Assembly: GCA_963715055.1 (NCBI GenBank)
Contig: CAVQRB010000012.1
Coordinates: 1,640-65,639 of the forward strand
Length of the DNA stretch: 64,000 nt
Source: an uncultured Alphaproteobacteria bacterium
GTDB lineage: Bacteria; Pseudomonadota; Alphaproteobacteria; Rhodobacterales; Rhodobacteraceae
Direction of reading: 5' to 3'
The translations under genes were made by a program, and so were the position numbers. Under the pieces are notes generated by a model. That model saw only the letters and a program-made list of their open reading frames with translations. It had not been told where the DNA came from and ran no database searches. Of the stretch, positions 1 to 64,000 are shown in pieces. The number at the start of each line of letters is the position of its first letter. Within the stretch, counting starts at the first letter, position 1.

Positions 1-539
1 TCACCGCCGAGGCAGACGTCGTGGCCAAGGCCGACCGGATCGTCCTGCCGGGCGACGGGGCCTTTCCCGCCTGCATGCGCAGCCTCAAAGGCCATTCCGG
101 GTTGCATGACGCGCTGATCGAGGCGGTGGAGCAGAAGGGCAGGCCGTTTCTGGGCATTTGTGTCGGCATGCAGCTCATGGCCAGTTGGGGTCGGGAATAT
201 GGCGACACGCCTGGGCTTGGCTGGGTGTCAGGCGAGGTGGTACGCATCGTACCGGACGATGCGGCGCTGAAGGTGCCGCATATGGGCTGGAACGATCTCG
301 TTATCGACAGCCCGCATCCTCTGTTCGACGGCGTCAAGACCGGTGATCATGCCTATTTCGTTCACAGCTACCACATGGTGCTCGCCAACCCGAGCGAGAG
401 GCTCGCCCATGTCGATTACGGTGGCGCGGTTACTGCGGTGGTGGGTACGGATACGCGGATCGGCTTGCAGTTTCACCCCGAAAAAAGCCAGGCAGCCGGT
501 TTGCGCATGATCGCAAATTTCCTGAAGTGGAATCCTTAG
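1..539 (+). CDS. hisH: Imidazole glycerol phosphate synthase glutamine amidotransferase subunit HisH (5' end outside window)
   Basis: ORF open to window edge; class-I GATase motifs GICVGMQ and FHPEKS; his genes follow downstream. Confidence 0.9.
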   Translation, partial: TAEADVVAKADRIVLPGDGAFPACMRSLKGHSGLHDALIEAVEQKGRPFLGICVGMQLMASWGREYGDTPGLGWVSGEVVRIVPDDAALKVPHMGWNDLVIDSPHPLFDGVKTGDHAYFVHSYHMVLANPSERLAHVDYGGAVTAVVGTDTRIGLQFHPEKSQAAGLRMIANFLKWNP

Positions 540-605
540 GTACAGGCTGCCAGTTGCCTCTCCGATGCTTTCCTTCGGCCAGCGCGCGTCGGTTGGCAAA
601 CCTTG

Positions 606-1076
606 CTAGGCAATGTTTCGCGGAGGATGCGCCGGTGGTTCGCCGAAGAATACCGGTTGCCCATCGTTGTCGAGCAACGACCAGCGCGCCGCCACGATAT
701 GATAGCTATGGGTCTCCCAGCCGCTCTCGTCGCGCTTGGACTTGCGCCGCCATGCGCCTTCGATCCGGGCCGGGCAGCGCACCTTGTCGATATCCGGCGC
801 ACTCGACTTGGACGCCTCCGCGGCCTGACATGCCCGGTGCCACAAGGCTTTCAGACGCGCCTCAAGCGGGCCTGCGTCGCGCATGCGGCGCCCGGCAAAG
901 ACCACCTCGACCTCATGTTGGCCGTTGACGAAAGCCCGAACGGTGAGGTCGTTCCGCCCCGACCGCGTCATCTGTGGGACAAGGTCGACCGAGACCTGAC
1001 AGATGCTGCCGCTGAAAAGGCTCGCATCCTCATAGTCCGCCGATACCTGGTGATCAGCTTTCCTGTGTTGCAGCAT
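606..1076 (-). CDS. Hypothetical protein (156 aa)
   Basis: ORF 606..1076 has high GC3 and a protein-like composition; the overlapping plus-strand ORF 603..1178 is Arg/Pro-rich shadow; no family recognised. Confidence 0.5.
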   Translation of the reverse strand: MLQHRKADHQVSADYEDASLFSGSICQVSVDLVPQMTRSGRNDLTVRAFVNGQHEVEVVFAGRRMRDAGPLEARLKALWHRACQAAEASKSSAPDIDKVRCPARIEGAWRRKSKRDESGWETHSYHIVAARWSLLDNDGQPVFFGEPPAHPPRNIA

Positions 1077-1251
1077 CGTCGATCAGACCCCGCTCGTTTG
1101 GCAAGCCTGCCCGCCAGGGAATCGCCGGGAGGACAGGAACGACATCAGGTTACGAAATGCCCGTTAAGGAAGGGTTGAGGCAAACCTGGACCCATTTCCG
1201 GGCGATCTCATGGCCGCGCCGAAGACATTCACCGGGCGGCCATGAATATCG

Positions 1252-1638
1252 TCAGTTCAAGCGATTCCACGACTGCTTCGAGCAGATCAAGCCGCCGGCC
1301 ACACAGCCCGACAGCTTCATGCTGTTGCCGTTCAGAGCAATCTTGCCGAGGTAGATCTTGTCATTGCTCGGTCGCCAGACCTGCCCCTTGTAGTTGCCGT
1401 CGCCTTGTGGCGCCATGTCGATCACCAGCGTCTTGCCCAGGTTAGGTGACTGGTACTCCGACCCGTCCTTGAAGGTCCGTTCGATCTTGCCGCAGAAATT
1501 CGCCCCGCAGGGTGCGATGGCCACATGGGCGTAGGCACCTTCGTCTTCCTGTGTCTGCCAGAGCCCTTCGATCGGGTCTGCGCCTGCCACACCGGCGAAT
1601 GCGACCAGCAGGGCCGCGCTCAACATCATTCGTTTCAT
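1252..1638 (-). CDS. DUF2147-like periplasmic protein
   Basis: Start moved to MKRMML (GGAGGAGAAATC upstream); signal peptide ...AGVAGA; motifs GLWQT, GKI, YxGKIxxPxxGKxY-like repeat typical of DUF2147. Confidence 0.75.
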   Translation of the reverse strand: MKRMMLSAALLVAFAGVAGADPIEGLWQTQEDEGAYAHVAIAPCGANFCGKIERTFKDGSEYQSPNLGKTLVIDMAPQGDGNYKGQVWRPSNDKIYLGKIALNGNSMKLSGCVAGGLICSKQSWNRLN

Positions 1639-1775
1639 GATTTCTCCTCCCATGATTGGCGCGCAGACTGATGCCAAAGCGCGAATTCCTGCAAGCATGA
1701 CGGTACGTCGCGTTGCACAAGCCGTGGTCGCTGTGCAAAAAGCAGCCGGAACCTAGGAAACGATCGGAGCAGCGC

Positions 1776-2507
1776 ATGATCCTTTATCCCGCAATCGACC
1801 TCAAGGACGGTCAGGCCGTGCGGCTTGTGCATGGGGACATGGCGCGCTCGACAGTCTTCAACGACGATCCCGCGGCCCAGGCTCGGGCTTTCGTCGAAGC
1901 CGGCTGCGCCTGGCTGCATCTGGTCGATCTGAACGGCGCTTTTGCGGGCCAACCGGTGAATGCAGCGGCCGTGGAAGCGATTCTCAAGAGCTGCAAGGTG
2001 CCTGCACAACTGGGCGGTGGCATCCGGACCATGGCCACGATCGAGGCCTGGCTCGACAAGGGGCTGGCACGGGTCATCCTTGGCACCGTGGCGGTGGAGA
2101 ACCCCGACCTTGTACGCGAGGCCGCGAAGGCCTTTCCGGGTAAGGTCGCCGTCGGCATCGATGCGCGGAACGGGTTTGTCGCCACGAAAGGCTGGGCCGA
2201 GGAAACCGATGTGAAGGTCACGGATCTCGCGCGCTCCTTCGAGGACGCGGGCGTCGCGGCGATCATCTACACCGACATCCTGCGCGATGGCGCCATGGGC
2301 GGCCCGAACGTCGCGGCGACAGCGGAACTTGCGCGCAGCGTCTCGATTCCCGTCATCGCCTCGGGCGGCGTCGCTTCGCTCGAAGACCTGCTGACCTTGC
2401 GCGACACCGGGGTCATCTCGGGGGCCATTTCGGGCCGTGCGCTCTATGACGGGGCCATCGACCTGCGCAGGGCCTTGCAGGCACTGGCGGAACCGGCCCT
2501 GCCCTGA
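1776..2507 (+). CDS. hisA: ProFAR isomerase HisA
   Basis: [18 protein letters not shown]-terminus, GGGIR, ASGGV motifs; start chosen at internal Met of ORF 1713..2507. Confidence 0.9.
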
Positions 2508-2567
2508 GGTCGCGCGGGACGCTGCATTCGTCTTGCTCCCGAAAGCGCCGCCCGCTACACCGCCCAC

Positions 2568-3329
2568 ATGCTGAAGACCCGCATCATCCCCTGTCTTGAC
2601 GTGGCCGACGGCCGCGTGGTCAAGGGCGTCAACTTCGTCGACCTGCGCGATGCGGGTGATCCGGTGGATGCCGCCATCGCCTATGATGCCGCAGGGGCAG
2701 ATGAGCTCTGCTTTCTCGACATCACCGCCACCCATGAAAACCGTGCAACGATGTACGATGTGGTCACGCGCACGGCGGAACATTGCTATATTCCGCTGAC
2801 CGTGGGCGGTGGTGTCCGCACGGTCGCGGATGTGCGGGCCCTGCTGCTTGCGGGGGCCGACAAGGTGTCCTTCAACTCCGCAGCGGTGGCCAATCCGGAT
2901 GTGGTGGCCGAAGCCGCGGACCAGTTCGGCTCGCAGTGCATCGTGGTCGCCATCGACGCCAAGACCGTCAGCCCCGGCAAATGGGAGATCTTTACCCATG
3001 GCGGGCGGCGCGCGACCGGCATCGATGCCGTTGAATTCGCGAGAACCGTCGCAGCCAAGGGTGCGGGGGAAATCCTGCTCACCTCCATGGACCGCGACGG
3101 CACCCGCGCGGGCTTCAACCTGCCCCTCACAAGGGCGATTTCCGACGCCGTCAGCGTGCCGGTCATCGCTTCGGGCGGCGTGGGCACGCTCGATCATCTG
3201 GTCGAAGGCGTGACCTTGGGCGGGGCTTCCGCCGTTCTGGCCGCGTCGATCTTCCATTTCGGCGACTTCACGATCGCGCAAGCCAAGGCGCATATGGCCG
3301 CCGCCGGCATCCCGATGAGGCTGACATGA
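2568..3329 (+). CDS. hisF: Imidazole glycerol phosphate synthase cyclase subunit HisF
   Basis: [24 protein letters not shown] motifs. Confidence 0.95.
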
Positions 3330-3634
3330 CACTTCAGGACCTTTTTGCCACCATCGAGGCACGCAAGACCGCCGACCCGGCAAGCAGCTGGACAGCGCAG
3401 CTTCTGGCAAGGGGCCCGGAGAAATGCGCGGAGAAGTTCGGCGAGGAAGCGGTCGAGGCGATCATCGAAGCGGTGAAGGGCGACCAGGCGGCACTCACGA
3501 CGGAGGCGGCGGATGTGCTCTATCACCTCATGGTGATGCTGGTTGCGCGCGATGTCAGCTTGGACGCCGTGCTGGCTGAACTGGAGCGGCGGCAGCAGCA
3601 GTCGGGACTGAGCGAGAAAGCCGGACGCGCCTGA
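3326..3634 (+). CDS. hisE: Phosphoribosyl-ATP pyrophosphatase HisE
   Basis: ATGA overlap with hisF stop; EEAxExI...ADxLYHLMVxL motif. Confidence 0.9.
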
Positions 3635-3686
3635 ACGCGCGCCGCGCGAGACAGGCATCTCCGTGGCACCTGCGACACATGGCGCG

Positions 3687-4154
3687 TCAGAGCTTCGATG
3701 AAATCACGCCGGTCGCAAAGCCACCCATGCGCAACTCCCCGAAGAGCCGCTGGTATTCGATTTTGGGGCAGCGATTCTGGATCACCGTCACGCCACGCGC
3801 TTCGGCTTCCGCAGCTGCCGCCTCATGGCTCACGCCGATCTGCATCCAGATCGTCTGAAGCTCGGGGAAAGCCGCCAGCGCCTCTTCGACGATCTCGGGG
3901 ACGAATTCGGAGCGCCGGAAGATGTCGACCATATCGACCGACCCCTCGATATGCGCAAGACCAGACACCACCGTCTTGCCCAGCAACTGCTCGCCTGCGT
4001 GCAGTGGATTGACCGGCACCACGTCATATCCCTTGAGCCCGAGATAGCGCGCCACGTAATAGCTGGGCCTCACGGGGTTCAGCGACACGCCCACGACCGC
4101 AATCCGGCGCGTACGTTTCAAGACATCCCTGAGCATTTGATCAGCATATTCCAT
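3687..4154 (-). CDS. CoA-binding domain protein (YccU-like)
   Basis: IAVVGxSxNPxRPSY...GYxVxPVNP pattern of CoA-binding Rossmann proteins. Confidence 0.85.
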   Translation of the reverse strand: MEYADQMLRDVLKRTRRIAVVGVSLNPVRPSYYVARYLGLKGYDVVPVNPLHAGEQLLGKTVVSGLAHIEGSVDMVDIFRRSEFVPEIVEEALAAFPELQTIWMQIGVSHEAAAAEAEARGVTVIQNRCPKIEYQRLFGELRMGGFATGVISSKL

Positions 4155-4359
4155 GCGCCACCTTAAGCATATGCGGGCCGGAAAAAAAAGAACGCCCTAA
4201 GCCAAAGAGGCAAAGGGCGCGACAAGGTACGGAACGAGGGACAGTCATTGGACCGGCAGGCGTTCCATGTCTGCCGGTGCACTAGAGATAAGAACGTCGC
4301 AGCCCGATTTAAGAGTGTCTCGCGATTATGTGAACAGACGATGAAGCTACGGGCAGTGT

Positions 4360-4671
4360 TCAGTCGAAAATATCTTCCACGACATCGAAGATTTCCTCGA
4401 GCGCCCGTGAAAAGAGGCTCTTGCGGCGCTTGGGCCTATGCGTCTTGAGTTTTCTGGGCCGGTGATCGTGTTTCTGAACCTGCAAGGGCTTTGAGTGTTT
4501 GATCTCACGCGGTCTCGCGGTCTCACCGACAGCCTCCATGGGCATGCGCTTGAGATTGTGCAGCGGTGCGCCGCAACTGGCGCATCCCAACTCGTGCCGC
4601 GCCTTGTCGAGAACGAGCGCGGCGCGTGTTCCGCAATAGCAGCAGGTCGCGATCTTGGTGCTGTAGGCCAT
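4360..4671 (-). CDS. Small zinc-ribbon protein with basic tail (hypothetical)
   Basis: CCYCG...CASCG four-Cys ribbon, Lys/Arg-rich middle; GGGAG SD upstream of ATG. Confidence 0.6.
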   Translation of the reverse strand: MAYSTKIATCCYCGTRAALVLDKARHELGCASCGAPLHNLKRMPMEAVGETARPREIKHSKPLQVQKHDHRPRKLKTHRPKRRKSLFSRALEEIFDVVEDIFD

Positions 4672-4694
4672 GGGCTCCCGTTCCGTTCCGCGCT

Positions 4695-5480
4695 TCAGCG
4701 CACCGCACGGCTTGCATATAGGGCGATGGCCGCCGCATTCGAGACGTTCAACGACCCGAAACCACCCGCTGCGTCGATCCGTACCAGCGCGTCTACGGTC
4801 TCCTTGGTCTTTTCGCGCAAACCCGGCCCTTCCGCCCCAAGCACAAGGGCCACTGGCCTGTCGCGCTTGCCCTCTACCGCATCCTCGATCGTCTGGCTTG
4901 CCTCTCCGTCGAGCCCCAGGACGAGGTAGCCCATGGCTTGCAGGTCCCGGATCGCATCGGCGAGATTGCGCACCCGGAGGTAGGGTTGGCGCTCGAGCGC
5001 CCCGCTCGCGGCCTTTGCAAGGGCACCAGTCTCCGGGGCGGAATGATGGCGCGTGCCGATCACCGCCGAAGCCCCCAGCACCTCCGCAGAACGCAGGATG
5101 GCGCCGACGTTGTGCGGGTCCGTCACCCGGTCGAGCATCATGACCCGCGGCGCGTCGGGCCCGATGCAGACATCTTCCAGCCTGCCCCAGTCGAGGGGCT
5201 TTGCCTCGAGTGCCGCCCCTTGATGGACCGAGCCCGGATCAAGCGGGGCTGAAAACTTGCGCGGGTCCACGATCTCGGCCTCGATCCCTGCCGCCTCGAT
5301 CGCATCCGCCAGCTTGGTCTGGGCGTTGAGCGTCACGACAAGACGCAGTTTTTCCCGCGCCGGGTTCAGCAAGGCGTCCCGCACCGCATGCAGCCCGAAG
5401 AGCCAGACCGTCTCGCGCTCGGAAGCTTTGCGGTCCTGCTCCTTCTGCACGACCCACTTGGGTTTTTTCATCTCATCCAT
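4695..5480 (-). CDS. TrmH/SpoU-family RNA 2'-O-methyltransferase (RlmB-like)
   Basis: LDxVTDPHNxGAIxRSA and LVLGAEGxGLR, SLNVSNAAAIALY motifs. Confidence 0.85.
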   Translation of the reverse strand: MDEMKKPKWVVQKEQDRKASERETVWLFGLHAVRDALLNPAREKLRLVVTLNAQTKLADAIEAAGIEAEIVDPRKFSAPLDPGSVHQGAALEAKPLDWGRLEDVCIGPDAPRVMMLDRVTDPHNVGAILRSAEVLGASAVIGTRHHSAPETGALAKAASGALERQPYLRVRNLADAIRDLQAMGYLVLGLDGEASQTIEDAVEGKRDRPVALVLGAEGPGLREKTKETVDALVRIDAAGGFGSLNVSNAAAIALYASRAVR

Positions 5481-5581
5481 CCACCTGATTCAGGCCGCAG
5501 TCCGGCGCGAATTTCGCCTTGACGCCTCATGGCCTCGCTTGTAATCACGCCCGGACCGGGGATGCAACGCATCTGCGGTGT

Positions 5582-5665
5582 GGGCGACAGGCCGCAAGGT
5601 GTGGCAGGGGACTGTAACTCCCTCGCGGAGACGCACGCCTGGTTCGATTCCAGGGTCGCCCACCA
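5582..5665 (+). tRNA. tRNA-Tyr: tRNA-Tyr (anticodon GTA), encoded CCA
   Basis: Hand-folded cloverleaf: acceptor GGGCGAC/GTCGCCC, D stem GCCG/TGGC, anticodon stem GGGGA/TCCCT with loop CTGTAAC, long variable arm, T arm CCTGG-TTCGATT-CCAGG, A-CCA end. Confidence 0.85.
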
Positions 5666-6365
5666 TTCTCAAAATCCAGAACTTCATTCCCGGTTTTCAT
5701 GAATGGCACGATGATGCGTGCTACATTTCCTGTGCTGCGCCGGCGCGCGACGCACCTCCCGATAGCTGATCATTTTGGCCGATGAACCATCCCTTGGAAT
5801 TTACATTTCACCTCGTGGAGCGGAGGCGTGAGGTGGCCAGTCGAACCACATGGCGCCAACTACGTGTAGAGCCTGTAGCCTACGCCTTCAGCAACGCGCT
5901 CTAACCGACTATAAACATGCGGGACCTATCACGGACCCTCGTCCCTGACACGCTTTGAATGCCTGAAAGCGCCCGGTTTACCGGACCGCCGAAGCAGTAT
6001 CTTCAGGCTTTGACCACCGAAAGTACCGGGTTCGGTCGCATCGCGGTTCGAACTTGTTCCAAACGTGAATCGAAAACACCAAGCCGGGCAGCGGCAGAAT
6101 ACGCAAGATACTCTGGAGTGCCCTCACGGCCGCGTCGCAAGCGCTCGCACCGACGTAAGTGAGCATTGCTCCCGCTCACGGCATCGCCTATCGACAGACA
6201 AGGAAAACCGAAGGAGCGGATGCGCGGCTCTGATCTACGCGACACTTGCTGGCGCATGGCGCTTGGGCGTTCGTCACGCTTCGGCATTCCGGGGCATGGC
6301 GATGCGATGCGAGGCGAAACATCCAGTCTGCCTTGCGACGCGCCAACGGAGAGATGGGAGTTGCG

Positions 6366-7385
6366 ATGAACCTCTTTGAGCGATGGCTGACCCTCTGGGT
6401 TGCACTTTGCATCCTGACGGGTCTTCTGCTTGGCACCTATGCACCGGCGCTTTTTGGAACGCTGGCCGCGCTGGAAGTCGCCTCGGTCAATCTTGTCGTT
6501 GCCGTGCTGATCTGGGCGATGGTCTATCCGATGATGATCGGCGTGGATTTCGGCTCGCTCAAGACTGTCGGTCAAAGACCCAAGGGCCTTGTCATCACAC
6601 TGGCGGTGAACTGGCTGATCAAACCCTTCACGATGGCGGCGCTGGCGGTGCTGTTCTTCGAGTATGTCTTCGCGGGGCTGATCGATCCGGATCGCGCGCC
6701 GGAATATATCGCCGGGCTGATCCTTCTGGGCGCCGCGCCCTGCACCGCCATGGTCTTCGTCTGGTCGCAACTGACGAAAGGCGATCCGAACTACACGCTT
6801 GTGCAGGTCTCGGTAAACGACCTGATCATGGTGGTCGCCTTCGCGCCTATCGTGGCTTTCCTGCTGGGCGTGACCGACATCCGCGTGCCTTGGGAGACGC
6901 TGATCCTCTCGGTGGTTCTCTACATCGTCATCCCGTTGATTGCGGGCGCCCTGACGCGGCGGGCGCTGATCGCCCGGGGCGGCGAGGCGGCGGTGGCCCA
7001 TTTCACCACGCGGATCAAGCCCGCCTCGGTCCTCGGTCTGCTCCTGACCGTGGTGCTTCTCTTCGGGTTTCAGGGCCCGGTGATCCTCGCGCAGCCGCTG
7101 CTGATCGGATTGATCGCGGTACCTATCCTGGTCCAATCCTACGGCATCTTCGCGCTGGCCTATGGCTGGGCTTATCTGTGGCGCGTGCCGCACAAGGTCG
7201 CAGCCCCCTGCGCGCTGATCGGCACGTCGAATTTCTTCGAACTGGCGGTCGCCGTGGCGATCGGGCTCTTCGGGCTCAACTCGGGTGCGGCGCTCGCCAC
7301 CGTGGTTGGTGTGCTGGTTGAGGTGCCCGTGATGCTGAGCCTCGTGGCTTTCGCCAACCGCACGCGGGCGAAGTTCCCGGCATGA
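6366..7385 (+). CDS. acr3: ACR3-family arsenite efflux transporter
   Basis: [13 protein letters not shown]-terminus, [13 protein letters not shown], multi-TM; start at internal Met (GGGAG-N6-ATG) of ORF 6246..7385. Confidence 0.9.
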
Positions 7386-7408
7386 CCCTCCTTTCGCGGC
7401 GGGTCATG
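7381..7408. terminator. Hairpin between convergent acr3 and permease genes (possible bidirectional terminator)
   Basis: CATGACCC (7381-7388) pairs with GGGTCATG (7401-7408), 12-nt loop; no clear U-tract. Confidence 0.3.
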
Positions 7409-7413
7409 CCGTT

Positions 7414-8472
7414 TCATGTTACCTGCATCCAGAGCTGAAAGAGAAGCCCCGACGCGAAGGCGCCAGTCAACGACAGTCCGATGTAGAGCGCGAAGACCTG
7501 CGGCCGGGCCAGCGCCCAGACCGCCATTGCCGCCGGGATCGAGGTCACGCCCCCCGCGACGAGGAAGGCCATGCCGGCCCCTGGCGCCATGCCCTGCTCG
7601 ATCAGCCCGCCTACCAGCGGCAGCGCTGCATAGCCGTTGAGGTAGGCCGGAACTCCGACCAGCGTCGCCGTCACGATGGGCAGCAAGCCCTCGCCTCCCA
7701 GCGCCGCGGTGACGGTTTCCGCCGGAATCCAGGCCAGCATGAGGCTTTCGAGAATGAAGGCAAGCGTCAGCCATTTCGCGAGAAACAAGGTGGTGCTCAG
7801 CGCCGTCTTGCCGAATTTCGAACGGCGTTCGGCCTCGGTCCAGAAGCGCCAGACGACGGGCTTCGGCGCGCGGATCTTGGCGCCGCCGCAGCCGCCATTG
7901 CCGATACCCTCGCGCAGCGGATCGGCAAAGGCCCCGCCCTTCATCATGAGGTGCACCACCGTGCCTCCGAAAACGCCCAAGCCGACAGCGGCCACGGTCT
8001 TGGCCACTGCGAACTCGAGATCAAGCACGCCTGCCGTCAGCACGAACATCGACGGGTCCATGATCGGCGAGGCCAGCCAGAAGGCCATGACCGCCGAAAG
8101 CGGCACGCCCATCGCCAGAAGCGCCGCGATCAATGGAATGACGCCGCAGGAACAGAAAGGCGAGATCCCGCCTGCCAAAGCGCCGAACGCGATCATCAGG
8201 ATCGGCGCACCGATGAAGGCCTTGGCGATCAGGTTGTCGGCCCCCGTCGCCCCGGCCCAGGCCGCGATGGCAATCGACAGGATCAGGAAGGGCGCGGTGG
8301 AGAGAAGTGCCTTGCCTGCGAAGACAGCGCTGTCGGCGGCCTGGGGCATATCAAAAACCGCCAGCGCCCCGAGGATTGCGGCGGAGGCGAGCCAGACACG
8401 CTGGTCCTGCCAAAGGTGCCGGAGCGTAGACCGGAGACCGGGGGCTGCGAGTGTCGTGTCTGTCATCACCAT
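7414..8472 (-). CDS. UPF0718/ArsP-like permease (putative organoarsenical efflux)
   Basis: Multi-TM protein with vicinal-Cys motif SPFCSCGVIPL as in ArsP-type permeases; downstream of arsR on same strand. Confidence 0.75.
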   Translation of the reverse strand: MVMTDTTLAAPGLRSTLRHLWQDQRVWLASAAILGALAVFDMPQAADSAVFAGKALLSTAPFLILSIAIAAWAGATGADNLIAKAFIGAPILMIAFGALAGGISPFCSCGVIPLIAALLAMGVPLSAVMAFWLASPIMDPSMFVLTAGVLDLEFAVAKTVAAVGLGVFGGTVVHLMMKGGAFADPLREGIGNGGCGGAKIRAPKPVVWRFWTEAERRSKFGKTALSTTLFLAKWLTLAFILESLMLAWIPAETVTAALGGEGLLPIVTATLVGVPAYLNGYAALPLVGGLIEQGMAPGAGMAFLVAGGVTSIPAAMAVWALARPQVFALYIGLSLTGAFASGLLFQLWMQVT

Positions 8473-8521
8473 ATCTCCGGAATTATCGTTGTATCAGGGT
8501 AGAAAAATAGAAAAGCCATCC

Positions 8522-8839
8522 TCATGCGGCGTCCTCCGACGGTCGGGCAACGACGCCGGTACAGCATTCTGAGGTCAGAAACCCGAGCACCCGCCGCATT
8601 GCGGGAAAATCGACCCGATTGAACACCTCACGCCCCTGCCTGTCCTGAAGCACCAGACCCGCATCGACCAGCGTCGAGAGATGATGCGCCAGGGTCGACG
8701 GTGCCATCTCCAGATGCTCGCCGATATCGCTGACGCGCAAACCGTCATCGCCGGCCTTCACCAGCAGGCGAAAGATCGACAGGCGGGCATCATGGCCGAG
8801 GGCGGCAAGGGCGCGGGCGTTTGGGCTGGTTAGTGTCAT
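8522..8839 (-). CDS. arsR: ArsR/SmtB-family metalloregulator
   Basis: Winged HTH (RLSIFRLL...VSDIGEHLEMAPSTLAHHLSTL...GLV), C-terminal ECC pair. Confidence 0.9.
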   Translation of the reverse strand: MTLTSPNARALAALGHDARLSIFRLLVKAGDDGLRVSDIGEHLEMAPSTLAHHLSTLVDAGLVLQDRQGREVFNRVDFPAMRRVLGFLTSECCTGVVARPSEDAA

Positions 8840-8853
8840 GCTTCAAATATAAC

Positions 8854-8871
8854 TACAAAACTAGTTTTGTA
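8854..8871. promoter_or_regulatory. Perfect 18-bp palindrome, putative ArsR operator
   Basis: TACAAAACTAGTTTTGTA lies 15 bp upstream of the arsR start codon in an AT-rich stretch. Confidence 0.5.
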
Positions 8872-9179
8872 AATGATTCTGTTTTGATGCCACGGAACTG
8901 ATGTGCGCCGAATGCGCCGGACTGCATTTCACGTCCTTCGGTCGATTTGTCTTTCCCAGCCGTCTCATCTGCCGAAATGCTCTTGGCGTTTGGGGACACG
9001 TCGGGGCGATGCGCGTCCCTGCCGGCATCCTGCAAAGCCTGCCTTCGGCCTCGGGGCGCGTCCATCAAACGGTCTGCATGGAGGCACTGCTGTGCAAGAC
9101 CACAGCCCGAAGAATGCATCGTATCCCCGACAAGACAAAGGGATCTCCGCATGATTCAAACGGGTTTCCTGAGAGCGGA

Positions 9180-10241
9180 TCAGGATTTCCAGGTTCGTTC
9201 GAGTACGGCGAGCCAGTTTTCATGGCAGAGCTTCGTCATCAGCGCCGCGTCATACCCGTGCTGCGACAAGGCCCGGCGCAGCGCCCCCAGACCGGCAGCG
9301 TCATGCAGCGCGGCAGGCACCTGCGCGCCGTCGAAATCGGATCCGAAGCCCACGCGATCCTCGCCCAGATGGTCGATCAAGTGATCGAGATGCCGCAGCA
9401 TCGGTTCGAACCCCCGGTCGTCCGCCTTTTTCCCATCCGTGTTGAGAAAGCCTGTGGCGAAATTCAATCCGACCATGCCGTCGCTTTCCCGGATCATCGC
9501 CAGTTGCCGGTCGGTCAGGTTGCGCGAGGAGGCCGTGACCGCGTGGGCGTTCGAATGTGTCGCCACCAGCGGTGCGGTGCTCAGCGCCGCTACGTCGTTG
9601 AACCCCGCCTCGTTCAGATGCGACAGATCGACCATGATGCCCAAGTCGTTGCAGAGCGCGATCAGATCCTTGCCCGCGCCTGTCAGCCCGGGTCCGGTAT
9701 CAGGCGAGGACGGATAGGCAAAGGGCACGCCGTGACCGAAGACCGTCGGACGGCTCCAGACCGGGCCGAGCGACCGCAGCCCCATGTCGTGAAAGAGGTA
9801 AAGCGCATCGAGATCGGCGCCGATGGCTTCGGCCCCTTCGATGTGCATGATCGCGGCGATGACACCCGTCGCCATGCAGTCGCGTATCTCGGCGACGCTC
9901 CGGCAGATGCGCAAGCCGCCTTCCGAAGACCGTTCCATCCACTTCAGATGCCCTGCCATCGCAAGCGCCACGGGCTGGGCCTCGGCCACATCGATCGGGT
10001 CTGGCAAGGGCAGGTGATAGGGCGGGTTTTCCATGTCGTCGTCGATGTTCTCGCGGACCTCCGGCGACGCGATGTAGATGGCGAAGAAGCCGCCGGCAAA
10101 TCCCCCCTGCCGCATCCTCGGCAAATCGAGATGACCCTGACCGGTGTCGGTCAGCCAGGTTGCATCACGGTTCTTCGGATCGCGCAGAAGCCGCAGGAGG
10201 AAATCGTTGTGCCCGTCGAAAATCAGCGGCGTCATCGTCAT
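9180..10241 (-). CDS. Membrane dipeptidase (peptidase M19)
   Basis: FDGHNDF N-terminal motif and HSNAHA, GxDFDG motifs; start at MTMTPLIF abuts the stop of the upstream ATPase gene (2-nt gap). Confidence 0.85.
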   Translation of the reverse strand: MTMTPLIFDGHNDFLLRLLRDPKNRDATWLTDTGQGHLDLPRMRQGGFAGGFFAIYIASPEVRENIDDDMENPPYHLPLPDPIDVAEAQPVALAMAGHLKWMERSSEGGLRICRSVAEIRDCMATGVIAAIMHIEGAEAIGADLDALYLFHDMGLRSLGPVWSRPTVFGHGVPFAYPSSPDTGPGLTGAGKDLIALCNDLGIMVDLSHLNEAGFNDVAALSTAPLVATHSNAHAVTASSRNLTDRQLAMIRESDGMVGLNFATGFLNTDGKKADDRGFEPMLRHLDHLIDHLGEDRVGFGSDFDGAQVPAALHDAAGLGALRRALSQHGYDAALMTKLCHENWLAVLERTWKS

Positions 10242-10242
10242 G

Positions 10243-11001
10243 TCAGGCCCCCTTGAACCCTTCGCTCGCGACCAGAAGGTCCTTGGTGTAGTCCTGCTGC
10301 GCCGCGCGGTTCTGCAGTGCATTGCGGGTGAGTTGCTCCACGGCGGCACCATGCTGCATCACCAGCAGCCTTTCGCACATATGCGCGACAACGGCGAGAT
10401 CATGGCTCACCAGCAGATAGGTCAGACCGCGTTCAGCCCGCAGCGCATCCAGCAGGTTGAGAACCTCGGCCTGTATGGAGGCGTCCAGTGCGGACGTGGG
10501 CTCGTCCAGAAGCAGGATGCGCGGCTCGAGGATCAGCGCGCGCGCGATGGCCACGCGTTGCCGCTGGCCGCCCGACAGCTGGTGCGGGAACCGGAAGCGG
10601 AAGCCCGCGCCGAGCCCGACATCCGCCAGCGCCTTTTCGACGCGCGCCTCGGCGTCGGCAAAACCGTGGATCGCCAGCGGCTCGGACAGCACCTTGTCCA
10701 CCGTATGCCGGGGATGGAGCGAGGCATAGGGATCCTGGAACACCATCTGGACCTGCCGGTAGAACTTTTGGGACCTTGGGCGTTCAAGCGGATCACCCCC
10801 GATGCTGATCTGGCCGGCCGTGGTCGGGGCAAGGCCGCAAATCGCCCGCAAGACGGTGGATTTTCCCGATCCGCTTTCACCGACGATGCCGAAACTTTCG
10901 CCGGCGGCAACGTCGAAGCCGACGCCACGCACGGCCCTCACCTCATTGGCGCCATGCCCGAAGGTGACATCGAGGTCGCGGACTGAGACAAGCGCGGTCA
11001 T
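10243..11001 (-). CDS. Peptide/nickel-type ABC transporter ATP-binding protein (DppF/OppF-like)
   Basis: Walker A GESGSGKST, signature LSGGQRQR, Walker B LLLDEPTSALD. Confidence 0.9.
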   Translation of the reverse strand: MTALVSVRDLDVTFGHGANEVRAVRGVGFDVAAGESFGIVGESGSGKSTVLRAICGLAPTTAGQISIGGDPLERPRSQKFYRQVQMVFQDPYASLHPRHTVDKVLSEPLAIHGFADAEARVEKALADVGLGAGFRFRFPHQLSGGQRQRVAIARALILEPRILLLDEPTSALDASIQAEVLNLLDALRAERGLTYLLVSHDLAVVAHMCERLLVMQHGAAVEQLTRNALQNRAAQQDYTKDLLVASEGFKGA

Positions 11002-11831
11002 TCCAGCCAGGCCGCATCGCGGGTGAGCGTTTGCAGCGGCCGCTGCCCGCCTTCGATGCGCGGCAGGCAGTTCAACAGCCCCTGGGTATAAGGATGGCGC
11101 GCCGACTGGAGATCACGGGCCTTGATCTCCTCGACCACGCGACCGGCATACATGACCAGAACCCGGTCACAGAAGGACGACACCAGCCGCAAATCGTGGC
11201 TGATGAAGATCAGCCCCATGCCCCGGTCGCGGACGAGGTCGTCAAGAATCCTGAGGACTTCGAGCTGCACCGTCACATCCAGCGCCGAGGTGGGTTCGTC
11301 CGCGATGAGCAGGTCCGGCTCCGCGATCACCATCATCGCGATCATCGCACGCTGCCCCATGCCGCCCGACAACTCATGCGGATAGGCATTGAAGACCCGT
11401 TCGGGATTTCGGATCTGCACCGCCTCCAGCATTGCCAGCGCGCGGGCGCGGGCCTCGCCCCGGTCGGCATCGCCACGGCGGCGGTAGGCTTCTACGATCT
11501 GCCGCCCGATGGTCATCACCGGGTTCAGCGAGAATTTCGGGTCCTGCATGACCATGCTCATGCGGCGACCACGCAACCCGCGCCAGGTTTTGGCCGATGC
11601 ATTGCGCAGATCGATGCCGTCGAAACTCAGCCGCTTGGCGCTGACCCGGCCGGACGATGGCGTGAGGCCGAGGATCGCGCGCCCGGTCTGGGACTTGCCC
11701 GAGCCGGATTCGCCGACGATGCCAAGGCGCTCGCGGCCCAAGCTAAAGGAGACATCGCGCACCACGCGCTGAGGCCCCGCGCGCGACGGAAAGGCCACGC
11801 TCAACCCGTCGACTTCCAGCATGTCCGTCAT
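10998..11831 (-). CDS. Peptide/nickel-type ABC transporter ATP-binding protein (DppD/OppD-like)
   Basis: GESGSGKSQT, LSGGMGQR, LIADEPTSALD; 4-nt overlap with neighbours. Confidence 0.9.
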   Translation of the reverse strand: MTDMLEVDGLSVAFPSRAGPQRVVRDVSFSLGRERLGIVGESGSGKSQTGRAILGLTPSSGRVSAKRLSFDGIDLRNASAKTWRGLRGRRMSMVMQDPKFSLNPVMTIGRQIVEAYRRRGDADRGEARARALAMLEAVQIRNPERVFNAYPHELSGGMGQRAMIAMMVIAEPDLLIADEPTSALDVTVQLEVLRILDDLVRDRGMGLIFISHDLRLVSSFCDRVLVMYAGRVVEEIKARDLQSARHPYTQGLLNCLPRIEGGQRPLQTLTRDAAWLE

Positions 11832-12739
11832 TTCTCACCCTTCGGATCAAGCACGTCGCGCAGACCATCCCCCAGCAGGTTGAAGCCCAGCGACACGACG
11901 AAAATCGCGATGCCCGGCATCGTCGCGACCCACCAGAAATCAATCAGGAAGCGGCGGCCAGAAGCGATCATCGCGCCCCATTCGGGCTGCGGTGGCTGCG
12001 CGCCCAGCCCGAGAAAGCCTAGGCCCGCCGCGGTCAGGATGATGCCCGCCATGTCCAGCGTCACCCGCACGATCACCGAGGACATGCACAAGGGCACCAC
12101 ATGGCCCCAGATGATCCGCGGACTGCGCGCGCCCTGGAGCCGGATCGCAGCGATATAGTCGGCATCGCGGATGGTCAGCGTCTCGGCCCGCGCCAGCCGC
12201 GCATAGGGCGGCCAGGAGGTGATCGCGATCGCGATGATCGCATTCTCGATCCCGGGGCCTAGGGCCGCAACGAAGGCAAGCGCCAGGATCAGTCGCGGAA
12301 AGGCAAGGAAGATGTCGGTGATCCGCATCAGCACGGTATCGACCCAGCCGCCGAAATACCCGGCCGTGGTGCCGACAGCCAGACCGATCGGCGTGGCGAT
12401 CAGCGCCACCAGAGCCACCACCATGAGCGTCAGACGCGAGCCGTGGACGATACGACTGAAGATGTCGCGGGCCTGATCGTCGGTGCCCATGAGATGCGTC
12501 ATCGAAGGCGGCAGAAGGCGTTCGGTCCGCAGATCCCCACCCTGCAACGGATCGAAGGGGGCGATCACATCGGCGAAGACCGCCACGAAGACGAGCAGCA
12601 GCACGATGCCGAGGCCGACCATCGCCAGTTTGTTGCGGCGCAGTTGCGACCAGGTGCGATAGGCCTGCCCGAGTTTCGCCTGGCGGCGGGACTGTGGCTG
12701 ATCGCTCAGCAGCCACTCGCGGGTGGAAAGCTGGCTCAT
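11828..12739 (-). CDS. ABC transporter permease (DppC-like)
   Basis: Start at MSQLSTREW (ATGA overlap with upstream permease stop); BPD_transp_1-type EAA region; the longer ORF to 13174 is a spurious extension. Confidence 0.9.
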   Translation of the reverse strand: MSQLSTREWLLSDQPQSRRQAKLGQAYRTWSQLRRNKLAMVGLGIVLLLVFVAVFADVIAPFDPLQGGDLRTERLLPPSMTHLMGTDDQARDIFSRIVHGSRLTLMVVALVALIATPIGLAVGTTAGYFGGWVDTVLMRITDIFLAFPRLILALAFVAALGPGIENAIIAIAITSWPPYARLARAETLTIRDADYIAAIRLQGARSPRIIWGHVVPLCMSSVIVRVTLDMAGIILTAAGLGFLGLGAQPPQPEWGAMIASGRRFLIDFWWVATMPGIAIFVVSLGFNLLGDGLRDVLDPKGEK

Positions 12740-13803
12740 CCGCGGCGCCTCACCCGGGGATCGAGCAGGGAGTAGAGCAGGTCGGAGAGAAGGTTGAGCC
12801 CCACGAAGATCACCCCGATCACCAGTGTGCCGCCCAGAACCGCGTTCATGTCGGCGTTTTGCAGGCTGTTGGTCAGATATTGGCCCAGTCCGGGCCAGGC
12901 GAAGACGGTTTCGGTCAGCACCGATCCTTCGAGCAAGCCCGCATAGCTCAGCGCGATGACAGTGACCAGCGGCACCGCCGCGTTGCGCAGCGCATGGACC
13001 CAGATGATCCGCCATTCGGCGACCCCCTTGACCCGCGCGGCGATGATGTATTCCTGCGCCAGTTCGGCCAGCATGAACGACCGCGTCATCCGGCTGATAT
13101 AGGCCATGGAATAGTAGCCCAGGAGCGATGCGGGCAACGCGAGATGCGCCAGCACGTTGCGGAAGGCGTCCCACTGCCCCTGCAAGGCCGTGTCCACCAG
13201 CAGGAGGCCGGTCGTACGCGTGACCGAATACTCATAGGCGATGTCGATCCGCCCCGGTCCCGCGACCCACCCGAGCTTGGCATAGAAGATCAGAAGACCG
13301 ATAAGGCCAAGCCAGAAGATCGGCGCGGAATAGCCCACAAGCCCGACGACTCGGATCACCTGATCGGGCAGCCTGCCCTGCCGTACCGCGCTCCAGACGC
13401 CCAGCGGCACCCCGAAGGCAGTGCCCAGGATGATCCCGGCGGTGGCCAGTTCCAGCGTTGCCGGAAAGACCCGGGCGATGTCCTCGACAATGGGTTTCTT
13501 GGTCAGGATCGAGGTGCCCAGATCGCCGCTCAGCGCCTGAGACAGGTAAATCCAGAATTGTTCGTAAAGCGGCTTGTCCAGCCCGAGCGCTATGAAGGCC
13601 GCATCATAGGTCGATTGCGAGGCGCGATCCCCGACGACGGCCAGGACCGGGTCCACCGGGACCACGCGCCCGATCAGGAATGTGACTACCAGCAGCCCGA
13701 GAAAGGTAACCGCAACCGTCAGGATCAGCTTTGCGGTCTTTGCCGCGATACGCGGAAGGGCGCGCCAGCGCCCTTCCGTCTTGCCGATCGTCAGAGAGCT
13801 CAT
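12736..13803 (-). CDS. ABC transporter permease (DppB-like)
   Basis: LGLDKPLYEQF motif, six TM segments, C-terminal DPRVR. Confidence 0.9.
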   Translation of the reverse strand: MSSLTIGKTEGRWRALPRIAAKTAKLILTVAVTFLGLLVVTFLIGRVVPVDPVLAVVGDRASQSTYDAAFIALGLDKPLYEQFWIYLSQALSGDLGTSILTKKPIVEDIARVFPATLELATAGIILGTAFGVPLGVWSAVRQGRLPDQVIRVVGLVGYSAPIFWLGLIGLLIFYAKLGWVAGPGRIDIAYEYSVTRTTGLLLVDTALQGQWDAFRNVLAHLALPASLLGYYSMAYISRMTRSFMLAELAQEYIIAARVKGVAEWRIIWVHALRNAAVPLVTVIALSYAGLLEGSVLTETVFAWPGLGQYLTNSLQNADMNAVLGGTLVIGVIFVGLNLLSDLLYSLLDPRVRRRG

Positions 13804-15404
13804 TCGCTCTTGGTCACTTTCTTGAACGAGTTGTCATTGAAGGATGGCCCGATGATGAAACCGTTCACGTTCTCGCGGATGCCCAGAACCTCGATCTCCT
13901 GGAACATGATCACGAAGGGCGATGTCTGTTGATGCTCGCGCTGCAGGGCGAGATACATCTCGGCCCGTTTGCCTGCATCCTTTTCCAGCACCGCAGCATC
14001 TGCGGCAAGGGTCATTTCCGGAATGTCCCAGGCGTTGCGCCATGCCAGCGGCTTGCTTGTCGCCTCGTCGCTGTTGTCGGGGTTGCGCGCGAATGTATCT
14101 GCGTTGGTGTGCGGGTCCTGATAGTCCGGACCCCAGCGACCAATGTAGATGTCATGGTTGCGGGCGCGGTACTTGGTCAGGGTCTGCTGGCCGTCCCCCG
14201 GGATAAGCTCCATGGTGATGCCGGCCTGCGCCATGGTCTGCTGGATCGCCTCGGCGATGGCGGTGATTTCCGGTGTGTTGCGGGTATCCATCGTCACCGT
14301 GAAGCCGTCGGCGAGGCCAGCCTGCGCCAGCAGTTCCTTTGCCTTCTCCACGTTGAGCGAATAGGGCGTCTCGCTCAGAGCGCCGAGGAAGCCTTCGGGA
14401 AGGAAGGCCTGATGCACCTTGACCTTGCCCTTCATGATCGTGTCGGCGATCGTCTGGTAATCCACCAGATATTTCATCGCTTCGCGCACTTCGGGCTTTG
14501 CAAGGTTCTCGTTCTTCTGGCTCAGGCCCAGATAATAGATCGAGCCCTTGGCACCGCTTTCGATCTTGATCTCGGGGTTGTCGGCAAGTGCCACGATCTC
14601 CTCGGCGCCGAGGTTGCGGGCAATGTCGATGTCGCCCTGCTCCAGCAGCAGCCGCTGCGTGGCGCCTTCGGGGATATGACGATAGATCGCGCGGACCATC
14701 GCCGGCGCCTCGCCGGAATAGGCATCGTTGCGCTCCAGCACCACGACCTCATTGGCGCGCCAGTCGCGAATGGTGAAAGCGCCCGAGCCTGCATAGTTAG
14801 TCTTGAGCCATTCATACCCGAAGTCGCCATTGGCTTCGTTGCTCATCACCAGTTCCTTGTCGACGACGAAACCGACGGTCGCCGTCAGGCAATAAAGAAG
14901 CAGCGTCGGCGCATAGGCCTTGTCCATCTCCAATTCGAAGGTCATGTCGCCGGTCTGGCGCACCATCTGGTCCACGTTGTCCGCGCTGAGGCCGAACTGC
15001 GTGAGGATGAAGGCCGGAGATTTGTCGAGCTTGACCGCGCGCTGCAGGGAGAACACCGCATCGGCCGCGGTGATCGGGTTACCGGAGGCAAAGGTCATGT
15101 CGGGGCGGATCACGAAGGTGAAGATCTTGCCATCCTCGGAGACCGACCAGCTTTCGGCCACGACGCCGAAAATGTCGGAGACATTATTGACGTCATAACC
15201 AACCAGCGGCTGGTAGCTGTTGCCGAGAATTTCCGACGCCGTGAACTCGAAGACTTCGGCCGGGTCGAGCGAAATGATGTCGTCGATCTGCCACGCCTGA
15301 ATGAGCGTATCCGGAGGGGTTTCCGCGTGGGCCGCGGGCGACGACAGGCAGAAAGAGGCTGTCACCACTGCGGAGGCTAATATCCTGGAAACATGTCTCA
15401 TCAA
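13800..15404 (-). CDS. ABC transporter substrate-binding protein, family 5 (peptide/nickel/opine type)
   Basis: Signal peptide ...SSPAAHA, 534 aa, family-5 SBP layout; first gene of the operon. Confidence 0.9.
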   Translation of the reverse strand: MMRHVSRILASAVVTASFCLSSPAAHAETPPDTLIQAWQIDDIISLDPAEVFEFTASEILGNSYQPLVGYDVNNVSDIFGVVAESWSVSEDGKIFTFVIRPDMTFASGNPITAADAVFSLQRAVKLDKSPAFILTQFGLSADNVDQMVRQTGDMTFELEMDKAYAPTLLLYCLTATVGFVVDKELVMSNEANGDFGYEWLKTNYAGSGAFTIRDWRANEVVVLERNDAYSGEAPAMVRAIYRHIPEGATQRLLLEQGDIDIARNLGAEEIVALADNPEIKIESGAKGSIYYLGLSQKNENLAKPEVREAMKYLVDYQTIADTIMKGKVKVHQAFLPEGFLGALSETPYSLNVEKAKELLAQAGLADGFTVTMDTRNTPEITAIAEAIQQTMAQAGITMELIPGDGQQTLTKYRARNHDIYIGRWGPDYQDPHTNADTFARNPDNSDEATSKPLAWRNAWDIPEMTLAADAAVLEKDAGKRAEMYLALQREHQQTSPFVIMFQEIEVLGIRENVNGFIIGPSFNDNSFKKVTKSE

Positions 15405-15839
15405 ATTACTCCCTTGATGTGAGATGGACAGGATCGCCCGGTGATCGGACGTCTCCCTGTCAGCCTTTCAATACGGTCCCAGCAGGTGAAGACTGTCAAG
15501 GACTTCCTTGATGACTGCCGGCAGGCGATTTTGAGCAAGCGTGTCGCGATCCCGCCTCGCACGACAAACAGCGGGCTTCTTGGCCTTCATGGCAGGACCA
15601 CCCAGGATATCCGGAAAAAATCCTTTTTTCCCATAGGACTGGGCGAGAATCGCTTGCCGGGAAGCCGTCCATTCTCCGGCAGTTTCCCGCAGGGTTTCAA
15701 TGGCTTTGCATGGCGCAGATGACCAGAGGGGATCGCGCGGGTTGGCGTGCATGGTCTGAAACCGCAGGCATATCGCCGATCTTCTGGATGCGCGCGATCC
15801 AAGCGAAGAGCCTGCGAAAGAGGCGTAAGGGGCCGCCTG

Positions 15840-16510
15840 TGATCCGTGGATCGCAAAGGGGAACAGCGTTCTGGTGACCGGGCTCCAAAATGGTATTGGC
15901 GCACCCAAGGCGCTTGGCCTCTTCGCAAGAGGCCGGGGTGTTGCCGTCAGCCTTCTTGATCGCGGCGGAAGGAACGCCGCCATGGTCGCTGAACGTGAGG
16001 CGGCGGTTGCAATGGTCGTCGCGCTCGACGTAACCGACGCGGCCAGCATCGAATGCGGCTTGGCCGATGCGGTGTCGCGACCCGGCGGTCTCGACATCCT
16101 ATTGGATAGCGCGAGGGTCGGCTCCAAAGATATCCGGGGGATGATGTTCCCCAAGGATATGCCGCAGGGGGAGTTGACGTGAATAACGTGGGCGCTCGGC
16201 AGGTCATGCGGGCAGAAGGTCGTGGAACCGCTCCTAAGCCTGCAGCCTGATTGGGTGGATTGCAGCAGGGTTTTTTGGCACCTGTTCGGGACCGCCATGG
16301 ACGCTGGAAGCCTTTGTCGAATGCTGCCGCTCCGAGCTCTCGGATTTCGGTATCGGGTTCTGCCTCATCGAACCCTGGGGCATGCCAACGGCCTTTTTTG
16401 ACGGCATGAACGCGCCGAATGACGCAGCACACAAAACTGAATTTGCCACCTCGCCCGCGAAGTTCAATCGCGGCCTGACCGGGATGCTCGACCTGAGAGC
16501 AAGATAGGAA
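15840..16510 (+). pseudogene. Short-chain dehydrogenase/reductase pseudogene (no start codon, frameshifted)
   Basis: Frame A reads KGNSVLVTGLQNGIG...LDVTD...GGLDILL (SDR N-terminus) and stops at 16182. Another frame reads LEAFVECCRSELSDFGIGFCLIEPWGMPTAFFDG (SDR C-terminal region). Boundaries approximate. Confidence 0.45.
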
Positions 16511-16882
16511 AGACATGGAAACCTGCTCACCACAAGGCAAGGGCCTCCGACGGCATCGGTGCGGCGACGCCCCGGCATGATCAAGACCAAATTTGGCGGC
16601 GCAAGGACCATGCCTCGCGGTCAGAACCGCGCCTCGGCAAACCCTGGGCCGAAACGTTGACGCCATCACGCACGTCCGGCAGAGCCACGGGCTTGCGAAG
16701 GGAGCACGGGAAATGGAGCGAGCGCATCACCGCCAGACGGACACTCTCGCGGCGCATCGTGAAACACAGAAAAGGTGAAGGTTTGACCATCCCGCCACAG
16801 GATGAAACCGCCCTGCCCGTGCCAAGCCAGTCATCTGAGACAGCGCTGTCGGACGCATCTGGCGCATCGACCGTCTGGCGGT

Positions 16883-17311
16883 TCAGGCGGTAGTGCCTGC
16901 CTCGAGAACAAATCGCACTCCACCCAGGACCACGTCACGGTAGAGGTAGAAGCCCATCTCGAGCGGCGGCAGGTCATCCGGAAATACCATCGGTTCGACT
17001 TCAATGCCGGCCTGCGCCACGATCTTGTTGACCAGATCCGCGACCGCCTGCGGTTCAGCCAGAGCCACCTCGCCATCGAGCATGAAGTCCTCCCATTCCA
17101 ACAGGTCGAACATCACCTGTCCCAACTTGTAAAAGGGATGCGGTTCGAGGATTTCGATCCATCGGGCGGCCCGGTCCGGAAATGCCCGTCGGAAACCGAC
17201 GCCCAGTCGGGCCAGCGTGCAGGCCGCGCCACGCAACCCGTCGTTCAGAGGCATCAAGCGCATCAGCAGCGCCACATCGGTTTCGGGCAGGTCGTCGAAA
17301 GTCAGGGGCAT
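16883..17311 (-). CDS. Hypothetical protein (142 aa), last gene of polyprenyl-synthase operon
   Basis: ATG 1 nt after stop of upstream gene (17313); high GC3; no family recognised. Confidence 0.6.
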   Translation of the reverse strand: MPLTFDDLPETDVALLMRLMPLNDGLRGAACTLARLGVGFRRAFPDRAARWIEILEPHPFYKLGQVMFDLLEWEDFMLDGEVALAEPQAVADLVNKIVAQAGIEVEPMVFPDDLPPLEMGFYLYRDVVLGGVRFVLEAGTTA

Positions 17312-17312
17312 G

Positions 17313-18968
17313 TCAAAGCGCCCTCGTTGTCACATAATTGGAGATTTGTCGCAGTACCGCCTTGCCGGGCGTTTCCGGAATGAAACTGAGGTCGGCCTCG
17401 AACCGGCGCACGCCCTGGTTGGCCAGCCGGTCGGCATGGGCGATGGCATAATCGATTGATCCCACCTTTTGCATCGCCGCCAGCATTTCCTCGGCAAGGG
17501 CGAAGTCCTTTTGAATGCGCGGCAGGGCATTGATCTCGGTCATGCGGGTCCGGACATCTCGTCTTGCCTCGCGAAAGAGGTGAATCATCATCACCGTGCG
17601 CTTCCCTTCCAGCAAATCGCCCAAGGCTTCCTTCCCGTAAAGTGCGGTTTCGCCGATGAGGTTCAGAATATCGTCCTGGATCTGGAAAGCGATGCCTGTC
17701 AGCCGCAGGCTTTCATTGAACCGGTCCAATAGTGCCGGGTCGGTCACGCCGGCCGCCACGGCCCCGATGCGGCAGGGGCTGATGCAGGTGTACCAGCCGG
17801 TCTTCTTGGTGCTCATCCGGCTGTAGTCAGCATCCCGGGACGGCACGAAGTTTCGCCTGATCCACCCCAGTTCAATGGCCTGTCCCTCGACGGTTTCGCG
17901 GCACATGTGCAGGATCTCGTGGATGATCCCAAGGGTTCGAGCCAAGCCGATGGTGCCGAGATTGGACAGCGTCATATCGACGGCAAAAAGATGCATGGCG
18001 TCGCCCGCGTTGACTGCCAGCCCGATGCCATGCGCCTCGTGCAGGGTCGGAAGGCCGCGGCGATGGGTGCTCTCATCGGCGATGTCATCATGCACCAGAA
18101 AGCCGTTGTGAAACATCTCGAGCGCCGCGGCCGCGCGCACCCCGTCCTCCATCCGCCCGCCCAGAGCCATGCAGGTGGCGATCACCAGTGTCGGACGCAG
18201 CCCTTTGCCTTCGCGAACCACATAGTCTTTCATGAGCGCATAAAGATCGCGCTGCGGCGGCTTGGCGGGGATCAGGCGCAGGATTTCCTCGACCACGCGG
18301 GTCTTGCAGATGTCCATGGTCATCAGCAGGTCGTTGTCGAAGACATCGTCGAGCGCCTGCCAGCTTTCGGCCTGCCTGCCGTTCCAGAGCGACCGCGCGG
18401 GTGCCAGCACCGGCTCCTGTCGCTCCAGCAGGTCCACGCCCGCCGGGTGGCGTTTATCCAACCAGTCGAGGGCAGGCCAAGCCGCGTCGTCCCAATAAGC
18501 TGCGCCGCGTTTGCGAGGCCGTGCCGCGGGCATTGCACCCGGCTCCCAGATACCGGCCCTGGAATCGCGGTAGTCGCTCCAGAGCGCCTGTACCACCCGC
18601 AGCCCGGACGCCCGTTGCGACAGCAGCCGGAAACAGCGCCAGACTGCCAACAGGTCCTCGCGCGAGCCGCGCATATCCAGCGACTGCTCGAGGGCCTGGT
18701 CGGAAGGCCGCTGGATCGCATCGAACAGCAGCATCAGGGCCCTGTCGTCAAAATGTACGGCGACATCGCTCGCGGTGTCTGTCGCCTGTTCGGCAGGAAC
18801 GACCTTCAGCGTACTCTGCCGCGCCTGCATCAGTGAGGAGGAACCATCACCGAACATCAGGTGCAGGCGAATCTGGCCCAATTCACGGGCCGCGGCCGCG
18901 ATGATCGCGGGCGCGCGCTTCGACAATGCGGCGATGGTGCCGTCAAGGACATCCGCGCCGTTAATCAC
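17313..18968 (-). CDS. Fusion protein: N-terminal SCP2-like domain + C-terminal polyprenyl diphosphate synthase
   Basis: C-terminal half has GKGLRP, FLVHDDIADESTHRRG (first Asp-rich motif), FQIQDDILNL (second motif), EGKRT. Start set at GTG 18968 (GGGAGGGG SD; GTGATTAA overlap with upstream stop) rather than ATG 19082. Confidence 0.8.
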   Translation of the reverse strand: MINGADVLDGTIAALSKRAPAIIAAAARELGQIRLHLMFGDGSSSLMQARQSTLKVVPAEQATDTASDVAVHFDDRALMLLFDAIQRPSDQALEQSLDMRGSREDLLAVWRCFRLLSQRASGLRVVQALWSDYRDSRAGIWEPGAMPAARPRKRGAAYWDDAAWPALDWLDKRHPAGVDLLERQEPVLAPARSLWNGRQAESWQALDDVFDNDLLMTMDICKTRVVEEILRLIPAKPPQRDLYALMKDYVVREGKGLRPTLVIATCMALGGRMEDGVRAAAALEMFHNGFLVHDDIADESTHRRGLPTLHEAHGIGLAVNAGDAMHLFAVDMTLSNLGTIGLARTLGIIHEILHMCRETVEGQAIELGWIRRNFVPSRDADYSRMSTKKTGWYTCISPCRIGAVAAGVTDPALLDRFNESLRLTGIAFQIQDDILNLIGETALYGKEALGDLLEGKRTVMMIHLFREARRDVRTRMTEINALPRIQKDFALAEEMLAAMQKVGSIDYAIAHADRLANQGVRRFEADLSFIPETPGKAVLRQISNYVTTRAL

Positions 18969-20019
18969 CGCCGGCCCCTCCCGAGAATTCCACGATGCCT
19001 CTGGTCTCGAGGCGGAAAGAGCGACCGTTGACGCGACCCGACATCTCGCAGGGACCGACGACTTCGTGCACGTTGAAGGCATTCAGGCTGGTTTCCGACG
19101 GAATCACGATCCGCACCGCCCAGTCGGCATCGAAATCCAGCACCACCCGGTCGTCGCCCTGCCGCGCCATGATGACAAGCCGCCGCGGCAAGGCCGATAC
19201 CGGCGCCACGCCGAGCAGGCCCGCGAGGGGCGGCGCCATCGACACCCGGTCACGGTCCATCTCGCCGCGCACCGCGAAACTGACGCAGCGGCGCGGGAAA
19301 TGCCGCACCATGCGCCCCTTGTGCCACAGCATGAAGGAGGCGGTCGCCTCGGCGGGCCTCGCGGCCGGACGAATGAAGGTAAATACACCCGCCCATTCCG
19401 GCGGCTCTCCCGCCTCGGCGTTCAGATCGTTGGCAAAGCCGAAGACCCATTCACCCAGATCAGGCCAGCCCCAGCGGCCGCGCACCCGTTCATGATACCC
19501 CACAAGATCCACCTGCGTCCTGCCCTTCGGCGTGACCCAATCGCCGACTGCCGTCACACCGGTTTCGGACTGCCACCGCAGATGTTGGTGGCGCGCGAAA
19601 ACCGCCGTCTGGCTGGTGCAGTTGCGGCTGGTGCGTGTCAACGCGAGATCAACGGCCGGGGACCCATCAGCGGCAGCAATGCTCAGACGCCCGGCCACCC
19701 CATGTGCATGGGGTCGCGTGAAGGCCGACCAGGGAGGCCGCCGGGTGGCGGCGTTGAACTGGCTGGTATGCCAGGGCCCCTCGCCGTCATGCAGCACGAG
19801 AATGGTGGCAAAGCGCTCGGTGCCCGGCGCTTCCCCTTCGGCCGGGCCGAGCCAGGATGAATTGGCGACCAGCGCCTTTTGCCCGTCGCGTGACAGAAAA
19901 GCGTAATGCAGCCAGCGGCGGTCAATCGGGTCGGTCAAGGGGCTGGCAGGAAAAGGCCCGGCAGGTCCGAGCCCAGTGGGCCGGGAAGACACCGCTTCGG
20001 AATACCGAAAGGACTGCAT
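18961..20019 (-). CDS. Hypothetical Trp/Gly-rich protein (352 aa); faint resemblance to CrtC/AttH-type hydratase fold
   Basis: AGGAG SD before ATG 20019; high GC3; motif GYHERVRGRWGW. Family assignment is only an impression. Confidence 0.6.
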   Translation of the reverse strand: MQSFRYSEAVSSRPTGLGPAGPFPASPLTDPIDRRWLHYAFLSRDGQKALVANSSWLGPAEGEAPGTERFATILVLHDGEGPWHTSQFNAATRRPPWSAFTRPHAHGVAGRLSIAAADGSPAVDLALTRTSRNCTSQTAVFARHQHLRWQSETGVTAVGDWVTPKGRTQVDLVGYHERVRGRWGWPDLGEWVFGFANDLNAEAGEPPEWAGVFTFIRPAARPAEATASFMLWHKGRMVRHFPRRCVSFAVRGEMDRDRVSMAPPLAGLLGVAPVSALPRRLVIMARQGDDRVVLDFDADWAVRIVIPSETSLNAFNVHEVVGPCEMSGRVNGRSFRLETRGIVEFSGGAGGD

Positions 20020-20157
20020 CGGCTCCTGCCCCCAAATCGAATTGTTTCATATTCGCAGATTGAATGGTATCATACTACCAGAAATAGAATAGAATTTCGA
20101 TTGCCATATACGTTCGGGCGCCCTGTTATTACGGCGCATTTCCCCTGGGAGGCCGAC
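20020..20157. promoter_or_regulatory. AT-rich divergent control region with repeats and sigma70-like boxes
   Basis: Direct repeats TCGAATTGTTTCATATTCG (20037-20055) and TCGATTGCCATATACG (20097-20112); TGGTA-N6-TACCA (20065-20080); tandem TAGAAT TAGAAT (20085-20095); TTGAAT (20060-20065). Confidence 0.35.
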
Positions 20158-20967
20158 GTGAAACCGAAAAAGACTTTGCCTTCAAAAGCTTCCGCCCGGT
20201 TCACCGCGATTGCGATCGAACCGCCCGATGCTCTGAAGCCGATTGCCATCAAGACTCACCGCGAGCTCTTCGCGAAGTCGCGTGAGATGGCCGAACGGGT
20301 CCGGGATAACCCGGAGTTCAGCGTGATGTTCCTGTCGAACCCTGTCCTTGCGCTCGAGGCCTATGGCATCAAGCTCAGTCCGGAATTGCGCCACCATGTC
20401 ATGGATACCCTGCGTCATCCGCCCAAGCTGCGTGCCCGCCGCGCGGAACTCGAAGCCAGCCTGGAGGAGGCGCTGGGTGAAAAAGCCAAGCCCACCGATG
20501 AGGCATGGATGGCCGATCTGGTATTCCGCAAACGCAAGATCGAGCCCCGTGACATCGGCAGCGGCGAGCCTGCCTACAAGCCGGCGCTGAATGCGGCCTC
20601 GGTCGAGCGTCTGCAAAAGGCGCGCCCCAAGGCCACGAAGCGCTACAGCGGCCAGCGCCGGTCGAAAGTGCAATTCTCGCTGACCGTCGCACCGCCTTCC
20701 AACACACTGCGACGGATGGACCTCGATGCCGATGTACCGGATATGAAACCGGCCGCGAAAGCCCCCAAGTCGCTGACGCTTGAAGAGGCCTGGTTCTACA
20801 AGGACGACGCCATCGTGAAGGAGGCGGTCGAGTTGGGCCAGATCATGCGCCGCGGCTTCCCCTTCAGAACGCCCGCCGAGTTTCGCGCCATCGCCAAGGG
20901 TGAAAAGGTCGACGCCTTCCGGCGCTTTGTCCGCGCGGTCAGGATCCGCGAGGTGACGCCGGAGTGA
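20158..20967 (+). CDS. Orphan protein A (269 aa), very basic, with NHLP/nitrile-hydratase-alpha-like helical motif
   Basis: GTG start with GGGAGG SD 5 nt upstream (ORF 19906..20967 trimmed); motif DNPEFSVMFLSNPVLALEAYGIKLSPEL. Confidence 0.65.
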   Translation: MKPKKTLPSKASARFTAIAIEPPDALKPIAIKTHRELFAKSREMAERVRDNPEFSVMFLSNPVLALEAYGIKLSPELRHHVMDTLRHPPKLRARRAELEASLEEALGEKAKPTDEAWMADLVFRKRKIEPRDIGSGEPAYKPALNAASVERLQKARPKATKRYSGQRRSKVQFSLTVAPPSNTLRRMDLDADVPDMKPAAKAPKSLTLEEAWFYKDDAIVKEAVELGQIMRRGFPFRTPAEFRAIAKGEKVDAFRRFVRAVRIREVTPE

Positions 20968-22697
20968 GCAACACATCGAATTTTGACTATTGCGTGCAAT
21001 TCGGCATCGAGGCCGTGCGCGAGGTCTTTCACCTCGCCCTCAAGAATGAAGATCTTTTCCCCCACAACCTGCCGCCGCTGACCCGCGATTTCGGCGGCCA
21101 TACCGCCACTGTGCGCGTGCGCCTGCTTGACGACATGACCGACAGCGCGGATCTGTCTTTCCAGGACGAAAAGCACATCCTCTTCGATCTGCCCATCGAG
21201 ATCGCGGTCGAAACACCCGACGCCCCGGACCCGTCGCTGGCGACGGTGACACTGCAATCCACCGTCCGGGCTCCCGGTGCTCTGGCGACCTGGCCGGTAT
21301 CTGGAGACGATCAGCTTGGACTGGAGTTTTCAGGCATCACGGCGGCAGATGTCGAGGTGCCCGCGCTCACCGGCCTGCCCACACTGGATGCCGCACGCTT
21401 TGTCGCCGCGTTGCATACGAAATACGAAACCCTGCCGAGCCACAGTTTCACCCTCGGCGGCAACACGCTGAACATCTACGACGGGACACGGGACGCAACG
21501 CTGATCCCGGGCAACAAGGCCGGTAACCCCGAAATCACTGCGGCGCTCGAAAACCACGGCGGCAAGCAGTACCTCAGGATCACCATGCCACTGCACGCCA
21601 ATGTCACGGTGCCCGTCACCTATGCAAGCTATGGCACGGCGACGCTTTGGCGCGAGGTCGTGACCGGGGGCGGCACGGTCCGGGTGCTGATGGAGACCGA
21701 GCCCGCGGACGACCCGCTTGCCACGACCATCGTCTTTGACAACGGCGGCATCGGCGGCATCATCGCCGACCAGCTCGAGCCCTTGCTGATCACTCAGATC
21801 GCAGCTTTCGCCCCGGTCGAGGAACCCTGGTTCGACGAAGACAGCGCGCGCGCCCTGATCCGGCAGGAAACCGCAGGCTACCTCGCGCCGCGCCGCTTTC
21901 CCTTCTACACGCCACAATCGGGCGATTCCGAGGTTGCGCTGGAGACGCCGGTCGGCTTCCTGCTGCTGGCCAATGAAACGCTCGCGATCCTGATGAACCG
22001 GCGGACCGGCACCGCGGCGGATGACGCAGCACCCGATGACTTTCGAGGGGCGCACATCCTTGCACTGGCGCTCAGCCGGGCGGTTCTGGACGAAACCATC
22101 GCCGATGCCATCGCAGAGGAATTTCCAGGCCTTGCCAGCGGCGGTCACCGGATCGAAACGGACGAAGGCGACGCCACGCTGCAATCGCTGTCGGTCACCC
22201 CATCAGACCCCGGCAGCCACGATGAAAGCGAGGGGCATCTCTGGGTCTCGGGCGAGGCCGAGGTGCACATAGACTGCTGGCCGGATCCCGACGTCAGCTT
22301 TGACGGCCCGATCTTCCTGCGCCTTGATGTGACGGAAACCGACACGGAATGCAGCGCTGTGTTCCGCGCCGAGATGGGCGAATTCGATGCCGGCCAGAGC
22401 TGTTGCGACGTTTTCGTCGATTTGATCATCCCGATCGTCGGCTGGATCATGCTGGGTGTCATCGAGTCCATGATCGACCGGGTCGGCGGCGAGCTGGCCG
22501 AGGAATTCGCCGGGGCACAGGAACGTCAGATGCAACCCATCCCGACCTTCGTGGTCGGCGTGGCCGAACTGCAGGCCTGCCTTGAATCGGTGCAGACCTC
22601 ATCGCAAGGACTGGTGATGCCGGGCAAGCTGCGCATCCGCCGCGAAGGAACGAGTTTCGAAGACCTGCTTGAAGGCGGCGACCTGCCGCGCCCCTGA
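20964..22697 (+). CDS. Orphan protein B (577 aa), acidic, one C-terminal hydrophobic helix
   Basis: GTGA start/stop overlap with A; high GC3 throughout; no family recognised. Confidence 0.75.
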   Translation: MSNTSNFDYCVQFGIEAVREVFHLALKNEDLFPHNLPPLTRDFGGHTATVRVRLLDDMTDSADLSFQDEKHILFDLPIEIAVETPDAPDPSLATVTLQSTVRAPGALATWPVSGDDQLGLEFSGITAADVEVPALTGLPTLDAARFVAALHTKYETLPSHSFTLGGNTLNIYDGTRDATLIPGNKAGNPEITAALENHGGKQYLRITMPLHANVTVPVTYASYGTATLWREVVTGGGTVRVLMETEPADDPLATTIVFDNGGIGGIIADQLEPLLITQIAAFAPVEEPWFDEDSARALIRQETAGYLAPRRFPFYTPQSGDSEVALETPVGFLLLANETLAILMNRRTGTAADDAAPDDFRGAHILALALSRAVLDETIADAIAEEFPGLASGGHRIETDEGDATLQSLSVTPSDPGSHDESEGHLWVSGEAEVHIDCWPDPDVSFDGPIFLRLDVTETDTECSAVFRAEMGEFDAGQSCCDVFVDLIIPIVGWIMLGVIESMIDRVGGELAEEFAGAQERQMQPIPTFVVGVAELQACLESVQTSSQGLVMPGKLRIRREGTSFEDLLEGGDLPRP

Positions 22698-22730
22698 CGC
22701 CGGGGCCTGAACGCGTGAAAGGAGAGGACG

Positions 22731-24110
22731 ATGCCAACCGAAAGAGGCTTTGTGGAAACGCTCGGGGTAGGACGCGCCGGGCTTGTCGAAGCGGCGGTGC
22801 TGCACGGCGACGGGTCACGAGCGATCTATACCGTCGCCGATCTGGATGCCGACCCGGAACGCTTCAACGAAAGGCTGTCGAAATTCGGCATCCTGCGCGA
22901 CGCGATGGACCGGGCCGAACCGGTCGAGATCGAATTCGACCGATCCGATGGCTTTCGCCCGGTCGAAAGCGTCAAGCGGCTGACCCGGGATGCGCTGGAA
23001 AGGCCCGAGGAAACCTCGGTCGCCTCGGGCATGGTGGTCGGGCTTTCGGTATCCTTCGAGGTGAACATCAATCCCTTTGGCGAAGCGTCGGATCGCGCCA
23101 TGCTCGCCTTGCTGACCGGCACCGGCGTGGTCAACTTCGTCATCCGCCTGCAGGCGCCCGAACGCCATGCGGCCATGGCGATGGTCGACATCGCCCGTGA
23201 CGCGCAGGCCTCCGGTGCAAGCGTGACAGTGACCTTCGGCACCAAGAACCGCGAGGTCACGCAGATCGCGCGCGACGATCTGGCCGGCGCCAGCGGCCAG
23301 GAGACCGAGCAGTTTTCGGCCTTTGTGGAGGAGATCACCCATACACCGGTCTCCAACCTGATGCTGGTCGCCGTGACCACCGCGCCCGAGTTCGTCTTGG
23401 AGGGAAATGTTGTCCCGCTGGAGGGTTTTACGCCGGAGCTGCGCAATCTGGCGGTGGTCTACAACTCGCCGGAATACCTGCTGCTTCAAGCTGCGCTGCG
23501 CGACAAATTGCGGGTGGAACTGATGACCCTGCGACCGCGCGAGCGCGACGATCCGGACAAACAGCCGGATGAACCGGTCGGCGACGAAATCCCGCGCAAT
23601 GATGTGACGGGGATAGCGCGCTATGCCGAGGCGAAACCGGCCGCAATGAGCGGCGACTCAAAGCTCCGGACGGAAGCGATGGGCAAAGCCACGCGGGCCA
23701 CCTACCTTCTGCGGGGCGCCACCCTTCAGCACGCTCTCTGCTCTGCCAGCCGGCCCGTCTGGATCGAGGTCAACCGGCGCGCGCTGGACCTGGGGCCGGA
23801 CGAGGAATGCATCGAAGGCCTGCCCTCCAGCGACATGCGTCCGCAGACCATCCGCGAGTTGAACCTGCCTTACCGCGCCGCGTGGATCGGCTATGGCTGC
23901 TTCAACCACGGCGTCTACCGCATCCAGATCGCCACGGATCGCGATGTCACCGTGTTTGTCGATGGCGAGGAAATCTGCCTGCATCGCGACAAGGCGGGCG
24001 ACACGGTCTTCGGCCATGCCTGCCTCGAAGGCGACCATGAAATCCGGATCGTGTTTGAGAATTGGAAATGCAAGGCGAAGTTTGATATGGACGTGTATCG
24101 CATCCGCTGA
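22731..24110 (+). CDS. Orphan protein C (459 aa)
   Basis: GGAGAGGA SD before ATG; high GC3; C-terminal approx 90 aa look like a beta-sandwich (GVYRIQIATDRDVTVFVDGEEI...); no family recognised. Confidence 0.75.
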   Translation: MPTERGFVETLGVGRAGLVEAAVLHGDGSRAIYTVADLDADPERFNERLSKFGILRDAMDRAEPVEIEFDRSDGFRPVESVKRLTRDALERPEETSVASGMVVGLSVSFEVNINPFGEASDRAMLALLTGTGVVNFVIRLQAPERHAAMAMVDIARDAQASGASVTVTFGTKNREVTQIARDDLAGASGQETEQFSAFVEEITHTPVSNLMLVAVTTAPEFVLEGNVVPLEGFTPELRNLAVVYNSPEYLLLQAALRDKLRVELMTLRPRERDDPDKQPDEPVGDEIPRNDVTGIARYAEAKPAAMSGDSKLRTEAMGKATRATYLLRGATLQHALCSASRPVWIEVNRRALDLGPDEECIEGLPSSDMRPQTIRELNLPYRAAWIGYGCFNHGVYRIQIATDRDVTVFVDGEEICLHRDKAGDTVFGHACLEGDHEIRIVFENWKCKAKFDMDVYRIR

Positions 24111-24127
24111 CCGGAAAGGAGTTCCGC

Positions 24128-24631
24128 ATGGCCGACGAAGAGGTCGAGGAGACCAGAACCATCATTGTGACCCAGCGCTGTGCTGAGAGCTTTGCGCTGT
24201 CCGGCAGCGAGCAGCATCCGCCAATGCAGCACCGGGTGCAGGCCGATATGGTCCACCACACCGACAAACCGGTCGTCCACATGCATCTGTGGAACGAGGA
24301 TTGCGTGGGCAAGCTGGACGTGCAGCACAGGTCCAGCACCGACACGGAACACCCGTTTCACGTAGCGCACCGTTTCGACACGCCGCATGCCCAGACCCAT
24401 GAGATGCAAACCTCGCTGGCAGCACCGATCCACCACGCCCTGCAGATGCGCACACCGTTGCAGATAAGGTTCTGCAATACCTGGCAGGTGGCATCGGATT
24501 ATTCGGTTCAGGTGGCCCTGCGCGGGCGGCCTTTCCTCGACATCCGCCTGACCGGCGCGACTGTGGCCACGCCGCAGCCCTGCCCTGACGACGACTGCGC
24601 ACCCGATCCGAAGGCGGCACAGCATCCATGA
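24128..24631 (+). CDS. Orphan protein D (167 aa), His/Cys-rich
   Basis: GGAAAGGAG SD; 15 His and 5 Cys in 167 aa by my count; high GC3. Confidence 0.6.
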   Translation: MADEEVEETRTIIVTQRCAESFALSGSEQHPPMQHRVQADMVHHTDKPVVHMHLWNEDCVGKLDVQHRSSTDTEHPFHVAHRFDTPHAQTHEMQTSLAAPIHHALQMRTPLQIRFCNTWQVASDYSVQVALRGRPFLDIRLTGATVATPQPCPDDDCAPDPKAAQHP

Positions 24632-25185
24632 GCGAGCAAAAGCAAGACCCGCGTCCCGGCGAGGCGGTTGGCGAGTTGGTGTCCTCGGCGCTGAAACTCT
24701 CTGCGGCCGTCGTGCAGACCGTGGCGGAGGCCGCAACCGGCAAGCCGCAGGCAAACCGCCCCGGAGACACGCCTCTGCAGTCGATGATCCGGCATGGCAC
24801 CACTGCCGCAAGCAGCATCCTGACCACGGTCATGAGCGCCACCCGCGAGGGGTCGGCCGCCGAACCGGCAGCGGCGCCGGTGAACGCGCCGCCGCGCGCC
24901 CCTCGCGTGGCGCGCGGCTCCAGCCTTCGTCTGCCGTTGTCGGTGGACAATCTGCGCGATACCGTCATGCAGGACATCGAGCCGCGCTTGGTCGACGCCG
25001 AAACACCGACACCGTTGCATGTGAGTTTCAAGCCGGAAAAACTGACCATCGCACCGAATGATTTCGAGAAGCTGACGGTCCGCGTGGACGTACCCGAGGA
25101 CACTCCCCCCGGGCGATACACTTTTGCCTTCACCCTGCCGGGTCAGGAAACCCAGCCGGTGTCGCTCTCGGTCGAGGTCGTGTGA
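24628..25185 (+). CDS. Orphan protein E (185 aa): Ala-rich helical N-terminus, Pro/Ala linker, beta-sandwich-like tail
   Basis: ATGA overlap with D; tail ...LTVRVDVPEDTPPGRYTFAFTLPGQETQPVSLSVEVV. Confidence 0.65.
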   Translation: MSEQKQDPRPGEAVGELVSSALKLSAAVVQTVAEAATGKPQANRPGDTPLQSMIRHGTTAASSILTTVMSATREGSAAEPAAAPVNAPPRAPRVARGSSLRLPLSVDNLRDTVMQDIEPRLVDAETPTPLHVSFKPEKLTIAPNDFEKLTVRVDVPEDTPPGRYTFAFTLPGQETQPVSLSVEVV

Positions 25186-25305
25186 ATGCCTGAACAGACG
25201 CAATCACGGACTCAACAACAGCCACATTTGCTGGTATCCTTACACCAGCCTCATCGGTCTTGCCGCCGTTTGACCGGGGCAGGTCATTTGTCAGGAGTTT
25301 GAAGC

Positions 25306-25686
25306 ATGCAGGACATCAAGACGGAAGAAATCGCCTCCGCTGGCAATGAGCGCGACCGGTTCCGCGGGCTCGACAATGTCACGGCAGCCGCGCGCGAACT
25401 GGCACAGCGCCTGCGCGAGACGACCGTGGCCGTGGGCGAGGTCGCCGAACAGGAGTTGGCCTTTGTCGTGGGGCTGGCCGAAGACATCCGCGACAAGTCG
25501 GTGTCGCCCGAATTGCTGAAAGAAGCCCGAAGCCTGCCGGTCCTCAGCGGCCTGAGGGTGACGTCGCACCGCGTGGTTGATCTCGGTTTCGATGCAGTCA
25601 GCGTCGGGGTCAAGCTTGGGTCGGACGCTTTCGACGATTTCCTTGCGCCGCGCGCGGAGCGGCGGTCGATTGCCACGGCAGGCTGA
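25306..25686 (+). CDS. Orphan protein F (126 aa), acidic helical
   Basis: AGGAG SD 8 nt before ATG; 120-nt gap after E, so it may be its own transcription unit. Confidence 0.55.
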   Translation: MQDIKTEEIASAGNERDRFRGLDNVTAAARELAQRLRETTVAVGEVAEQELAFVVGLAEDIRDKSVSPELLKEARSLPVLSGLRVTSHRVVDLGFDAVSVGVKLGSDAFDDFLAPRAERRSIATAG

Positions 25687-25919
25687 AAAACCGCCGATCT
25701 AGGTCCGGCAATCCCCTGCATCACAGGGACCCGAACGGCGAAAGCCAGGCAATAACCCGTTTGGCCGTGGCCCTGTGAGCAAAGCGCAGAAGGGCGCGTG
25801 AACCTGCGGCGCGTCCTGATCCCTCTGAATGCGCTGGGTCAGGTCACGGTCAGACGCGAACCGGTGCCCTGCCCTGCGTCCAGCGATGTTCTTCTGTCAG
25901 CGCCAAATCCCGAGATGGA

Positions 25920-27077
25920 TCAGTGGTCCAGCTTCACCCAGGCCGCGTTGCGGGCCGAGGATTTCACGCAAGCCGAGACGAACTGCACGCCCAGCAAACC
26001 ATCCTGAACCGTGGGGTAAACCACAGCCTCGGGTACAGGCTTGCCGGAGCGTGCAGCGATGATTGCTTCCGCCGCCTCTGTGTAGATGTTGGCAAATCCT
26101 TCCAGATAACCTTCCGGGTGCCCGGCCGGAACACGGGACACGCGGCCCGCCGCCTCTCCTGCCCCTGCGCCATTGCGCGTGATGAGCCGCTTTGGTTCCC
26201 CGAACGGCGTGTACCAGAGATAATTGGGATCCTCCTGCGCCCATTCGAGCCCGCCTTTTTCGCCGTAAACCCGCAAGCGGAGCGCGTTTTCATTGCCCGG
26301 GGCAACTTGCGACGACCACAGCATCCCACGCGCACCCCCGTCAAAACGCAAAAGGACATGCGCATTGTCATCCACCTGGCGCCCCGGCACGAAGGCCTGG
26401 ATGTCCGCGGCGAGGCTGTCCACCCTCAGGCCGGTGACGAAACAGGCGAGGTTGAAGGCATGCGTGCCGATGTCCCCGGTCGAGCCGCCGACACCGGACT
26501 GCGCGGGATCGGTGCGCCAATTTGCCTGTTTGAAATCCTGTTCGACCGAGAGCCAATCCTGCGGGTATTCAACCTGCACCACGCGAATAGGCCCCAGTTG
26601 GCCACTGGCTACCATCTCGCGCGCCTGGCGAACCATAGGATAGCCCGTGTAATTGTGAGTCAGGATGAAAAGCGCGTCGCTCTCTTCGGCGGCTTTCACC
26701 AGTTTCTTGGCATCCGCCAGCGTCGAGGTCAGCGGCTTGTCGCAGATCACATGAATTCCGCGCTTGAGAAACTCGCGCGCAGCAGCGTAGTGGACATGGT
26801 TCGGAGTGACGATGCTGACAGCTTCGATACCGTCCTTGCGGCGCGCCTCTCGCTGCGCCATCTGCCGGAAATCGTCATATATCCGGGCCAAGCCAAGCGC
26901 TTCGCCGCTTTCGCGCGATTTCTCAGGCGTGGAACTGAGTGCGCCCGCGACCAGTTCAAACCGGTCGTCCATCCGCGCGGCGATCCGGTGCACGCCCCCG
27001 ATGAAGGCATCCTTGCCCCCGCCCACCATCCCGAGGCGGATCCGACGGCCCAAGGCTTCGTTGCGTCCCGTCACCAT
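25920..27077 (-). CDS. Gfo/Idh/MocA-family oxidoreductase
   Basis: IRLGMVGGGKDAFIG Rossmann N-terminus, VICDKPL motif; TGATG overlap with upstream gene. Confidence 0.9.
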   Translation of the reverse strand: MVTGRNEALGRRIRLGMVGGGKDAFIGGVHRIAARMDDRFELVAGALSSTPEKSRESGEALGLARIYDDFRQMAQREARRKDGIEAVSIVTPNHVHYAAAREFLKRGIHVICDKPLTSTLADAKKLVKAAEESDALFILTHNYTGYPMVRQAREMVASGQLGPIRVVQVEYPQDWLSVEQDFKQANWRTDPAQSGVGGSTGDIGTHAFNLACFVTGLRVDSLAADIQAFVPGRQVDDNAHVLLRFDGGARGMLWSSQVAPGNENALRLRVYGEKGGLEWAQEDPNYLWYTPFGEPKRLITRNGAGAGEAAGRVSRVPAGHPEGYLEGFANIYTEAAEAIIAARSGKPVPEAVVYPTVQDGLLGVQFVSACVKSSARNAAWVKLDH

Positions 27078-28132
27078 CAGTCGATCCCCAGCATCTTGCG
27101 GTTCGCGGCCTCATCCGTTCCACCGTCGGCAAAATCGTCGAAGGCACGCTCCGTCACGCGAATGATATGGTCGGAGACGAATGCCGCTCCCTCGCGCGCC
27201 CCATCCTCTGGATGTTTGAGGCAGCACTCCCATTCGACAACGGCCCAGCCGTCGAAGTCATTGGCCGCCATCTTCGAAAAGACCGCCCCGAAATCCACCT
27301 GCCCGTCGCCCAGCGAGCGGAAGCGCCCGGCCCGGTTCACCCAAGGCTGGTACCCTGAATAGACGCCTTGCCGTCCTGTCGGGTTGAACTCCGCGTCCTT
27401 GACGTGGAACATCTTGATGCGCTCCTTGTAGATGTCCAGATGATCAATGTAATCAAGACATTGCAGGACATAGTGGCTTGGATCGTAGAGCATGTTGCAG
27501 CGGCTGTGATTGTCGACGCGTTCCAAAAACATCTCGAAGGTCACGCCGTCGTGCAGGTCTTCTCCCGGATGGATTTCGTAGCAGAGATCAACCCCGTTCT
27601 CCTCCGCATGATCCAGAAGCGGCCGCCAGCGTCTGGCCAGTTCATCAAAAGCGGTCTCGATCAGGCCTGCGGGCCGTTGCGGCCAAGGGTATACGTAGGG
27701 CCAGGCGAGCGCCCCGGAAAACGTCACGTGCTGAGAGATCCCCAGATTTGCCGAAGCGGTGATCGCTTTTTTCACCTGATCGACCGCCCAGGCTTGCCGC
27801 GCCTTGGGATTCCCATGCACACTTGGGTCTGCAAACCCGTCGAATGCAGCGTCATATGCCGGATGGACGGCGACCAACTGGCCTTGCAGGTGCGTCGACA
27901 GATCCGTCACTTCGATGCCGTTTTCTGCCGCCTCGCCCTTGAAGCTGTCGCAGTAATCCTTGCTCTCGGCAGCTTTCGCGAGATCAAACAGGCGGGCGTC
28001 CCAACTGGGCACCTGCACGCCCTTGTAGCCGCAGTCAGCCGCCCATTTGGTGATGGCACCCCACGAGTTGAACGGGGCTTCATCCCCGGCAAATTGCGCC
28101 AGAAAAAGCGCAGGTCCCTTGATCGTTTTCAT
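27077..28132 (-). CDS. Sugar phosphate isomerase/epimerase (xylose-isomerase-like TIM barrel)
   Basis: Start at MKTIKG (GGGAGGAAAGAGG upstream); EIHPGED, FHVKD motifs typical of the AP-endonuclease-2/XI-like barrel. Confidence 0.85.
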   Translation of the reverse strand: MKTIKGPALFLAQFAGDEAPFNSWGAITKWAADCGYKGVQVPSWDARLFDLAKAAESKDYCDSFKGEAAENGIEVTDLSTHLQGQLVAVHPAYDAAFDGFADPSVHGNPKARQAWAVDQVKKAITASANLGISQHVTFSGALAWPYVYPWPQRPAGLIETAFDELARRWRPLLDHAEENGVDLCYEIHPGEDLHDGVTFEMFLERVDNHSRCNMLYDPSHYVLQCLDYIDHLDIYKERIKMFHVKDAEFNPTGRQGVYSGYQPWVNRAGRFRSLGDGQVDFGAVFSKMAANDFDGWAVVEWECCLKHPEDGAREGAAFVSDHIIRVTERAFDDFADGGTDEAANRKMLGID

Positions 28133-28248
28133 CCTCTTTCCTCCCTTGGGTGCTGCCAACCGAGCGGCAGGTTATTTTCGGTGCCGCTTGTGAAGCGGTC
28201 GTTTTTCAATTGCGCGGATCGGGTCTTCTTCGAGTGACCGATCGCGCC

Positions 28249-29871
28249 TCAACCGCCACTTGATTTGGCCAGACCCTCGAAGACCAGCGCAACGGCCTCG
28301 GCCCCGGGATCGTTGTTGCCCTTGAGATTTTCCGACGGCACATAGGCCGCCCTACCGGCCTTTGCCCGGTGGATGGCGGCGGTGCTGTCTGCGCCTCGGC
28401 GCGCGGCATTCGCTGCGGCTTGCAGACCTTGCCCCAGCACCTCAAGCCCAGGCGCAAGCGCATCAACCATGGTCCGGTCGCCCACCTTCGCTCCGCCGAC
28501 CTCGCTCACTCGGTGCAGAGCTTTCTTGAACGCCTCTTCGACGGTGGATCCATTGGCGGACGCATCCGCTGCGGCATTGAAATAAATGGCGAGAAGCACA
28601 CCGGACGAGCCGCCCATTGTCTGGCTCAACTCATTGCCAAGAGCTGCGAAAAGCTGTGCGGGGTCAGCCAGGGGCAGCCTGTCGAGCCTTGCGTTCAAGG
28701 CTCGCGCAGCGGTGGCCAGTGTGCTGCCCGTATCCCCATCGCCCGACTTTGCATCGAGTTCGTTGAGGCGCGCCTCCGCCGCGATCAAGACCTCGGTGAC
28801 ATTTGCCAGTATGGCACGGGTTCGGTCATCCGCCGAAGGCTCCGCTGCCTTGGGCGCCATGCCTTGAGGGAGCGCCGTCAGCTTGGGTTTTGACAAGCGC
28901 CGGGTGCCCGGCCAGGCCGCCATCGGGACAAGCGCCTCCAGAGCCGCCAGTTCCACCTCATCCGCAGGCAGGACGGAAACCGAAAAGCCATGCATATCGA
29001 GCGAAGTCATCATCGGTGCCGGGCCGATGACGTGGCTGGCGAGTCCAGTTTCAGCCAGAGCGTAGCACAGCACGGACATCTCCAAGGGCGTCGTCGACCC
29101 AAGGTTGTTGATCAGCGCGACGCATGGGCCTTGGCCCAGGTGCGGGCGCAGTTTCTCCATCACCAAGGTGATCGCTTCCGATGCGCCGGCGAAATCGACC
29201 TGTTCCACGCCCGGTTCGCCGTGAATTCCCAATCCCAATTCAGCCATCCCGCTTGGAATGCGGTTTTCCTTCGGCGATCCGGGCACCGTGCAGGTGTCGA
29301 GGCTCTTTCCGATGGACGCAACTTTTGCCACGACCTTGCGCGCGGCGGAGGCAACGTCCTCCAGCGACGCGCCGCTTTCAGCCAGAGCACCCGCGATCTT
29401 GTGCACGAAGAGCGCACCGGCCACGCCGCGCGGCTGCGGCGAGTCCGGCAGCGCCACATCGTCATCGACCACAACCATTTCCACCTTGTATCCCAAGGCC
29501 CGTGCCCGCTCCGCCGCCAGACCGAAATTCAGCCGATCACCGGTATAGTTCTTCACGATCAGAAGGCACCCTGCCTCTCCGGTCACGGCAAGAATGCCCG
29601 CGAGCACCGCATCCACCGACGGCGAGGCGAAAACCTCGCCGCAAACGGCGGCCGTCAGCATCCCGGGTCCGACAAAGCCTGTATGGGCGGGTTCATGCCC
29701 GGCACCGCCGCCCGAAATCAGGGCGACCTTGGATCGGTCCCAGTCGGCGCGATGAACCACCTTGATGTGGGGATAGCCGTCCAGACGCGCCAGCGTTCCG
29801 CCGGAACCGGCCAACAAACCGTCGATGGCTTCTCTGACAAGGTCCTCTCGGGCATTGATAAAATGCACCAT
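28249..29871 (-). CDS. Dihydroxyacetone-kinase-family kinase (fused DhaK+DhaL domains), copy 1
   Basis: SGGGAGHEPAH, NYTGD, DGDTG motifs. Confidence 0.9.
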   Translation of the reverse strand: MVHFINAREDLVREAIDGLLAGSGGTLARLDGYPHIKVVHRADWDRSKVALISGGGAGHEPAHTGFVGPGMLTAAVCGEVFASPSVDAVLAGILAVTGEAGCLLIVKNYTGDRLNFGLAAERARALGYKVEMVVVDDDVALPDSPQPRGVAGALFVHKIAGALAESGASLEDVASAARKVVAKVASIGKSLDTCTVPGSPKENRIPSGMAELGLGIHGEPGVEQVDFAGASEAITLVMEKLRPHLGQGPCVALINNLGSTTPLEMSVLCYALAETGLASHVIGPAPMMTSLDMHGFSVSVLPADEVELAALEALVPMAAWPGTRRLSKPKLTALPQGMAPKAAEPSADDRTRAILANVTEVLIAAEARLNELDAKSGDGDTGSTLATAARALNARLDRLPLADPAQLFAALGNELSQTMGGSSGVLLAIYFNAAADASANGSTVEEAFKKALHRVSEVGGAKVGDRTMVDALAPGLEVLGQGLQAAANAARRGADSTAAIHRAKAGRAAYVPSENLKGNNDPGAEAVALVFEGLAKSSGG

Positions 29872-30733
29872 GTGATCCCGCTACCTCCCTGCGATACACG
29901 AGCCCCTTGGCAAGGGGCGCTGATACGCAATTCGGCGCCCGCGCTGTCATTGTGGCAGGTCCGACGCTAAGTGACCCGCGCAATATGAGTCAATGATTTT
30001 TTGAGTGGCGCACCTCACCATATTGAAGAAAGCCTCCTCACCAGTAAGCGGATCGGCTAGGCAGGCGGGATCTCTCAAGACACGGAGGGCGGGTTTCGGG
30101 CAATCATAGCTGTTGTATCTGTGCCAGAGGTTTTCTCGACATTTTCGGCACAGCATCGCCATTCCGTGACGCTGGCGCCGCAACTTCGATGCTTCAGTGG
30201 CCGGCTACGCGCCTGATGTTGCGGCCTTGGCGGAGCTCGGCCGCCGGTCGGAGTTTTGGGCCTCATCAATGCGCATCAGGATGCGCGAGGTCGGGATGAT
30301 CCGCGCTTTTCTTCCGACCCGACTTGCCACAACCAAGGACAGTCTGGCCAAGCGGGCGGATCCGGCCAGGCATTTCAATTGTCTGGCGGCAGCCCGGTCA
30401 CAACGATTTCGACCGCAGCACGCCTGAAAAATTGTAAAAGGTCATGAATTTGGAGGGCATTTTGGGGAGAAAACCGCAGTTGATGTTGATGCCCGACAAG
30501 CAGCTGCACATCCTGTGAAAGCAGAAACAAGCGTCGTCCTAGCCAGTCATACACATTCGGATGCGGGTTCGATCATCCGTAAAGCCAGCCAGATATCGAT
30601 GGATGACTTGGACGTCATTGGATCACCCACAGGACCGATACAGGACGTGCAGTTGTGACCACTCGGCACTGCACAAGTCGATCATCTGCCCTGGGGTAAG
30701 CCGCGCGCGACAAGAACGTTGCGGTGTGTCGCG

Positions 30734-31417
30734 TCAGGTGTCACGGCGAAGAGGCGGCAGAAATGCCGGGTCCTCTTGCGAACCCATCTCTGACGCCTGT
30801 TTGCCGTAGGTTTTGAAACGGCGCAGGATTTCCTGCATTTCCGCGTCGTCAAGAATGGTCGGAACCCCAAGTTGCCGGGCGAGGATATACTGCCGGCAGA
30901 GGTTCTCCACTTCGACCGCGAGCGCCAGTGCAGCGGCCAGATCGCGCCCGAAACAGATCATCCCGTGATTGGCCAGCAAACAGGCATTTCGACCTTCGAT
31001 CGCCTCAAGCATGGCCGACGAAAGCTCTGCCGTGCCGAAACTGGCATAGGGCGCACAGCGTAAGCTCGCGCCACCGCAAACACCTATCATGTAGTGAAAG
31101 GCGGGGACGTCCTCGCGCAGGCAGGAAATGGCCGTGGCGTGGGGGGCATGCGTATGGACCACTGCCGCGGCTTCCGGTCGCGCACGATAGATATCCATAT
31201 GCATACGCCATTCCGACGATGGCAGGGTCGCGCCAAAATAGCCGCCTTCCAGATCCATTTGCACGATATCCGAGGGCTCCATGACCTCATAGGCGACACC
31301 AGAGGCGGTGATGAGAAAACCCGCCTCGTTACGCGCAGAAACATTGCCGGACTTGCCTGTATTCAGCCCATTCGCGTTCATCGCGAGGCAGGTACGGATG
31401 ATTTCTTCTTCAATCAT
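30734..31417 (-). CDS. Class II aldolase/adducin-family protein (aldolase, epimerase or decarboxylase)
   Basis: GNVSAR, VVHTHAPHATA, LLANHG motifs; start at MIEEEI. Confidence 0.85.
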   Translation of the reverse strand: MIEEEIIRTCLAMNANGLNTGKSGNVSARNEAGFLITASGVAYEVMEPSDIVQMDLEGGYFGATLPSSEWRMHMDIYRARPEAAAVVHTHAPHATAISCLREDVPAFHYMIGVCGGASLRCAPYASFGTAELSSAMLEAIEGRNACLLANHGMICFGRDLAAALALAVEVENLCRQYILARQLGVPTILDDAEMQEILRRFKTYGKQASEMGSQEDPAFLPPLRRDT

Positions 31418-31460
31418 CAAGGACTGGTCCTGTTGCTGGCGCCATGCCGGGCTTGTTTTG

Positions 31461-32201
31461 TCAGTAGGTTGCCCTGCCGCCCGACAAATCAAACACACCT
31501 GCCGTCGTAAAGCTGTTCTCGCGCGACACCAGCCAAGCGATCATGGATGCCGCCTCTTTGACCTCCAGAAAGCGGTTGCGCGGAATTTTCGAGAGCATGT
31601 AGTCGATGTGCTCCTGACTCATCTGGTCGAAGATACGCGTGCGCGCCGCGGCGGGAGTGACGCAATTCACGGCGATGTCCTGACCGGAGAGTTCTTTGCC
31701 CAAGGACTTCGTCAGCCCGATGACCCCTGCCTTCGAGGCGGAATAGGCGGAGGCATTGGGGTTTCCCTCTTTGCCCGCGATCGACGCGATATTGACGATA
31801 CGGCCGTAACCGGCGGCGCGCATGCCGGGCACCAGCGCCTTGTTGACATGAAAGGTGCCGTTCAGGTTGATGGCCACGATCTTGGCGAATTCATCTACCG
31901 GATAATCCTCTACGGTCGCGTTCATGCCCGCAACACCGGCCGAATTGACAAGAATGTCGACACGCCCCGTCGCCTCGAGCGTCTTGTCCCGCGCGGCGCA
32001 GACACTGTTCCAGTCAGCGATGTCCACCCCTATGGCGAGGCTATCGGCCCCAAGCTCAGCCGCAGCCTGACGTGCAAGCTGGGCATCCTGATCCCAGATC
32101 ACAATCCGCGCGCCGCGTCTTTGCAACTCTTCGCAAACGGCGAGGCCAATGCCCTGCGCACCGCCGGTGATGACTGCCACCTGCCCTGAAAAATCCGTCA
32201 T
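31461..32201 (-). CDS. SDR-family oxidoreductase
   Basis: VAVITGGAQGIG, NSAG, YSASKAG motifs; ATGA overlap with upstream gene. Confidence 0.9.
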   Translation of the reverse strand: MTDFSGQVAVITGGAQGIGLAVCEELQRRGARIVIWDQDAQLARQAAAELGADSLAIGVDIADWNSVCAARDKTLEATGRVDILVNSAGVAGMNATVEDYPVDEFAKIVAINLNGTFHVNKALVPGMRAAGYGRIVNIASIAGKEGNPNASAYSASKAGVIGLTKSLGKELSGQDIAVNCVTPAAARTRIFDQMSQEHIDYMLSKIPRNRFLEVKEAASMIAWLVSRENSFTTAGVFDLSGGRATY

Positions 32202-33064
32202 GCCGCGTCCCATCCTTCACGAATGCAACGATATCCGTCGCGATAATATGCCTCGGGGCTTTCCGCGAAGTCGCGCCAGACCCGCGTTGCCGCCGCAAGC
32301 TCCGGCAAGCCCCGCCCGAAAGCCTCGATGGTCAGCCAACGGTCGTAGCCGGAGGCTTTGATCGCCCGGAACGTTTCCGCCCAGGGGACATGCCCCCGCC
32401 CCGGGACGCCACGATCGTTTTCCGAGATATGGACATGGACCACCTGGTCTGCATTGCGTGTAAACGCTCCAACCGGATCCCGCTCCTCGAGATTGGCGTG
32501 AAAGGTGTCATACATCGTCTTGATCGCGGGATGGTTCAGCGAAGCCGTATAGGCACAAAGATCATCCATCGTATTGGCGAAATAGGACTCAAAGCGGTTG
32601 ATCGCTTCAAGGGCGATCATCACCCCGTTGGACAGCGCGTAATCGCCGACCTTGGCGTGCACCTCGCGTGCCCGGTCGAACTCCGCCGCCGTGGTCCCGG
32701 CGCCGGAAAAATGCCCCAGTGTCTGGTGCAGCGGCCCACCGATTGCATCCGCCCCCAGCGCCGCGGTGCAATCCACACACCACTTGAGATAATCGACCGC
32801 CGCCTGCCGCGTCGCCGGGTCCTCGCTCAGCGGGTTCTTCTCCAGTGTCGGCACCACGGAGATGGCGGTGCGACCCAGCCCCAGCGTATCGAGCATCTTG
32901 CCGATCGCTGCGTAATCGTCCGGGGAGCCGTCGAACACCGGTATCTCGACCCCATCGTATCCCGTTTTCTTTATGTCCGCGAGCAGCGCCTTGTGCTCCT
33001 CCCCTACGGAGGTTGTCCAAAGCAACATGCAAAATCCGATTTTCACGACCCGTCCCCCCGGCAT
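32198..33064 (-). CDS. Sugar phosphate isomerase/epimerase TIM barrel (ketose 3-epimerase / hydroxypyruvate-isomerase-like)
   Basis: GYDGVEIP, ALEAINRFE, HISEND motifs; alternative GTG start at 33046. Confidence 0.85.
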   Translation of the reverse strand: MPGGRVVKIGFCMLLWTTSVGEEHKALLADIKKTGYDGVEIPVFDGSPDDYAAIGKMLDTLGLGRTAISVVPTLEKNPLSEDPATRQAAVDYLKWCVDCTAALGADAIGGPLHQTLGHFSGAGTTAAEFDRAREVHAKVGDYALSNGVMIALEAINRFESYFANTMDDLCAYTASLNHPAIKTMYDTFHANLEERDPVGAFTRNADQVVHVHISENDRGVPGRGHVPWAETFRAIKASGYDRWLTIEAFGRGLPELAAATRVWRDFAESPEAYYRDGYRCIREGWDAA

Positions 33065-33200
33065 GTTCCAGCCTAAAGACTATATCTGCATGATGAGGGA
33101 AAACCAAAGCAATTTCTGACGTGCGCACGTCAGAAAATTGAATACTTTCCGGCTCAGGTGTGCAAGCATGCCGCATCAACGCATGTGTGGGGAGGACACT

Positions 33201-34244
33201 ATGGCGACAAACACATACCCGAAATTGCATAATGCCATGTGGCCAGGACTGGTCGGCAAAGGCGAAGAAGAGCCGCCGATCAGCCTTGACAGGATGCTGG
33301 ACCTGACCGAGGCCGCAGAAGTGGATGGCGTGAAATTCGATGGCGTCGATCTGTTTCTGGCGGACCCGCATACGCCCATCGACGCGGATGACGACACCAT
33401 CAAGGCATTGGCGGACAACGTCGGGCGGCGCGGCCTCAAGATCGGATCCGCGGTCGCACCGGTCTGGCCGCCTGTGGGGGGCGGATCGGCCATGGATGAA
33501 GGCGAAGGGCGCGCGGCCTTCCTGAACGCAGTGCGCCGGTCCTGCCATATCATGGGCCGTTTGCGCGATCTGGGCGTACGCGACGGTGGCGTGATCCGGG
33601 TGGACACCGCGACGGATGTGGCAAGCTGGGCGAAAGATCCCGCCGGCAACACGGCCAAAATGGCCGAAACCATGCGGCAGGCCTGCGACATTGCCGCGGA
33701 CAGTGGCGAGAAACTTGCCGCCGAAGGGGAAATCTGCTGGGGCGGAATGCACAGCTGGAAACACATGCTGAACCTGCTCGAGGCGGTGGACCGCCCCGGC
33801 ACCTTCGGGTTCCAGGCGGATATGGCGCATACGATGCTTTATGCGCTCGGCTACAACGCGCCAGAGCACCGCCTGCTGCCCGAAGGCTACGACTGGAAGG
33901 ACCCGGCAGAGCTGGACAAGGCCATCAAGACCATCACGGATGCCCTGCGCCCATGGACGATCGACTTCCATGTCGCACAGAACGACGGGACGGTGCATGG
34001 CAGCGGCAGTCACGACAAGACAGGTCGGCACTGCATGGCAACGGATCCGAAGGGCAAGCTCGACATAGTCAAACATGCAGGCTTCTGGCTCGACAATCCG
34101 GATGGCACACCAACGAAAGCGATGCGGCACATCTGCTGGGATGGCTGCATGTTCCCCAACGCGGTGCTGGAAGATCAGCAGACATGGAACGACATTCTGG
34201 CCACGATGATCCGCGTCCGCGACGCCCATGGCTGGCAAGCATAA
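33201..34244 (+). CDS. Xylose-isomerase-like TIM-barrel protein
   Basis: Start at MATNTYPKL (GGGGAGGA SD); [18 protein letters not shown] motifs; divergent from 33064 operon. Confidence 0.8.
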
Positions 34245-34254
34245 GGAGGCTCGC

Positions 34255-35391
34255 ATGACAAAACCGAAACTGAGAATTGGCATGGTAGGCTACGGATTCA
34301 TGGGGCGCACCCATTCCAACGCCTTTCTGACGGCGCCACGGTTTTTCGACCTGCCCCGGCAGCCGGAACTGACCGCGATCTGCGCCCGCGACCGAGGCCG
34401 CGCCGAAGCCTTCGCCCAGAACTGGGGCTACGGATCGGTCGAGACCGACTGGAAGGCGCTCGTCGCGCGCGATGATATCGATCTGATCGACATTGCCGCC
34501 CCGAACGACACGCATATGGAAATCGCAATTGCCGCCGCGCAGGCGGGAAAGATGGTCATGTGTGAAAAGCCCCTGGGTCGCTCCAGCGCGGAAAGCCAGA
34601 AGATGGTGGACGCGGTCGAGAAAGCGGGCGTGGCCAATATGGTCTGGTACAATTACCGGCGCATCCCTGCGGTTTCACTGGCCAAGCAGCTGATCGACGA
34701 TGGCCAGCTTGGGCGCATCTTCCATTACCGCGCCAAGTTCCTCCAGGACTGGACGATTTCGGCCGATCTGCCGCAGGGCGGTGAAGGGCTTTGGCGCCTC
34801 GACAAGGCGGTGGCAGGCAGCGGCGTGACGGGTGATTTGCTTGCACATTGCATCGACACGGCCATGTGGTTGAACGGTGGCATCGACAAGGTCACGGCCA
34901 TGACCGAAACCTTCGTCAAGGAGCGGGCACATACGCTCACCGGCAAGGTCGAACCGGTGGGTATCGATGACGCCTGCGCCTTCTTGGGTCGGTTCTCGAA
35001 CGGCTCGCTTGCGACCTTCGAATCCACGCGTTACGCGCGCGGGCACAAGGCGCTTTATACGCTGGAGATCAACGGGGAGCATGGGTCGATCTTCTGGGAC
35101 CTGCACGACCTACACCGGCTGGAGTATTTCGATCACCGCGATGAGGGCCTCACGCGCGGCTGGCGGTCGGTACACGTGACAGACGGCGATCATCCCTACA
35201 TGGACAAATGGTGGGTGCCGGGTCTGTCGATCGGCTACGACGAGAGTTTCACGCATCAGGCGGCGGACTTCATCATGGGGCTCGACGGCAAGGCAGCCGC
35301 ACCGACCTTTGCGGATGCGTTGAAGACCGACAAGGTGACGGATGCGGTCCTGAAATCCGCCGAAACCGGGCGATGGGAAACCGCAACCTGA
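34255..35391 (+). CDS. Gfo/Idh/MocA-family oxidoreductase
   Basis: AAGGAGG SD; [22 protein letters not shown] motifs. Confidence 0.9.
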
Positions 35392-35520
35392 GCGTCACAG
35401 CCAATAATCGTGCTGCATAGGCCCCCGGTTGGCCTATGCGCATCGCGCCCTATATCGACGGATACGAACGATATTTGGATGCGGAGATGGCCATGAGAAA
35501 ACTACGCGCAACCGCCTTGG

Positions 35521-36045
35521 TTGCCGGCATGCTTTTTGAACTCCCCGGTTCTTGCGGAGTATTTTGATCTGGAAACCTTCGAGGGCGGTGCAGAACAGCG
35601 GTGGGAGTTCATCACGGATGGCGTGATGGGCGGCGTCTCCGAAGGCAGCGCCGTCATAGGCATCATCGATGGCGATCCCGGCATCCGACTGACCGGCACT
35701 GTGAGCACAAGGAACAATGGTGGCTTCCTTCAGGCCCGACGCATGCTACCGGATGGTCTGCCGGACGATACCGAAGGTTTCGTGCTGGATCTGCGCGGCA
35801 ACGGCCAGACCTATTATGTTTTTCTCCGGACGAGGGAGATGACCCGTCCCTGGTATTACTACAACGCGGGTTTTGAGGCGAAACCCTCCTGGCAGACCGT
35901 CCGCCTCCCGCTGAACGCGTTCAAAAGATCCCATGCGCATCTCGCCGAGGAGATCTCACCTGCGGAGATCATCAGCATCGGGTTGTTCGCCTATGGGCAG
36001 GACTTTGACGCGGATCTGATGGTGCGCAAGATCAGCCTGTACTAG
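35521..36045 (+). CDS. CIA30-family protein (apparent frameshift separates it from its signal peptide)
   Basis: WEFITDGVMGGVS...NNGGF motif of CIA30. This frame only offers a TTG start; an ATG + signal peptide ORF (35487..35567) lies in another frame upstream of a T5 run. Confidence 0.65.
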   Translation: MPACFLNSPVLAEYFDLETFEGGAEQRWEFITDGVMGGVSEGSAVIGIIDGDPGIRLTGTVSTRNNGGFLQARRMLPDGLPDDTEGFVLDLRGNGQTYYVFLRTREMTRPWYYYNAGFEAKPSWQTVRLPLNAFKRSHAHLAEEISPAEIISIGLFAYGQDFDADLMVRKISLY

Positions 36046-36449
36046 CGCCGCGCCCGCAAGTCCTTCCAGGGGCTTTCCTCCGCCACATCGACCAGTTCGT
36101 AGCCTGCATTACCGACACAAGGCCCAAGAATCGCCAGCAGCTGCGCTTGCTCGTCGCCGACATTGAAACTTGCGTGCACCACATCTGCACCAATGAAGAC
36201 GCTGTCGCCCGGGCCCAGAATGCGTTTCTCCTGATCGAGCCACTGCTCGACCCTGCCTGACATGACGTAGATCACCTCTTCCTGATCGGGGTGTTTGTGG
36301 AAGTCATGCCCCTCGCCGGGGGAAATGCTGACCTCGATCACCGTCAGGTTCCGTGCACCCGTTGCCGGCGGGCTGCTCATCCATCGCAGTTTGCCCCAGG
36401 CCAGCTCTTCCGCCGGCGTCTCACGTGACATCATGAAAGTTCCGCTCAT
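36042..36449 (-). CDS. Cupin-domain protein
   Basis: GEGHDFHKHPDQEEVIYVMSG...GDSVFIGADVVH cupin motifs 1 and 2. Confidence 0.8.
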   Translation of the reverse strand: MSGTFMMSRETPAEELAWGKLRWMSSPPATGARNLTVIEVSISPGEGHDFHKHPDQEEVIYVMSGRVEQWLDQEKRILGPGDSVFIGADVVHASFNVGDEQAQLLAILGPCVGNAGYELVDVAEESPWKDLRARR

Positions 36450-36452
36450 GCT

Positions 36453-37289
36453 CTACACCTTCCCTATATCGACGAAAGCCTGCATCTGCGCGGTCAGTGC
36501 CTTCTCGCTCGGCAAGCGCTCCATTGAACTGGCGCCGTAAAAGCCATGGCATCCCGTGCTGCGATCCAGCACGAAGGCCGCATCTTCCGGCATGGAAATC
36601 GGCCCTCCGTGGCAGAGCACGATCACATCTTCACGCACCTGCCGGGCTGCATCGATGATGGCATCGATGGCGGGCACGCAGTCTTCGAGCGAGAGGGCCG
36701 TACCCGCGCCGATGTCCCCGCCCGTGGTCAGACCCATGTGGGCGACAACGACATCCGCGCCCGCTTCGGTCATTGCGACCGCTTCATCAGGGTTGAACAC
36801 ATAAGGGGTCGTGAGCATGTCGCGCGCATGGGCCGCGCGGATCAGATCGACCTCCAGCCCATATCCCATGCCGGTTTCCTCGAGATTTGCGCGGAACATG
36901 CCATCGATGAGACCGACGGTCGGGAAATTCTGCACCCCGGAAAAGCCTAAGGCGATCAGATCGTCCAGAAACTTGTCGCGCAGCATGAAAGGGTCGGTGC
37001 CGTTCACCCCCGCCAATACAGGCGTATCCTTCACCACGGGCAGAACTTCGCGCGCCATGTCGACGACGATCTCGTTTGCGTTGCCATAGGCGAGCAGACC
37101 CGCAAGCGAGCCGCGCCCCGCCATCCGGTAGCGCCCGGAGTTGTAGATCACGATCAGATCGACGCCACCCGCCTCTTCGCAGCGCGCAGAGAGGCCCGTC
37201 CCGGCGCCGCCGCCGATGATCGGGCGACCGGCCTCGATCTTGGCGCGCAAGCGGGCGAGAATGGTGCTGCGGGGGATACGTGGCATCAA
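36453..37289 (-). CDS. Phosphoenolpyruvate-hydrolase-like TIM-barrel protein (Tm-1 C-terminal-domain homologue)
   Basis: [12 protein letters not shown]...[21 protein letters not shown]...NFPTVG motifs; ATGA overlap with UPF0261 gene. Confidence 0.8.
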
Positions 37290-38494
37290 AGGCCTCCGGC
37301 TATGCTGTGGAATTCGGAGAAAGCGACGTCGGCGAATTCGGACGTATTGATGTTGTGCGGCACACGTATCACCCGGCGCGCGTCGGAGAGTTGCACATGA
37401 GCCTCGATTGCATCGAAGAGCGCTGCATCCGCCTCCGGATCGTGGAACGGTTGACCCGGTGCGTCAAGGGCGCTCACGCCGCCTTCCGGGATCAGAAAGC
37501 GCACCGGGCCAGCCATCCGGTTGAGGCGGCCCGCGATCCATTCCCCGAAGCTCCGGTTTTCCTCTGGCGACGTGCGCATGAGCGTGACCTGCGGATTGTG
37601 GACATGAAAGAGCCGCCCCTCGAACGCCCTTGGCACCGTGTCGCGCGGCCCGAAATTGACCATGTCGAGCGCTCCGCAAGACCCGACATAGGGCACCTTT
37701 TTCCGGATCACCGCGCCCATGCGGTCGTCGGTTGCGGGAAATATGCCACCGACCAGCATGTCGGCCACCTCGGTCGTCGTGAGGTCGATCACCGCGCCGA
37801 TCATCCCGGCGTCCACCAGATGTTCCATCGACTGACCGCCGGTGCCGGTCGCGTGGAAAACGATTGCATCGCGGTCTGGAGCCAATGCCTGCGCGATGCG
37901 AGAGACAGAATGCGTCGTCACCCCGAACATCGTCAAGCCGACGGCGGGGCGCTGATCCTCGCCCGGCAACCCGGCGGCATGCTGCATCATCCCTGCCATG
38001 GCGTGCGCCGCATTGCCCAGAATCCGGCTGGAGATGCGGTTGATCCCCTGAATATCGGCAACGGAGTAGACCATGTTGATATCGCTCGCCCCGATGTATC
38101 CTGCGACATTGCCGCTGGCGACAGTAGAAACCAGCACCTTGGGCAGACCTATGGCCAAGGCGCGCATCGCCGGGGCCACCAGCGCCGTGCCACCGGAGCC
38201 GCCCGCGCCGATCATGCCGCCGATCCAATCCGCTTGACGCACATAGGCCTCAAAGGCCCGCGCCATTGCCGCGATTGCCGCGCCCCGATCAGTGTTCTTC
38301 ATGACCGCGGCGGCACCGTCGGGGTGATGATCCGCAACCTGAGCCGCCGAGACATCCGTTTTGCCGCGCGGACCGGAACCTGTGCTCAGGTCAATGGTGC
38401 GGACGTTCACCCCGGCGTCGCGCAGACGGTCCGCGATAAATGTCAGTTCCTCAGCCTTGGTATCAAAGGTACCGGCGACAGCGACGAAGGTCAC
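37286..38494 (-). CDS. UPF0261-family protein (Tm-1 N-terminal-domain homologue)
   Basis: [15 protein letters not shown]-terminus, [16 protein letters not shown] motifs. GTG start overlaps kinase stop (GTGA); ORF to 38608 trimmed. Confidence 0.8.
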
Positions 38495-39435
38495 GCCGCC
38501 CGCCACGCCGCCATCGCCGCTTCGGTCTGCGCGCGGTCGATGATGCCTGCGTCCGAGCCGAGGCCCGAAGCAACCAGAGAGGCAGCCGCCGTGCCAAGAT
38601 GCCCGCATTCAAGCAAGGATCGGTTGTCCGCCAATCCCGCGATGAAACCTGCCGTATAGGCATCGCCGCAACCGGTCGTATCCACGACTTCGATCGCATA
38701 GGCCGGTACATGAACCCGGTCGTCGCCATCGGCGATGATCGAGCCTTCGGCGCCCATGGTGAGCACGCAGCACTTCACGCCACGGCTCTGGAAAAAGTGT
38801 ATGTTTGCCTCCACACCGGCGACCCCGGAAAGGATCTCCGCCTCTTCGATGGACGGAACGAAATAGTCGATATGGGGCAGCAGAGGCTCCACGAATTCCC
38901 ACGTGTCAGGCCCGGCACCGACCAGATCCCAGGTCGTGACGCAGCCCGCTTGCTGCGCGGCCTGCAGCAAGCGCCGTGAAGGCTCGCCGTCCATTTTCGC
39001 AAGCAGACCGGTTCCCCCCAGATGCAGGAAACGGCAATCCAGCACATCAGGCAGAATGTCGGGCGCGACATCGAAATGATCCGAAGCGCCCCTGCAATGC
39101 AACGCCGGGCGTTCGCCGTTCGCCCTGACATTGAGAATGGTGGCGGAGGTTTCCACCCCTTCGATCTGTCGCATCAACCGGCAGTCGATCCCGACCTTCT
39201 GCATGTGATTGAGCACGAAATCGGCTTTCTCATCATCCCCCACCGCGCCAACGGCCTGACAGTTCAGGCCGAGCTTGGCCAGATCCACGACCGTGCCGCC
39301 TGCCGTACCGGCAACGGTCAGGCGGATCTCATCGATGAACTCCACATTGCCGCCGGGGGGAATGCGCTCGACCGGTCGGCCCAGAACATCGAGGATATAG
39401 AGGCCCACCACGCTGACATCGAATTTTCGACTCAC
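38491..39435 (-). CDS. PfkB-family carbohydrate kinase
   Basis: VVGLYILDVLG, TAGG, DTTGCGDAYTAGF motifs. GTG start (GGAG SD) overlaps upstream stop (GTGA); ORF to 39672 trimmed. Confidence 0.85.
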   Translation of the reverse strand: MSRKFDVSVVGLYILDVLGRPVERIPPGGNVEFIDEIRLTVAGTAGGTVVDLAKLGLNCQAVGAVGDDEKADFVLNHMQKVGIDCRLMRQIEGVETSATILNVRANGERPALHCRGASDHFDVAPDILPDVLDCRFLHLGGTGLLAKMDGEPSRRLLQAAQQAGCVTTWDLVGAGPDTWEFVEPLLPHIDYFVPSIEEAEILSGVAGVEANIHFFQSRGVKCCVLTMGAEGSIIADGDDRVHVPAYAIEVVDTTGCGDAYTAGFIAGLADNRSLLECGHLGTAAASLVASGLGSDAGIIDRAQTEAAMAAWRAA

Positions 39436-39719
39436 CTCAGGGTCTCCAGATATCCGACATACAAGAATGCCGTCCCGATCCCGAGGGCCGCCGCCGCGGC
39501 CAGCACGATCAACACGATCAACGCCACGTTCAAGAGCTTTCGGGCCGGAACGCCTTCCCGGCAAAAGGGCACGAGATTGAACACCAGCGCGCCGATCACC
39601 ACCGTGACGCAGCCAATCGAAAAGAGCGTGAGCGAAAACGGCTGGAAGATCGCCAGTATGGACAGGACGCATAGCCCGATGATGAGACGTTCGACCAGCT
39701 TTGCCTGAGATGCTGTCAT
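39432..39719 (-). CDS. Small integral membrane protein (95 aa, about 3 TM)
   Basis: ATGA overlap with ATPase stop at 39716-39719 and GTGA coupling to the kinase; hydrophobic segments IIGLCVLSILAIF, IGCVTVVIGALVFNLV, ALIVLIVLAAAAALGIG. Confidence 0.5.
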   Translation of the reverse strand: MTASQAKLVERLIIGLCVLSILAIFQPFSLTLFSIGCVTVVIGALVFNLVPFCREGVPARKLLNVALIVLIVLAAAAALGIGTAFLYVGYLETLR

Positions 39720-40810
39720 TGGGTCCTCAACACTTGTTGGTCTTCGGTAAACACATGGGTAACGCCGGGCGGGAAGCGCGTATGCACGCGATCTCCTTCC
39801 GCATGCGGCACCCGCCAATCGGTCACCAGCCGCAATTCCTGATGACCATCCTTGAGATGGATCAGCGTTTCCGCGCCCATGGGCTCCACCATGTCGATCA
39901 CCGTCGAGAGCCCATCGTCGGCGGACTCCCTGCTGATCTCCAGATTGCGAGGGCGCACCCCCAGCGTGACTTGCGTGCCGGGTGCCAATTCCTGGATCCG
40001 GCCGTCAACCATGATGGTCATGCTTTGCCCGCCTTTTACGGAAAAGCTGGCCTTGCCGTCACCATGCGTCGCCGTCAGCGTCGCGGGCAGCAGGTTCATC
40101 TGAGGGGTGCCGATAAAACCTGCCACGAAGAGATTGCTGGGCTTTTGAAACACATTATGCGGCGTATCGACCTGCTCCACCCGCCCGTCGCGCATGACGG
40201 CAATGCGGTCCGCCATCGTGAGCGCCTCGAGCTGGTCATGGGTCACGATCACGGTGGGGCGGCTGAGTTCCTGAAGGACCTCCTTGATCTCTCCACGCAT
40301 TTCCTCGCGCAGTTGCACATCCAGACGGGACAGCGGCTCATCGAAGAGAAAACAGGTGGGGTCGCGAATGATCGACCGCCCGACGGCGACCCGCTGCTTT
40401 TCGCCTTCGGCCAGTTGCCCCGGAGTCCGCTTGAGGATTTTCCCCAACTGCAAGGTGTCCGACACCCGTTTGACCCGCTGGCCGATCTCGGCGCCCGACA
40501 GCCCTTCCGCATAGAGCGGAAAGGCAAGGTTCTCCGCGACCGTAAGACTTGGATAAAGCGCGTAGAACTGGAACGACATGGCCACATTGCGCTCGCGAGG
40601 CGGCAGGTCGTTGACCCGCTTGCCCTGCAGCACGACATCGCCCTCGGTGGCATATTCCAACCCGGCGATCATTCGCAGCGTGGTTGTCTTGCCGCAGCCC
40701 GATGGCCCCAGAAGGCACAGGACTTCGCCATCCCCAACGTCGAAGTTGATCGTGTCAACCGCGGTCAGGTCACCGAAGCGCTTGGTCAGGTTCTTGAGTT
40801 CTATCGTCAT
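39716..40810 (-). CDS. Sugar ABC transporter ATP-binding protein (MalK/UgpC-like), copy 1
   Basis: GPSGCGKTT, LAEGEKQRV (degenerate signature), FLFDEPLS; start MTIELKNL with ATGA overlap. Confidence 0.9.
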   Translation of the reverse strand: MTIELKNLTKRFGDLTAVDTINFDVGDGEVLCLLGPSGCGKTTTLRMIAGLEYATEGDVVLQGKRVNDLPPRERNVAMSFQFYALYPSLTVAENLAFPLYAEGLSGAEIGQRVKRVSDTLQLGKILKRTPGQLAEGEKQRVAVGRSIIRDPTCFLFDEPLSRLDVQLREEMRGEIKEVLQELSRPTVIVTHDQLEALTMADRIAVMRDGRVEQVDTPHNVFQKPSNLFVAGFIGTPQMNLLPATLTATHGDGKASFSVKGGQSMTIMVDGRIQELAPGTQVTLGVRPRNLEISRESADDGLSTVIDMVEPMGAETLIHLKDGHQELRLVTDWRVPHAEGDRVHTRFPPGVTHVFTEDQQVLRTQ

Positions 40811-41676
40811 TTCTTCACCGTACCAAAGGTCACGCCGCGCAGTAGCTGGTTCTGCAGAAGGAACGTCACAAAGAAGATCGGCAGCAGGAAGAGCGTCACG
40901 ATGGCCGCCAGCAGACCGTAATCCACACCGACTTCGCCGCCCAGGGTTCGCGCCATGGCGACCGGAACCGTGCGGGTTTCGACGCCGGTCAGCAACAGCG
41001 CGAAGAGGAACTCGTTCCACGTCAGGATCAGGCCGAAGACGAAGGTGGCCGCCAAGCCAGCCAGAATCTGCGGGATGCAGAACTTGAAGAAAACCCGGCT
41101 TTCACTGGCCCCGTCCATGCGGGCGGCATCTTCGATTTCGGGGTTCAATTCGTCGAAGAAGCTCTTCACCAACCAGACCGAGAAGGGGATGTTGAAAGCG
41201 GTATAGAGCAGGATGATACCCCAGTAGCTGCCCGCGAGGCCGGTCAGCCGGAACATCAGGAAGATCGGAATGATCACCACGATCGGCGGCATCATGCGGG
41301 TGGTCAGAATGATGAAAAGATAGGTGTCGTTGCCGCGCAGCGGATAGCGGCTGAAGGCATAGGCCGCCAGCGTTCCGACGATCAGAGCCAGACCCACCGA
41401 GGTGCCCGCAATGAAGATCGAGTTGAAGAAATAGAGCGCCATGTCGGTGGACTGGCTGGTGCCGGTGGTGATCGAGGATCGGTAGAACACCGAAGTGAAG
41501 TTCTCCAGTGTCGGGGTGAAGAAGAGCTTTGGCGGAACCGCCAGGGCATCGGTTCTTGTCTTGAACGCGGTCAGGATGATCCAGAGCACGGGAGAGAAAT
41601 AGATCAGCCCCACGAGGCCGGTGATCAAGGTGTATCCCCAGCCTGCCTTGCCGATTTCACGATATGTGCGGGCCAT
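40807..41676 (-). CDS. Carbohydrate ABC transporter permease
   Basis: Start at MARTYREIG (TGATG overlap); EDAARMDGAS EAA loop; ORF extension to 42630 is spurious. Confidence 0.9.
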   Translation of the reverse strand: MARTYREIGKAGWGYTLITGLVGLIYFSPVLWIILTAFKTRTDALAVPPKLFFTPTLENFTSVFYRSSITTGTSQSTDMALYFFNSIFIAGTSVGLALIVGTLAAYAFSRYPLRGNDTYLFIILTTRMMPPIVVIIPIFLMFRLTGLAGSYWGIILLYTAFNIPFSVWLVKSFFDELNPEIEDAARMDGASESRVFFKFCIPQILAGLAATFVFGLILTWNEFLFALLLTGVETRTVPVAMARTLGGEVGVDYGLLAAIVTLFLLPIFFVTFLLQNQLLRGVTFGTVKK

Positions 41677-42593
41677 CAGTCGACCTCCTGTGCGCGGCGG
41701 TTCACCGAATAGAGATAGAGGTTGGTCAGAACGACCACGATGAAGAGGACAATGTAGGCAAGGGCCGAAGACTGGCTTGTCCGGAAGAACTGGAACGCGG
41801 TCCGGTAGAGGTAGACGGCAATGGTCTCGGTCGAACTGCCGGGGCCCCCTTCGGTGATGATGTAGACGATGTCGAAGAGCTTGAAGGTTTCGATGGTGCG
41901 AAACAGAACCGCGAGCAGCAGCAGGCTCTTGATGTAGGGAAAAGTGATCGTCCAGAACGTCCGCCAACTGCTGGCGCGGTCGATTTCGGCCGCCTCGTAG
42001 AGGTACTTCGGCACGCTGACGAGGCCGGCCAGCACCAGGAGCATCACAAAGGGCGACCACATCCAGGCATCGGCGATAACGATCCCGATGATCGCGCCGG
42101 TGGCCGACCCCAGAAGCACGAACCTGTCGTCGGAGAAATGATTGAGAAGGTAGCTGACGACACCGAAGGTCGGCTCGTAAAAGAGCTTGAAGAAGACACC
42201 GACGGATACGAAGGAAAGCATCATCGGCGTCAGCACCAGCATCAGGACGATCCGGCGCATCGGAAACGCCTTGGCGAACATCAGGGCCAAAAGAAACCCG
42301 ACGATAAGTTGCAGGATCACGGAAGACCCGACGATGATCGCGGTGGTCTGAAACCTTTCCCAGACCTTGTCGTCCGTCAGCACGTCCTGGTAGTTCTCCA
42401 GACCTTGGAATGAAGGCACTCTGAGCGAGTTGGCCTTGAAGTTGAAGAAACTCAGCCCGAAGGACCAGAGCAAGGGAAAGATGTTCATGACGAAGAGGAT
42501 CGTGATCGCCGGGGTGACCAGGAGTGCACCACGACGTTTCGGATCCAGGAGCCATGCGCCAAATCCACCGGTTCTGCTTGCAGCTTCTGCCAT
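41676..42593 (-). CDS. Carbohydrate ABC transporter permease
   Basis: LYEAAEIDRASSWRTFWTITFP EAA loop, six TM. Confidence 0.9.
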   Translation of the reverse strand: MAEAASRTGGFGAWLLDPKRRGALLVTPAITILFVMNIFPLLWSFGLSFFNFKANSLRVPSFQGLENYQDVLTDDKVWERFQTTAIIVGSSVILQLIVGFLLALMFAKAFPMRRIVLMLVLTPMMLSFVSVGVFFKLFYEPTFGVVSYLLNHFSDDRFVLLGSATGAIIGIVIADAWMWSPFVMLLVLAGLVSVPKYLYEAAEIDRASSWRTFWTITFPYIKSLLLLAVLFRTIETFKLFDIVYIITEGGPGSSTETIAVYLYRTAFQFFRTSQSSALAYIVLFIVVVLTNLYLYSVNRRAQEVD

Positions 42594-42624
42594 CTGATAC
42601 CTGCCCCGTGCATTGTAGAATTTT

Positions 42625-42665
42625 TACCAAAGAAACGGGAGCCCGGGCACGAACCCGGGCTCCTT
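42625..42665 (-). terminator. Intra-operon stem-loop after SBP gene (attenuator or partial terminator)
   Basis: On minus strand GGAGCCCGGG-TTCGTG-CCCGGGCTCC (42638-42663) followed by GTTTCTTTGG. Confidence 0.45.
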
Positions 42666-42675
42666 TGTTGTCAGG

Positions 42676-44136
42676 TCACTGGATGTAGCCGCCGTCTTCA
42701 AGCAGCTCCTGCTGGAATTCTGCCACGGAATCGAGTGCTTCCTTTGCGCCGATCTGGCCGGTGATGGCCTTGTCGAACTCTTCCTGTTGCTGGGTCAGCA
42801 TTTCGAAGAACTCCGGAATGTGCCAGACGTCCTTCTGCCAGTCGATCATTTCGACATGCGCGCGGTTCCACGGGCGCAGATCGTTGTAGGTCGGATCAGC
42901 CATGACGCTCATGCGCCCTGACTGGCCGCCGTTCCTGACCGCCTCAAGCTGGGTCTCCGGGCTCAGCCACCACTTCACCACGTTCAGCGCTTCATTGACC
43001 ACTTCGTCGCTGTTCCAGGTCGTCAGGACAAACGGCTGACCGCCAATGTTGCCTGTCCGGTCGATGGTGCCGTCTGCCTTGCGGGTGCCCGGCGCGGGTC
43101 CGAAGGCAGCCTTGTCATGAACCTTGGAGGCGCTGGGATCGAGCACGGGTTCGCCGAGGCCAACCCAGTCGATGATCGCACCGACCTTGCCCTGCATGAA
43201 AAGGTCCTGGATCACGAAGATGTCCATCTGACCGGTCTGCGCGACCGGCGGCATGTATTTCAGGTAAGACAGGTACTCGTCGAAAGCGGCAACCGCCACA
43301 TCCGAGTTCACGACACCTTCGGCTTGCGCTTCAGGGGCCTTGGATTCATCCCAGATGTCCCCGCCCTGCTGCCAGATGAAGGCGTTGATCTGCATCGTGG
43401 AGAAGTCGTAGCCTTTGCCCGCCTGAAAGGCGATGCCATAGAAGTCATCGTCCAGCGTTTCTCCCGCAAGCATCTCTCCTTTGCTGCGCTGGAAGAATTC
43501 GCCGATCTGGCCCCACTTGGTCCAGTCGGTATCCTGCCAGTCCTCGTAGCTGCAAGGCAGGTTGGTTCCGTATTTCGCCTGGAAGTCCGCCATTTCGCCT
43601 TCGTTGCAGAAGATGTCTTCGCGGTAGTAGGTCACATAGGTATCCGGGAACTGCGGGAATCCGTAGTAGTTCACACCCGGTGCCGGTACTTCGCCCGCCT
43701 CCTCCAGCTGTGCCCGCGTCCGGTGCGGATAGGTCGAATAGGCCGATACCAGCGCGGGATGAAGATCCTGCATGATCGCCTTCAACTCGGGGTCTTCGTT
43801 GATCTTGTCGGTGAGGTTCAGGTAATACCCGCCCTCGACGAAGGCTCCGAGCCACTGGCTGTCGGTTACGATCATCTGGTACTTCTGCTCACCCGAGGTC
43901 AATGAGGCCGCCACGCGCTCATAGAAGCTCGGCCAAGGGATGAAGTCCATTTCCAGAACCGTGTTGCCGCCATTGGGCGATTTGTAGGTCTGGTCGAAGT
44001 ACTCCTTCATGAACCTTGTCGGCGGCCAGTCGGGTGCCGCCATGGTGATCGTGATGTCTTGAGCGATCGCGGGTGCTCCGCTCAGGCCTGCGGCAAGGGT
44101 CGTCGCCCCCAACAGGCCGGAAATTAAAGTACGCAT
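42676..44136 (-). CDS. Extracellular solute-binding protein (sugar ABC transporter)
   Basis: Signal peptide ...SGAPAIA, 486 aa, family-1 SBP-like composition; located directly upstream (minus strand) of the two permease genes. Confidence 0.9.
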   Translation of the reverse strand: MRTLISGLLGATTLAAGLSGAPAIAQDITITMAAPDWPPTRFMKEYFDQTYKSPNGGNTVLEMDFIPWPSFYERVAASLTSGEQKYQMIVTDSQWLGAFVEGGYYLNLTDKINEDPELKAIMQDLHPALVSAYSTYPHRTRAQLEEAGEVPAPGVNYYGFPQFPDTYVTYYREDIFCNEGEMADFQAKYGTNLPCSYEDWQDTDWTKWGQIGEFFQRSKGEMLAGETLDDDFYGIAFQAGKGYDFSTMQINAFIWQQGGDIWDESKAPEAQAEGVVNSDVAVAAFDEYLSYLKYMPPVAQTGQMDIFVIQDLFMQGKVGAIIDWVGLGEPVLDPSASKVHDKAAFGPAPGTRKADGTIDRTGNIGGQPFVLTTWNSDEVVNEALNVVKWWLSPETQLEAVRNGGQSGRMSVMADPTYNDLRPWNRAHVEMIDWQKDVWHIPEFFEMLTQQQEEFDKAITGQIGAKEALDSVAEFQQELLEDGGYIQ

Positions 44137-44187
44137 GTCTTTCCTCCACTTGTTGCTAGTTGATATTATTTTGTTTTATCTGCTCAC

Positions 44188-45285
44188 CTAGGGTTCGGCC
44201 TCCACCGCGATGCCCAACCGTCGGCCGCTGGCGCGGTCAAAGAAGTGCAAGTCCCGGGGGTTGAAAGCCACGTCGATTTCGTCGCCAACCGAATACCGCG
44301 CGGCGACCTCTTCACGCAGAACCATTTTCAGCTCCACGCCTTGTGCGGCAACGTCGAAGACCGTAACGTCGCCAAGCGGTTCCGTCAGATGTATCTTGGC
44401 GGCGAAGCGCGTCTCGCCTGCGCCGCCGCCATCCGCCAGAACGATATCGTTCGGACGCAGGCCAACCGCCAGATCATGCCCTGTCGGCACGCCCGAAGCT
44501 GCAACCGGGGTCGGCAGGAACGGCAGGGACAGCGATCCATCGGCCCGCGCCGTCGCCGACAGGATATTGATCGGCGGAGAGCCGACCATGCGCGCCACAT
44601 AGAGGCTGTCGGGCACGCCGTAGAGATCGCGCGGCGTGCCGATGGCAACCACGCGCCCCTCCTCGATCACGCCAACCCTTTGCCCCATCGTGAGCGCCTC
44701 AAGTTGGTCCGGCGTCGCGTAAAGCATGGTCATGCCAAGTTCGCGGTGCAGACGCTTGAATTCCGCGCGCATTTCGTGACGCAGTTTTGCATCAAGGTTG
44801 GTCAACGGCTCATCCAGCAGCAACAGTTTCGGGCGCCGCACGATCGCGCGGCCAATGGCCACCCGTTGCTGCTCGCCGCCCGAAAGCGTTGTCGGTTTGC
44901 GCTTGAGCGTATGCGTGATGCGCAACAGTTCGGAGACTTCGCCGACCCGCTTCCTGATCTCACTCTCCGCGATGCCGTCGCGGCGCAGCGGATGCGCAAC
45001 GTTTTCTGCCACAGACATATGGGGGTAAAGAGCAAAGGTCTGAAATATCATGGAGATACCCCGGTTCTGCACCGGCGCATCTGCCAGATTGCGGCCATCG
45101 AACCACACCTCGCCCCGCTTGAGGTCTTCCAACCCGGAAATCGCGCGCAGGGTCGTTGTCTTGCCGGAGGACGAGGGCCCGAGAAGGCAGAAGAATTCTC
45201 CATCTGCCACGTCAAAGCTCATGTCTTCGAGCGCGACGACACTGCCGAACTCGCGCCGCAGGTTTTTCACTCGTAATTCAGACAC
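44188..45285 (-). CDS. Sugar ABC transporter ATP-binding protein (MalK/UgpC-like), copy 2
   Basis: GPSSSGKTT, LSGGEQQRV, LLLDEPLTNLD. Confidence 0.9.
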   Translation of the reverse strand: MSELRVKNLRREFGSVVALEDMSFDVADGEFFCLLGPSSSGKTTTLRAISGLEDLKRGEVWFDGRNLADAPVQNRGISMIFQTFALYPHMSVAENVAHPLRRDGIAESEIRKRVGEVSELLRITHTLKRKPTTLSGGEQQRVAIGRAIVRRPKLLLLDEPLTNLDAKLRHEMRAEFKRLHRELGMTMLYATPDQLEALTMGQRVGVIEEGRVVAIGTPRDLYGVPDSLYVARMVGSPPINILSATARADGSLSLPFLPTPVAASGVPTGHDLAVGLRPNDIVLADGGGAGETRFAAKIHLTEPLGDVTVFDVAAQGVELKMVLREEVAARYSVGDEIDVAFNPRDLHFFDRASGRRLGIAVEAEP

Positions 45286-45432
45286 GTGGTGGCACCCTTT
45301 CCTGATCCGCCTTGCAGTGATTGCGCGCGATCTGTGTTGCGATGCTCATCAGCCTCGCCAAGACGACTGCGTCGCAGGCCCGATGCCCGGTCGTTGTTGT
45401 CACCACATATCCCCTTCGCATCTGCCCTTGCC

Positions 45433-46455
45433 TCACGGCAGATTATCCCTGACAAAAATCTCTATTCTGATCCGTTCCTGGCTTTCATTGATCGCTGCGT
45501 TTTCCGCGAGGGCCTTGAGAACGCGAATTGCGCTGCGCACCTCATGGCTCGGGTCCTGTACCAGCACCGCATCGATAACGCCCGACATCAATGCATTGCG
45601 CGTGTGGTCCGAAAGCTCCGTCGTGACCACACGGATATCGGGTTGCACGACTTTCATCGCTTCGATCACACCACGGGTACCGCCACCCAAACTGTAGAGC
45701 CCAACGATGTTGCGGTTCTGGGCCAGCAGCTTTGACAGCTTTTCATCCACAACCCCTGCCAGTTCCTCCCCCTCGATCCAGGGCAGAACATTCAAATGAG
45801 GGCACTCCGCCCGCATCACTTGCTCGAACCCCATGCGCCTTTCCACATGGTCACGCAGAATGCCCGACCCGGCAACAACCGCAACATCACCCTTTGGCGC
45901 CGACACGAAGCGCTTCAGCAGGCTTGCCGCAACCCGACCGGCGGCAACATTGTCGATGCCGATAAACCTCTCACGGGCCGAGTTCGGCACGTCGGAAATG
46001 AAGGTCACCACATGAACGCCGCGACTGCGCAGCCGGTTGATAACATCCCTCACTGCCTGGCTTTCGATGGCAACGATTGCCACACCATCGCCGATCTCGT
46101 CGCCCATTTCGTCGATGGCCGCCACGATGGCATCCGGGTTCAGCGGTGGCACCGCGATCATCCTGATGTCGATTCGCTTCTTGGGCGCCTCCAGCCGGGC
46201 TGCTTCTATCTCTTGACGTACATCGCTGAAAAACGCCGTCTCTCCCGCCGGTACAATGAACGTGAACCGATAGTTTTTTCGACGCGCCAGATCGGCCGCC
46301 GCCTGATCTCTTACGAAACTCAACTCCTTCATCGCGGAGTGCACCTTGTCTATGGTGCCCTGGCTCACGCCCTTGCGCTGATTGAGAACCCGGTCAACGG
46401 TTGCCAAGCTGACACCAGCAGCTTTTGCAACGTCTTGCGCTGTGACCCGGTTCAT
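45433..46455 (-). CDS. LacI-family transcriptional regulator
   Basis: N-terminal HTH VTAQDVAKAAGVSLATVDRVLN, periplasmic-binding-like C-domain. Confidence 0.9.
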   Translation of the reverse strand: MNRVTAQDVAKAAGVSLATVDRVLNQRKGVSQGTIDKVHSAMKELSFVRDQAAADLARRKNYRFTFIVPAGETAFFSDVRQEIEAARLEAPKKRIDIRMIAVPPLNPDAIVAAIDEMGDEIGDGVAIVAIESQAVRDVINRLRSRGVHVVTFISDVPNSARERFIGIDNVAAGRVAASLLKRFVSAPKGDVAVVAGSGILRDHVERRMGFEQVMRAECPHLNVLPWIEGEELAGVVDEKLSKLLAQNRNIVGLYSLGGGTRGVIEAMKVVQPDIRVVTTELSDHTRNALMSGVIDAVLVQDPSHEVRSAIRVLKALAENAAINESQERIRIEIFVRDNLP

Positions 46456-46549
46456 TTTTCCTCCCTTTGCGATAAAGGTTGATGTAGTAAATGATGTGCG
46501 TCAACCAAAAAGGTAGCGAATATACCTCAAGAATGAAAGATGCCGACCT

Positions 46550-46984
46550 ATGCTCATTGGAATTGACCCCGCCCTGACACCGGACCTGCTGCGCCATCTG
46601 CGCGCCATGGGTCATGGAGACCAACTGGTGATTGCAGACGCCAATTTTCCGGCCGAGAGTTGTGCAAATCGCATCGAGCGGCTCGCCGGTGTCTCAGCCA
46701 CCGAAGCGTTGCGTGCGATTCTCTCCATCATGCCACTGGATACCTTCGTCGAGGCCCCTGCCCGCACCATGCAGGTCGTCGGCGATCCGAGCGGGCGACC
46801 GGATATCGTTGTGGAATTCCAGAACATCATTAATGAGGTTGCCGACAATCCCTGCACGGTGCAGGGGATCGAGCGTCACGACTTTTACCGCGTGGCTGAA
46901 AAGACCTACTGCGTGGTGCAGACGTCCGAAACACGGCTCTACGGCAACATCATCCTGTCAAAGGGCATCGTGCCCCCGTCTTGA
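46550..46984 (+). CDS. RbsD/FucU-family sugar mutarotase
   Basis: GHGDQLVIADANFP motif and YGNIILSKG C-terminus. Confidence 0.85.
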   Translation: MLIGIDPALTPDLLRHLRAMGHGDQLVIADANFPAESCANRIERLAGVSATEALRAILSIMPLDTFVEAPARTMQVVGDPSGRPDIVVEFQNIINEVADNPCTVQGIERHDFYRVAEKTYCVVQTSETRLYGNIILSKGIVPPS

Positions 46985-47042
46985 GCGCGTTTCAGAAAAC
47001 TCTCGTCGCATCTCAGATCTGCAAGAGAGGCGCGGAGGGCTT

Positions 47043-48785
47043 TCACCGACCCAAGGCGGCCCAGGCTTTCAGCAGCACGGCGGCGGATTCCGCACCGGGG
47101 TCGGCATGACCTTTCGAACGGGCACCCAATTTCTTCGACCGGCCCATCTGGCTGAGCAGATCTTTCGTCGACGCGGCCCCCAAGGTCGCCGCCTGCGCCG
47201 CCGCCGTCAGGCAGTCGGCCCAGGCGCCATCTTGCTCCAGCTCGGCGCGGGCCGCAGCCGCTGCAGGAGCCCAGGCATCCACCATGGTTTTCTGACCTGG
47301 AGACGCACCGCCGCGCTGCTGAATGCCGCGGACCATGCCCTCCAGCCAAAGCACAAGCGCCTCCGCGTCAAGGTTGAGCCGGTCTGAAACCGCGTGCCCG
47401 GCGGCCTGAAAACCGGAACTGTAAAGCGGGCCGACAGATGCGCCAACCGATCCAAGAAAGGCCTCCGCGATGTCATCGCACATCTCGCTGATCGTGACGG
47501 TCGCATCGGTGGTGTCCAGAACCGTCTGAACGGCCTTCCAGCCGATCTCCATTGTCAGCCCGTGATCCCCGTCGCCTATGGCGCCGTCCAGCGCATTCAA
47601 ACGCTCCCGATCTGCCTGTATCGCGCCGAGCGAGGCTGCCATCAGGTCACGAAACCGGGCCGGAGTGATGTCGCCTTCGGTTTTCAACCGGCTCCGGTCG
47701 ATGGACTGTCTGGCCTTTGGTTTTTTTCGCGCCTGCCGCGCCCGGATGGGCGCGCCTTGCTCGGTCGCATTCTGACCGACACGCAGTGCAGGCGTTTCGC
47801 ATGGATGATCGAGCCATCTGGTCAGGTCATCGTCCAGCTTCATGACCGTGATCGATGCCCCTTCCATATCGAGCGAGGTGCAATACTCGCCGACCCAGCT
47901 CATGTGAATTTCGACACTGCGTTTACCCAGCACCTGTGCGACGCGACGATGCAGGATATAGAGTTCCAACAGGCTGGTGGAGCCAAGCCCGTTGACAAGA
48001 ACCGCAACCCGGTCGCCCTGCTTGAGGTCCAGCTCCTCGACAATCGGTCCAAGCAGCTTGTCCGCCACGGCATCGGCGCTGCCGGCAGGGCCGCGCTCGA
48101 CCCCCGGCTCGCCATGGATACCCATGCCGATCTCCATCTCGCCCGCAGGCAGTTCGAAGTTGACCTTGCCCGTCTGCGGCATGGTGCAGGCGGAAAGGGC
48201 AACGCCCATGGTGCGCGTGGCGTCATTGGCCCGGCGCGAAGCCGCTTCCACGTCTTCCAGTGACAGGCCAAGATCCGCCGCGGCGCCAGCGATCTTGAAC
48301 ACGAAGAAATCGCCCGCAATTCCGCGACGCTCGTGGATCCGGTCGTTGGGCGCGGAGGCGATATCATCGGTAACGACAAAGGACCGAGCGGTGATGCCAT
48401 GCTCGCCGAGCCCTTCTTCGGCCATGCCGAAGTTCATCACGTCGCCCGTATAGTTGCCGTAAAGGAACAACACTCCCGCCCCGCCATCCGCGGCAAAGCC
48501 CGCATCCATGATCTGGGAAGGCGAGGGAGACGCGAAAATATTGCCCAAAGGTGCTGCATCGGCCAGCCCCCGACCGACATAGCCCGCAAAGGCGGGCTCA
48601 TGCCCCGAGCCGCCGCCGACAACGATCCCGACCTTGCCCTCCCTGGGCCCGTTTCGTGCGACAATCGCGCGGCCCGTCTCCCCCTGCACACAAAGATACT
48701 GCGGGTGTGCGGTGATCATACCCTCGATCAGCTGTTCAATCAGCGCATCCGGGTCATTGATCAGCTTCCTGCGCTGCGTCGTCAT
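47043..48785 (-). CDS. Dihydroxyacetone-kinase-family kinase (fused DhaK+DhaL), copy 2
   Basis: GGGSGHEPAF, NYTGD, DGDHG motifs. Confidence 0.9.
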   Translation of the reverse strand: MTTQRRKLINDPDALIEQLIEGMITAHPQYLCVQGETGRAIVARNGPREGKVGIVVGGGSGHEPAFAGYVGRGLADAAPLGNIFASPSPSQIMDAGFAADGGAGVLFLYGNYTGDVMNFGMAEEGLGEHGITARSFVVTDDIASAPNDRIHERRGIAGDFFVFKIAGAAADLGLSLEDVEAASRRANDATRTMGVALSACTMPQTGKVNFELPAGEMEIGMGIHGEPGVERGPAGSADAVADKLLGPIVEELDLKQGDRVAVLVNGLGSTSLLELYILHRRVAQVLGKRSVEIHMSWVGEYCTSLDMEGASITVMKLDDDLTRWLDHPCETPALRVGQNATEQGAPIRARQARKKPKARQSIDRSRLKTEGDITPARFRDLMAASLGAIQADRERLNALDGAIGDGDHGLTMEIGWKAVQTVLDTTDATVTISEMCDDIAEAFLGSVGASVGPLYSSGFQAAGHAVSDRLNLDAEALVLWLEGMVRGIQQRGGASPGQKTMVDAWAPAAAAARAELEQDGAWADCLTAAAQAATLGAASTKDLLSQMGRSKKLGARSKGHADPGAESAAVLLKAWAALGR

Positions 48786-48872
48786 GAGATAAGGCCTCCC
48801 TTTTTCAACAGGTTAAAGAACGAAACTCGGCGGCGCCAAGCGAAATCCATCTGCGCGCACGGCATCGCGTTT

Positions 48873-49328
48873 TCACTTTCTGGTGTATTTGTCATTCACC
48901 GCGTTGATTGCTGCAACATTGGCAGCCGATCGCCCCTCGGGGTCGAATGAGGCCGACAGAAAGGCGTCTGCGATGTCCTTGGCCAGTTCAGGCCCGATCA
49001 CCCGCGCGCCCATGGTGATGATCTGCGCATTGTTGGAGGTGGCAGCTTTTGCCGCAGAATAGGTATCGTGACATTGCGCGGCACGGATGCCCGCGACCTT
49101 GTTGGCGGCAATCTGCACGCCGATCCCCGTGCCGCAGACGAGAATGGCCCTGTCATACTCTCCGGCCATGATGGCGGTGGCCACGCGATCGGAGAGGTTG
49201 GCATAGAACGCATCCACGTGCCCCTCGACGCGCGAGACATGGTGTACCTCATGGCGATCCCCGAGGTGGTCCGCAAGAATGGCCGCAAGACCCTCGCCAG
49301 CACTGTCTCCGGCAACTGCAATCTTCAT
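48873..49328 (-). CDS. rpiB: RpiB/LacA/LacB-family sugar-phosphate isomerase
   Basis: [11 protein letters not shown]...ILVCGTGIG...AAxCHD motifs; ATGA overlap with tpiA-like gene. Confidence 0.9.
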
Positions 49329-50113
49329 GTCTTCTCCTTTTGCGCATCCAGCACCGCGGCACAGCGGCCGATGATATCGATGTATCCTTCCACAGCCCAG
49401 GCGGCGCGACCGATGAACAACCCGTCAACGTGCGGGCGGCAGATCAGCTCCTGACAGTTTTCGGCGGTAACCGATCCGCCGTAAAGGCAGGGTACCGCCT
49501 TGCCAACAACCTCCCGCGCCACGGCAATGATTTCCGCATGGCGGGCATCGGCATAATCCGGGGTCGCCGGGACCCCGCCTCCGCCGATGGCCCAGACCGG
49601 TTCATAGGCCAGCAGGACCGGACGGGATTTCTGTTCATCCCGCAGATGGCCGAGCGCGTGGCGCACTTGTGTCTCAAGCCGCGATTGCGCCAGCCCGGCA
49701 TCACGCTCAGCCAGGGTTTCGCCGATGCAAACCAGAGGGATCAATCCGTTCCTGACGGCAGCTTCGACTTTCAGCCCCACCGTATGATCGGTTTCGCCAA
49801 AATGCGCCCGCCGCTCGGAATGACCGATCTCCACCATGTCGAGGCCGCAGTCGACCAGCATGGAGGCGGAGATCTCTCCCGTCCAGGCGCCGGCGTCTTC
49901 CCAGTGCATGTTTTGCGCACCGACCAGAACCGGGGTGTGCACGAGGCGCGCCTTGACCTGACGCGCGGTGGTGAAAGGCGGAATGACAAAGCGTTGGAGT
50001 GACAAGTTGCATGTCGATGGTTCTTGCGCGAGCCGCTCGGCAAACCGCTCGGCTTCTGCAAGCGACTTGTTCATTTTCCAGCTTGTGCCGATCCACTTTC
50101 TCGCAGCTACCAT
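49325..50113 (-). CDS. tpiA: Triose-phosphate-isomerase-family protein (possibly a tetrose-phosphate isomerase paralogue)
   Basis: [21 protein letters not shown] motifs. Confidence 0.85.
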
Positions 50114-50211
50114 ACCCGATCACCTGTCTTGAGGTGCGCTGATCATGCCCGGATGCATCCTTGCGTCCGAGAGAAGACGATCAATTGCCGTCGCCCTCTC
50201 CTCTGACGGTC

Positions 50212-50823
50212 TTATTCTGCCGCCAAGGCCTTTTCGTGATGCACGATTTCGGTACCCAACACCGAAAGATACTCGCGGATGAAGGCCGCAAGCGCCGTCC
50301 ATCCTTCGGCCGTGACGAGATTGCCGTCCCGCAAAGCGGCCTTGGGCCCGATCTTGACATAGGTGGCCTCGGTCAACGCCACTTCGGGTTCGACCGTGAA
50401 GAGCCCAGCGACCTTCTTGCCCGCAATCACTTCCGGAACGGCGATGAGGACCTGAAGCCCGTGGCAGATCGCGGCAATCGGCTTGTCGGCGCGATGAAAC
50501 TCCCGGACGATCTCGCGAACCCTTGGGTAGGTGCGGATGTACTCCGGCCCCCGGCCACCCGCGATATAGACGGAGTCGTACTTCGCGGTGTCCACGCGGT
50601 CGAAATCCACGGAGACTTCCACCGCGTGTCCCTTGTGCTCCGTCCATGTCATCACACCGGGTCCGAAATCGTGCACGCTTGTGGTAACCCGGTCACCTTT
50701 GCGGGTTTCCGGGCAGACAATGTCGACCGTGTGACCCAAAGCCTCCATCGCCTGTTGCACCACGAAGATCTCGTATTCCTCGGAATACTCTCCGATGAGC
50801 ATCAGAATCTTTTTTCCAGTCAT
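50212..50823 (-). CDS. DJ-1/PfpI-family protein
   Basis: Start at MTGKKILML; nucleophile elbow AAICHG; ORF to 50940 trimmed. Confidence 0.85.
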   Translation of the reverse strand: MTGKKILMLIGEYSEEYEIFVVQQAMEALGHTVDIVCPETRKGDRVTTSVHDFGPGVMTWTEHKGHAVEVSVDFDRVDTAKYDSVYIAGGRGPEYIRTYPRVREIVREFHRADKPIAAICHGLQVLIAVPEVIAGKKVAGLFTVEPEVALTEATYVKIGPKAALRDGNLVTAEGWTALAAFIREYLSVLGTEIVHHEKALAAE

Positions 50824-51233
50824 GATTGTCCCTTTCAACCCTTCCGCACGGCAAGCGACGCACCGCCTTTCGGACTCCAGTCTGAGCCTAGCAAAAATTT
50901 CCCGTTGCAACCAGTTTTCTGGAGGATGATCGCAGACCAATGTCTGACGTAAGACAACATCGGCCGATCCAACCAGTTCGGGTACGCCAACATCGCCCTC
51001 GTGCCGGTCAGGAACGGAGCTCCGGAGGGGTTTGGAAATCCTTGACGGGCTCAGGTTTGGTTATGGTCAGACGCCAAGCGGCCGCCCTGCCCGTCTCAAC
51101 TTCACTCCTTATGGCAACGCCCTTGCTGGCACTGCCTGCGGGCAACCTCATTCGGCGCGGTCGAGCATTCCGGACTTCAGTCTTGGGTCCCCCGACCTTC
51201 ACCAGCAACGGCGCATCTCCAAAAGCCTCAAAG

Positions 51234-51527
51234 TCAGGTAGGGCCGGGCAAGCCACCTTCCCAGTGCTCGCCCAAGGCAACGATACAAGAGGTTCCGTTC
51301 GCATAGGTTTGAACAATCATCCAGCCGCCGCTGCCGCGCGTGACGCAAACTTCCAACATCGTTTCCGGATCCCGCAGCCCCATACCCTGGCGCTCGGCTC
51401 CAAGCACCTTTGTCAGCGTATGCGTCATGCGAACTGTATCATCGCAGCTGACATCGGCCATTTGTGCTGCTGAAAGCTCTGGCACAAGGAGGGCAAGGGA
51501 AAGGGTAAATGCGCAAGGAATGTTCAT
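51234..51527 (-). CDS. Small secreted hypothetical protein
   Basis: Start at MNIPCAF...; signal peptide ending SAAQ; four Cys; no family recognised. Confidence 0.45.
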   Translation of the reverse strand: MNIPCAFTLSLALLVPELSAAQMADVSCDDTVRMTHTLTKVLGAERQGMGLRDPETMLEVCVTRGSGGWMIVQTYANGTSCIVALGEHWEGGLPGPT

Positions 51528-51747
51528 GATTGCAGCATAAGCTCTGGCCATTCACTTTCTAACGACTTTATGACGCACTATGGGTAACTTTTCGCATTTG
51601 CCGTAGCCGCCAATCGTTTCAGCCACTTGGCCGTGCGTTTCCGTGACTGCGTCACGTTTTCGTCGCAGATAAGCAATCGAACTGATTCAAAACCGTCATG
51701 CGACTGTGGTCTTGGCCTTTTATCCGACCCTCAACGATGGGGGCGAA

Positions 51748-52548
51748 ATGCTGGCAATCAAAGCGCTGACCAAGCGGTTCGGAGACAAGACAGCCGTGGA
51801 TGGCGCGAACATCCGCGTGGACAAGCCGACAATGATCGGGATCATCGGAAGGTCAGGTGCGGGCAAATCGACGCTTCTGCGGATGGTCAATCGGCTGAGC
51901 GATGCGACCGCGGGCACGATCATCTTCGACGGCGAAGAGATCACCGCCCTGCGCGGGGCGGCAAAACGCGACTGGCAGTCCCGCTGCGCCATGATCTTTC
52001 AGCAGTTCAATCTCGTGCCACGGATGGATGTGGTGTCCAATGACCTGCACGGAACCCTGAACAAACGATCAACGCTGGCGACGATGTTCAACCTTTTTCC
52101 GCAATCGGATATCCACCGGGCAATCGAGATCCTTGACAGGCTCGGCATCGCCGAACAGGCACCGAAGCGCGCCGAGGCCCTCTCCGGTGGCCAGCAACAG
52201 CGCGTGGCCATTGCACGCGCCTTGATGCAGGACCCAAGGATCATTCTGGCGGACGAACCCATCGCCAGTCTCGACCCGATGAATGCTCAGGTGGTAATGC
52301 AGTCGCTGCGCACGATCCATGAAGAGGACGGGCGCATGGTGATCGCGAACCTGCATACGCTGGATACGGCGCGGCGGTATTGCGACCGCGTGATCGGGAT
52401 GCGCGACGGGCGGATCGTCTTCGACGGCACGCCGGCACAACTGACCACCGGTGTCGCACGCGACATCTACGGCGCGGGCGCGGATTTCTCCGAAGCCGCG
52501 ACTTCCACCGAAATCGAAACACTGGACAGGCAAACCGTTCACGCCTGA
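51748..52548 (+). CDS. phnC: Phosphonate ABC transporter ATP-binding protein PhnC
   Basis: [52 protein letters not shown] motifs. Confidence 0.9.
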
Positions 52549-52600
52549 GCCAGTTTCCCTACCTGCACGAGAGCGGGGCCAATCAAGCATGGAGACATCA

Positions 52601-52792
52601 ATGACCAAGACACTCGCACTGGCACTTGCGGCCACAACAGCGCTCAGTACGGGCGCATTCGCTTAGGAAATCAAAGAGAACCTCGATGAGGTGATCGTGG
52701 ATGACGCCGGCACGCGGATGTTCGTCTGCTCCGATACCGATTACTGCGGGGCGCGTCGATCCGCCGGCCACCGTGGAAAGGACGCGGCATGA
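52601..52792 (+). pseudogene. Deletion scar: phnD signal peptide (21 codons, then TAG) followed in frame by the C-terminal 42 codons of phnJ
   Basis: GGAGA SD + MTKTLALALAATTALSTGAFA-TAG, then EIKENLDEVIVDDAGTRMFVCSDTDYCGARR... ending in ATGA overlap with phnK. Confidence 0.6.
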
Positions 52793-53559
52793 CGCCTTTG
52801 CTCTCCGTTCAGGGGGTTTCGAAACGCTACGGCGCAAATATCGGCTGCACCGATGTATCCTTCGACCTCTACCCCGGCGAAGTCATGGGGATCGTGGGCG
52901 AAAGCGGCTCGGGTAAATCGACCCTGCTGAACTGCATGGCCGGGCATCTGCCGCCCGATACTGGCAAGGTGATCTTCGATACGCGCGGCGATGGGCCGCG
53001 CGACACGCTCACCATGTCCGAACCCGAACGCCGGATGCTGTCGCGCACCGACTGGGCTTTCGTGCACCAGCACGCGCGCGACGGTCTGCGCATGGGTGTG
53101 AGCGCCGGCGGAAACGTCGGCGAGCGATTGATGGCGGTGGGCGCGCGGCACTACGGCGACATCCGCGCCAAGGCGACCGACTGGCTGGCACGCGTGGAGA
53201 TCGATGCCAGCCGGGTGGACGACCGCCCGACGACCTTTTCCGGCGGGATGCAGCAGCGGCTGCAGATCGCACGCAACCTCGTCACCGGCCCGCGGCTTGT
53301 CTTCATGGACGAACCGACAGGTGGTCTCGATGTCTCGGTGCAGGCGCGTCTGCTCGACCTCTTGCGCGGGCTGGTGCGGGACATGGGGCTCTCGGCCATC
53401 ATCGTGACCCACGATCTCGCCGTGGTGCGTTTTCTGGCGGACCGGCTTATGGTGATGAAGTCCGGCCACGTGGTCGAAGCCGGGCTGACCGACCAGGTGC
53501 TGGACGATCCGCAACACGCCTACAGCCAGCTTCTCGTCAGTTCTGTCTTGCAGGTATGA
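52789..53559 (+). CDS. phnK: C-P lyase system ATP-binding protein PhnK
   Basis: GESGSGKSTLL, FSGGMQQRLQIARNL, VFMDEPTGGLD; followed by phnL. Confidence 0.9.
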   Translation: MTPLLSVQGVSKRYGANIGCTDVSFDLYPGEVMGIVGESGSGKSTLLNCMAGHLPPDTGKVIFDTRGDGPRDTLTMSEPERRMLSRTDWAFVHQHARDGLRMGVSAGGNVGERLMAVGARHYGDIRAKATDWLARVEIDASRVDDRPTTFSGGMQQRLQIARNLVTGPRLVFMDEPTGGLDVSVQARLLDLLRGLVRDMGLSAIIVTHDLAVVRFLADRLMVMKSGHVVEAGLTDQVLDDPQHAYSQLLVSSVLQV

Positions 53560-53562
53560 AGA

Positions 53563-54246
53563 ATGATTGAACTCAAGGACGTCTCCAAAACCTTCACGCT
53601 CCACAACCAGGGCGGCGCCGTAATCGAAGTTTTGAGCGGTGTCTCGCAGCGCGTGGCACCGGGCGAATGCGTCGCCCTGACCGGATCATCGGGGGCGGGA
53701 AAGTCCACCCTGATGCGGATGATCTACGGCAACTACCTGACCCAGAAAGGTGAAATCCGCATCGGCGATATCGACCTCGTGACGGCAAGGCCCCGGGACG
53801 TGATCGCCCTGCGGCGAGAGGTGCTGGGCTATGTCAGCCAGTTCCTGCGCGTGGTGCCGCGGGTGCCGGCCCTTGACGTCGTGGGGGAGCCCCTGCGCGC
53901 GCTCGGCGCCTCCGCGCAGCACGCCGAAGCCCGTGCCCGGGACCTGCTGCGGCAGCTTAATATTCCCCAACGGCTTTGGGCCCTGTCGCCCACCACCTTT
54001 TCCGGCGGTGAACAGCAGCGGGTGAACATCGCGCGCGGCTTTGCCCATGCCTATCCCGCGATGCTTCTGGACGAGCCAACCGCCAGCCTCGACCCCGAGA
54101 ACCGCGAGGTCGTCCTGTCGCTGATCGACGAGGCAAAGGCGCGGGGAGCAGCTCTGATCGGGATCTTCCACGACGAGGCCGCCCGCGCGCGCGTCTGCGA
54201 TCGCGAGATCGATGTCAGCCGCTTCACGCCGGGCCGCGCCGCATGA
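53563..54246 (+). CDS. phnL: C-P lyase system ATP-binding protein PhnL
   Basis: [36 protein letters not shown]. Confidence 0.9.
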   Translation: MIELKDVSKTFTLHNQGGAVIEVLSGVSQRVAPGECVALTGSSGAGKSTLMRMIYGNYLTQKGEIRIGDIDLVTARPRDVIALRREVLGYVSQFLRVVPRVPALDVVGEPLRALGASAQHAEARARDLLRQLNIPQRLWALSPTTFSGGEQQRVNIARGFAHAYPAMLLDEPTASLDPENREVVLSLIDEAKARGAALIGIFHDEAARARVCDREIDVSRFTPGRAA

Positions 54247-54788
54247 CGCAAGGTCGCCTCATCGCCGTGGTCGGCCCGTCGGGTGTCGGCAAGGACAGCG
54301 TGATGGCCGGCATTCACGCCGCCTGCCCCGGCATCAACCTCGTGCGCCGTGTCATTACCCGTAAGGCGGAACCTTGCGGCGAGGATCATGAAACGGTGAC
54401 GGTCGCGCGTTTCGACGAGATGGCGCGCAATGGGTCCTTCGCGGTGCATTGGCGCGCGCATGGATTGTCCTATGGCATACCCGCAGATGTGCAGGAGCAC
54501 CTGAGCAGGGGCAAGGATTGCCTCGCCAATCTTTCCCGCAAGGCACTTGAGGAAGCGGCAGCGACCTTTCCGCGCCTTCTGGTCCTGAACATCACGGCAG
54601 CCCCCGATACATTGGCACGCCGCCTGGCCGGACGCGGACGGGAAACGCAGGGCCAGATCGAGAAGCGCCTCGCGCAAGCCGCCAAACCCCTGCCGGAAGG
54701 GCTGGAAATCCTCCATCTGTCAAATGACGGTTTGCTTTCAGAGACCGTGACCCGCGCCCTGACGCTGCTTCAACCGGCGAGCTTATAG
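54243..54788 (+). CDS. phnN: Ribose 1,5-bisphosphokinase PhnN
   Basis: Guanylate-kinase-like GPSGVGKDS P-loop, HGLSYGIP motif; ATGA overlap with phnL. Confidence 0.85.
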   Translation: MTQGRLIAVVGPSGVGKDSVMAGIHAACPGINLVRRVITRKAEPCGEDHETVTVARFDEMARNGSFAVHWRAHGLSYGIPADVQEHLSRGKDCLANLSRKALEEAAATFPRLLVLNITAAPDTLARRLAGRGRETQGQIEKRLAQAAKPLPEGLEILHLSNDGLLSETVTRALTLLQPASL

Positions 54789-55441
54789 CGATGGATCAGC
54801 TCGAACCGCCCATCCTCGCGTTCTCCGCAAAGGGCGATCTCGTCGATGGCAAACGGGCTCGGCAGGTCTGGCAGATGCCTGCGCAGGGTGTCGCACCAGT
54901 GGCCGAGTTGCTTCTTGTCCACCCGCCCCGAGAGAGTGAGATGGAACCGGAACTCCTCCAGCACGTAAGGATACCCCCATTCCGTCAGCAGCACCTCCTG
55001 CCGCGGGCTCAGACCGGCGCTGCGGCGGCGCGCCAGTTCCGTATCGGAGGCAGGCGCCCTGAAACCATCCAGATCGCGCACGCAGGCGCTCGCTATCCTT
55101 TGCAGATCGGCGGTGTCGCCCGCTGGCGTCAGGGCCAGAAAGCGGCCGATCACTGCCAGGTCGAGACGCTCGCAAGCGCCGGGCGCAAGCCGCGACGCGA
55201 GCTCCGCCGTGGACGCGTCCAACTCCGGCAGCCCATAGCCTTCGCGCAAGCGGAAGGGCGGCTTGAGCGTGCCGTGAAATCCATATTTTCGAGGTGTCAT
55301 GGTTATGTCATCTAGACCGGGAAGGTCGGGTTGGCGCGCCTCGCAGCCGCGCACGACGTCCCAGCCCAACCACGTCGCGCCGAAATCCGACAAGGAGCCT
55401 GACGGTGGCAGATAATAAATCGCAAATCGAGAGTATGCCAT
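54770..55441 (-). CDS. DUF1045 (2H-phosphoesterase-like) phosphonate-metabolism protein
   Basis: MAYSRFAIYYLP N-terminus, HGTLKPPF and FHLTLS (two HxT/S motifs); start trimmed from ORF 54770..55516. Confidence 0.8.
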   Translation of the reverse strand: MAYSRFAIYYLPPSGSLSDFGATWLGWDVVRGCEARQPDLPGLDDITMTPRKYGFHGTLKPPFRLREGYGLPELDASTAELASRLAPGACERLDLAVIGRFLALTPAGDTADLQRIASACVRDLDGFRAPASDTELARRRSAGLSPRQEVLLTEWGYPYVLEEFRFHLTLSGRVDKKQLGHWCDTLRRHLPDLPSPFAIDEIALCGEREDGRFELIHRYKLAG

Positions 55442-56633
55442 GACTTCCCCTTTCGACTCCGCCTCTTTGGCAACCGCACGTGACAGGGCCGTGTCATGCG
55501 ATCTTTGTTTGGCCAATGCACGACTGGTCTTGCCCGATCAGGTGATACCCGGCTCGATGACCATCGAAAAGGGCATGATCGCGGAGATAGTCGAGGGCGA
55601 CCACGTTCCGCGGGGTGCGGTCGATTGTGCGGGCGACCTCGTGATGCCGGGATTGGTGGAACTGCACACGGACAATCTCGAGCGCCATATCGAGCCACGC
55701 CCGGACGTCGACTGGCCGCATCTGCCCGCCCTGATCGCCCATGACGCGGAACTGGCCTCCACGGGCATCACGACCGTTTTCGACGCCATGCGGGCAGGCT
55801 CGATCCACAGCGGCAAAGGACGATACATCGACTATGCACGCAAGCTGGCGGATGAGTTGCTGGCTGCCCGCGCCGAAGGGCTCTTCCGGATCAGCCACTT
55901 CCTGCACCTGCGGGCCGAGATCTGTTCGGAGACCCTGCTGGACGAACTGGCCGCATTCGGCCAGCAGGACCGGGTCGGCATCGTCAGCCTGATGGATCAC
56001 ACACCGGGCCAGCGCCAGTTCCGGGATCTTTCGGCGCTGAAAACCTATGTGTCCAGAAAACGCGGCATGAATGACGCAGAATTCATCGAGCACGTCGAAA
56101 GGCTCGTCGGCCTTCAGGACCGCTTCGGAGCGCGCCATGAAGCGGGAGCCGTCGCAGAGGCGAGGCGCCTCGGTGCGGTGCTGGCAAGCCACGATGACAC
56201 CACCGCCGGGCATGTCGAGACCTCCGCGAAGAATGGCGTAGGTTTCGCGGAGTTTCCAACGACCATGGAGGCCGCCGAGGCCTGCCGCAGCCATGGCATA
56301 GCTGTCATGATGGGCGCGCCCAATCTTATCCGCGGTGGATCGCACTCCGGAAATGTTGCCGCCGAAGATCTGGCGCGCGCGGACCTTCTGGACATTCTGT
56401 CGTCGGACTATGTGCCCTCTGCGCTGCTTCTCTCCGCCTTCCGGCTTGCCGAGATCTGGGGCGACCTGCCCCGCGCCGTCGCGACCGTCACCTGCAACCC
56501 CTCAGCGGCTGCGCTGCTGAAGGATCGAGGGGCCTTGCGTGTCGGCCTGCGCGGAGATGTGTTGCGCGTCCGCTGCATCGGGCAGACCCCCCTGCTATGC
56601 GGCGTGTGGAGCCAGGGACTGCGTGCCGGTTGA
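55440..56633 (+). CDS. phnM: Alpha-D-ribose 1-methylphosphonate 5-triphosphate diphosphatase PhnM
   Basis: Amidohydrolase fold: LANARLVLPD, PGLVELHTDNLE, SHDD. True start may be GTG 55491 rather than ATG 55440. Confidence 0.85.
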   Translation: MTSPFDSASLATARDRAVSCDLCLANARLVLPDQVIPGSMTIEKGMIAEIVEGDHVPRGAVDCAGDLVMPGLVELHTDNLERHIEPRPDVDWPHLPALIAHDAELASTGITTVFDAMRAGSIHSGKGRYIDYARKLADELLAARAEGLFRISHFLHLRAEICSETLLDELAAFGQQDRVGIVSLMDHTPGQRQFRDLSALKTYVSRKRGMNDAEFIEHVERLVGLQDRFGARHEAGAVAEARRLGAVLASHDDTTAGHVETSAKNGVGFAEFPTTMEAAEACRSHGIAVMMGAPNLIRGGSHSGNVAAEDLARADLLDILSSDYVPSALLLSAFRLAEIWGDLPRAVATVTCNPSAAALLKDRGALRVGLRGDVLRVRCIGQTPLLCGVWSQGLRAG

Positions 56634-56657
56634 GCAAGAGGGAAGAAACAGGGTGCC

Positions 56658-57503
56658 TGACTAACCCTTGTCCTAAACGTAGCATCTGAGTGAGCTACTC
56701 ACCATCTCTTGGACAAGATTTGGCGTAGTTTAAGCTACTCTTTGCACCTGCTGATCGGGTCGCCTGTCGTTTTTTCTCAGCCCATAGACCACGGAAGGAA
56801 GCCTGCCGCCAAGGGCCGAGTGTGAGCGTTGGTAGTTGTAGAAAGTCATCCATTTCCGAATGCCTGCCTTTGCTTTCGAGCCGGTCTCCCAGGCATGCAG
56901 GTAGACGCATTCGTATTTCAGGGTCCGCCACAGTCGCTCGATGGAGATGTTGTCGAGGAACCGGCCCTTGCCATCCATCGAGATACGCACCCCGGTCTGG
57001 CGCAACCGGTCCGTCCAGGCGAAAGACGTGAGCTGACTGCCCTGATCGGTGTTCATGATCTCGGGCGGACCGAACTTGTGAATGGCCTCGTTCAGCGCCT
57101 CGATGCAGAAGTTAGCCTCTAGCGTGTTCGAGATGCGCCAGGCCAAGACCTTGCGGGTGTGCCAGTCCATGATGGCGACCAGATAAAGGAATCCCTACCG
57201 TGTGGGCAGATAGGTCATGTCCGAGCACCAGACCTGTTTCGGACGATCCTCAGGCAGACCTCTCAGCAGGTAGGGATAGGACTTGTGCCCCTTCGCCGAC
57301 TTGCTGGTATTGGGCTTCTGAAAGATCGGCATCCGGCGCATCAGCCGGCGGATGCGCTTCTCATTCACCAAATGCCCTTCGTTGCGCAACCCGAGGCCTT
57401 CTGACAGCCCCGCTACGAAATCGCCCCGCCCCTCGCAAGGCAGTTCCCTTTGCAAGTCTCCGGCGTCAATCTGATTTTCTCTTACACCACCAAAGTGGCG
57501 CAC
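56658..57503 (-). mobile_element. IS3-family insertion-sequence remnant (orfB only, 5'-truncated, in-frame TAG)
   Basis: ORFs 57195..57503 and 56730..57170 join as ...VWCSDMTYLPTR-TAG-GFLYLVAIMDWHTRKV...NTDQGSQ...IERLWRTLKYE (DDE/rve core). No orfA, left end missing, right boundary approximate. Confidence 0.75.
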
Positions 57504-57670
57504 AATGAAAAATCAGGCGTTGCTGTTTCTGCTAGAGTTCAGGAACCAAGAGAATTGCCACATGAAATGTCGAAGATGCCTGTCACGAGAGTGGAGAGCG
57601 TCACAGAAGAAAGGCTCCGCCCCGACTTCGTTCGCCAAGAAATCCGGTTATCACTCACGAAGGACAAAGA

Positions 57671-58462
57671 ATGCAGCAAATCATACCGGCATTGTGGAGC
57701 AAGTCGCTGCCACTGGTGCTGTCAGCATCGACCACGTTCCTGTGCGCCGTCTCAGCTCAAGCAGACGAAGCCTATGCAATTGCGACGCTCGACAAGATGT
57801 CCGACTACCTTGGCGCGCAGACAGCCATTGCCTTTGACTTCCAGGCGACTTTGGACATCATAACTGAGGACGACCAGAAGTTGTCGATCGCCAGTACGGG
57901 GAGCATCGAACTGGGGAGGCCTGACAAACTCCACGTCAAACGCAGCGGCGGATTTGCCGCGGTTGAGTTCAGTTTCGACGGACAGGTGCTGACAGCATTG
58001 AACGTAGATGAGAAAATCTATGGGCAGGTTGAGATTCCCGGGACTGTTGAAAACCTGATCGACACGTTGCGCGAGGAATATGGCTTCCCGCTTCCAGCAG
58101 CGGATGTTCTCGTCAAGGATTTCAGTTCGCTGATGAAGCCGTTGATGACAGACGTCAAGGATCTGGGAACGGGCATCATAGACGGAACGGTCTGTGATCA
58201 CTTTGCCTTTCGAACCGAAGAGGTCGACCTGCAAATCTGGATTGCAACCGGAGATGCGCCATTTCCCTGCCGGTACACCATAACCAACAAGACAATTACG
58301 GGTTGGCCAGACTACCAGTTCGATGTCAGCAACTGGCGAACCGGGCCCACCGAGATAACTGGCAGCCTTTCTCTGCCGGAAGGCGCGAGCCGTGCAGAGA
58401 TTGACGCGGTACCTAACCTGGACGAACTCGCGGGCATTTACTCATCAGAAGGAAACAAGTGA
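57671..58462 (+). CDS. DUF2092 (LolA-like) periplasmic protein
   Basis: Signal peptide ...AVSAQA; RPDKLHVKRSGG...FDGQVLT...YGQVEIPGTVENLID...PLPAADVL pattern. Confidence 0.75.
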   Translation: MQQIIPALWSKSLPLVLSASTTFLCAVSAQADEAYAIATLDKMSDYLGAQTAIAFDFQATLDIITEDDQKLSIASTGSIELGRPDKLHVKRSGGFAAVEFSFDGQVLTALNVDEKIYGQVEIPGTVENLIDTLREEYGFPLPAADVLVKDFSSLMKPLMTDVKDLGTGIIDGTVCDHFAFRTEEVDLQIWIATGDAPFPCRYTITNKTITGWPDYQFDVSNWRTGPTEITGSLSLPEGASRAEIDAVPNLDELAGIYSSEGNK

Positions 58463-58463
58463 A

Positions 58464-58670
58464 ATGTCCAGAAGGATCATAGGCGTCATATTTGCTTTTG
58501 TTGCTGCATTCTCAACCGTTGAAATCGGTGCCTCCTACCTTGCGACCGGAAGTCTGAGCGTTGGCCAACCGGTCGAGGCCCGCGTTGGTCGTCCTTTGAC
58601 CCCGGTCAGTGTGGCAGGAGTTGGACGCCGTACAGTCAGGCGGTGCGCGGTTGGCGTTTACAACTGCTGA
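58464..58670 (+). CDS. Small membrane-anchored protein (68 aa) with Arg-rich tail
   Basis: ATG 1 nt after DUF2092 stop; N-terminal TM IIGVIFAFVAAF; tail SVAGVGRRTVRR. Confidence 0.4.
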   Translation: MSRRIIGVIFAFVAAFSTVEIGASYLATGSLSVGQPVEARVGRPLTPVSVAGVGRRTVRRCAVGVYNC

Positions 58671-59593
58671 AGTGTCATCCTCGCGATCGCGAGCAATCGA
58701 TTGCCAGGACGGACGCAGAGGGAGCAGACCGGGAGCGGCGGCTTGGCGGACTGTTTTACTTCAAGCTCAGGATACGCCAAACGCCTTAACGCCAACCGTA
58801 AAAACCCCGAGCCTCCGGCACGGGGTTTACGCACTGTCATGAAAGAAACGATCTGGCCCGTGTTCTCTGAAGAACCGAACCTGCGCAGTCACATGGCCCA
58901 AACAATCACCGGACCGTTGGGGCAGCAGGTGTCGAACGGCGCGCTACAACACCGCTCGGAAGGTCGGGATTCCCGCGCCATCCGGACTCAAAAGGCTAAC
59001 ATGAGGCGCTCGTTCTTTGGCGTTTTCTCAATCGAAATCGCGCTCGAGAAAAAGACTGCTTGGCGACACATCCGAAGCGTTCGAGAATTTCATCATCAAA
59101 CCTTCTCCGGGACCTAAACTGATTTCGACCTTGATCGTTCAGTACCATCGCCTCAAGAAGCACAGAGCCGATTTGCAGTTCGGGGGCTGCAAACAAATGA
59201 AAAATTCTGGACCTCCGAAAAGGTCATGTTGATGAACGATCCAATACCTCGCTTCGAACGCCACGCGCCGTACACGGAGTTAAGCTGTGCGAATGTACCT
59301 GTTGTGCTTTCGCGAGAAATCATCTCAATTCAAGGCAGCTTGGTGGAGACCCCAGATGTTGGCAGCAGTACGGACTGGAAAACTGACACGGTCGCTGGAA
59401 CGCTTTCTGCCTGTGCGATCCTCCGGTCAAGGACAAGGTCGAATGCGCGGCGTCCATTCCAGATGAGATTTCGGGCCGTCTGGATAGAGCCAGGGTACAG
59501 GTGGCGCACAGTAAGGACGCAAGGCGCCGTTCTTTCCTTGGCCAAGGCCGACAAGAGACGGCGAGAACCTGCGTCACGGCAGACGGTTAGAGA

Positions 59594-60613
59594 ATGAATA
59601 CGAATGGATCATTGATGAAAATTCTCAAGTACCTCTTCGTTTTTCTGGTTATACTTTTGCTTGCGGTGGCGACGGCTTGGGGTGTCCTCGCATTGTGGTA
59701 TCGGCTGCCGGTCGAGGATTGGGGCAAAATCGCGATATGCGGCGCAATGGCGCTGATCGGTGTGGTAGCCATCATCGGTCAATTCACTAACGGCCGATTG
59801 CGCTGGCTTGGCGTCTATGCGGTCGTATTTGCTGCACTGCTTTTGTGGTGGAAGACAATTGAGCCGCCGCTGGAAGGCAACTGGTCTCCGAGTGTGGCCC
59901 GTCAAGTCACCGGAACACTTGAGGGGGATATTCTGACACTTGCCAATGTGCGCGCATTTCAATGGCGAAGCGAAACCGACTTCACCGAAAAATGGCTGAC
60001 CGAAACCTATGACCTGTCCGAATTGCAGACGCTCGACATATTTCTGTCCTACTGGGGTGTTCCGCAAATGGCGCATTTCATCATGAGCTTCGGTTTTTCG
60101 GATGGTGCGTACCTTGCCTGGTCGGTCGAGGTCAGGAGGGAGGTCGGCGGCGGGTTCTCACCTGTTGCGGACTTGTTCAAGAGCAATTCATTGGTGATTC
60201 TGGCCGCAAAGGAAGAGGACGTGATCGGGGTACGCTCGAACGTGCGAGGCGAGGACGTTCACATTTTCAGGATGCGCGCCCCGCCCGAGAGCGCGCGAAA
60301 ACTCCTGGAGGAATATGTGCGCGAGGCAAATGCTATCTCTCAGACGCCGCGATGGTACAACTCGATCGCCACCAACTGCACAACGGTGATCTACAAGATG
60401 CTGTCGCTGTCCGGCCAGAAAATTCCTTTCGACTGGAGGATCGTCGCGAATGGATACCTTCCTGAGATGATGCATGAAAGAGGTGCGGTCAACACATCGG
60501 TCACGATCTCGGAACTGCGCGAACTGGGCCAAATCGCCTCCCGCGGTCAGGCTGCGGGGCTGGGCCCTGAATACTCCGAGGCAATCAGGGTAGGTGTGCC
60601 AGTGCCAAACTGA
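59594..60613 (+). CDS. DUF4105 (Lnb N-terminal-like) membrane protein
   Basis: Three N-terminal TM helices, then LSYWG...MSFGF...VEVRRE...YNSIATNCTT motifs. Confidence 0.75.
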   Translation: MNTNGSLMKILKYLFVFLVILLLAVATAWGVLALWYRLPVEDWGKIAICGAMALIGVVAIIGQFTNGRLRWLGVYAVVFAALLLWWKTIEPPLEGNWSPSVARQVTGTLEGDILTLANVRAFQWRSETDFTEKWLTETYDLSELQTLDIFLSYWGVPQMAHFIMSFGFSDGAYLAWSVEVRREVGGGFSPVADLFKSNSLVILAAKEEDVIGVRSNVRGEDVHIFRMRAPPESARKLLEEYVREANAISQTPRWYNSIATNCTTVIYKMLSLSGQKIPFDWRIVANGYLPEMMHERGAVNTSVTISELRELGQIASRGQAAGLGPEYSEAIRVGVPVPN

Positions 60614-60935
60614 CCCATGACGCGCCGATCAGTGACCAGCGACCAGCGACCGTTGATGTCCCGCATATCTTCTGGCGGGCCAGGAGATAGTCAGCACTAA
60701 CGCTCAAGAACAAACGGTTCATCCACCAGCGAAGGCCAAAAGCATCAGAGCTATTGATCAACATCCGGTATTCGGGAGCCCATCGAGGCGGCGCGGACAG
60801 CAAGTGCAAGAGAAGTGCGGTTGATTTCCAAGCCAGTGAAGAAAACGCGGTCAGATCGCTGACCCAGTCGGCAAGTTTCTGATAGATTGACATTTTGTTG
60901 GCGCGTGAAGCGAAGTGAATGGCGTTCTTTTTCAA
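60585..60935 (-). CDS. Hypothetical protein (low confidence)
   Basis: Only ORF in the 380-nt gap; overlaps the 3' end of the DUF4105 gene by 29 nt; no family recognised. Confidence 0.25.
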   Translation of the reverse strand: MKKNAIHFASRANKMSIYQKLADWVSDLTAFSSLAWKSTALLLHLLSAPPRWAPEYRMLINSSDAFGLRWWMNRLFLSVSADYLLARQKICGTSTVAGRWSLIGASWVSLALAHLP

Positions 60936-60993
60936 CTATGCTCGGCCCATGGCCCAATGAAAATGCGCACTGCCGATGTCTGGAAGGTGATAT

Positions 60994-62949
60994 ATGAAAA
61001 GCGGACCCTTAATTTCCATGGCGGCCTTTTGTCTGCTCGTGACACAAAGTAGCGCTTTGTACGCGCAGGGTCTTAGCGCGGGAGATGCAGGTTCGATTTC
61101 TGCTGACAAGATCGCGGGTTTTCACAAGACATCATCCTACTCACCTTACGCGGGTCGAAATTTCCCTTCACGGCCACTTTTCGGCGACACCCATTTGCAC
61201 ACGTCTCTTTCGCTTGACGCGGGTGCGGCGGGCGCGCGCTTGTTGCCCGCGGACGCCTATCGATTTGCCCGAGGCGAAGAAGTGACGTCTTCTACCGGAC
61301 AGCAAGTCAAACTGTCGCGGCCCCTGGATTTTCTGGTGGTGGCGGATCACTCCGACAATATGGGCTTCTTCCCGAGGCTGTTTTCCGGCGATCCGGACTA
61401 TTTGAAAGTTCCACAAGGCAAGGCCTGGTACGACATGATCAACTCCGGAAAAGGAGTTGAGGCGACACTTGAAATCATCAACGCAATGTCCACTGGCAAG
61501 TTTCCTCCCGAATTGCTTTCGATGCCCGGCGCCAAAGCATTCACGTCGGCATGGGATCAAACCATGCAGGCCGCAGAAGACTTCAATCAGCCCGGGCTGT
61601 TCACTGCTTTCATCGGGTATGAATGGACGTCGAACACGAACGCCATGAACCTCCATCGCAACGTGATTTACCGCGATGACATGACCTACGCGCGTCAGAT
61701 GGATCCATTTGTTACGCTCAAACCTTGGGGCAGTGACAATCCACGCGATCTCTGGGCTTGGATGGAACAATACGAGGACAAGACAGGTGGCGATGTGCTT
61801 GCCATCGCCCATAACGGAAATCTCTCGAACGGGCGCATGTTTCCGAAGATCGAGTCCTTCACCAACCAGCCGATCGACAAGGCTTACGCCGACGGGCGTG
61901 CGCGTTGGGAGCCACTTTACGAAATCACCCAGGAAAAAGGGGACAGTGAGACACATCCGTTTCTTTCCCCGAACGACGAGTTTGCCGACTACGAGACTTG
62001 GGATTGGGGTAACTTGAATCTGTCGGAAGCCAAGACCAAGGATATGCTGGAATTCGAGTACGTTCGCTCGGCGCTCAAGAACGGCCTGCAACTGGAAGGT
62101 GAACTGGGCGCGAACCCCTACAAATTTGGAGTAGTCGGCGGGACGGATTCTCACACAGGCTTGGCCACGGTCGAAGAAGAAAACTACTTCGGCAAGATCG
62201 CGAGCATGGAACCAAGCCCTGAACGCACCAAACGACCATTCATGCAAAGTCCGGATGGGACTCTGACAATCATGGAATACGAGGTGGCCGCGGCAGGATT
62301 GTCCGTCGTTTGGGCCACTGAAAACACCCGGTCTGCGATCTTCGATGCCATGGAGCGCAGGGAGACCTACGCCACGACAGGCCCGCGAATGACAGTGCGG
62401 TTCTTTGGTGGCTGGGACTTCGGACCTGAGGACCTGCAAAGTCGCCTACTCGCCAACGTCGGCTATGACAAAGGGGTGCCGATGGGTGGAGATCTGACTT
62501 CAGCCCCTGTTGGCAAGGCGCCTACGTTTCTGGTCGGTGCGGTACGAGACCCGATCGGTGCCAACCTCGATCGCATCCAGATCGTAAAAGGGTGGCTTGA
62601 CTCGAATGGCGATCTGCAAGAACAGGTTTTTGATGTGGTCTGGAGCGATACGGATACTCGCCAAGCGGGAAGTGACGGGAAAATTCCTGCCGTTGGTAAT
62701 ACGGTAGATGTCGAAAATGCTACCTGGTCCAATACCATCGGTGCATCGGAGCTGGCTGCAGTATGGAAAGACCCGGACTTCGATCCGACCCTTTCATCAT
62801 TTTATTATATTCGAGTTCTGGAGATTCCCACGCCGAAGTGGACAGCCTACGACGCCAAACGGTTCAATCTGGACCTGCCTGAAGATGTGCCGATGTTCTC
62901 GCAAGAACGTGCCTATACTTCTGCGATCTGGTATACACCACTCAAGTGA
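60994..62949 (+). CDS. DUF3604-domain protein (PHP-like metal-dependent hydrolase fold), secreted
   Basis: Signal peptide ...SALYAQG; FGDTHLHTSLSLDA, VVADHSDNMG, IGYEWTS, AIAHNGNLSNG motifs. Confidence 0.85.
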   Translation: MKSGPLISMAAFCLLVTQSSALYAQGLSAGDAGSISADKIAGFHKTSSYSPYAGRNFPSRPLFGDTHLHTSLSLDAGAAGARLLPADAYRFARGEEVTSSTGQQVKLSRPLDFLVVADHSDNMGFFPRLFSGDPDYLKVPQGKAWYDMINSGKGVEATLEIINAMSTGKFPPELLSMPGAKAFTSAWDQTMQAAEDFNQPGLFTAFIGYEWTSNTNAMNLHRNVIYRDDMTYARQMDPFVTLKPWGSDNPRDLWAWMEQYEDKTGGDVLAIAHNGNLSNGRMFPKIESFTNQPIDKAYADGRARWEPLYEITQEKGDSETHPFLSPNDEFADYETWDWGNLNLSEAKTKDMLEFEYVRSALKNGLQLEGELGANPYKFGVVGGTDSHTGLATVEEENYFGKIASMEPSPERTKRPFMQSPDGTLTIMEYEVAAAGLSVVWATENTRSAIFDAMERRETYATTGPRMTVRFFGGWDFGPEDLQSRLLANVGYDKGVPMGGDLTSAPVGKAPTFLVGAVRDPIGANLDRIQIVKGWLDSNGDLQEQVFDVVWSDTDTRQAGSDGKIPAVGNTVDVENATWSNTIGASELAAVWKDPDFDPTLSSFYYIRVLEIPTPKWTAYDAKRFNLDLPEDVPMFSQERAYTSAIWYTPLK

Positions 62950-63007
62950 GCAAGTCAGAGCCAAAGACCTGAGCACCCGGTATGAGCAAGGGGAACACCT
63001 CTAATCT

Positions 63008-63760
63008 ATGGAAAACAAAATGAAAAATGCCAATGTTTCCCTCGCCGCGCTGATCGGAGCACTTTGTCTTTCGACACCCGCCACCGCGCAGGAATGGTCT
63101 TTCGGAGCGACGATCTATGCCTGGCTCAACGATACCGATCTTGCCGTCGATACACCGCTCGGCGAAGTTGATGGCTCCTTGAGTTTTTCCGATGCGCTGG
63201 ACAATCTCGACATGGCGTTCATGGGCAACTTCGAAGCCAATTACGGTCGTTGGAGCTTCGTGACCGACGTGGTCTACACAGATCTTTCGACCGATGGGTC
63301 AACGCCGGTCGGGATCGCATTTACCGACATCGGCGTTGGGTCGAAGATGACCATTGTCACGGCTATCGGCGCATACCGTTTCGTCGAGACCCCGAACGTA
63401 TCCATCGACCTTGGTGGGGGCCTGCGGTACATAGAGCTCGAAAACAAAGTGTCCTTTTCCGGCGGGGCCGCGCCCGCAACGAGTTCCAAAACAACAACGG
63501 ACTGGACGGATGCCATCTTGGCGGCCCGTTTCACCTTCCCGATTAACGATCGGACGGCAGCTCGGCTTTTCGTCGACTATGGCGGTTTCGGCGGAGATAC
63601 GTCTTCGTGGCAGGCTTTTGCGGGAATTGGGTACAGAGTTTCCGACAATGTCATCCTTGAAGCAGGTTACCGTTACCTTGAATTTGAGAAGGACGCAGGA
63701 GCCAACCAGACGACGGTCGACCTTTCCGGCCCTGCGTTTGGTTTGACCTACAGGTTCTGA
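63008..63760 (+). CDS. Outer-membrane beta-barrel protein (OmpW/porin-like)
   Basis: Signal peptide ...TPATAQE, alternating amphipathic strands, C-terminal ...GLTYRF. Confidence 0.8.
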   Translation: MENKMKNANVSLAALIGALCLSTPATAQEWSFGATIYAWLNDTDLAVDTPLGEVDGSLSFSDALDNLDMAFMGNFEANYGRWSFVTDVVYTDLSTDGSTPVGIAFTDIGVGSKMTIVTAIGAYRFVETPNVSIDLGGGLRYIELENKVSFSGGAAPATSSKTTTDWTDAILAARFTFPINDRTAARLFVDYGGFGGDTSSWQAFAGIGYRVSDNVILEAGYRYLEFEKDAGANQTTVDLSGPAFGLTYRF

Positions 63761-64000
63761 AACGCAAGCTCTCCGCCGTCCCTGTCATTCCGATGAGGCG
63801 ATTTCCATCAAGCACTTGGCATCCGCTCAGGCTGCATCGAACCGGTTCTTGTCCCAAAGATGTTCGAATGACCGCGCGCGCATCTTGATATCTGGGTGCG
63901 CGCACGGTGTTCGTACGCGATCAGAAACCTGCCTGACCCCAGGTTTGCTATTGCGACAGAATAATTCCGGTCGCTCCGGTTATCGTCGCGCCCCCGACAT

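Follow-up and report, generated by a model that had tools for sequence, protein, structure and literature searches.

A conserved three-gene core with an SCP2-prenyl diphosphate synthase fusion and an AttH/CrtC-fold protein as a candidate isoprenoid pathway

The locus lies in a 64,000-nucleotide stretch (the window) of contig CAVQRB010000012.1 from an uncultured Alphaproteobacteria bacterium (assembly GCA_963715055.1). Three minus-strand genes, designated A, B, and C, are translationally coupled, as seen in the ORF list and in the sequence itself. Genes D1 to D6 lie on the plus strand immediately upstream of A. The features are as follows.

Gene A, 18961-20019, minus strand: 352 aa, with GGAG before the ATG; from the ORF list.
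Proposed active-site segment of A, 19435-19500, minus strand: G174-Y175-H176-E177-R-V-R-G-R-W-G-W ... W191-V-F193, invariant in the A family.
Gene B, 17313-18968, minus strand: 551 aa, GTG start; fusion of an SCP2-like domain and a trans-prenyl diphosphate synthase.
B residues 1-140, 18549-18968, minus strand: predicted SCP2-fold lipid-binding domain, with UbiJ nearest.
B residues 141-215, 18324-18548, minus strand: linker of low model confidence and variable length, with conserved WPALDxL and ARSLWxG.
B residues 216-551, 17316-18323, minus strand: catalytic prenyl diphosphate synthase domain.
Gene C, 16883-17311, minus strand: 142 aa, with its ATG at 17311.
A-D1 intergenic region, 20020-20157, no strand assigned: AT-rich, 138 bp, divergent; presumed promoter/regulatory region.
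D1, 20158-20967, plus strand: 269 aa, GTG start with a GGGAGG ribosome-binding site; basic, pI about 10; placed by gene calls and alignment.
D2, 20964-22697, plus strand: 577 aa; conserved Cys and His, one hydrophobic segment (aa 483-501); GTGA start overlapping the D1 stop.
D3, 22731-24110, plus strand: 459 aa; conserved Cys residues.
D4, 24128-24631, plus strand: 167 aa; His-rich, with the motif PIHHALQMRTPLQxRFCNxW.
D5, 24628-25185, plus strand: 185 aa; helical N-terminus and a CARDB/DUF11-like beta-sandwich; ATGA start overlapping the D4 stop.
D6, 25306-25686, plus strand: 126 aa; helical; inverted in the window.

The string GTGATTAA at 18968-18961 holds both the start of B and the TAA stop of A, an overlap of 8 nt. 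The GTG start of B at 18968 shares the frame of the longest ORF (17313-19082), has GGGAGG 8 nt upstream, and matches the aligned N-termini of B orthologs. The ATG of C (17311) sits 1 nt past the TGA of B (17315-17313). Independent gene calls on identical metagenomic contigs likewise gave proteins of 352, 551, and 142 aa. For D1, the start of the longest ORF (19906) was rejected, as it overlaps A and has no homolog support. One sigma-70-like match, not significant alone, was found in the A-D1 intergenic region (20046-20073, plus strand). The initial annotation had described three tightly coupled minus-strand genes, with the 18961-18968 overlap and the C start 1 nt past the B stop, all of which are seen in the ORFs and sequence. 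Its three-gene operon holds for A-B-C. However, D1-D5 and D6 (20158-25686) are co-inherited with A-B-C in most lineages, so the unit is of about nine genes rather than three.

The same annotation recognized B in its C-terminal part only and named the gene an SCP2-like domain fused to a polyprenyl synthase. Pfam polyprenyl_synt (PF00348) matched B at aa 242-480 only, with 181.4 bits against a cut-off of 27. B carries both Asp-rich motifs of the trans-isoprenyl diphosphate synthases (PF00348), the FARM DDIAD (aa 294-298, 18075-18089) and the SARM DDILN (aa 432-436, 17661-17675), along with the diphosphate-binding Lys/Arg; GKGLRP, KKTG, and EGKRT were all found. The best PDB sequence match was 1wmw, a Thermus GGPP synthase (3e-53), and the second motif is DDxLN in both. 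By its motifs, the catalytic half of B is an intact trans-prenyl diphosphate synthase of the short-chain type. Positions -5/-4 ahead of the FARM are G/F; read by analogy with published mutagenesis, these residues would set the chain length, and the predicted product is FPP or, more likely, GGPP. B scored far under the cut-off of every NCBIfam equivalog (IdsA, GGPP_syn, CrtE, FPP synthase, octaprenyl synthase, and encapsulin cargo), the best being IdsA_Meth (175.5 vs 468 bits), followed by encapsulin cargo (167.8 vs 450); GGPP_syn scored 148.6 vs 500.

In the AlphaFold2 model of B aa 1-215, pLDDT exceeded 90 for aa 1-80 and 101-140 and was 68-82 for aa 81-100. In Foldseek, the N-terminal domain matched the UbiJ SCP2 structures 6h6p/6h6o (probability 1.0, E 4e-6, target TM 0.59-0.65), followed by classical SCP2s; 26 further matches at E up to 1e-3 were nearly all SCP2 proteins or SCP2-like domains. 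Residues 1-140 of the model form the alpha/beta SCP2 fold, a five-stranded sheet under helices. Pfam SCP2 (PF02036) gave no match in B at E up to 0.1. The fusion named in the initial annotation is therefore borne out by this UbiJ/SCP2 fold and the intact PF00348 domain, at the level of fold rather than sequence family. B orthologs are all about 550 aa long, and the SCP2-synthase fusion is specific to the B clade.

Protein A had seemed faintly CrtC/AttH-like in the initial annotation, which proposed profile searches and structure prediction. No Pfam, NCBIfam, or PDB sequence match was obtained for A, a profile search of the PDB included. AttH (PF09410), CrtC (PF07143), and Lipocalin_9 (PF17186) matched none of the 28 A-family members at E up to 10, and the family had no Pfam tocopherol-cyclase match; UniRef lists one homolog with 77% identity as 'AttH domain-containing protein'. 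The AF2 model of A (pLDDT 83, pTM 0.85) has a two-barrel calycin-like architecture in comparison with solved members of the AttH-like double beta-barrel fold. Its top Foldseek match was AttH NE1406 (2ich, E 6.5e-9), then kievitone hydratase and 25-phosphosteroid lyase. The top 26 PDB matches (E 6.5e-9 to 1.6e-6, TM 0.44-0.62) were all AttH-fold proteins, namely AttH, kievitone hydratase, CghA/Fsa2/Phm7-type pericyclases (Diels-Alderases), and 25-phosphosteroid lyase. The faint likeness thus became a match of fold by model (E 1e-9 to 1e-6), not of sequence family. On this model, A can confidently be assigned a double beta-barrel of the AttH/CrtC type, as found in hydratases of isoprene double bonds.

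The alignment of 28 A-family sequences has 87 invariant columns. The motif GYHERVRGRWGW corresponds to residues 174-185 of A and opens the proposed active-site segment, which aligns with the motif AYHDHNWGxFxWGxDFxWxWG of a sister family described below. The catalytic residues of CrtC are Y266-x-D268 ... W283-x-W285, with His239 and Trp241 in addition (Rubrivivax numbering; PMC4717167, PMC12402844). In a comparison of spacing alone, H146..W149, Y175-x-E177, and W191-x-F193 of A are spaced like these residues, the acid being Glu in A and Asp in CrtC. We infer that Y-x-E...W-x-F of A is equivalent to Y266-x-D268...W283-x-W285 of CrtC. Ten arginines of A are invariant and its pI is 9, which suggests that the diphosphate ester itself may be the substrate. 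Characterised AttH-fold proteins include hydratases of isoprene C=C bonds (CrtC, kievitone hydratase, and archaeal Hgs) as well as 25-phosphosteroid lyase, whose substrate is a steroid. The fold also covers Diels-Alderases and the AttH protein without assigned activity, and therefore leaves the chemistry of A unfixed; from the model, A is a putative acid-catalysed isoprene hydratase or cyclase.

Protein C is acidic (pI 4.3); its conserved core reads LCTLARxG...YKGGQxLFDLxEWEDFMLDG, and a second motif, LPxLExGFYLYxDVVLG, lies distally. C had no match in Pfam, PHROG, PADLOC, or PDB, and the C-family profile, run against the PDB in search of HexA/HepS-type small subunits of heteromeric prenyl synthases, retrieved no sequence at E up to 1. 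In Actinosynnema and Saccharothrix, C is fused to lectin-like and DUF11 domains. C is a putative partner or adaptor protein.

D1 had no match in any library searched, and D2 none in PDB or Pfam, also when each member was searched singly. D3, D4, and D6 likewise had no library match, and D5 gave weak Pfam matches to fn3_5 and NPCBM_assoc. In other genomes, D6 comes directly after IspH, and in Sphingomonas sp. LB2R24 the two are fused. About 20 of the scanned loci have an additional IspH (PF02401) beside the cluster; none is present in this window. In Actinosynnema, Saccharothrix, Streptomyces, and Nocardia, the A-B-C core is kept but no D operon lies within 10 kb, so the operon may be dispensable for the core chemistry.

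The neighbourhood survey that the initial annotation had proposed recovered the A-B-C order in 66 species of about nine phyla, together with the D1-D6 context that it had overlooked. B comes after A in 60 of the 61 loci with enough DNA, and C comes after B in 56 of 59; an order this regular far exceeds what chance would give. Only 66 of 185,579 species genomes contain the cluster, and its spread is patchy. The Paraburkholderia copy is flanked by transposases and adjoins Ku/LigD, and the Streptomyces trio has oxidoreductase and MFS exporter genes around it, a setting like that of natural-product clusters. Being rare, patchy, and transposase-flanked, the cluster points to an accessory rather than a housekeeping pathway. 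As had been stated, genes for a terpene cyclase or for crt, ubi/men, or hopanoid functions are not found nearby: among Pfam-assigned genes within 10 kb on each side, none was of the crt, ubi/men, hopanoid, terpene-synthase, or encapsulin type. The accompanying statement that the enzyme has no obvious pathway context is correct for classical pathway genes but not for the divergent D1-D5 and D6, which are co-inherited in most lineages.

A sister cluster family carries the parts unfused: a synthase, a D5-like beta-sandwich, a possible C-like protein, an AttH-like enzyme, and a stand-alone SCP2. In 11 of 17 loci of this family, the AttH-like gene has a B-like synthase (43-49% identity) as its neighbour; the SCP2 of the family is either stand-alone or fused to the AttH-like protein. 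In hhalign, the N-terminal domain of B matched the stand-alone SCP2 (probability 94%, E 1e-7), which itself scored 20.1 bits for PF02036 against a gathering score of 21.3, and D5 matched a sister-cluster protein (probability 95%, E 3e-8). The initial suggestion of a non-canonical isoprenoid module is supported by the A-B-C synteny across phyla, the IspH in about 20 loci, and this sister family.

On balance, we lean towards the explanation in which A-B-C forms the conserved core of biosynthesis in an accessory, uncharacterised isoprenoid pathway that has spread horizontally, a reading we consider slightly better than even. The cluster probably serves to synthesise an isoprenoid lipid of medium length and to modify it chemically. 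The C-terminal domain of B, a trans-prenyl diphosphate synthase by class, would condense IPP with an allylic diphosphate to all-trans FPP or, with greater likelihood, GGPP. The UbiJ-like SCP2 domain, assigned by fold, may sequester the hydrophobic chain, so that the product or a later intermediate is kept soluble and passed to the next enzyme, as UbiJ does with polyprenyl quinone intermediates. A would be a cofactor-independent AttH/CrtC-fold enzyme, acting on the diphosphate ester itself, in which the Tyr175-x-Glu177 acid, backed by Trp149 and Trp191, may protonate a trisubstituted isoprene double bond. The carbocation could be quenched by water to a tertiary alcohol or captured intramolecularly to form a ring. 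C may dock onto A or B as a small acidic partner. D1-D5, D6, and the dedicated IspH of about 20 loci would share a functional unit with A-B-C, with IspH providing IPP and DMAPP and the D proteins having downstream binding, tailoring, or effector roles.

The same parts could handle a lipid without catalysis. A would then be a calycin-like binder that, with the SCP2 domain and C, ferries the polyprenyl lipid of B to D1-D5, themselves the actual functional assembly, of structural, membrane-remodelling, or effector nature. AttH NE1406 has no assigned activity and is described only as lipocalin-like and lipid-related; SCP2 and Ig-like beta-sandwich domains, the latter being that of D5 and the DUF11 attached to C in Actinosynnema, typically bind rather than catalyse, and the D proteins are large and conserved without an enzyme signature. 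However, the 87 invariant columns of A include a polar and charged set (Y-H-E, H..W, and E/H/R) in positions like those of the CrtC catalytic residues, a pattern unusual for a mere carrier, and several actinomycete genera retain the A-B-C core while lacking the D operon; we regard this explanation as unlikely. A prenylquinone or chromanol pathway, in which the SCP2 domain and the synthase give the quinone side chain and a tocopherol-cyclase-like A closes the chromanol ring, agrees with UbiJ as the best structural match of the SCP2 domain and with weak Pfam Tocopherol_cycl matches of sister-family proteins at the shared motif (E 0.006-0.045). These matches lie under the gathering score, and the A family has none. 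Moreover, no UbiA-type prenyltransferase, ring-modifying ubi/men gene, or methyltransferase was found in the window or is conserved in relatives, and the best matches and motifs of B indicate a short-chain synthase, which makes this pathway quite improbable.

Little probability, and marginally less still, is given to a conflict or defence island, that is, a system against phages or of toxin type whose effectors are D1-D6 and whose signal or weapon is the isoprenoid. The sparse, patchy spread across phyla, the transposases and Ku/LigD beside the Paraburkholderia copy, and six conserved proteins without a known family would suit such a system, but none of the nine proteins (A-C, D1-D6) matched PADLOC defence models or PHROGs, no nuclease, ATPase, protease, or sensor domain was found, no homolog turned up on the 72,556 plasmids searched, and the Streptomyces context is one of redox tailoring enzymes and an exporter. 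Ordinary carotenoid genes, with B as CrtE and A as a divergent CrtC acting on lycopene-type carotenoids, are very improbable, even though CrtC belongs to the fold family of A, CrtE is a GGPP synthase, and Rhodobacter sp. SW2, which we take to be a phototroph, is among the cluster carriers in the scanned genomes. Phytoene synthase (CrtB) and desaturase (CrtI) were absent within 10 kb on either side and among the conserved neighbours of the 66 loci, PF07143 is not matched by A, and the cluster occurs in many lineages not known to be phototrophic, such as Streptomyces, Dehalococcoidales, and Paraburkholderia. An SCP2 fusion and protein C are not known from crt clusters. Hardly credible is a housekeeping FPP/GGPP synthase with chance neighbours, despite the generic GGPP synthase label given to B by automatic pipelines: the A-B-C order is conserved over about nine phyla, the family is in only 66 of 185,579 species genomes, the SCP2 fusion is clade-specific, and the genes are translationally coupled. 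That the neighbours are there by chance is refuted by the synteny.

The preferred reading, a biosynthetic A-B-C core, can be set against known systems. The catalytic domain of B compares with the GGPP synthase of Thermus thermophilus (1wmw), which has the same DDxxD and DDxLN motifs, and with short-chain synthases of the archaeal IdsA type, but B has a 215-residue N-terminal extension, G/F at -5/-4, and a sub-cut-off NCBIfam score. Second among the NCBIfam matches of this domain is the cargo polyprenyl transferase of family 2 encapsulins (NF041169), a prenyl synthase that also has an N-terminal extension; that of the cargo is a disordered targeting region, whereas that of B is modelled as a folded SCP2. 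A family 2 encapsulin system was rejected on this folded N-terminus and on the lack of an encapsulin-like Pfam match in neighbours. UbiJ (6h6n/6h6o/6h6p), of the soluble ubiquinone-synthesis metabolon, has the SCP2 domain that best matches the N-terminal domain of B in structure. The SCP2 domain of UbiJ holds polyprenyl intermediates so that soluble enzymes can act on them. UbiJ stands alone as a protein and is encoded among ubi genes, whereas the SCP2 of B is fused to the synthase with no ubi genes nearby.

The CrtE-CrtC step of purple bacteria (PF07143) likewise pairs a GGPP-synthase-type enzyme with an AttH-fold, cofactor-independent enzyme, and in A the putative Y-x-(D/E) acid motif and the downstream W-x-(W/F) are spaced as in CrtC. 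The CrtC hydratase accepts terpenes of many lengths, including farnesol and geranylgeraniol (PMC4717167, PMC12402844). In contrast, A lies outside the CrtC sequence family and has Glu for Asp, and the A-B-C cluster lacks phytoene synthase and desaturase and alone has the SCP2 fusion, protein C, and the D operon. The fold of A is also common to the archaeal AttH-like hydroxy-GDGT synthase Hgs and the fungal kievitone hydratase (7a0t). Hgs hydrates an isoprene double bond, forming a tertiary alcohol with no need of a cofactor; its gene overlaps that of the substrate-making enzyme (bioRxiv 10.1101/2025.10.20.683597). Kievitone hydratase performs a cofactor-free hydration of a prenyl double bond to a tertiary alcohol. 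Their substrates are membrane tetraethers and a prenylated isoflavonoid, respectively, and neither has an SCP2 domain; the partner of Hgs is a radical-SAM desaturase, whereas that of A is a prenyl synthase. The 25-phosphosteroid lyase (9g2i, 9fzn) has the fold of A and a phosphate ester of a steroid as substrate, and tocopherol cyclase (PF14249) has weak sequence similarity to the sister-family proteins only. Tocopherol cyclase protonates a prenyl double bond and thereby closes a ring. The relation to both enzymes is at fold level or sub-threshold, and neither is linked to a prenyl synthase gene, but they are precedents for chemistry beyond hydration.

The cluster comprises three coupled minus-strand genes and a divergent plus-strand group that encodes proteins of unknown function. 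The genes, in window positions, are as follows:

A, 18961-20019, minus strand, 352-aa ORF, AttH/CrtC-fold protein
B, GTG start at 18968, minus strand, 551 aa from the best-supported start, SCP2::prenyl synthase
C, 17311 (ATG) to 16883, minus strand, 142 aa, small acidic protein starting 1 base past the TGA of B
D1, 20158-20967, plus strand, part of the block conserved beside A
D2, 20964-22697, plus strand, same block
D3, 22731-24110, plus strand, same block
D4, 24128-24631, plus strand, same block
D5, 24628-25185, plus strand, same block
D6, 25306-25686, plus strand, same block, inverted in the window

The three minus-strand ORFs proposed in the initial annotation were confirmed by the ORF list and the sequence, and the same three products were called independently on metagenomic contigs of identical sequence. 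The sequence GTGATTAA at 18968-18961 holds the start of B and the stop of A together, and GGGAGG lies 8 nt upstream of the GTG of B. The longest-ORF start of B (19082) was rejected; the N-termini of orthologs align with the GTG at 18968. The longest-ORF start of D1 (19906) was also rejected; it would share 114 nt with the 5' end of A, which is encoded on the opposite strand. For D1, gene calls, the alignment of homologs, and a ribosome-binding site (GGGAGG) favour the GTG start at 20158. The D genes are closely coupled, with GTGA/ATGA overlaps and good ribosome-binding sites.

A synteny scan across 185,579 species, each represented by a single genome, yielded 66 loci, which span Alpha-, Beta-, and Gammaproteobacteria, Actinomycetota, Chloroflexota, Acidobacteriota, Gemmatimonadota, Cyanobacteria, and Myxococcota. 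Among loci with enough DNA, 60 of 61 had B after A and 56 of 59 had C after B, with B alignable over its full length. By this neighbourhood survey, the arrangement goes far beyond chance. D1-D6 were kept as a block beside A in 30 of the 48 loci with enough flank, and IspH (LytB, PF02401) adjoined D6 in about 20. This co-inheritance gives the operon a context that the initial annotation had missed. In Sphingomonas sp. LB2R24 (GCA_036663875.1), IspH and D6 form one 444-aa ORF (L151:2312-3643), which ties D6 physically to IspH. The fusion ORF keeps the three cluster cysteines of IspH.

The window copy lacks IspH, and its D6 runs in the same direction as D5, not convergent as in all other loci. 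The IspH gene usually precedes D6; here a Gfo/Idh/MocA oxidoreductase gene (25920-27077, minus strand) comes next instead. The cluster end at 25186-25920 has been rearranged. At the other end, a gene-poor stretch of about 1.4 kb (15405-16882) with only a 66-aa called ORF separates C from a peptide ABC-transporter operon. No tRNA, Rfam match, or similarity to genes of related loci was detected in this stretch, which may mark where the inserted cluster ends. RNA families were absent between 15000 and 27500, and the promoter/terminator scan gave nothing informative. The sole tRNA of the window, tRNA-Tyr (GTA anticodon, 5582-5665), is distant from the cluster and is not an obvious integration site.

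Cultured carriers exist, which makes the cluster directly testable: Sphingomonas sp. LB2R24, Rhodobacter sp. SW2, Paraburkholderia sp. XV, and species of Actinosynnema, Saccharothrix, and Streptomyces. The Streptomyces trio lies among genes for a BBE-type oxidase, a luciferase-like monooxygenase, flavin reductases, a nitroreductase, and an MFS transporter. Actinosynnema and Saccharothrix have no D operon near A-B-C. In Paraburkholderia sp. XV (L003), Mu-type and mutator-type transposases flank one side (1-1427) and MerR/TPR, Ku, and LigD genes the other (17733-21083), a setting compatible with a mobile island.

B is an intact short-chain-type prenyl diphosphate synthase with an SCP2-fold domain. 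As first noted, only its C-terminal part is recognisable by family profile (residues 242-480, Pfam polyprenyl_synt, 181 bits). The catalytic half is nearest to the Thermus GGPP synthase 1wmw (3e-53), with which it has the DDxxD and DDxLN motifs in common. All scores of B against NCBIfam equivalogs were far under cut-off, so homology does not assign B a particular product. A role as encapsulin cargo was considered and rejected. The residues at positions -5/-4 ahead of the first Asp-rich motif, G/F, hardly vary across the B family. The chain length of FPP synthase has been altered in published mutagenesis studies, and by analogy G/F at these positions suggests a product of C15-C20, probably C20.

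B orthologs are all about 550 aa long, so the N-terminal extension is a fixed family feature. In the N-domain model, built with 33 orthologs, pLDDT exceeded 90 at residues 1-80 and 101-140 and was 68-82 at residues 81-100. The topology is alpha-alpha-beta4-alpha-alpha-beta-alpha-alpha, and a low-confidence linker spans residues 145-215. In Foldseek, the domain matched the SCP2 domain of UbiJ first (E 4e-6, target TM 0.59-0.65) and then classical SCP2 proteins. The "SCP2-like::polyprenyl synthase" label given to B, whose catalytic half is of the PF00348 type, thus holds at the fold level. A homolog search with the N-domain alone returned five fragments and nothing more.

A search of 5.8 billion proteins gave 414 relatives of A at E up to 0.001. 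The best 120 of these were mostly about 350 aa and named "hypothetical", except for one with the UniRef name "AttH domain-containing". The family alignment (28 sequences) had a mean column identity of 58% and 87 invariant columns, including RRWLHYA, LRWQSE, GYHERVRGxWxWP, WVFGF, IPSE, HE, GIVEF, and ten arginines. No homolog of A was found in 72,556 plasmids, and the family profile found nothing among PDB sequences. The AlphaFold2 model of A was all-beta (pLDDT 83, pTM 0.85), and its 26 best PDB matches in Foldseek all had one fold (E 6.5e-9 to 1.6e-6, TM 0.44-0.62), that of AttH NE1406, kievitone hydratase, 25-phosphosteroid lyase, and the decalin-forming pericyclases CghA/Fsa2/Phm7. The suspected CrtC/AttH likeness of the 352-aa protein therefore stands for the fold but not for sequence-family membership, as neither Pfam nor NCBIfam gave a match for A and Pfam scans of each family member were also empty. 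PADLOC and PHROGs likewise yielded nothing significant for A.

CrtC, kievitone hydratase, and a new archaeal hydroxy-GDGT synthase have been placed in this fold family (bioRxiv 10.1101/2025.10.20.683597). In CrtC, His239, Trp241, Tyr266, and Asp268 are essential, and Trp283 and Trp285 stabilise the cation (PMC4717167; PMC12402844). A carries H146..W149, Y175-H-E177, and W191-V-F193 at nearly the spacing of the CrtC residues, from which we infer that the motif may be the equivalent of the CrtC catalytic residues, with Glu as the candidate acid in A versus Asp in CrtC. By Foldseek comparison of its model, A has the fold of isoprene-bond hydratases/lyases, and it carries a conserved acid/aromatic motif.

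C had no match in Pfam, NCBIfam, PHROGs, PADLOC, or PDB sequences. In Actinosynnema and Saccharothrix, C makes up the N-terminal domain of a larger protein of 600-967 aa (L032:12683-15433, L041:12686-15586, and L045:3997-5796). These fusion proteins carry a Pro/Glu/Ser-rich linker, an L-type lectin-like beta-sandwich, DUF11, and further repeats, with no obvious signal peptide. Scans of D1-D6 in Pfam, NCBIfam, PADLOC, and PHROGs gave nothing significant; a weak beta-sandwich signal made D5 the exception among C and D1-D6. Profiles of D2, D3, and D4 had no match among PDB sequences, and profile-profile tests of D2 against D3, D3 against D5, and D4 against D5 revealed no relation. A BPI/TULIP-like nature of D2, suggested by a sequence pattern, is no more than a guess.

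The A-family profile matched only 327 of 1.84 billion cluster representatives. A handful were orthologous; the remainder make up a sister family with proteins of about 345 aa, whose motif AYHDHNWGxFxWGxDFxWxWG aligns with GYHERVRGRWGWPxLGEWVFGF of A. The sister-family profile had no match among PDB sequences. Some sister proteins end in a C-terminal SCP2 domain, and some have sub-threshold Tocopherol_cycl or DUF2804 matches at the motif. In 11 of the 17 metagenomic loci that were informative, a B-like synthase lay 1-2 kb away from the sister gene. This synthase has no SCP2 domain and is 43-49% identical to residues 217-549 of B. The gene order recurring in metagenomic loci is as follows:

Position 1, prenyl synthase, B-like, 43-49% identity
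Position 2, beta-sandwich protein resembling D5, hhalign 95%, E 3e-8
Position 3, helical protein (about 139 aa), a possible counterpart of C, hhalign 60%, E 9e-5
Position 4, AttH-like protein, sister of A
Position 5, stand-alone SCP2, hhalign to the B N-domain 94%, E 1e-7
Position 6, large flavoprotein, no counterpart found in the window cluster
Position 7, STAND-type regulator, no counterpart found in the window cluster

Among the HMMs of C and D1-D6, that of D5 alone matched in the sister loci. SCP2 thus occurs joined to the synthase, joined to the AttH-like enzyme, or free, which argues that the three act together. A second sister subtype from metagenomes (L118, L128-L149) has an AttH-like domain with a C-terminal SCP2 in about 500 aa. 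It adjoins a MacB/FtsX-type ABC transporter, often with DUF72 and SURF1 genes, and a prenyl synthase was its neighbour in only one of seven loci.

From its sequences, the cluster is classed as a putative terpenoid module of a prenyl synthase and an AttH-fold enzyme. B would form FPP or GGPP, and its SCP2 domain would hold the prenyl chain. A would protonate a double bond via Glu177 and then hydrate or cyclise the product; its arginine-rich, basic surface suggests a diphosphate ester as substrate. C may be a docking partner, and D1-D6 would act downstream. We lean modestly towards this overall picture. Pure lipid carriage to an assembly of D proteins appears doubtful. A prenylquinone or chromanol pathway is improbable, and a conflict system is given similarly little credence. 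Ordinary carotenoid genes and a housekeeping synthase were both considered and rejected, the former as very improbable and the latter as scarcely credible.

A more far-reaching version of the hydratase/cyclase reading is tentative and, in our judgement, unlikely: A and its sister family may be a new terpene-forming class, an AttH-fold, metal- and cofactor-free, class-II-like cyclase acting on an SCP2-presented prenyl diphosphate with new accessory machinery. If so, together with C, D1-D4, D6, and D5 it would represent unrecognised, phylum-spanning terpenoid machinery, with a product of new scaffold or cellular function. Biocatalysis has a demand for enzymes that hydrate or cyclise unactivated isoprene double bonds regioselectively and without a cofactor (PMC12402844). 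Should A use the product of B as its substrate, an AttH-fold enzyme, a prenyl synthase, and a built-in SCP2 chaperone would provide an added route to modified isoprenoids. The cluster also gives a testable biochemical context to C and D1-D6, families now without annotation.

In the literature, no description was found of this cluster, of any pairing between an AttH-like enzyme and a prenyl synthase, or of an SCP2-synthase fusion. By sequence-family tests, A and the SCP2 domain fall outside known families, and no described family accommodates C, D1-D4, or D6; at the fold level, as modelled, parts of the cluster belong to known superfamilies. Bacterial terpenoid pathways are usually found via classical terpene synthases; this cluster has none and, if A works on what B makes, would offer a new genome-mining signature, that of a synthase with SCP2, AttH-like, small helical, and beta-sandwich proteins.

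Follow-up and report, generated by a model that had tools for sequence, protein, structure and literature searches.

Prenyl diphosphate synthases are normally free-standing enzymes, and the segregation of their hydrophobic products and the delivery to one pathway are a recurring question. The question is raised by a gene in the analysed window, a stretch of 64,000 nucleotides from an uncultured member of the Rhodobacteraceae. This gene encodes a polyprenyl synthase preceded by a long N-terminal extension. What is the extension, and what may it do for the synthase?

Reading frame and coding status of the extension

The fused gene (17313-18968, minus strand) translates into a protein of 551 amino acids. 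The current annotation in databases reads only 'polyprenyl synthetase family protein' or 'GGPP synthase type II'. Domains and neighbouring genes are listed in Table 1. The initial annotation had estimated the extension at about 230 amino acids. This fits a measured length of ~212 amino acids, because PF00348 starts at residue 242, the alignment with the Thermus GGPPS begins at residue 232 (Thermus residue 20) and the first helix of the synthase fold covers residues 214-232 in the AF2 model.

Table 1. Features of the locus, with positions in the window.
Feature	Position	Strand	Evidence
Downstream 142-aa acidic protein; start codon directly after synthase stop	16883..17311	-	Conserved neighbour
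Trans-isoprenyl diphosphate synthase domain, residues 214-551 and stop codon	17313..18329	-	PF00348, 1wmw match, motifs
Linker, residues 142-213, low model confidence	18330..18545	-	pLDDT, invariant columns
SCP2-like alpha/beta domain, residues 1-141	18546..18968	-	AF2 models, Foldseek, PF14864 in two relatives
Upstream 352-aa protein, 8-nt overlap with synthase	18961..20019	-	Conserved neighbour
Divergent five-gene orphan operon: A (269 aa), B (577 aa), C (459 aa), D (167 aa), E (185 aa)	20158..25185	+	tblastn co-occurrence

The gene starts with GTG (18968-18966), and a Shine-Dalgarno-like run, GGGAGG, is located 8-14 nt 5' of it. The TAA stop codon of the upstream 352-aa gene (18963-18961) lies within the synthase gene; the overlap reads GTGATTAA. 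The same overlap of start and stop was seen at two other loci, L001 and L002.

The N-terminal extension is coding. The GC3 of residues 1-141 is 0.79, a coding-type value, and that of the synthase part is 0.77. The in-frame stretch upstream of the start (18969-19082) shows a non-coding pattern in the synthase frame, with a GC2 of 0.76 above a GC3 of 0.66. Over 210 aligned N-terminal codons, 72 differ synonymously and 57 non-synonymously from the orthologue at locus L008. Of the 235 N-terminal positions, 44 do not vary among 18 sequences that represent several phyla. Several database entries are annotated with 320-420 aa from a start near Met215/Met217 (e.g., P0121, P0163, P0170 and P0177), and the initial annotation had named translation from near the synthase domain as one way in which its reading could fail. 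The gene would then be an ordinary synthase of ~335 aa preceded by 640 nt that are non-coding or a separate gene. Such an artefact can practically be dismissed in view of the codon pattern and substitutions, the residues invariant across phyla together with a confident predicted fold, over 100 gene calls that span the full length (540-597 aa) and the features of the GTG start; the short entry that was examined is a full-length gene with a frameshift (L062, see below).

A prokaryotic synthase with a DDxxN motif

PF00348 spans residues 242-480 with 181.4 bits (curated cut-off 27; E 2.4e-53). The catalytic motifs seen in the initial annotation are all present. The first Asp-rich region is FLVHDDIADESTHRRG, with D294, D295, D298, R303 and R304, and the second is FQIQDDILNL, with D432, D433 and N436. 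The second motif ends in Asn instead of Asp, as in the Thermus GGPPS. Phe290 precedes the first Asp by four positions (-4) and Gly289 by five (-5). The complete set comprises GKGLRP (K255, R258), the FARM DDIAD with RRG (294-305), GQ (362-363), KT (389-390), the SARM DDILN (432-436), GK (445-446) and KRT (456-458). All seven IPPS motifs and Phe290 are invariant in an alignment of 28 sequences, and Gly289 is at least 90% conserved.

The best PDB match is the GGPPS of Thermus thermophilus (1wmw), by sequence with 184 bits (E 3e-53) and by fold with a TM of 0.90 at 36% identity. The best NCBIfam matches, all below their own cut-offs, are the short-chain enzymes IdsA, encapsulin-cargo polyprenyl transferase and GGPP synthase. 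Judged by its motifs, the C-terminal module has the full catalytic set and belongs to the trans-isoprenyl diphosphate synthases of a prokaryotic 'Thermus-type' clade. It is an extra copy, because the source genome holds three further PF00348 genes; two of these paralogues carry DDLPCMD or DDLPCFD as the first motif.

The DDxxN motif had been taken as the form of eukaryotic, type III GGPP synthases. A search with the catalytic part returned 117 proteins, and FQ[IV]QDDxLN is present in all of them. About 75 are stand-alone bacterial and archaeal enzymes of 345-365 aa. The closest structure, 1wmw, is bacterial and has DDVLN as second motif. Eukaryotic GGPPS were found neither among the best 60 PDB sequence matches nor among the best 50 fold matches. 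DDxxN is thus not diagnostic of type III, since all 117 prokaryotic relatives share it, and the eukaryotic interpretation was abandoned. In a tree of prokaryotic sequences, without eukaryotic GGPPS, the fused family forms a single clade (SH-aLRT 100) within a DDxxN clade (SH-aLRT 99). The combination of DDxxN and Phe at -4, the latter found with Ala, Gly or Ser at -5 in 115 of the 117 proteins, represents in these alignments a trait of this prokaryotic clade and not a eukaryotic signature.

The placement among enzyme types that had been suggested as a check led to this prokaryotic clade; none of the three types agrees fully. Type III GGPPS such as human GGPS1 and yeast Bts1 have a DDxxN second motif and an uninterrupted first motif, both common to this protein. 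Type III was rejected: DDILN agrees, but the residues at -4 and -5 are small in type III enzymes, while -4 is invariably Phe (Phe290) here, and the best matches are the Thermus and archaeal GGPPS. Type II, the bacterial and plant GGPP/FPP synthases, was rejected because DDIAD-ESTH-RRG lacks the two-residue insertion (DDxxxxD). Type I, the archaeal GGPPS, was rejected as well: position -5 is Gly, the aromatic residue is at -4 instead, and the second motif is DDxxN, not DDxxD. The Pyrococcus enzyme 1wy0, for comparison, has Tyr at -5 and DDVLD.

The protein resembles the Thermus GGPPS and the ~350-aa enzymes of the FQIQDDxLN clade in a first DDxxD motif without insertion, a second DDxLN motif, all motifs for the binding of IPP and diphosphate, and the position in the tree. 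It differs from these Thermus-type enzymes, which have no N-terminal domain, by ~212 additional residues that form an SCP2-like domain and a linker. At -5 and -4, the Thermus GGPPS has Trp and Val, the fused family Gly and Phe. The fused gene is located in an orphan cluster and not in an operon for carotenoids or lipids.

The presence of Phe at -4, pointed out in the initial annotation, was confirmed as a clade trait. The product length was considered not obvious at that time. A stop at C20 is predicted because of Phe at -4 and Gly at -5. The underlying analogy is the F112A variant of avian FPPS, as reportedly described by Tarshis et al. in 1996. By this analogy, the product is short and probably GGPP (C20).

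The SCP2-like domain, the linker and the distribution of the fusion

The initial annotation suggested an SCP2 sterol-carrier-type domain in the N-terminal part and proposed family models and a predicted structure as checks. PF00348 was strong for the synthase, the SCP2 signal at sequence level was faint (see below), and the model showed an SCP2-like fold. In the AF2 models, the N-domain consists of helices 4-18 and 20-30, strands 34-39, 44-50, 53-58 and 69-73, helices 75-82 and 90-96, strand 97-100 and helices 103-120 and 124-136. The pLDDT is mostly 85-95, with a drop to 53-67 between residues 81 and 100. When the model of residues 1-235 was compared with the PDB by Foldseek, ranks 1-46 were exclusively SCP2-fold proteins. 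The top match was E. coli UbiJ-SCP2 (6h6p; E 3e-6, TM 0.64 over 115 columns). Others were the SCP2 of Yarrowia, human, rabbit and insects, Thermus TT1886 and the SCP2-like C-terminal domain of alkylsulfatases. The alignments comprised 90-139 columns with full-domain coverage, and the target-normalised TM was ~0.43-0.64 for free-standing SCP2 entries. The C-terminal domain of the Eis acetyltransferase followed at ranks 47-50. It illustrates that SCP2-fold domains can be purely structural, which counts against a role as carrier.

The sequence signal is faint. PF14864 (Alkyl_sulf_C) was matched by two of 18 family members, with a best E of 4.5e-4, and not by the protein of the window itself. Comparison of the N-domain with PDB sequences gave chance-level matches only, both as single sequence and as family profile. 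A phmmer search of 1.8 billion representatives yielded 29 matches, all from its own family, and thus neither outside relatives nor other fusion partners. An SCP2-type fold of the N-terminal part is supported by the models.

The invariant charged and aromatic residues of the N-domain and linker include D41, D83, D98, R100, R103, R111, R119, R124, W164, W195 and W203. Many of the conserved N-domain residues are Asp and Arg. This is unusual for a simple hydrophobic pocket and counts against a carrier. The linker was modelled with a pLDDT of 34-60 and contains the invariant Trp/Arg motifs W164-P-A-L-D..L..R173, R192, W195, G197, W203, D211 and D213. It may serve as a segment for docking to partners or between the domains. 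A conserved linker of low model confidence leaves the arrangement of the domains less certain, and this speaks against the explanation favoured below.

Known SCP2 proteins offer comparisons. UbiJ of E. coli (6h6n, 6h6o and 6h6p), and also UbiT, have an SCP2 domain, and that of UbiJ ranks first among the structural matches of the N-domain. UbiJ is an accessory factor that serves an isoprenoid-lipid pathway run by soluble proteins. The N-domain is only 15-20% identical to UbiJ, without a relationship at sequence level, and UbiJ exists on its own, with a coiled coil at the C-terminus, whereas the N-domain is fused to the synthase. Fusions of the SCP2 fold to enzymes with hydrophobic substrates occur in SCPx thiolase, in the SCP-2L of MFE-2/HSD17B4 (1ikt) and in the alkylsulfatases SdsA1 and Pisa1 (2cfz and 2yhe). 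All three types were among the fold matches of the N-domain, and the alkylsulfatase family PF14864 provided the sole sequence-level signal. These proteins carry the SCP2 domain at the C-terminus, next to catalytic domains unrelated to the synthase; here, the SCP2-like domain is N-terminal.

Conservation of the fusion in relatives was a further proposed check. The fusion is conserved over the full length in more than 120 homologue clusters. The fused gene was present in 44 of ~185,000 species genomes from at least eight phyla, and in one of 301 genomes of its own order. Rhodobacter sp. SW2 and Phenylobacterium sp. LjRoot225 are examples of cultured bacteria that carry the cluster. On the basis of alignments and the single clade in the tree, the fusion is real, conserved and of single origin. 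A naturally split version, with a 206-aa N-domain gene and a 328-aa synthase gene, was considered for locus L062 and rejected, as the junction shows a frameshift. It is inside the conserved segment D.DL...RV..EI.R.IP, on a long-read metagenome contig full of transposases. By its sequence, L062 is a broken or mis-assembled fused gene.

The fusion architecture was unfamiliar in the initial annotation, and in the literature we likewise found no description of an SCP2-synthase fusion or of its gene cluster. To our knowledge, no SCP2 domain is fused to a trans-isoprenyl diphosphate synthase in any known protein. The architecture appears to be undescribed.

Conserved neighbours and proposed function

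The fused gene, in a cluster at 16883-25686, has constant neighbours. The 352-aa gene is directly upstream in 42 of 44 loci, that is, on every contig reaching that far, with 40-77% identity. The overlap with the synthase gene indicates translational coupling. The 142-aa gene is downstream in 42 of the 44 loci, and the remaining two contigs end too early. The core order 352-aa gene, synthase gene and 142-aa gene was found wherever the contig allows. No membrane segment was detected in the three core proteins, which fits the need for a soluble carrier.

The 352-aa protein had no match in Pfam, NCBIfam, PADLOC or PHROGs, and none to PDB sequences with a profile of 29 sequences. A CrtC/AttH-type hydratase found no support at sequence level: the profile-profile comparison with nine genuine CrtC of related genomes gave a probability of 0.8%. 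The 142-aa protein lacked matches in PADLOC and PHROGs and a convincing PDB sequence match with its profile.

In most genomes the divergent operon A-E accompanies the core. All five of its genes were detected by tblastn in 23 of the 44 loci, and all five are also present at L001 and L002. Some were found on eight shorter contigs and none in 13 loci, seven of which form a divergent group (L043-L047, L050 and L051). Pfam and NCBIfam searches of this operon, with D scanned only against PADLOC and PHROGs, gave only weak, below-threshold matches for C and E. Family profiles of B (577 aa) and C (459 aa) had no match among PDB sequences. A defence or phage origin was rejected, since all eight cluster proteins are without PADLOC or PHROG match. 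An IspH paralogue is encoded beside the cluster in ~14 loci and an IDI-like Nudix protein in three, one of which, L047, also has a second synthase.

We lean with moderate confidence towards a soluble two-module enzyme, a probable GGPP synthase with a built-in carrier that hands its product to dedicated partners. The C-terminal module would condense IPP onto allylic diphosphates and would most likely stop at C20. The SCP2-fold module may bind the product, or the intermediate that follows, by its hydrophobic prenyl tail. This uptake would keep the product pool of the synthase apart from other prenyl diphosphate pools of the cell, and the lipid may then be passed to the 352-aa and 142-aa proteins. 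On this view, the three-gene unit would supply the chains and form the core of a pathway that is dedicated, spread horizontally and has an isoprenoid lipid as presumed end product, and later steps may be catalysed by proteins of the A-E operon. The carrier role is proposed in analogy to UbiJ, whose SCP2 domain binds polyprenyl intermediates within the soluble metabolon for ubiquinone. GGPP is amphipathic and has no obvious need for a carrier, an observation that counts against this role.

A wider proposal is tentative. The synthase and the 352-aa and 142-aa proteins could form a soluble metabolon that makes an isoprenoid lipid from its own precursors, with the IspH and IDI paralogues as sources. 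The SCP2 domain would hand the nascent chain directly to the beta-rich 352-aa protein, which would modify prenyl groups as an enzyme of a new kind, and A-E would store or transport the product. If true, the cluster would encode an entire isoprenoid-lipid system that is mobile horizontally, with the synthase fold as the sole characterised component.

It is rather unlikely that the SCP2-fold domain and the Trp/Arg linker carry no lipid and instead serve, like a cargo-targeting domain, for docking or assembly, by which the synthase is tethered to the 352-aa and 142-aa partners or to a larger A-E structure. Such a role would agree with the strict co-encoding of both partners, the richness of N-domain and linker in invariant charged and aromatic residues, and the existence of structural SCP2-fold domains as in Eis. 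It is also suggested by the second-best NCBIfam match of the catalytic part, the family 2 encapsulin cargo polyprenyl transferase (NF041169; E 4e-49), which is likewise an IPPS with an N-terminal extension and belongs to a class with N-terminal targeting extensions. An assignment to this cargo family was rejected, however: the score of 167.8 bits is far from the cut-off of 450, and the five neighbouring proteins scanned (all but the 142-aa and 167-aa genes) had no encapsulin shell match. The cargo extension is a disordered targeting peptide, whereas the extension here is modelled as a folded SCP2-like domain. Against a docking role, the first 46 structural matches are mostly lipid carriers, next to the alkylsulfatase domain, and seven loci have the core without the A-E operon. 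Docking and carrying are not mutually exclusive.

Regulation is improbable. The N-domain would be a lipid sensor that binds the end product or a membrane lipid and switches the synthase allosterically, without channelling of the product. The SCP2 fold, the flexible and conserved linker between the domains and the presence of a fourth paralogue, whose flux may need separation from carotenoid and quinone supply, are compatible with it. Yet SCP2 domains are not known to regulate an IPPS allosterically, and the tight translational coupling to the partners favours a pathway role.

For the favoured synthase with a built-in carrier, the natural fusion to a carrier-fold domain would be a direct, testable model of product channelling, and it could serve as a part in terpenoid engineering. 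The present database annotation hides the extra domain and misstates the enzyme type. For the motif-based typing of prenyl diphosphate synthases, DDxxN is not to be read as a eukaryotic mark. The cluster marked by this gene is rare and widely transferred, and its other members are without family assignment; the synthase is therefore the one handle for working out the chemistry of the whole cluster.

Fused synthase and its SCP2-like domain

The 551-aa protein is best read as a dedicated prenyl diphosphate synthase of the short-chain kind, probably making C20, that brings its own SCP2-type carrier. An SCP2-like domain (residues 1–141) is followed by a linker (142–213) and a trans-isoprenyl diphosphate synthase domain. 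The GTG start (18968–18966) overlaps the TAA stop of the preceding 352-aa gene (GTGATTAA), and a GGGAGG run lies 8–14 nt upstream. A 589-aa version from ATG 19082 is not credible: the extra stretch overlaps the upstream gene and is non-coding by its base pattern in frame (GC2 0.76 > GC3 0.66), and homologues start at residues 1–5 of the 551-aa form. Judging from its sequence, the N-terminal half is coding and under purifying selection, because GC3 is 0.79, synonymous codon changes against the homologue of locus L008 number 72 versus 57 non-synonymous ones, and invariance across phyla extends to 44 of 235 positions. The translation contains all motifs quoted in the initial annotation (FLVHDDIADESTHRRG, FQIQDDILNL, Phe290 at position −4 before the first Asp-rich motif, and the N-terminal strings); the observation itself is confirmed.

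The N-terminal half had no matches in Pfam, NCBIfam, PHROGs or PDB sequence searches, and a search of 1.8 billion representatives returned same-family matches only. Two AlphaFold models, one of the whole protein (pLDDT 79.6) and one of residues 1–235, concur in a compact alpha/beta domain over residues 1–141, with the order H-H-E-E-E-E-H-H-E-H-H. Foldseek ranks 1–46 against the PDB were exclusively SCP2-fold proteins. They comprised E. coli UbiJ-SCP2 (E 3e-6, TM 0.64), Thermus TT1886 and the SCP2 proteins of yeast, human, rabbit and insects; alkylsulfatases also appeared, matched through their SCP2-like C-terminal domain. Scanned singly, 2 of 18 family members matched PF14864 (Alkyl_sulf_C; best E 4.5e-4). 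The earlier suggestion of an SCP2 domain therefore holds at the level of the fold. The linker has low model confidence, yet W164, R173, R192, W195 and W203 are invariant, which suggests a docking segment. The main rival explanation takes the N-terminal region as chiefly a protein-docking module; it is compatible with the carrier reading.

The fusion is conserved in relatives: more than 120 protein clusters (540–597 aa) align with 100% length coverage at 60–85% identity. A pattern scan of 185,579 species, one genome per species, gave a lower bound of at least 44 fused loci. Hosts are Alpha-, Beta- and Gammaproteobacteria, Acidobacteriota, Chloroflexota, Actinomycetota, Methylomirabilota/NC10, Gemmatimonadota, Planctomycetota and Binatia. 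Among 301 sampled genomes of its own order (113 genera), the N-terminal domain occurred only in the genome studied here. High cross-phylum identity and extreme patchiness indicate that the fused gene spread horizontally. The sole apparently split copy, on a long-read metagenome contig (L062), was rejected as a natural split version. A frameshift breaks the fused gene into two ORFs, one of 206 aa for the N-domain and one of 328 aa for the synthase; several transposase genes follow (IS110, DDE_3, Transposase_mut).

Coordinates of the synthase, its neighbours and compared features (L numbers are loci in other genomes; L052 is the own genome)
Feature	Location	Strand	Remarks
Fused synthase gene	window 17313–18968	minus	551-aa translation
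352-aa gene	window 18961–20019	minus	
142-aa gene	window 16883–17311	minus	
Orphan operon A–E	window 20158–25185	plus	five genes
Hydrophobic segment of protein B	window 22410–22466		residues 483–501
Broken fused gene	L062:5363–6987		
Stand-alone relative, Gemmatimonadaceae	L065:7001–12845		
Stand-alone relative, archaeal-lipid-like gene set	L066:7001–15068		
CrtC	L052, contig C1:346705–347205		
IspH/LytB paralogue	L001:312–1643		
IspH/LytB paralogue, further loci	L010, L015, L019, L021–L024, L031, L035, L036, L040, L042, L049		about positions 1300–3600

Catalytic domain and product length

PF00348 covers residues 242–480 (E 2.4e-53, 181 bits, cut-off 27). NCBIfam equivalogs at or above their own cut-off were not found for the catalytic half; methanogen IdsA scored highest (175 bits), ahead of the family-2 encapsulin cargo polyprenyl transferase at 168 and GGPP synthase at 149, with FPP and long-chain synthases lower still. 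Among solved proteins, the GGPP synthase of Thermus thermophilus (1wmw) comes nearest (sequence E 3e-53; fold TM 0.90, 36% identity), followed by the archaeal GGPPS 1wy0 and 5jfq. Active chain elongation is expected, since every substrate-binding motif (GKGLRP, DDIAD...RRG, GQ, KT, DDxLN, GK, KRT) is invariant in a 28-sequence alignment.

The second motif, DDILN, had been annotated as eukaryote-type. The bacterial 1wmw aligns with FQIVDDVLNL in this region. A search with residues 250–540 only, with a length filter that kept out full-length fused proteins, returned fused-family fragments (57–100% identity) and then about 75 stand-alone enzymes (345–365 aa, 46–52% identity) from Bathyarchaeota, Gemmatimonadaceae, Anaerolineae and many metagenome bins. 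FQ[IV]QDDxLN was present in all 117 proteins returned; in 115 of them, position −4 was Phe and position −5 was Ala, Gly or Ser. Eukaryotic GGPPS were absent from the best 60 PDB sequence matches and the best 50 fold matches. These results make DDxxN, as far as sequence comparison goes, a trait of a large prokaryotic clade and not a eukaryotic signature. In a maximum-likelihood tree of 47 sequences, limited by long branches and by having no eukaryotic members, all fused proteins formed one clade (SH-aLRT 100). It was nested within a DDxxN clade (support 99) that also contains Thermus GGPPS and the stand-alone enzymes, separate from Pyrococcus GGPPS and from the three other paralogues of the own genome, of which two carry DDLPC[MF]D and the third is of long-chain type. 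A eukaryotic label for DDxxN finds no support here. By its motifs, the synthase is a mosaic in the classical scheme: unlike type II, its first motif has no insertion; unlike type I, the aromatic residue is at −4 and not −5; unlike type III, the residue at −4 is not small.

The product may well be C20, with C15 or C25 possible. The closest solved relative, Thermus GGPPS, is a C20 enzyme. G-F-L-V-H-D-D corresponds to F-F-L-V-A-D-D of avian FPP synthase minus the −5 Phe, and Tarshis et al. 1996 are reported to have found that this avian variant (F112A) makes mainly GGPP. Two stand-alone relatives have neighbourhoods of their own. One (L066) sits next to a geranylgeranyl reductase (GGR_cat); the remaining genes of this archaeal-lipid-like set, on a bacterial-looking contig, encode a HEAT-repeat protein, an ArsA-type ATPase and a GHMP (mevalonate-type) kinase. 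The other (L065; 48% identity) is the first of seven consecutive Pfam-less genes (122–351 aa), another orphan operon built on the same synthase clade.

Gene neighbourhood and proposed role

Wherever a locus extends far enough, the synthase has the 352-aa gene before it and the 142-aa gene after it; L001 and L002 also show the start/stop overlap. Operon A–E is complete in 23 of 44 loci, and 8 shorter contigs contain part of it. Most loci have the operon in divergent orientation, and in the Acidobacteriota loci L027 and L029 it lies downstream. A divergent sub-clade (L044–L047, L051) has no A–E and carries two different orphan genes, of about 236 and 275 aa, upstream of the core (1240–3753 in L047), with an IDI-like Nudix protein in three loci. 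In this sub-clade, L047 also has a further polyprenyl synthase of ordinary type (387 aa). In about 14 loci, spread over several phyla, the outer end of A–E carries an IspH/LytB (HMBPP reductase) paralogue; some copies are unusually long (433–458 aa aligned), and the window has none. L047 has an intact SDR directly after the 142-aa homologue. Window 15405–16882, between an ABC-transporter binding-protein gene and the 142-aa gene, contains no convincing intact gene, and tblastn with this SDR gave no match there.

The partner proteins matched no family or PDB sequence in the searches run. In a profile comparison the 352-aa family gave no similarity to CrtC. A genuine CrtC (hydroxyneurosporene synthase, 209 bits) is encoded elsewhere in the own genome, as it is in 9 of the 30 relatives sampled. 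The host is probably a phototroph that produces carotenoids and has a separate GGPP supply already. No membrane segment was predicted in the three core proteins. The sole strongly hydrophobic segment among the eight cluster proteins, VFVDLIIPIVGWIMLGVIE, lies towards the C-terminal end of protein B (577 aa) and adjoins an invariant CC pair; it is possibly a membrane-insertion or lipid-contact element.

The synthase would feed a private isoprenoid pool to the co-encoded soluble partners. We infer lipid binding, channelling, product length and end product. The UbiJ SCP2 domain serves the soluble ubiquinone metabolon, and it has long been observed that some prenyl synthases depend on a lipid-binding factor for product release; the proposed carrier role would resemble both. 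No description of an SCP2-synthase fusion was found in the literature, in line with the initial annotation, and the architecture appears undescribed. The fused synthase joins two well-known parts and does not constitute a novel type of enzyme. It is valuable chiefly as the sole interpretable entry into a conserved orphan cluster.

Follow-up and report, generated by a model that had tools for sequence, protein, structure and literature searches.

Gene content of the locus

The window analyzed here is a 64,000-nucleotide stretch of contig CAVQRB010000012.1 from an uncultured member of the Rhodobacteraceae, and it contains two gene sets that diverge from an AT-rich intergenic region (Table 1). 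The six forward-strand ORFs (A to F) reported in the initial annotation at positions 20158-25686 were all present, with the lengths given in Table 1. The strong GC3 bias claimed for them was borne out: each showed high GC1, low GC2, and a GC3 of about 0.78, and the long antisense ORFs opposite A-F lacked coding-type GC phasing. Shine-Dalgarno (SD)-like sites were read in the sequence as GGGAGG-N5-GTG at 20158, GGAGAGGA ahead of 22731, GGAAAGGAG ahead of 24128, and AGGAG before 25306, and start-stop overlaps were seen at 20964 (GTGA, A/B) and 24628 (ATGA, D/E). Orthologues of A-F occur in the same order in dozens of genomes, demonstrating that these are real genes and not chance ORFs. In the intergenic region (20020-20157), a single sigma-70-like site with a TG extension was found at 20046-20073, as a consensus match only.

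The composition of the proteins also agreed with the earlier description. Protein A is rich in Lys and Arg (pI 10.1, K+R 20%), B and C are acidic (pI 4.3 and 4.95), and D is rich in His and Cys (9% and 3%). No signal peptide was seen in A-F, and their only strongly hydrophobic stretch was B 483-501.

Table 1. Coordinates of the genes and the intergenic region of the cluster in the window
Feature	Position	Strand	Description
H142	16883..17311	-	ORF; last gene of the divergent operon; small, acidic, helical
PPS	17313..18968	-	trans-polyprenyl diphosphate synthase; PF00348
G352	18961..20019	-	Putative divergent relative of tocopherol cyclase/DUF2804/CrtC (AttH-like), via an intermediate family
Intergenic region	20020..20157	.	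AT-rich, divergent; presumed bidirectional promoter, from sequence
A	20158..20967	+	ORF; 269 aa, basic, helical; translationally coupled to B
B	20964..22697	+	ORF; 577 aa, acidic; modeled as a series of TULIP (tubular lipid-binding) modules
C	22731..24110	+	ORF; 459 aa; predicted three OB-like barrels, linker, and beta-sandwich
D	24128..24631	+	ORF; 167 aa, His/Cys-rich
E	24628..25185	+	ORF; 185 aa; Ala-rich helical N-terminus, low-complexity linker, probable C-terminal Ig-like (E-set) beta-sandwich
F	25306..25686	+	ORF; 126 aa, small, acidic; GC phase coding on the + strand

Genes of the divergent operon

PPS is a trans-isoprenyl diphosphate synthase. It matched PF00348 with an E-value of 2.4e-53 (181 bits; cut-off 27), and its FARM (FHNGFLVHDDIADES, DDIAD) and SARM (QDD(I/V)LN) motifs were conserved in 23/23 aligned sequences, the SARM falling in a fully gap-free block of that alignment. 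The top NCBIfam matches were short-chain IdsA/GGPPS types, all below cut-off; since the equivalog cut-offs were not reached, we infer the chain length of the product. The N-terminal domain of about 220 aa had no family match. The ORF is open to 19082, and the likely start is the GTG at 18968, which has an SD site (GGGAGGGG), overlaps the G352 stop by 8 nt, and agrees with the L005 gene call.

Neither G352 nor its 27 orthologues yielded a direct match in Pfam (Tocopherol_cycl, DUF2804, and CrtC included) or the PDB. A profile search with G352 led to a broader intermediate family of about 345 aa, and the alignments of the two (A5 and A8) matched in hhalign with a probability of 99.9 and an E-value of 2e-34. 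Among 102 members of the intermediate family, 43 matched Tocopherol_cycl, 22 DUF2804, and 7 CrtC; none of these matches reached the curated cut-off, and the best had an E-value of 7.5e-6. The motif GYHERVRGRWGWP of G352 corresponds to AYHDHNWG in the intermediate family, and the UniRef label of the Rhodobacter ferrooxidans orthologue is 'AttH domain-containing'. The VTE1/DUF2804/CrtC superfamily, to which this profile-profile and transitive Pfam evidence ties G352, protonates C=C bonds of prenyl chains. G352 is a candidate cyclase or hydratase that would protonate a C=C bond of an isoprenoid.

The third gene, H142, has its start codon 1 nt past the PPS stop. Its orthologues (29 loci) are always adjacent to PPS and share the invariant motif FDLxEWEDFM (alignment A11); no match was obtained in Pfam or the PDB.

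Folds of proteins B and C

A-F had been described as proteins of no recognizable family. This holds at the level of sequence families, where all six gave zero matches in Pfam, NCBIfam, PADLOC, PHROGs, and PDB sequence profile searches, but not at the level of structure, where B and C, and probably E, have recognizable folds. For B, the search of Pfam and NCBIfam at E<=1 covered LBP_BPI_CETP, OrfX/P47, DUF1439/YceB, and SMP, and the PDB profile search returned no relevant match. B itself is widely represented, with 261 homologues at 47-84% identity across phyla.

The AF2 model of B (pLDDT 79.7, pTM 0.69) has the TULIP fold, in which an antiparallel sheet of strong curvature wraps a long helix and forms a tube. 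All eight Foldseek matches in the PDB at E<=0.001 were TULIP lipid-binding proteins (E 3e-9 to 3e-6, probability 1.0), namely OrfX3 (twice in PMP1 and once in E1), CETP, BPI, LBP (twice), and P47. The global TM to known TULIPs was only 0.23-0.38, and the assignment consequently rests on the local Foldseek scores and the consistency of the matches. The model contains about four helix-plus-sheet modules, and the 730-aa forms of Brocadia and Chloroflexota contain five. The hydrophobic helix at 483-501 follows an invariant SCCD motif, and conserved Cys clusters are present in B, C, and D.

Protein C models as three OB-like barrels (1-83, 95-182, and 192-267) plus a Cys-rich beta-sandwich (380-459) resembling PA14 or collagen-binding domains, joined by a disordered linker at about 280-375 (AF2; pLDDT 80.6, pTM 0.49). 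In Foldseek, the OB region matched CST, RPA, and SSB in the PDB (E 3e-5 to 4e-3) and baculovirus LEF-3 in BFVD (E 1e-7); the TM of these tandem-OB matches was 0.12-0.23, a likeness of fold only. Domains of C also resembled the B subunits of AB5 toxins. The C-terminal domain matched PA14 with a probability of 1.0 but an E-value of 0.02-0.045 over about 80-110 aligned columns, and the collagen-binding domain of ColG and CipA matched as well as PA14 did (E about 1e-2). One orthologue of C carries the UniRef label 'PA14 domain-containing'; C gave no match to Pfam PA14 or to any other family in the Pfam and PDB profile searches.

Proteins A, D, E, and F

Protein A is conserved over its whole 269-aa length (alignment A6). 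Sub-threshold matches to three NHLP-clan models were obtained at about residues 52-76 in 6, 4, and 3 of the 31 orthologues (members may overlap; best E 1e-3). An NHLP-type RiPP precursor was rejected, given that the leader models stayed below threshold and that A is conserved in full and is not a short precursor.

Protein D had no match in Pfam or the PDB. It has a very conserved core (PIHHALQMRTPLQVRFCNxW...TGATVATPQPC...C), six invariant His (H35, H51, H81, H87, H102, and H103), and three Cys (C116, C152, and C157) conserved at >=90% (alignment A7).

The C-terminus of E looks like an Ig-like (E-set) sandwich, judging by sub-threshold Pfam matches among 30 orthologues (NPCBM_assoc in 8, FixG_C in 4, and fn3_5 in 3), and it carries the invariant motif DFEKL (alignment A9). 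F is probably helical, and its orthologues were found at 24 loci with 33-56% identity. Neither E nor F stood out in a hydrophobic-moment scan, and an all-against-all hhalign comparison of A-F found no homology between the cluster proteins.

Extent and distribution of the cluster

To follow up the suggestion that the six genes and the divergent operon might co-occur, synteny was compared across genomes, and the co-conservation was strong. The order H142-PPS-G352 facing A-B-C-D-E(-F)(-LytB) was fixed in essentially all 38 loci with enough contig, from at least six phyla; the 38 carrier genomes include Proteobacteria, Gemmatimonadota, Actinomycetota, Chloroflexota, and Ca. Brocadia. The 4-nt A/B overlap was present in 26/37 loci. 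IspH/LytB (PF02401, E 2e-82) adjoins the cluster in about half of the genomes (19 distinct loci). No further co-conserved gene family was found in the flanks.

These data change the boundaries of the unit. The polyprenyl-synthase operon, regarded earlier as a mere neighbor, is a member of the conserved cluster, commonly together with IspH. A-F are co-conserved as proposed, but the full extent is 9-10 genes including H142, PPS, and G352. The term 'six-gene operon' needs correction to A-E plus F, since F is separated from E by 120 nt here and has the reverse orientation, adjoining IspH, in nearly all other genomes.

The cluster is rare and patchy across phyla. Transposases flank the Rubrivivax copy, and no match was found on plasmids. 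Its proposal as an undescribed system still stands, since the literature search turned up no account of it.

Comparison with known systems

The closest structural matches of B are OrfX1-3/P47 of the botulinum-neurotoxin-type orfX clusters (PDB 8fbd, 8bgm, and 5wix). These too are bacterial proteins without signal peptides, encoded in a multi-gene operon and forming hetero-complexes (OrfX1-OrfX3), and their physiological function is still unclear. B has no sequence similarity to them. The orfX clusters contain several TULIP paralogues, whereas here, with no homologue of B detected in the cluster by hhalign and with C composed of OB barrels plus a sandwich, only B of the two modeled proteins (B and C) is shown to be a TULIP. 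The present cluster also differs in its constant association with isoprenoid enzymes and its occurrence in environmental Proteobacteria, Actinomycetota, Chloroflexota, and others. An orfX/p47-type cluster was rejected on the mutual non-homology of A-F and the absence of a toxin/NTNH gene both nearby and among the co-conserved genes.

B shares its fold class with the eukaryotic proteins BPI/LBP/CETP and Takeout/JHBP, which hold hydrophobic ligands in the tube (PMC5507252). These are secreted single or double TULIPs, whereas B is longer and has no signal peptide. In Bdellovibrio, a double TULIP (TipA) is encoded in the same operon as a beta-sandwich adaptor (TipB) that opens the lipid tube (bioRxiv 10.1101/2025.09.09.675085). 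The likeness to our cluster lies in the operon make-up, a bacterial TULIP joined with beta-sandwich partners; unlike the cluster, TipAB is a two-gene predation system without isoprenoid genes.

PPS resembles the polyprenyl-transferase cargo of Family 2 encapsulins in its N-terminal extension and its 167-bit match to NF041169. A Family 2 encapsulin cargo system was rejected, the cut-off of that model being 450 and the HK97-fold shell family being absent among the cluster proteins. A known anti-phage defense system was likewise rejected (PADLOC, 0 matches at E<=1 for 8 proteins).

Proposed function of the cluster

We propose, at a probability of roughly 45%, that a modified isoprenoid of short chain length is the product of the divergent operon and that A-F form a complex around the TULIP protein B that binds or moves this product. 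A-F would then be the non-enzymatic half of a conserved 9-10-gene isoprenoid lipid module. The divergent operon, with the IspH that adjoins the cluster in many genomes, would supply C5 units, the dedicated PPS would build a short-chain (about C15-C20) prenyl diphosphate, and the tocopherol-cyclase/CrtC-like G352 would protonate a C=C of the prenyl chain to give a cyclized or hydrated product. The A/B and D/E start-stop overlaps suggest that A-E (and F) are produced in fixed proportions, and these proteins might assemble as a hetero-complex. B would be its core, holding the lipid product in the hydrophobic tube as in CETP, BPI, Takeout, and JHBP; TULIP domains carry lipids, which in Takeout and JHBP include isoprenoids (PMC5507252). 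In C and E, the OB and beta-sandwich domains may serve for targeting or as adaptors, much as the sandwich of TipB opens the TULIP TipA, and the basic A could associate either with B and C, which are acidic, or with an anionic membrane.

We infer that A-F form one complex and, from gene neighborhood, that the product of the enzymes is the ligand of B; the chemistry given to G352 is putative. Several observations count against this proposal, among them the low global TM of B, the lack of a direct Pfam match for G352, the sub-threshold matches of its intermediate family, and the absence of any assignment for A, D, F, H142, and the N-terminal domain of PPS. Genes for a class I terpene synthase, a phosphatase, and an acceptor-prenyltransferase are missing from the cluster, and the path from prenyl diphosphate to free lipid is therefore unexplained. 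The PA14-like, Ig-like, and AB5-like OB domains, like the Cys clusters of B, C, and D, are features seen more typically in extracellular proteins, yet signal peptides are absent.

A bolder form of the proposal, which we consider rather doubtful, is that the cluster encodes a new machine of the cytoplasm or an organelle-like particle, carried by horizontal gene transfer into at least six phyla, in which an isoprenoid pathway (IspH, the extended PPS, and the tocopherol-cyclase-like enzyme) feeds an assembly that sequesters or delivers lipid, its cargo being a new terpenoid. The parts of the assembly would be the four-module TULIP tube, the tandem-OB/PA14 protein, a metal-binding protein rich in His and Cys, and coat proteins of Ig-like and helical type. 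If true, this would be a new kind of bacterial lipid-handling assembly.

It is unlikely that the cluster builds a protein-coated isoprenoid lipid body analogous to a plastoglobule, in which the enzymes would fill a neutral prenyl-lipid droplet that A-F coat and load, B loading the lipid and the helical segments of E and F lying on the surface with the hydrophobic helix of B. Plant tocopherol cyclase VTE1 is located on plastoglobules, and a tocopherol-cyclase-like enzyme occurs here together with lipid-binding and small helical proteins; the co-expression of several abundant-looking non-enzymatic proteins, the single hydrophobic helix of B, and the Ala-rich helical N-terminus of E would also fit. 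However, phasin, oleosin, and fibrillin families were unmatched in Pfam, NCBIfam, PADLOC, and PHROGs, the hydrophobic-moment scan did not pick out E and F, the carrier organisms have no reported inclusion bodies, and the idea is purely analogical.

An exported complex of the OrfX/P47 or BPI kind, directed at membranes, a host, or competitors, also appears improbable. B would perturb or extract lipids of the target membrane, surface glycans would be bound by C through its PA14-like/OB modules and by E through its Ig-like one, and the isoprenoid enzymes would give a cofactor or shield the producer. The top matches of B (OrfX3 and P47, operon-encoded without signal peptides, and also BPI and LBP) point this way, as do the resemblance of C to AB5-toxin B subunits, PA14, and collagen-binding domains, the E-set domain of E, the conserved Cys clusters, and the patchy cross-phylum spread with transposases around the Rubrivivax copy. 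Against it, toxin, secretion-system, and lysis genes are not co-conserved, signal peptides are absent, only B of the two modeled proteins is shown to be a TULIP, with no homologue of it among the cluster proteins in hhalign, where orfX clusters have several, PADLOC gave zero matches, and the invariable linkage to PPS and G352 is left without a reason.

We regard as very improbable a nucleic-acid-associated mobile-element or defense module in which ssDNA or RNA would be the ligand of the basic A and of the tandem-OB protein C, as it is for SSB, RPA, and LEF-3, and the lipid genes would be incidental: the top whole-chain matches of C (CST, RPA, SSB, and LEF-3), the pI of A, and the patchy distribution agree with it, but C is acidic and its tandem-OB matches show likeness of fold only, the cluster has no nuclease, helicase, ATPase, or HTH, PADLOC, PHROG, and plasmid matches are all absent, and B and the isoprenoid enzymes are left unexplained.

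To our knowledge, characterized bacterial TULIPs are few (YceB, OrfX/P47, and TipA), and none is linked to a biosynthetic pathway. In this cluster, a new family of TULIPs is bound by gene linkage to PPS, a tocopherol-cyclase-like enzyme, and often IspH, and a hypothesis on the ligand of a bacterial TULIP can thereby be put directly to the test. The cluster also hints at a terpenoid that is probably new and adds five protein families without known relatives (A, D, F, H142, and the N-terminal domain of PPS); nobody appears to have described the function of several of the proteins partnered here with isoprenoid enzymes and the large TULIP. Carriers include the culturable strains Rhodobacter ferrooxidans SW2, Phenylobacterium sp. 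LjRoot225, Sphingomonas sp. LB2R24, and Paraburkholderia sp. XV, which makes experiments feasible.

Extent and conservation of the gene cluster

Contig look-ups combined with a scan that took one genome from each species yielded 38 loci, a lower bound because the scan was pattern-based, distributed over Alpha-, Beta- and Gammaproteobacteria, Gemmatimonadota, Actinomycetota, Chloroflexota and Ca. Brocadia. In tblastn with the window proteins, the minus-strand genes H142, PPS (polyprenyl synthase) and G352 faced A, B, C, D and E on the plus strand, followed by F, and this arrangement from H142 to F was alike at every locus with a long enough contig. The initial annotation had proposed a unit of six genes, A to F, beside a separate polyprenyl-synthase operon. 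A to F and the three divergent genes were indeed kept together at the 38 loci, and the conserved cluster is larger than six genes, as it includes H142, PPS and G352. Of 37 loci, 26 showed a 4-nt overlap of A and B. PPS of the window probably starts at GTG 18968 (SD GGGAGGGG), overlapping the G352 stop by 8 nt, and H142 starts 1 nt past the PPS stop. The conserved order and tight junctions therefore place the neighbouring polyprenyl-synthase operon in the same conserved cluster.

A gene for IspH/LytB (PF02401) came next in 19 distinct loci, and a search of the flanks for further co-conserved families found none beyond it. LytB was absent beside the window cluster and anywhere within the 64 kb, and did not adjoin the cluster in any of the Rhodobacterales copies (window, L007, L012 and L034). 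F was on the plus strand in the window and in an actinobacterial locus (L033), and on the opposite strand, beside IspH, in nearly all others; its counterpart in the Rubrivivax locus L002 lies at 14363-14734. Rhodobacterales have thus undergone a rearrangement at the 3' end of the cluster, since the adjacent IspH is missing.

In the Rubrivivax loci L002/L003, transposases (Transposase_mut, rve/IS3, IS110) were found on both sides of the cluster, at 1-5720 and 16933-19528. They suggest that a mobile island can carry the cluster, in keeping with its patchy cross-phylum distribution; a plasmid search returned no plasmid-borne copy. In the Ca. Brocadia locus (L001), two extra ORFs at 1271-1528 (85 aa) and 8722-9555 (277 aa) flank the cluster, with neither a Pfam match nor a counterpart in other loci.

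Features of the window
Feature	Length (aa)	Position	Strand	Basis
SBP_bac_5 ABC-transporter gene		13800-15404	-
Stretch between SBP_bac_5 gene and H142		15405-16880
H142, PPS and G352		16883-20019	-	tblastn
PPS N-terminal domain		18300-18968	-
A	269	20158-20967	+	ORF listing
B	577	20964-22697	+	ORF listing
C	459	22731-24110	+	ORF listing
D	167	24128-24631	+	ORF listing
E	185	24628-25185	+	ORF listing
F	126	25306-25686	+	ORF listing
Segment of lower GC		57000-64000

Coding status and annotation of the cluster genes

The six proposed plus-strand ORFs were reproduced by ORF listing and backed by GC phasing, with GC1 of 0.64-0.72, GC2 of 0.44-0.52 and GC3 of 0.77-0.80 across all six; this coding-type pattern was absent from the long antisense ORFs opposite them. 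The frame of A is open from 19906, and coding-type phasing starts at about 20158. Direct reading of the sequence recovered the SD-like sites and the GTGA and ATGA overlaps exactly as first described, and the computed compositions agreed with a Lys/Arg-rich, basic A, acidic B and C, a His/Cys-rich D and Ala/Glu-rich E and F.

The initial annotation had regarded the six as proteins of no recognisable family, the best candidate for an undescribed system. As unannotated, co-conserved proteins they stand: A to F gave nothing above noise in Pfam, NCBIfam, PADLOC and PHROGs, and the sole match among all nine cluster proteins was PF00348 for PPS. Database names were all 'hypothetical protein' save two automatic domain labels. 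PDB sequence profile searches with A, B, C, D, E, G352, H142 and the PPS N-terminal domain gave only noise, and an all-against-all profile-profile comparison detected no mutual homology among the cluster families. As fold orphans B and C do not stand, because structure prediction with Foldseek gave a TULIP (tubular lipid-binding) fold for B and OB plus beta-sandwich folds for C.

Protein B has a predicted TULIP fold

Homologues of B (n=261) have an almost fixed length of about 577 aa, with 55-84% identity within Proteobacteria and 41-51% in other phyla. The AlphaFold2 model, built on 31 homologues (mean pLDDT 79.7, pTM 0.69), repeats a module of a long helix and a curved sheet. All eight Foldseek matches in the PDB at E<=0.001 were TULIP proteins (E 3e-9 to 3e-6, probability 1.0), namely OrfX3 (C. 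botulinum E1, PMP1 cluster), CETP, BPI, LBP and P47. JHBP and SPLUNC1 matched more weakly, and unrelated folds also appeared below the E 1e-2 level. Global TM-scores against known TULIPs were low (0.23-0.38), a caveat, though expected for elongated multi-domain chains. By sequence, B falls outside every described TULIP family. The model thus points to B as a new sequence family inside the TULIP fold class.

A 730-aa form of B occurs in Brocadia (L001, 2835-5027) and Chloroflexota (L038, L040, L043), in which the equivalent of window residues ~127-260 is tandemly duplicated, giving one more helix-plus-sheet module. This duplication fits a modular build; profile-profile comparison of five B segments showed no internal homology and no sequence repeats. 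The single hydrophobic helix of B (residues 483-501, KD19 2.17) is directly preceded by an invariant S-C-C-D motif.

Predicted isoprenoid enzymes

The match to PF00348 (E 2e-53) identifies PPS as a bona fide trans-prenyl diphosphate synthase; its motifs FHNGFLVHDDIADES and QDD(I/V)LN are invariant, and its nearest NCBIfam relatives are short-chain (IdsA/GGPPS) enzymes. The unassigned N-terminal extension of about 220 aa has an SCP2-like look (HFDDRAL..LFD...LDVRG); the resemblance serves as a lead at most, with very weak SCP2-clan matches in 2 of 21 orthologues, one to SCP2 (E 0.21) and one to Alkyl_sulf_C (E 0.15). A distant G352 relative, P0499, has an SCP2 sterol-carrier domain at its C-terminus (E 1e-3).

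G352 itself had no direct Pfam or PDB match. Searching 1.84 billion representatives with a profile recovered a wider related family of about 345 aa, which aligned with G352 over 308 columns (hhalign probability 99.9) and matched Tocopherol_cycl in 43, DUF2804 in 22 and CrtC in 7 of 102 sequences, always below the curated cut-offs. Because this family links the two, G352 is probably a divergent member of the Tocopherol_cycl/DUF2804/CrtC superfamily. In the members that have been characterised, prenyl double bonds are protonated, with ring closure by tocopherol cyclase and hydration by CrtC as the outcome. The cluster contains no diphosphate-removing enzyme.

Remaining proteins and proposed function

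The fixed gene set was shown to bring together IspH for C5 supply, PPS for chain elongation and G352 as a probable cyclase/hydratase of the prenyl chain, along with a lipid-binding protein of TULIP type and several beta-rich proteins that resemble adaptors, all from tightly coupled genes. We propose, with a probability of about 0.45, that the enzymes would make a modified short-chain isoprenoid, that the tube of B would bind it, and that A, C, D, E and F, complexed with B, would load, target or release it. Functional precedents are the isoprenoid-carrying TULIP proteins Takeout and JHBP (PMC5507252) and the TipA/TipB pair, in which a beta-sandwich from the same operon opens the bacterial TULIP (bioRxiv 10.1101/2025.09.09.675085). 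The same combination of prenyl enzymes and lipid-binding protein could instead belong to a plastoglobule-like lipid body, which we consider unlikely.

Conserved cysteines, invariant or nearly so, cluster in B (438-539), C (360-447) and D (116-157); like the invariant histidines of D, they may bind metal, and disulfide formation or lipidation are other candidate roles. These clusters, several extracellular-type domains and the OrfX3 and BPI matches of B would suit an exported membrane-targeting complex of OrfX/BPI type, but signal peptides are absent from all the proteins, and such a complex seems improbable. In the model of C (pLDDT 80.6, pTM 0.49), three barrels of OB-like form are followed by a disordered linker and, at the C-terminus, a beta-sandwich. 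The tandem barrels of C resemble CST, RPA and SSB (PDB, E 3e-5 to 4e-3) and baculovirus LEF-3 (E 1e-7) at the fold level only, as single barrels resemble AB5-toxin B subunits and the C-terminal domain PA14, collagen-binding domains and CipA; a nucleic-acid-related module is accordingly very hard to credit.

The C-terminus of E is probably an Ig-like sandwich, judging by sub-threshold, recurrent matches to NPCBM_assoc, FixG_C and fn3_5. A shows a weak, recurrent NHLP-clan similarity across ~25 residues, and the extremely conserved core of D includes six invariant histidines. F and H142 have no relatives outside the cluster. A phasin-like nature of E and F gained no support from a hydrophobic-moment scan, which was not discriminating.

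An encapsulin system or cargo was rejected on the NCBIfam search and a known defence system on an empty PADLOC result, and the cluster does not belong to the orfX/p47 type. Full-text search, with subscription journals outside its scope, found no description of the H142-PPS-G352-A-F gene set. The cluster was classed as a bacterial operon that handles lipids by means of a TULIP protein and that is, in this case, tied to isoprenoid biosynthesis. It is doubtful that the cluster represents a wholly new category, for instance a novel assembly that sequesters lipid and has a new terpenoid as its cargo.

Surroundings of the cluster

About 1.4 kb separates the ABC-transporter gene from H142. Its ORFs showed no coding-type GC phasing, no Pfam or Rfam match and no orthologue in related loci, and the stretch, at the cluster edge, may hold the remains of genes or be a long non-coding spacer. 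RNA elements and repeats were absent from 15-27 kb. At the far end of the window, GC falls to 0.53-0.56, compared to 0.58-0.67 elsewhere, and this segment may be foreign or of different origin.
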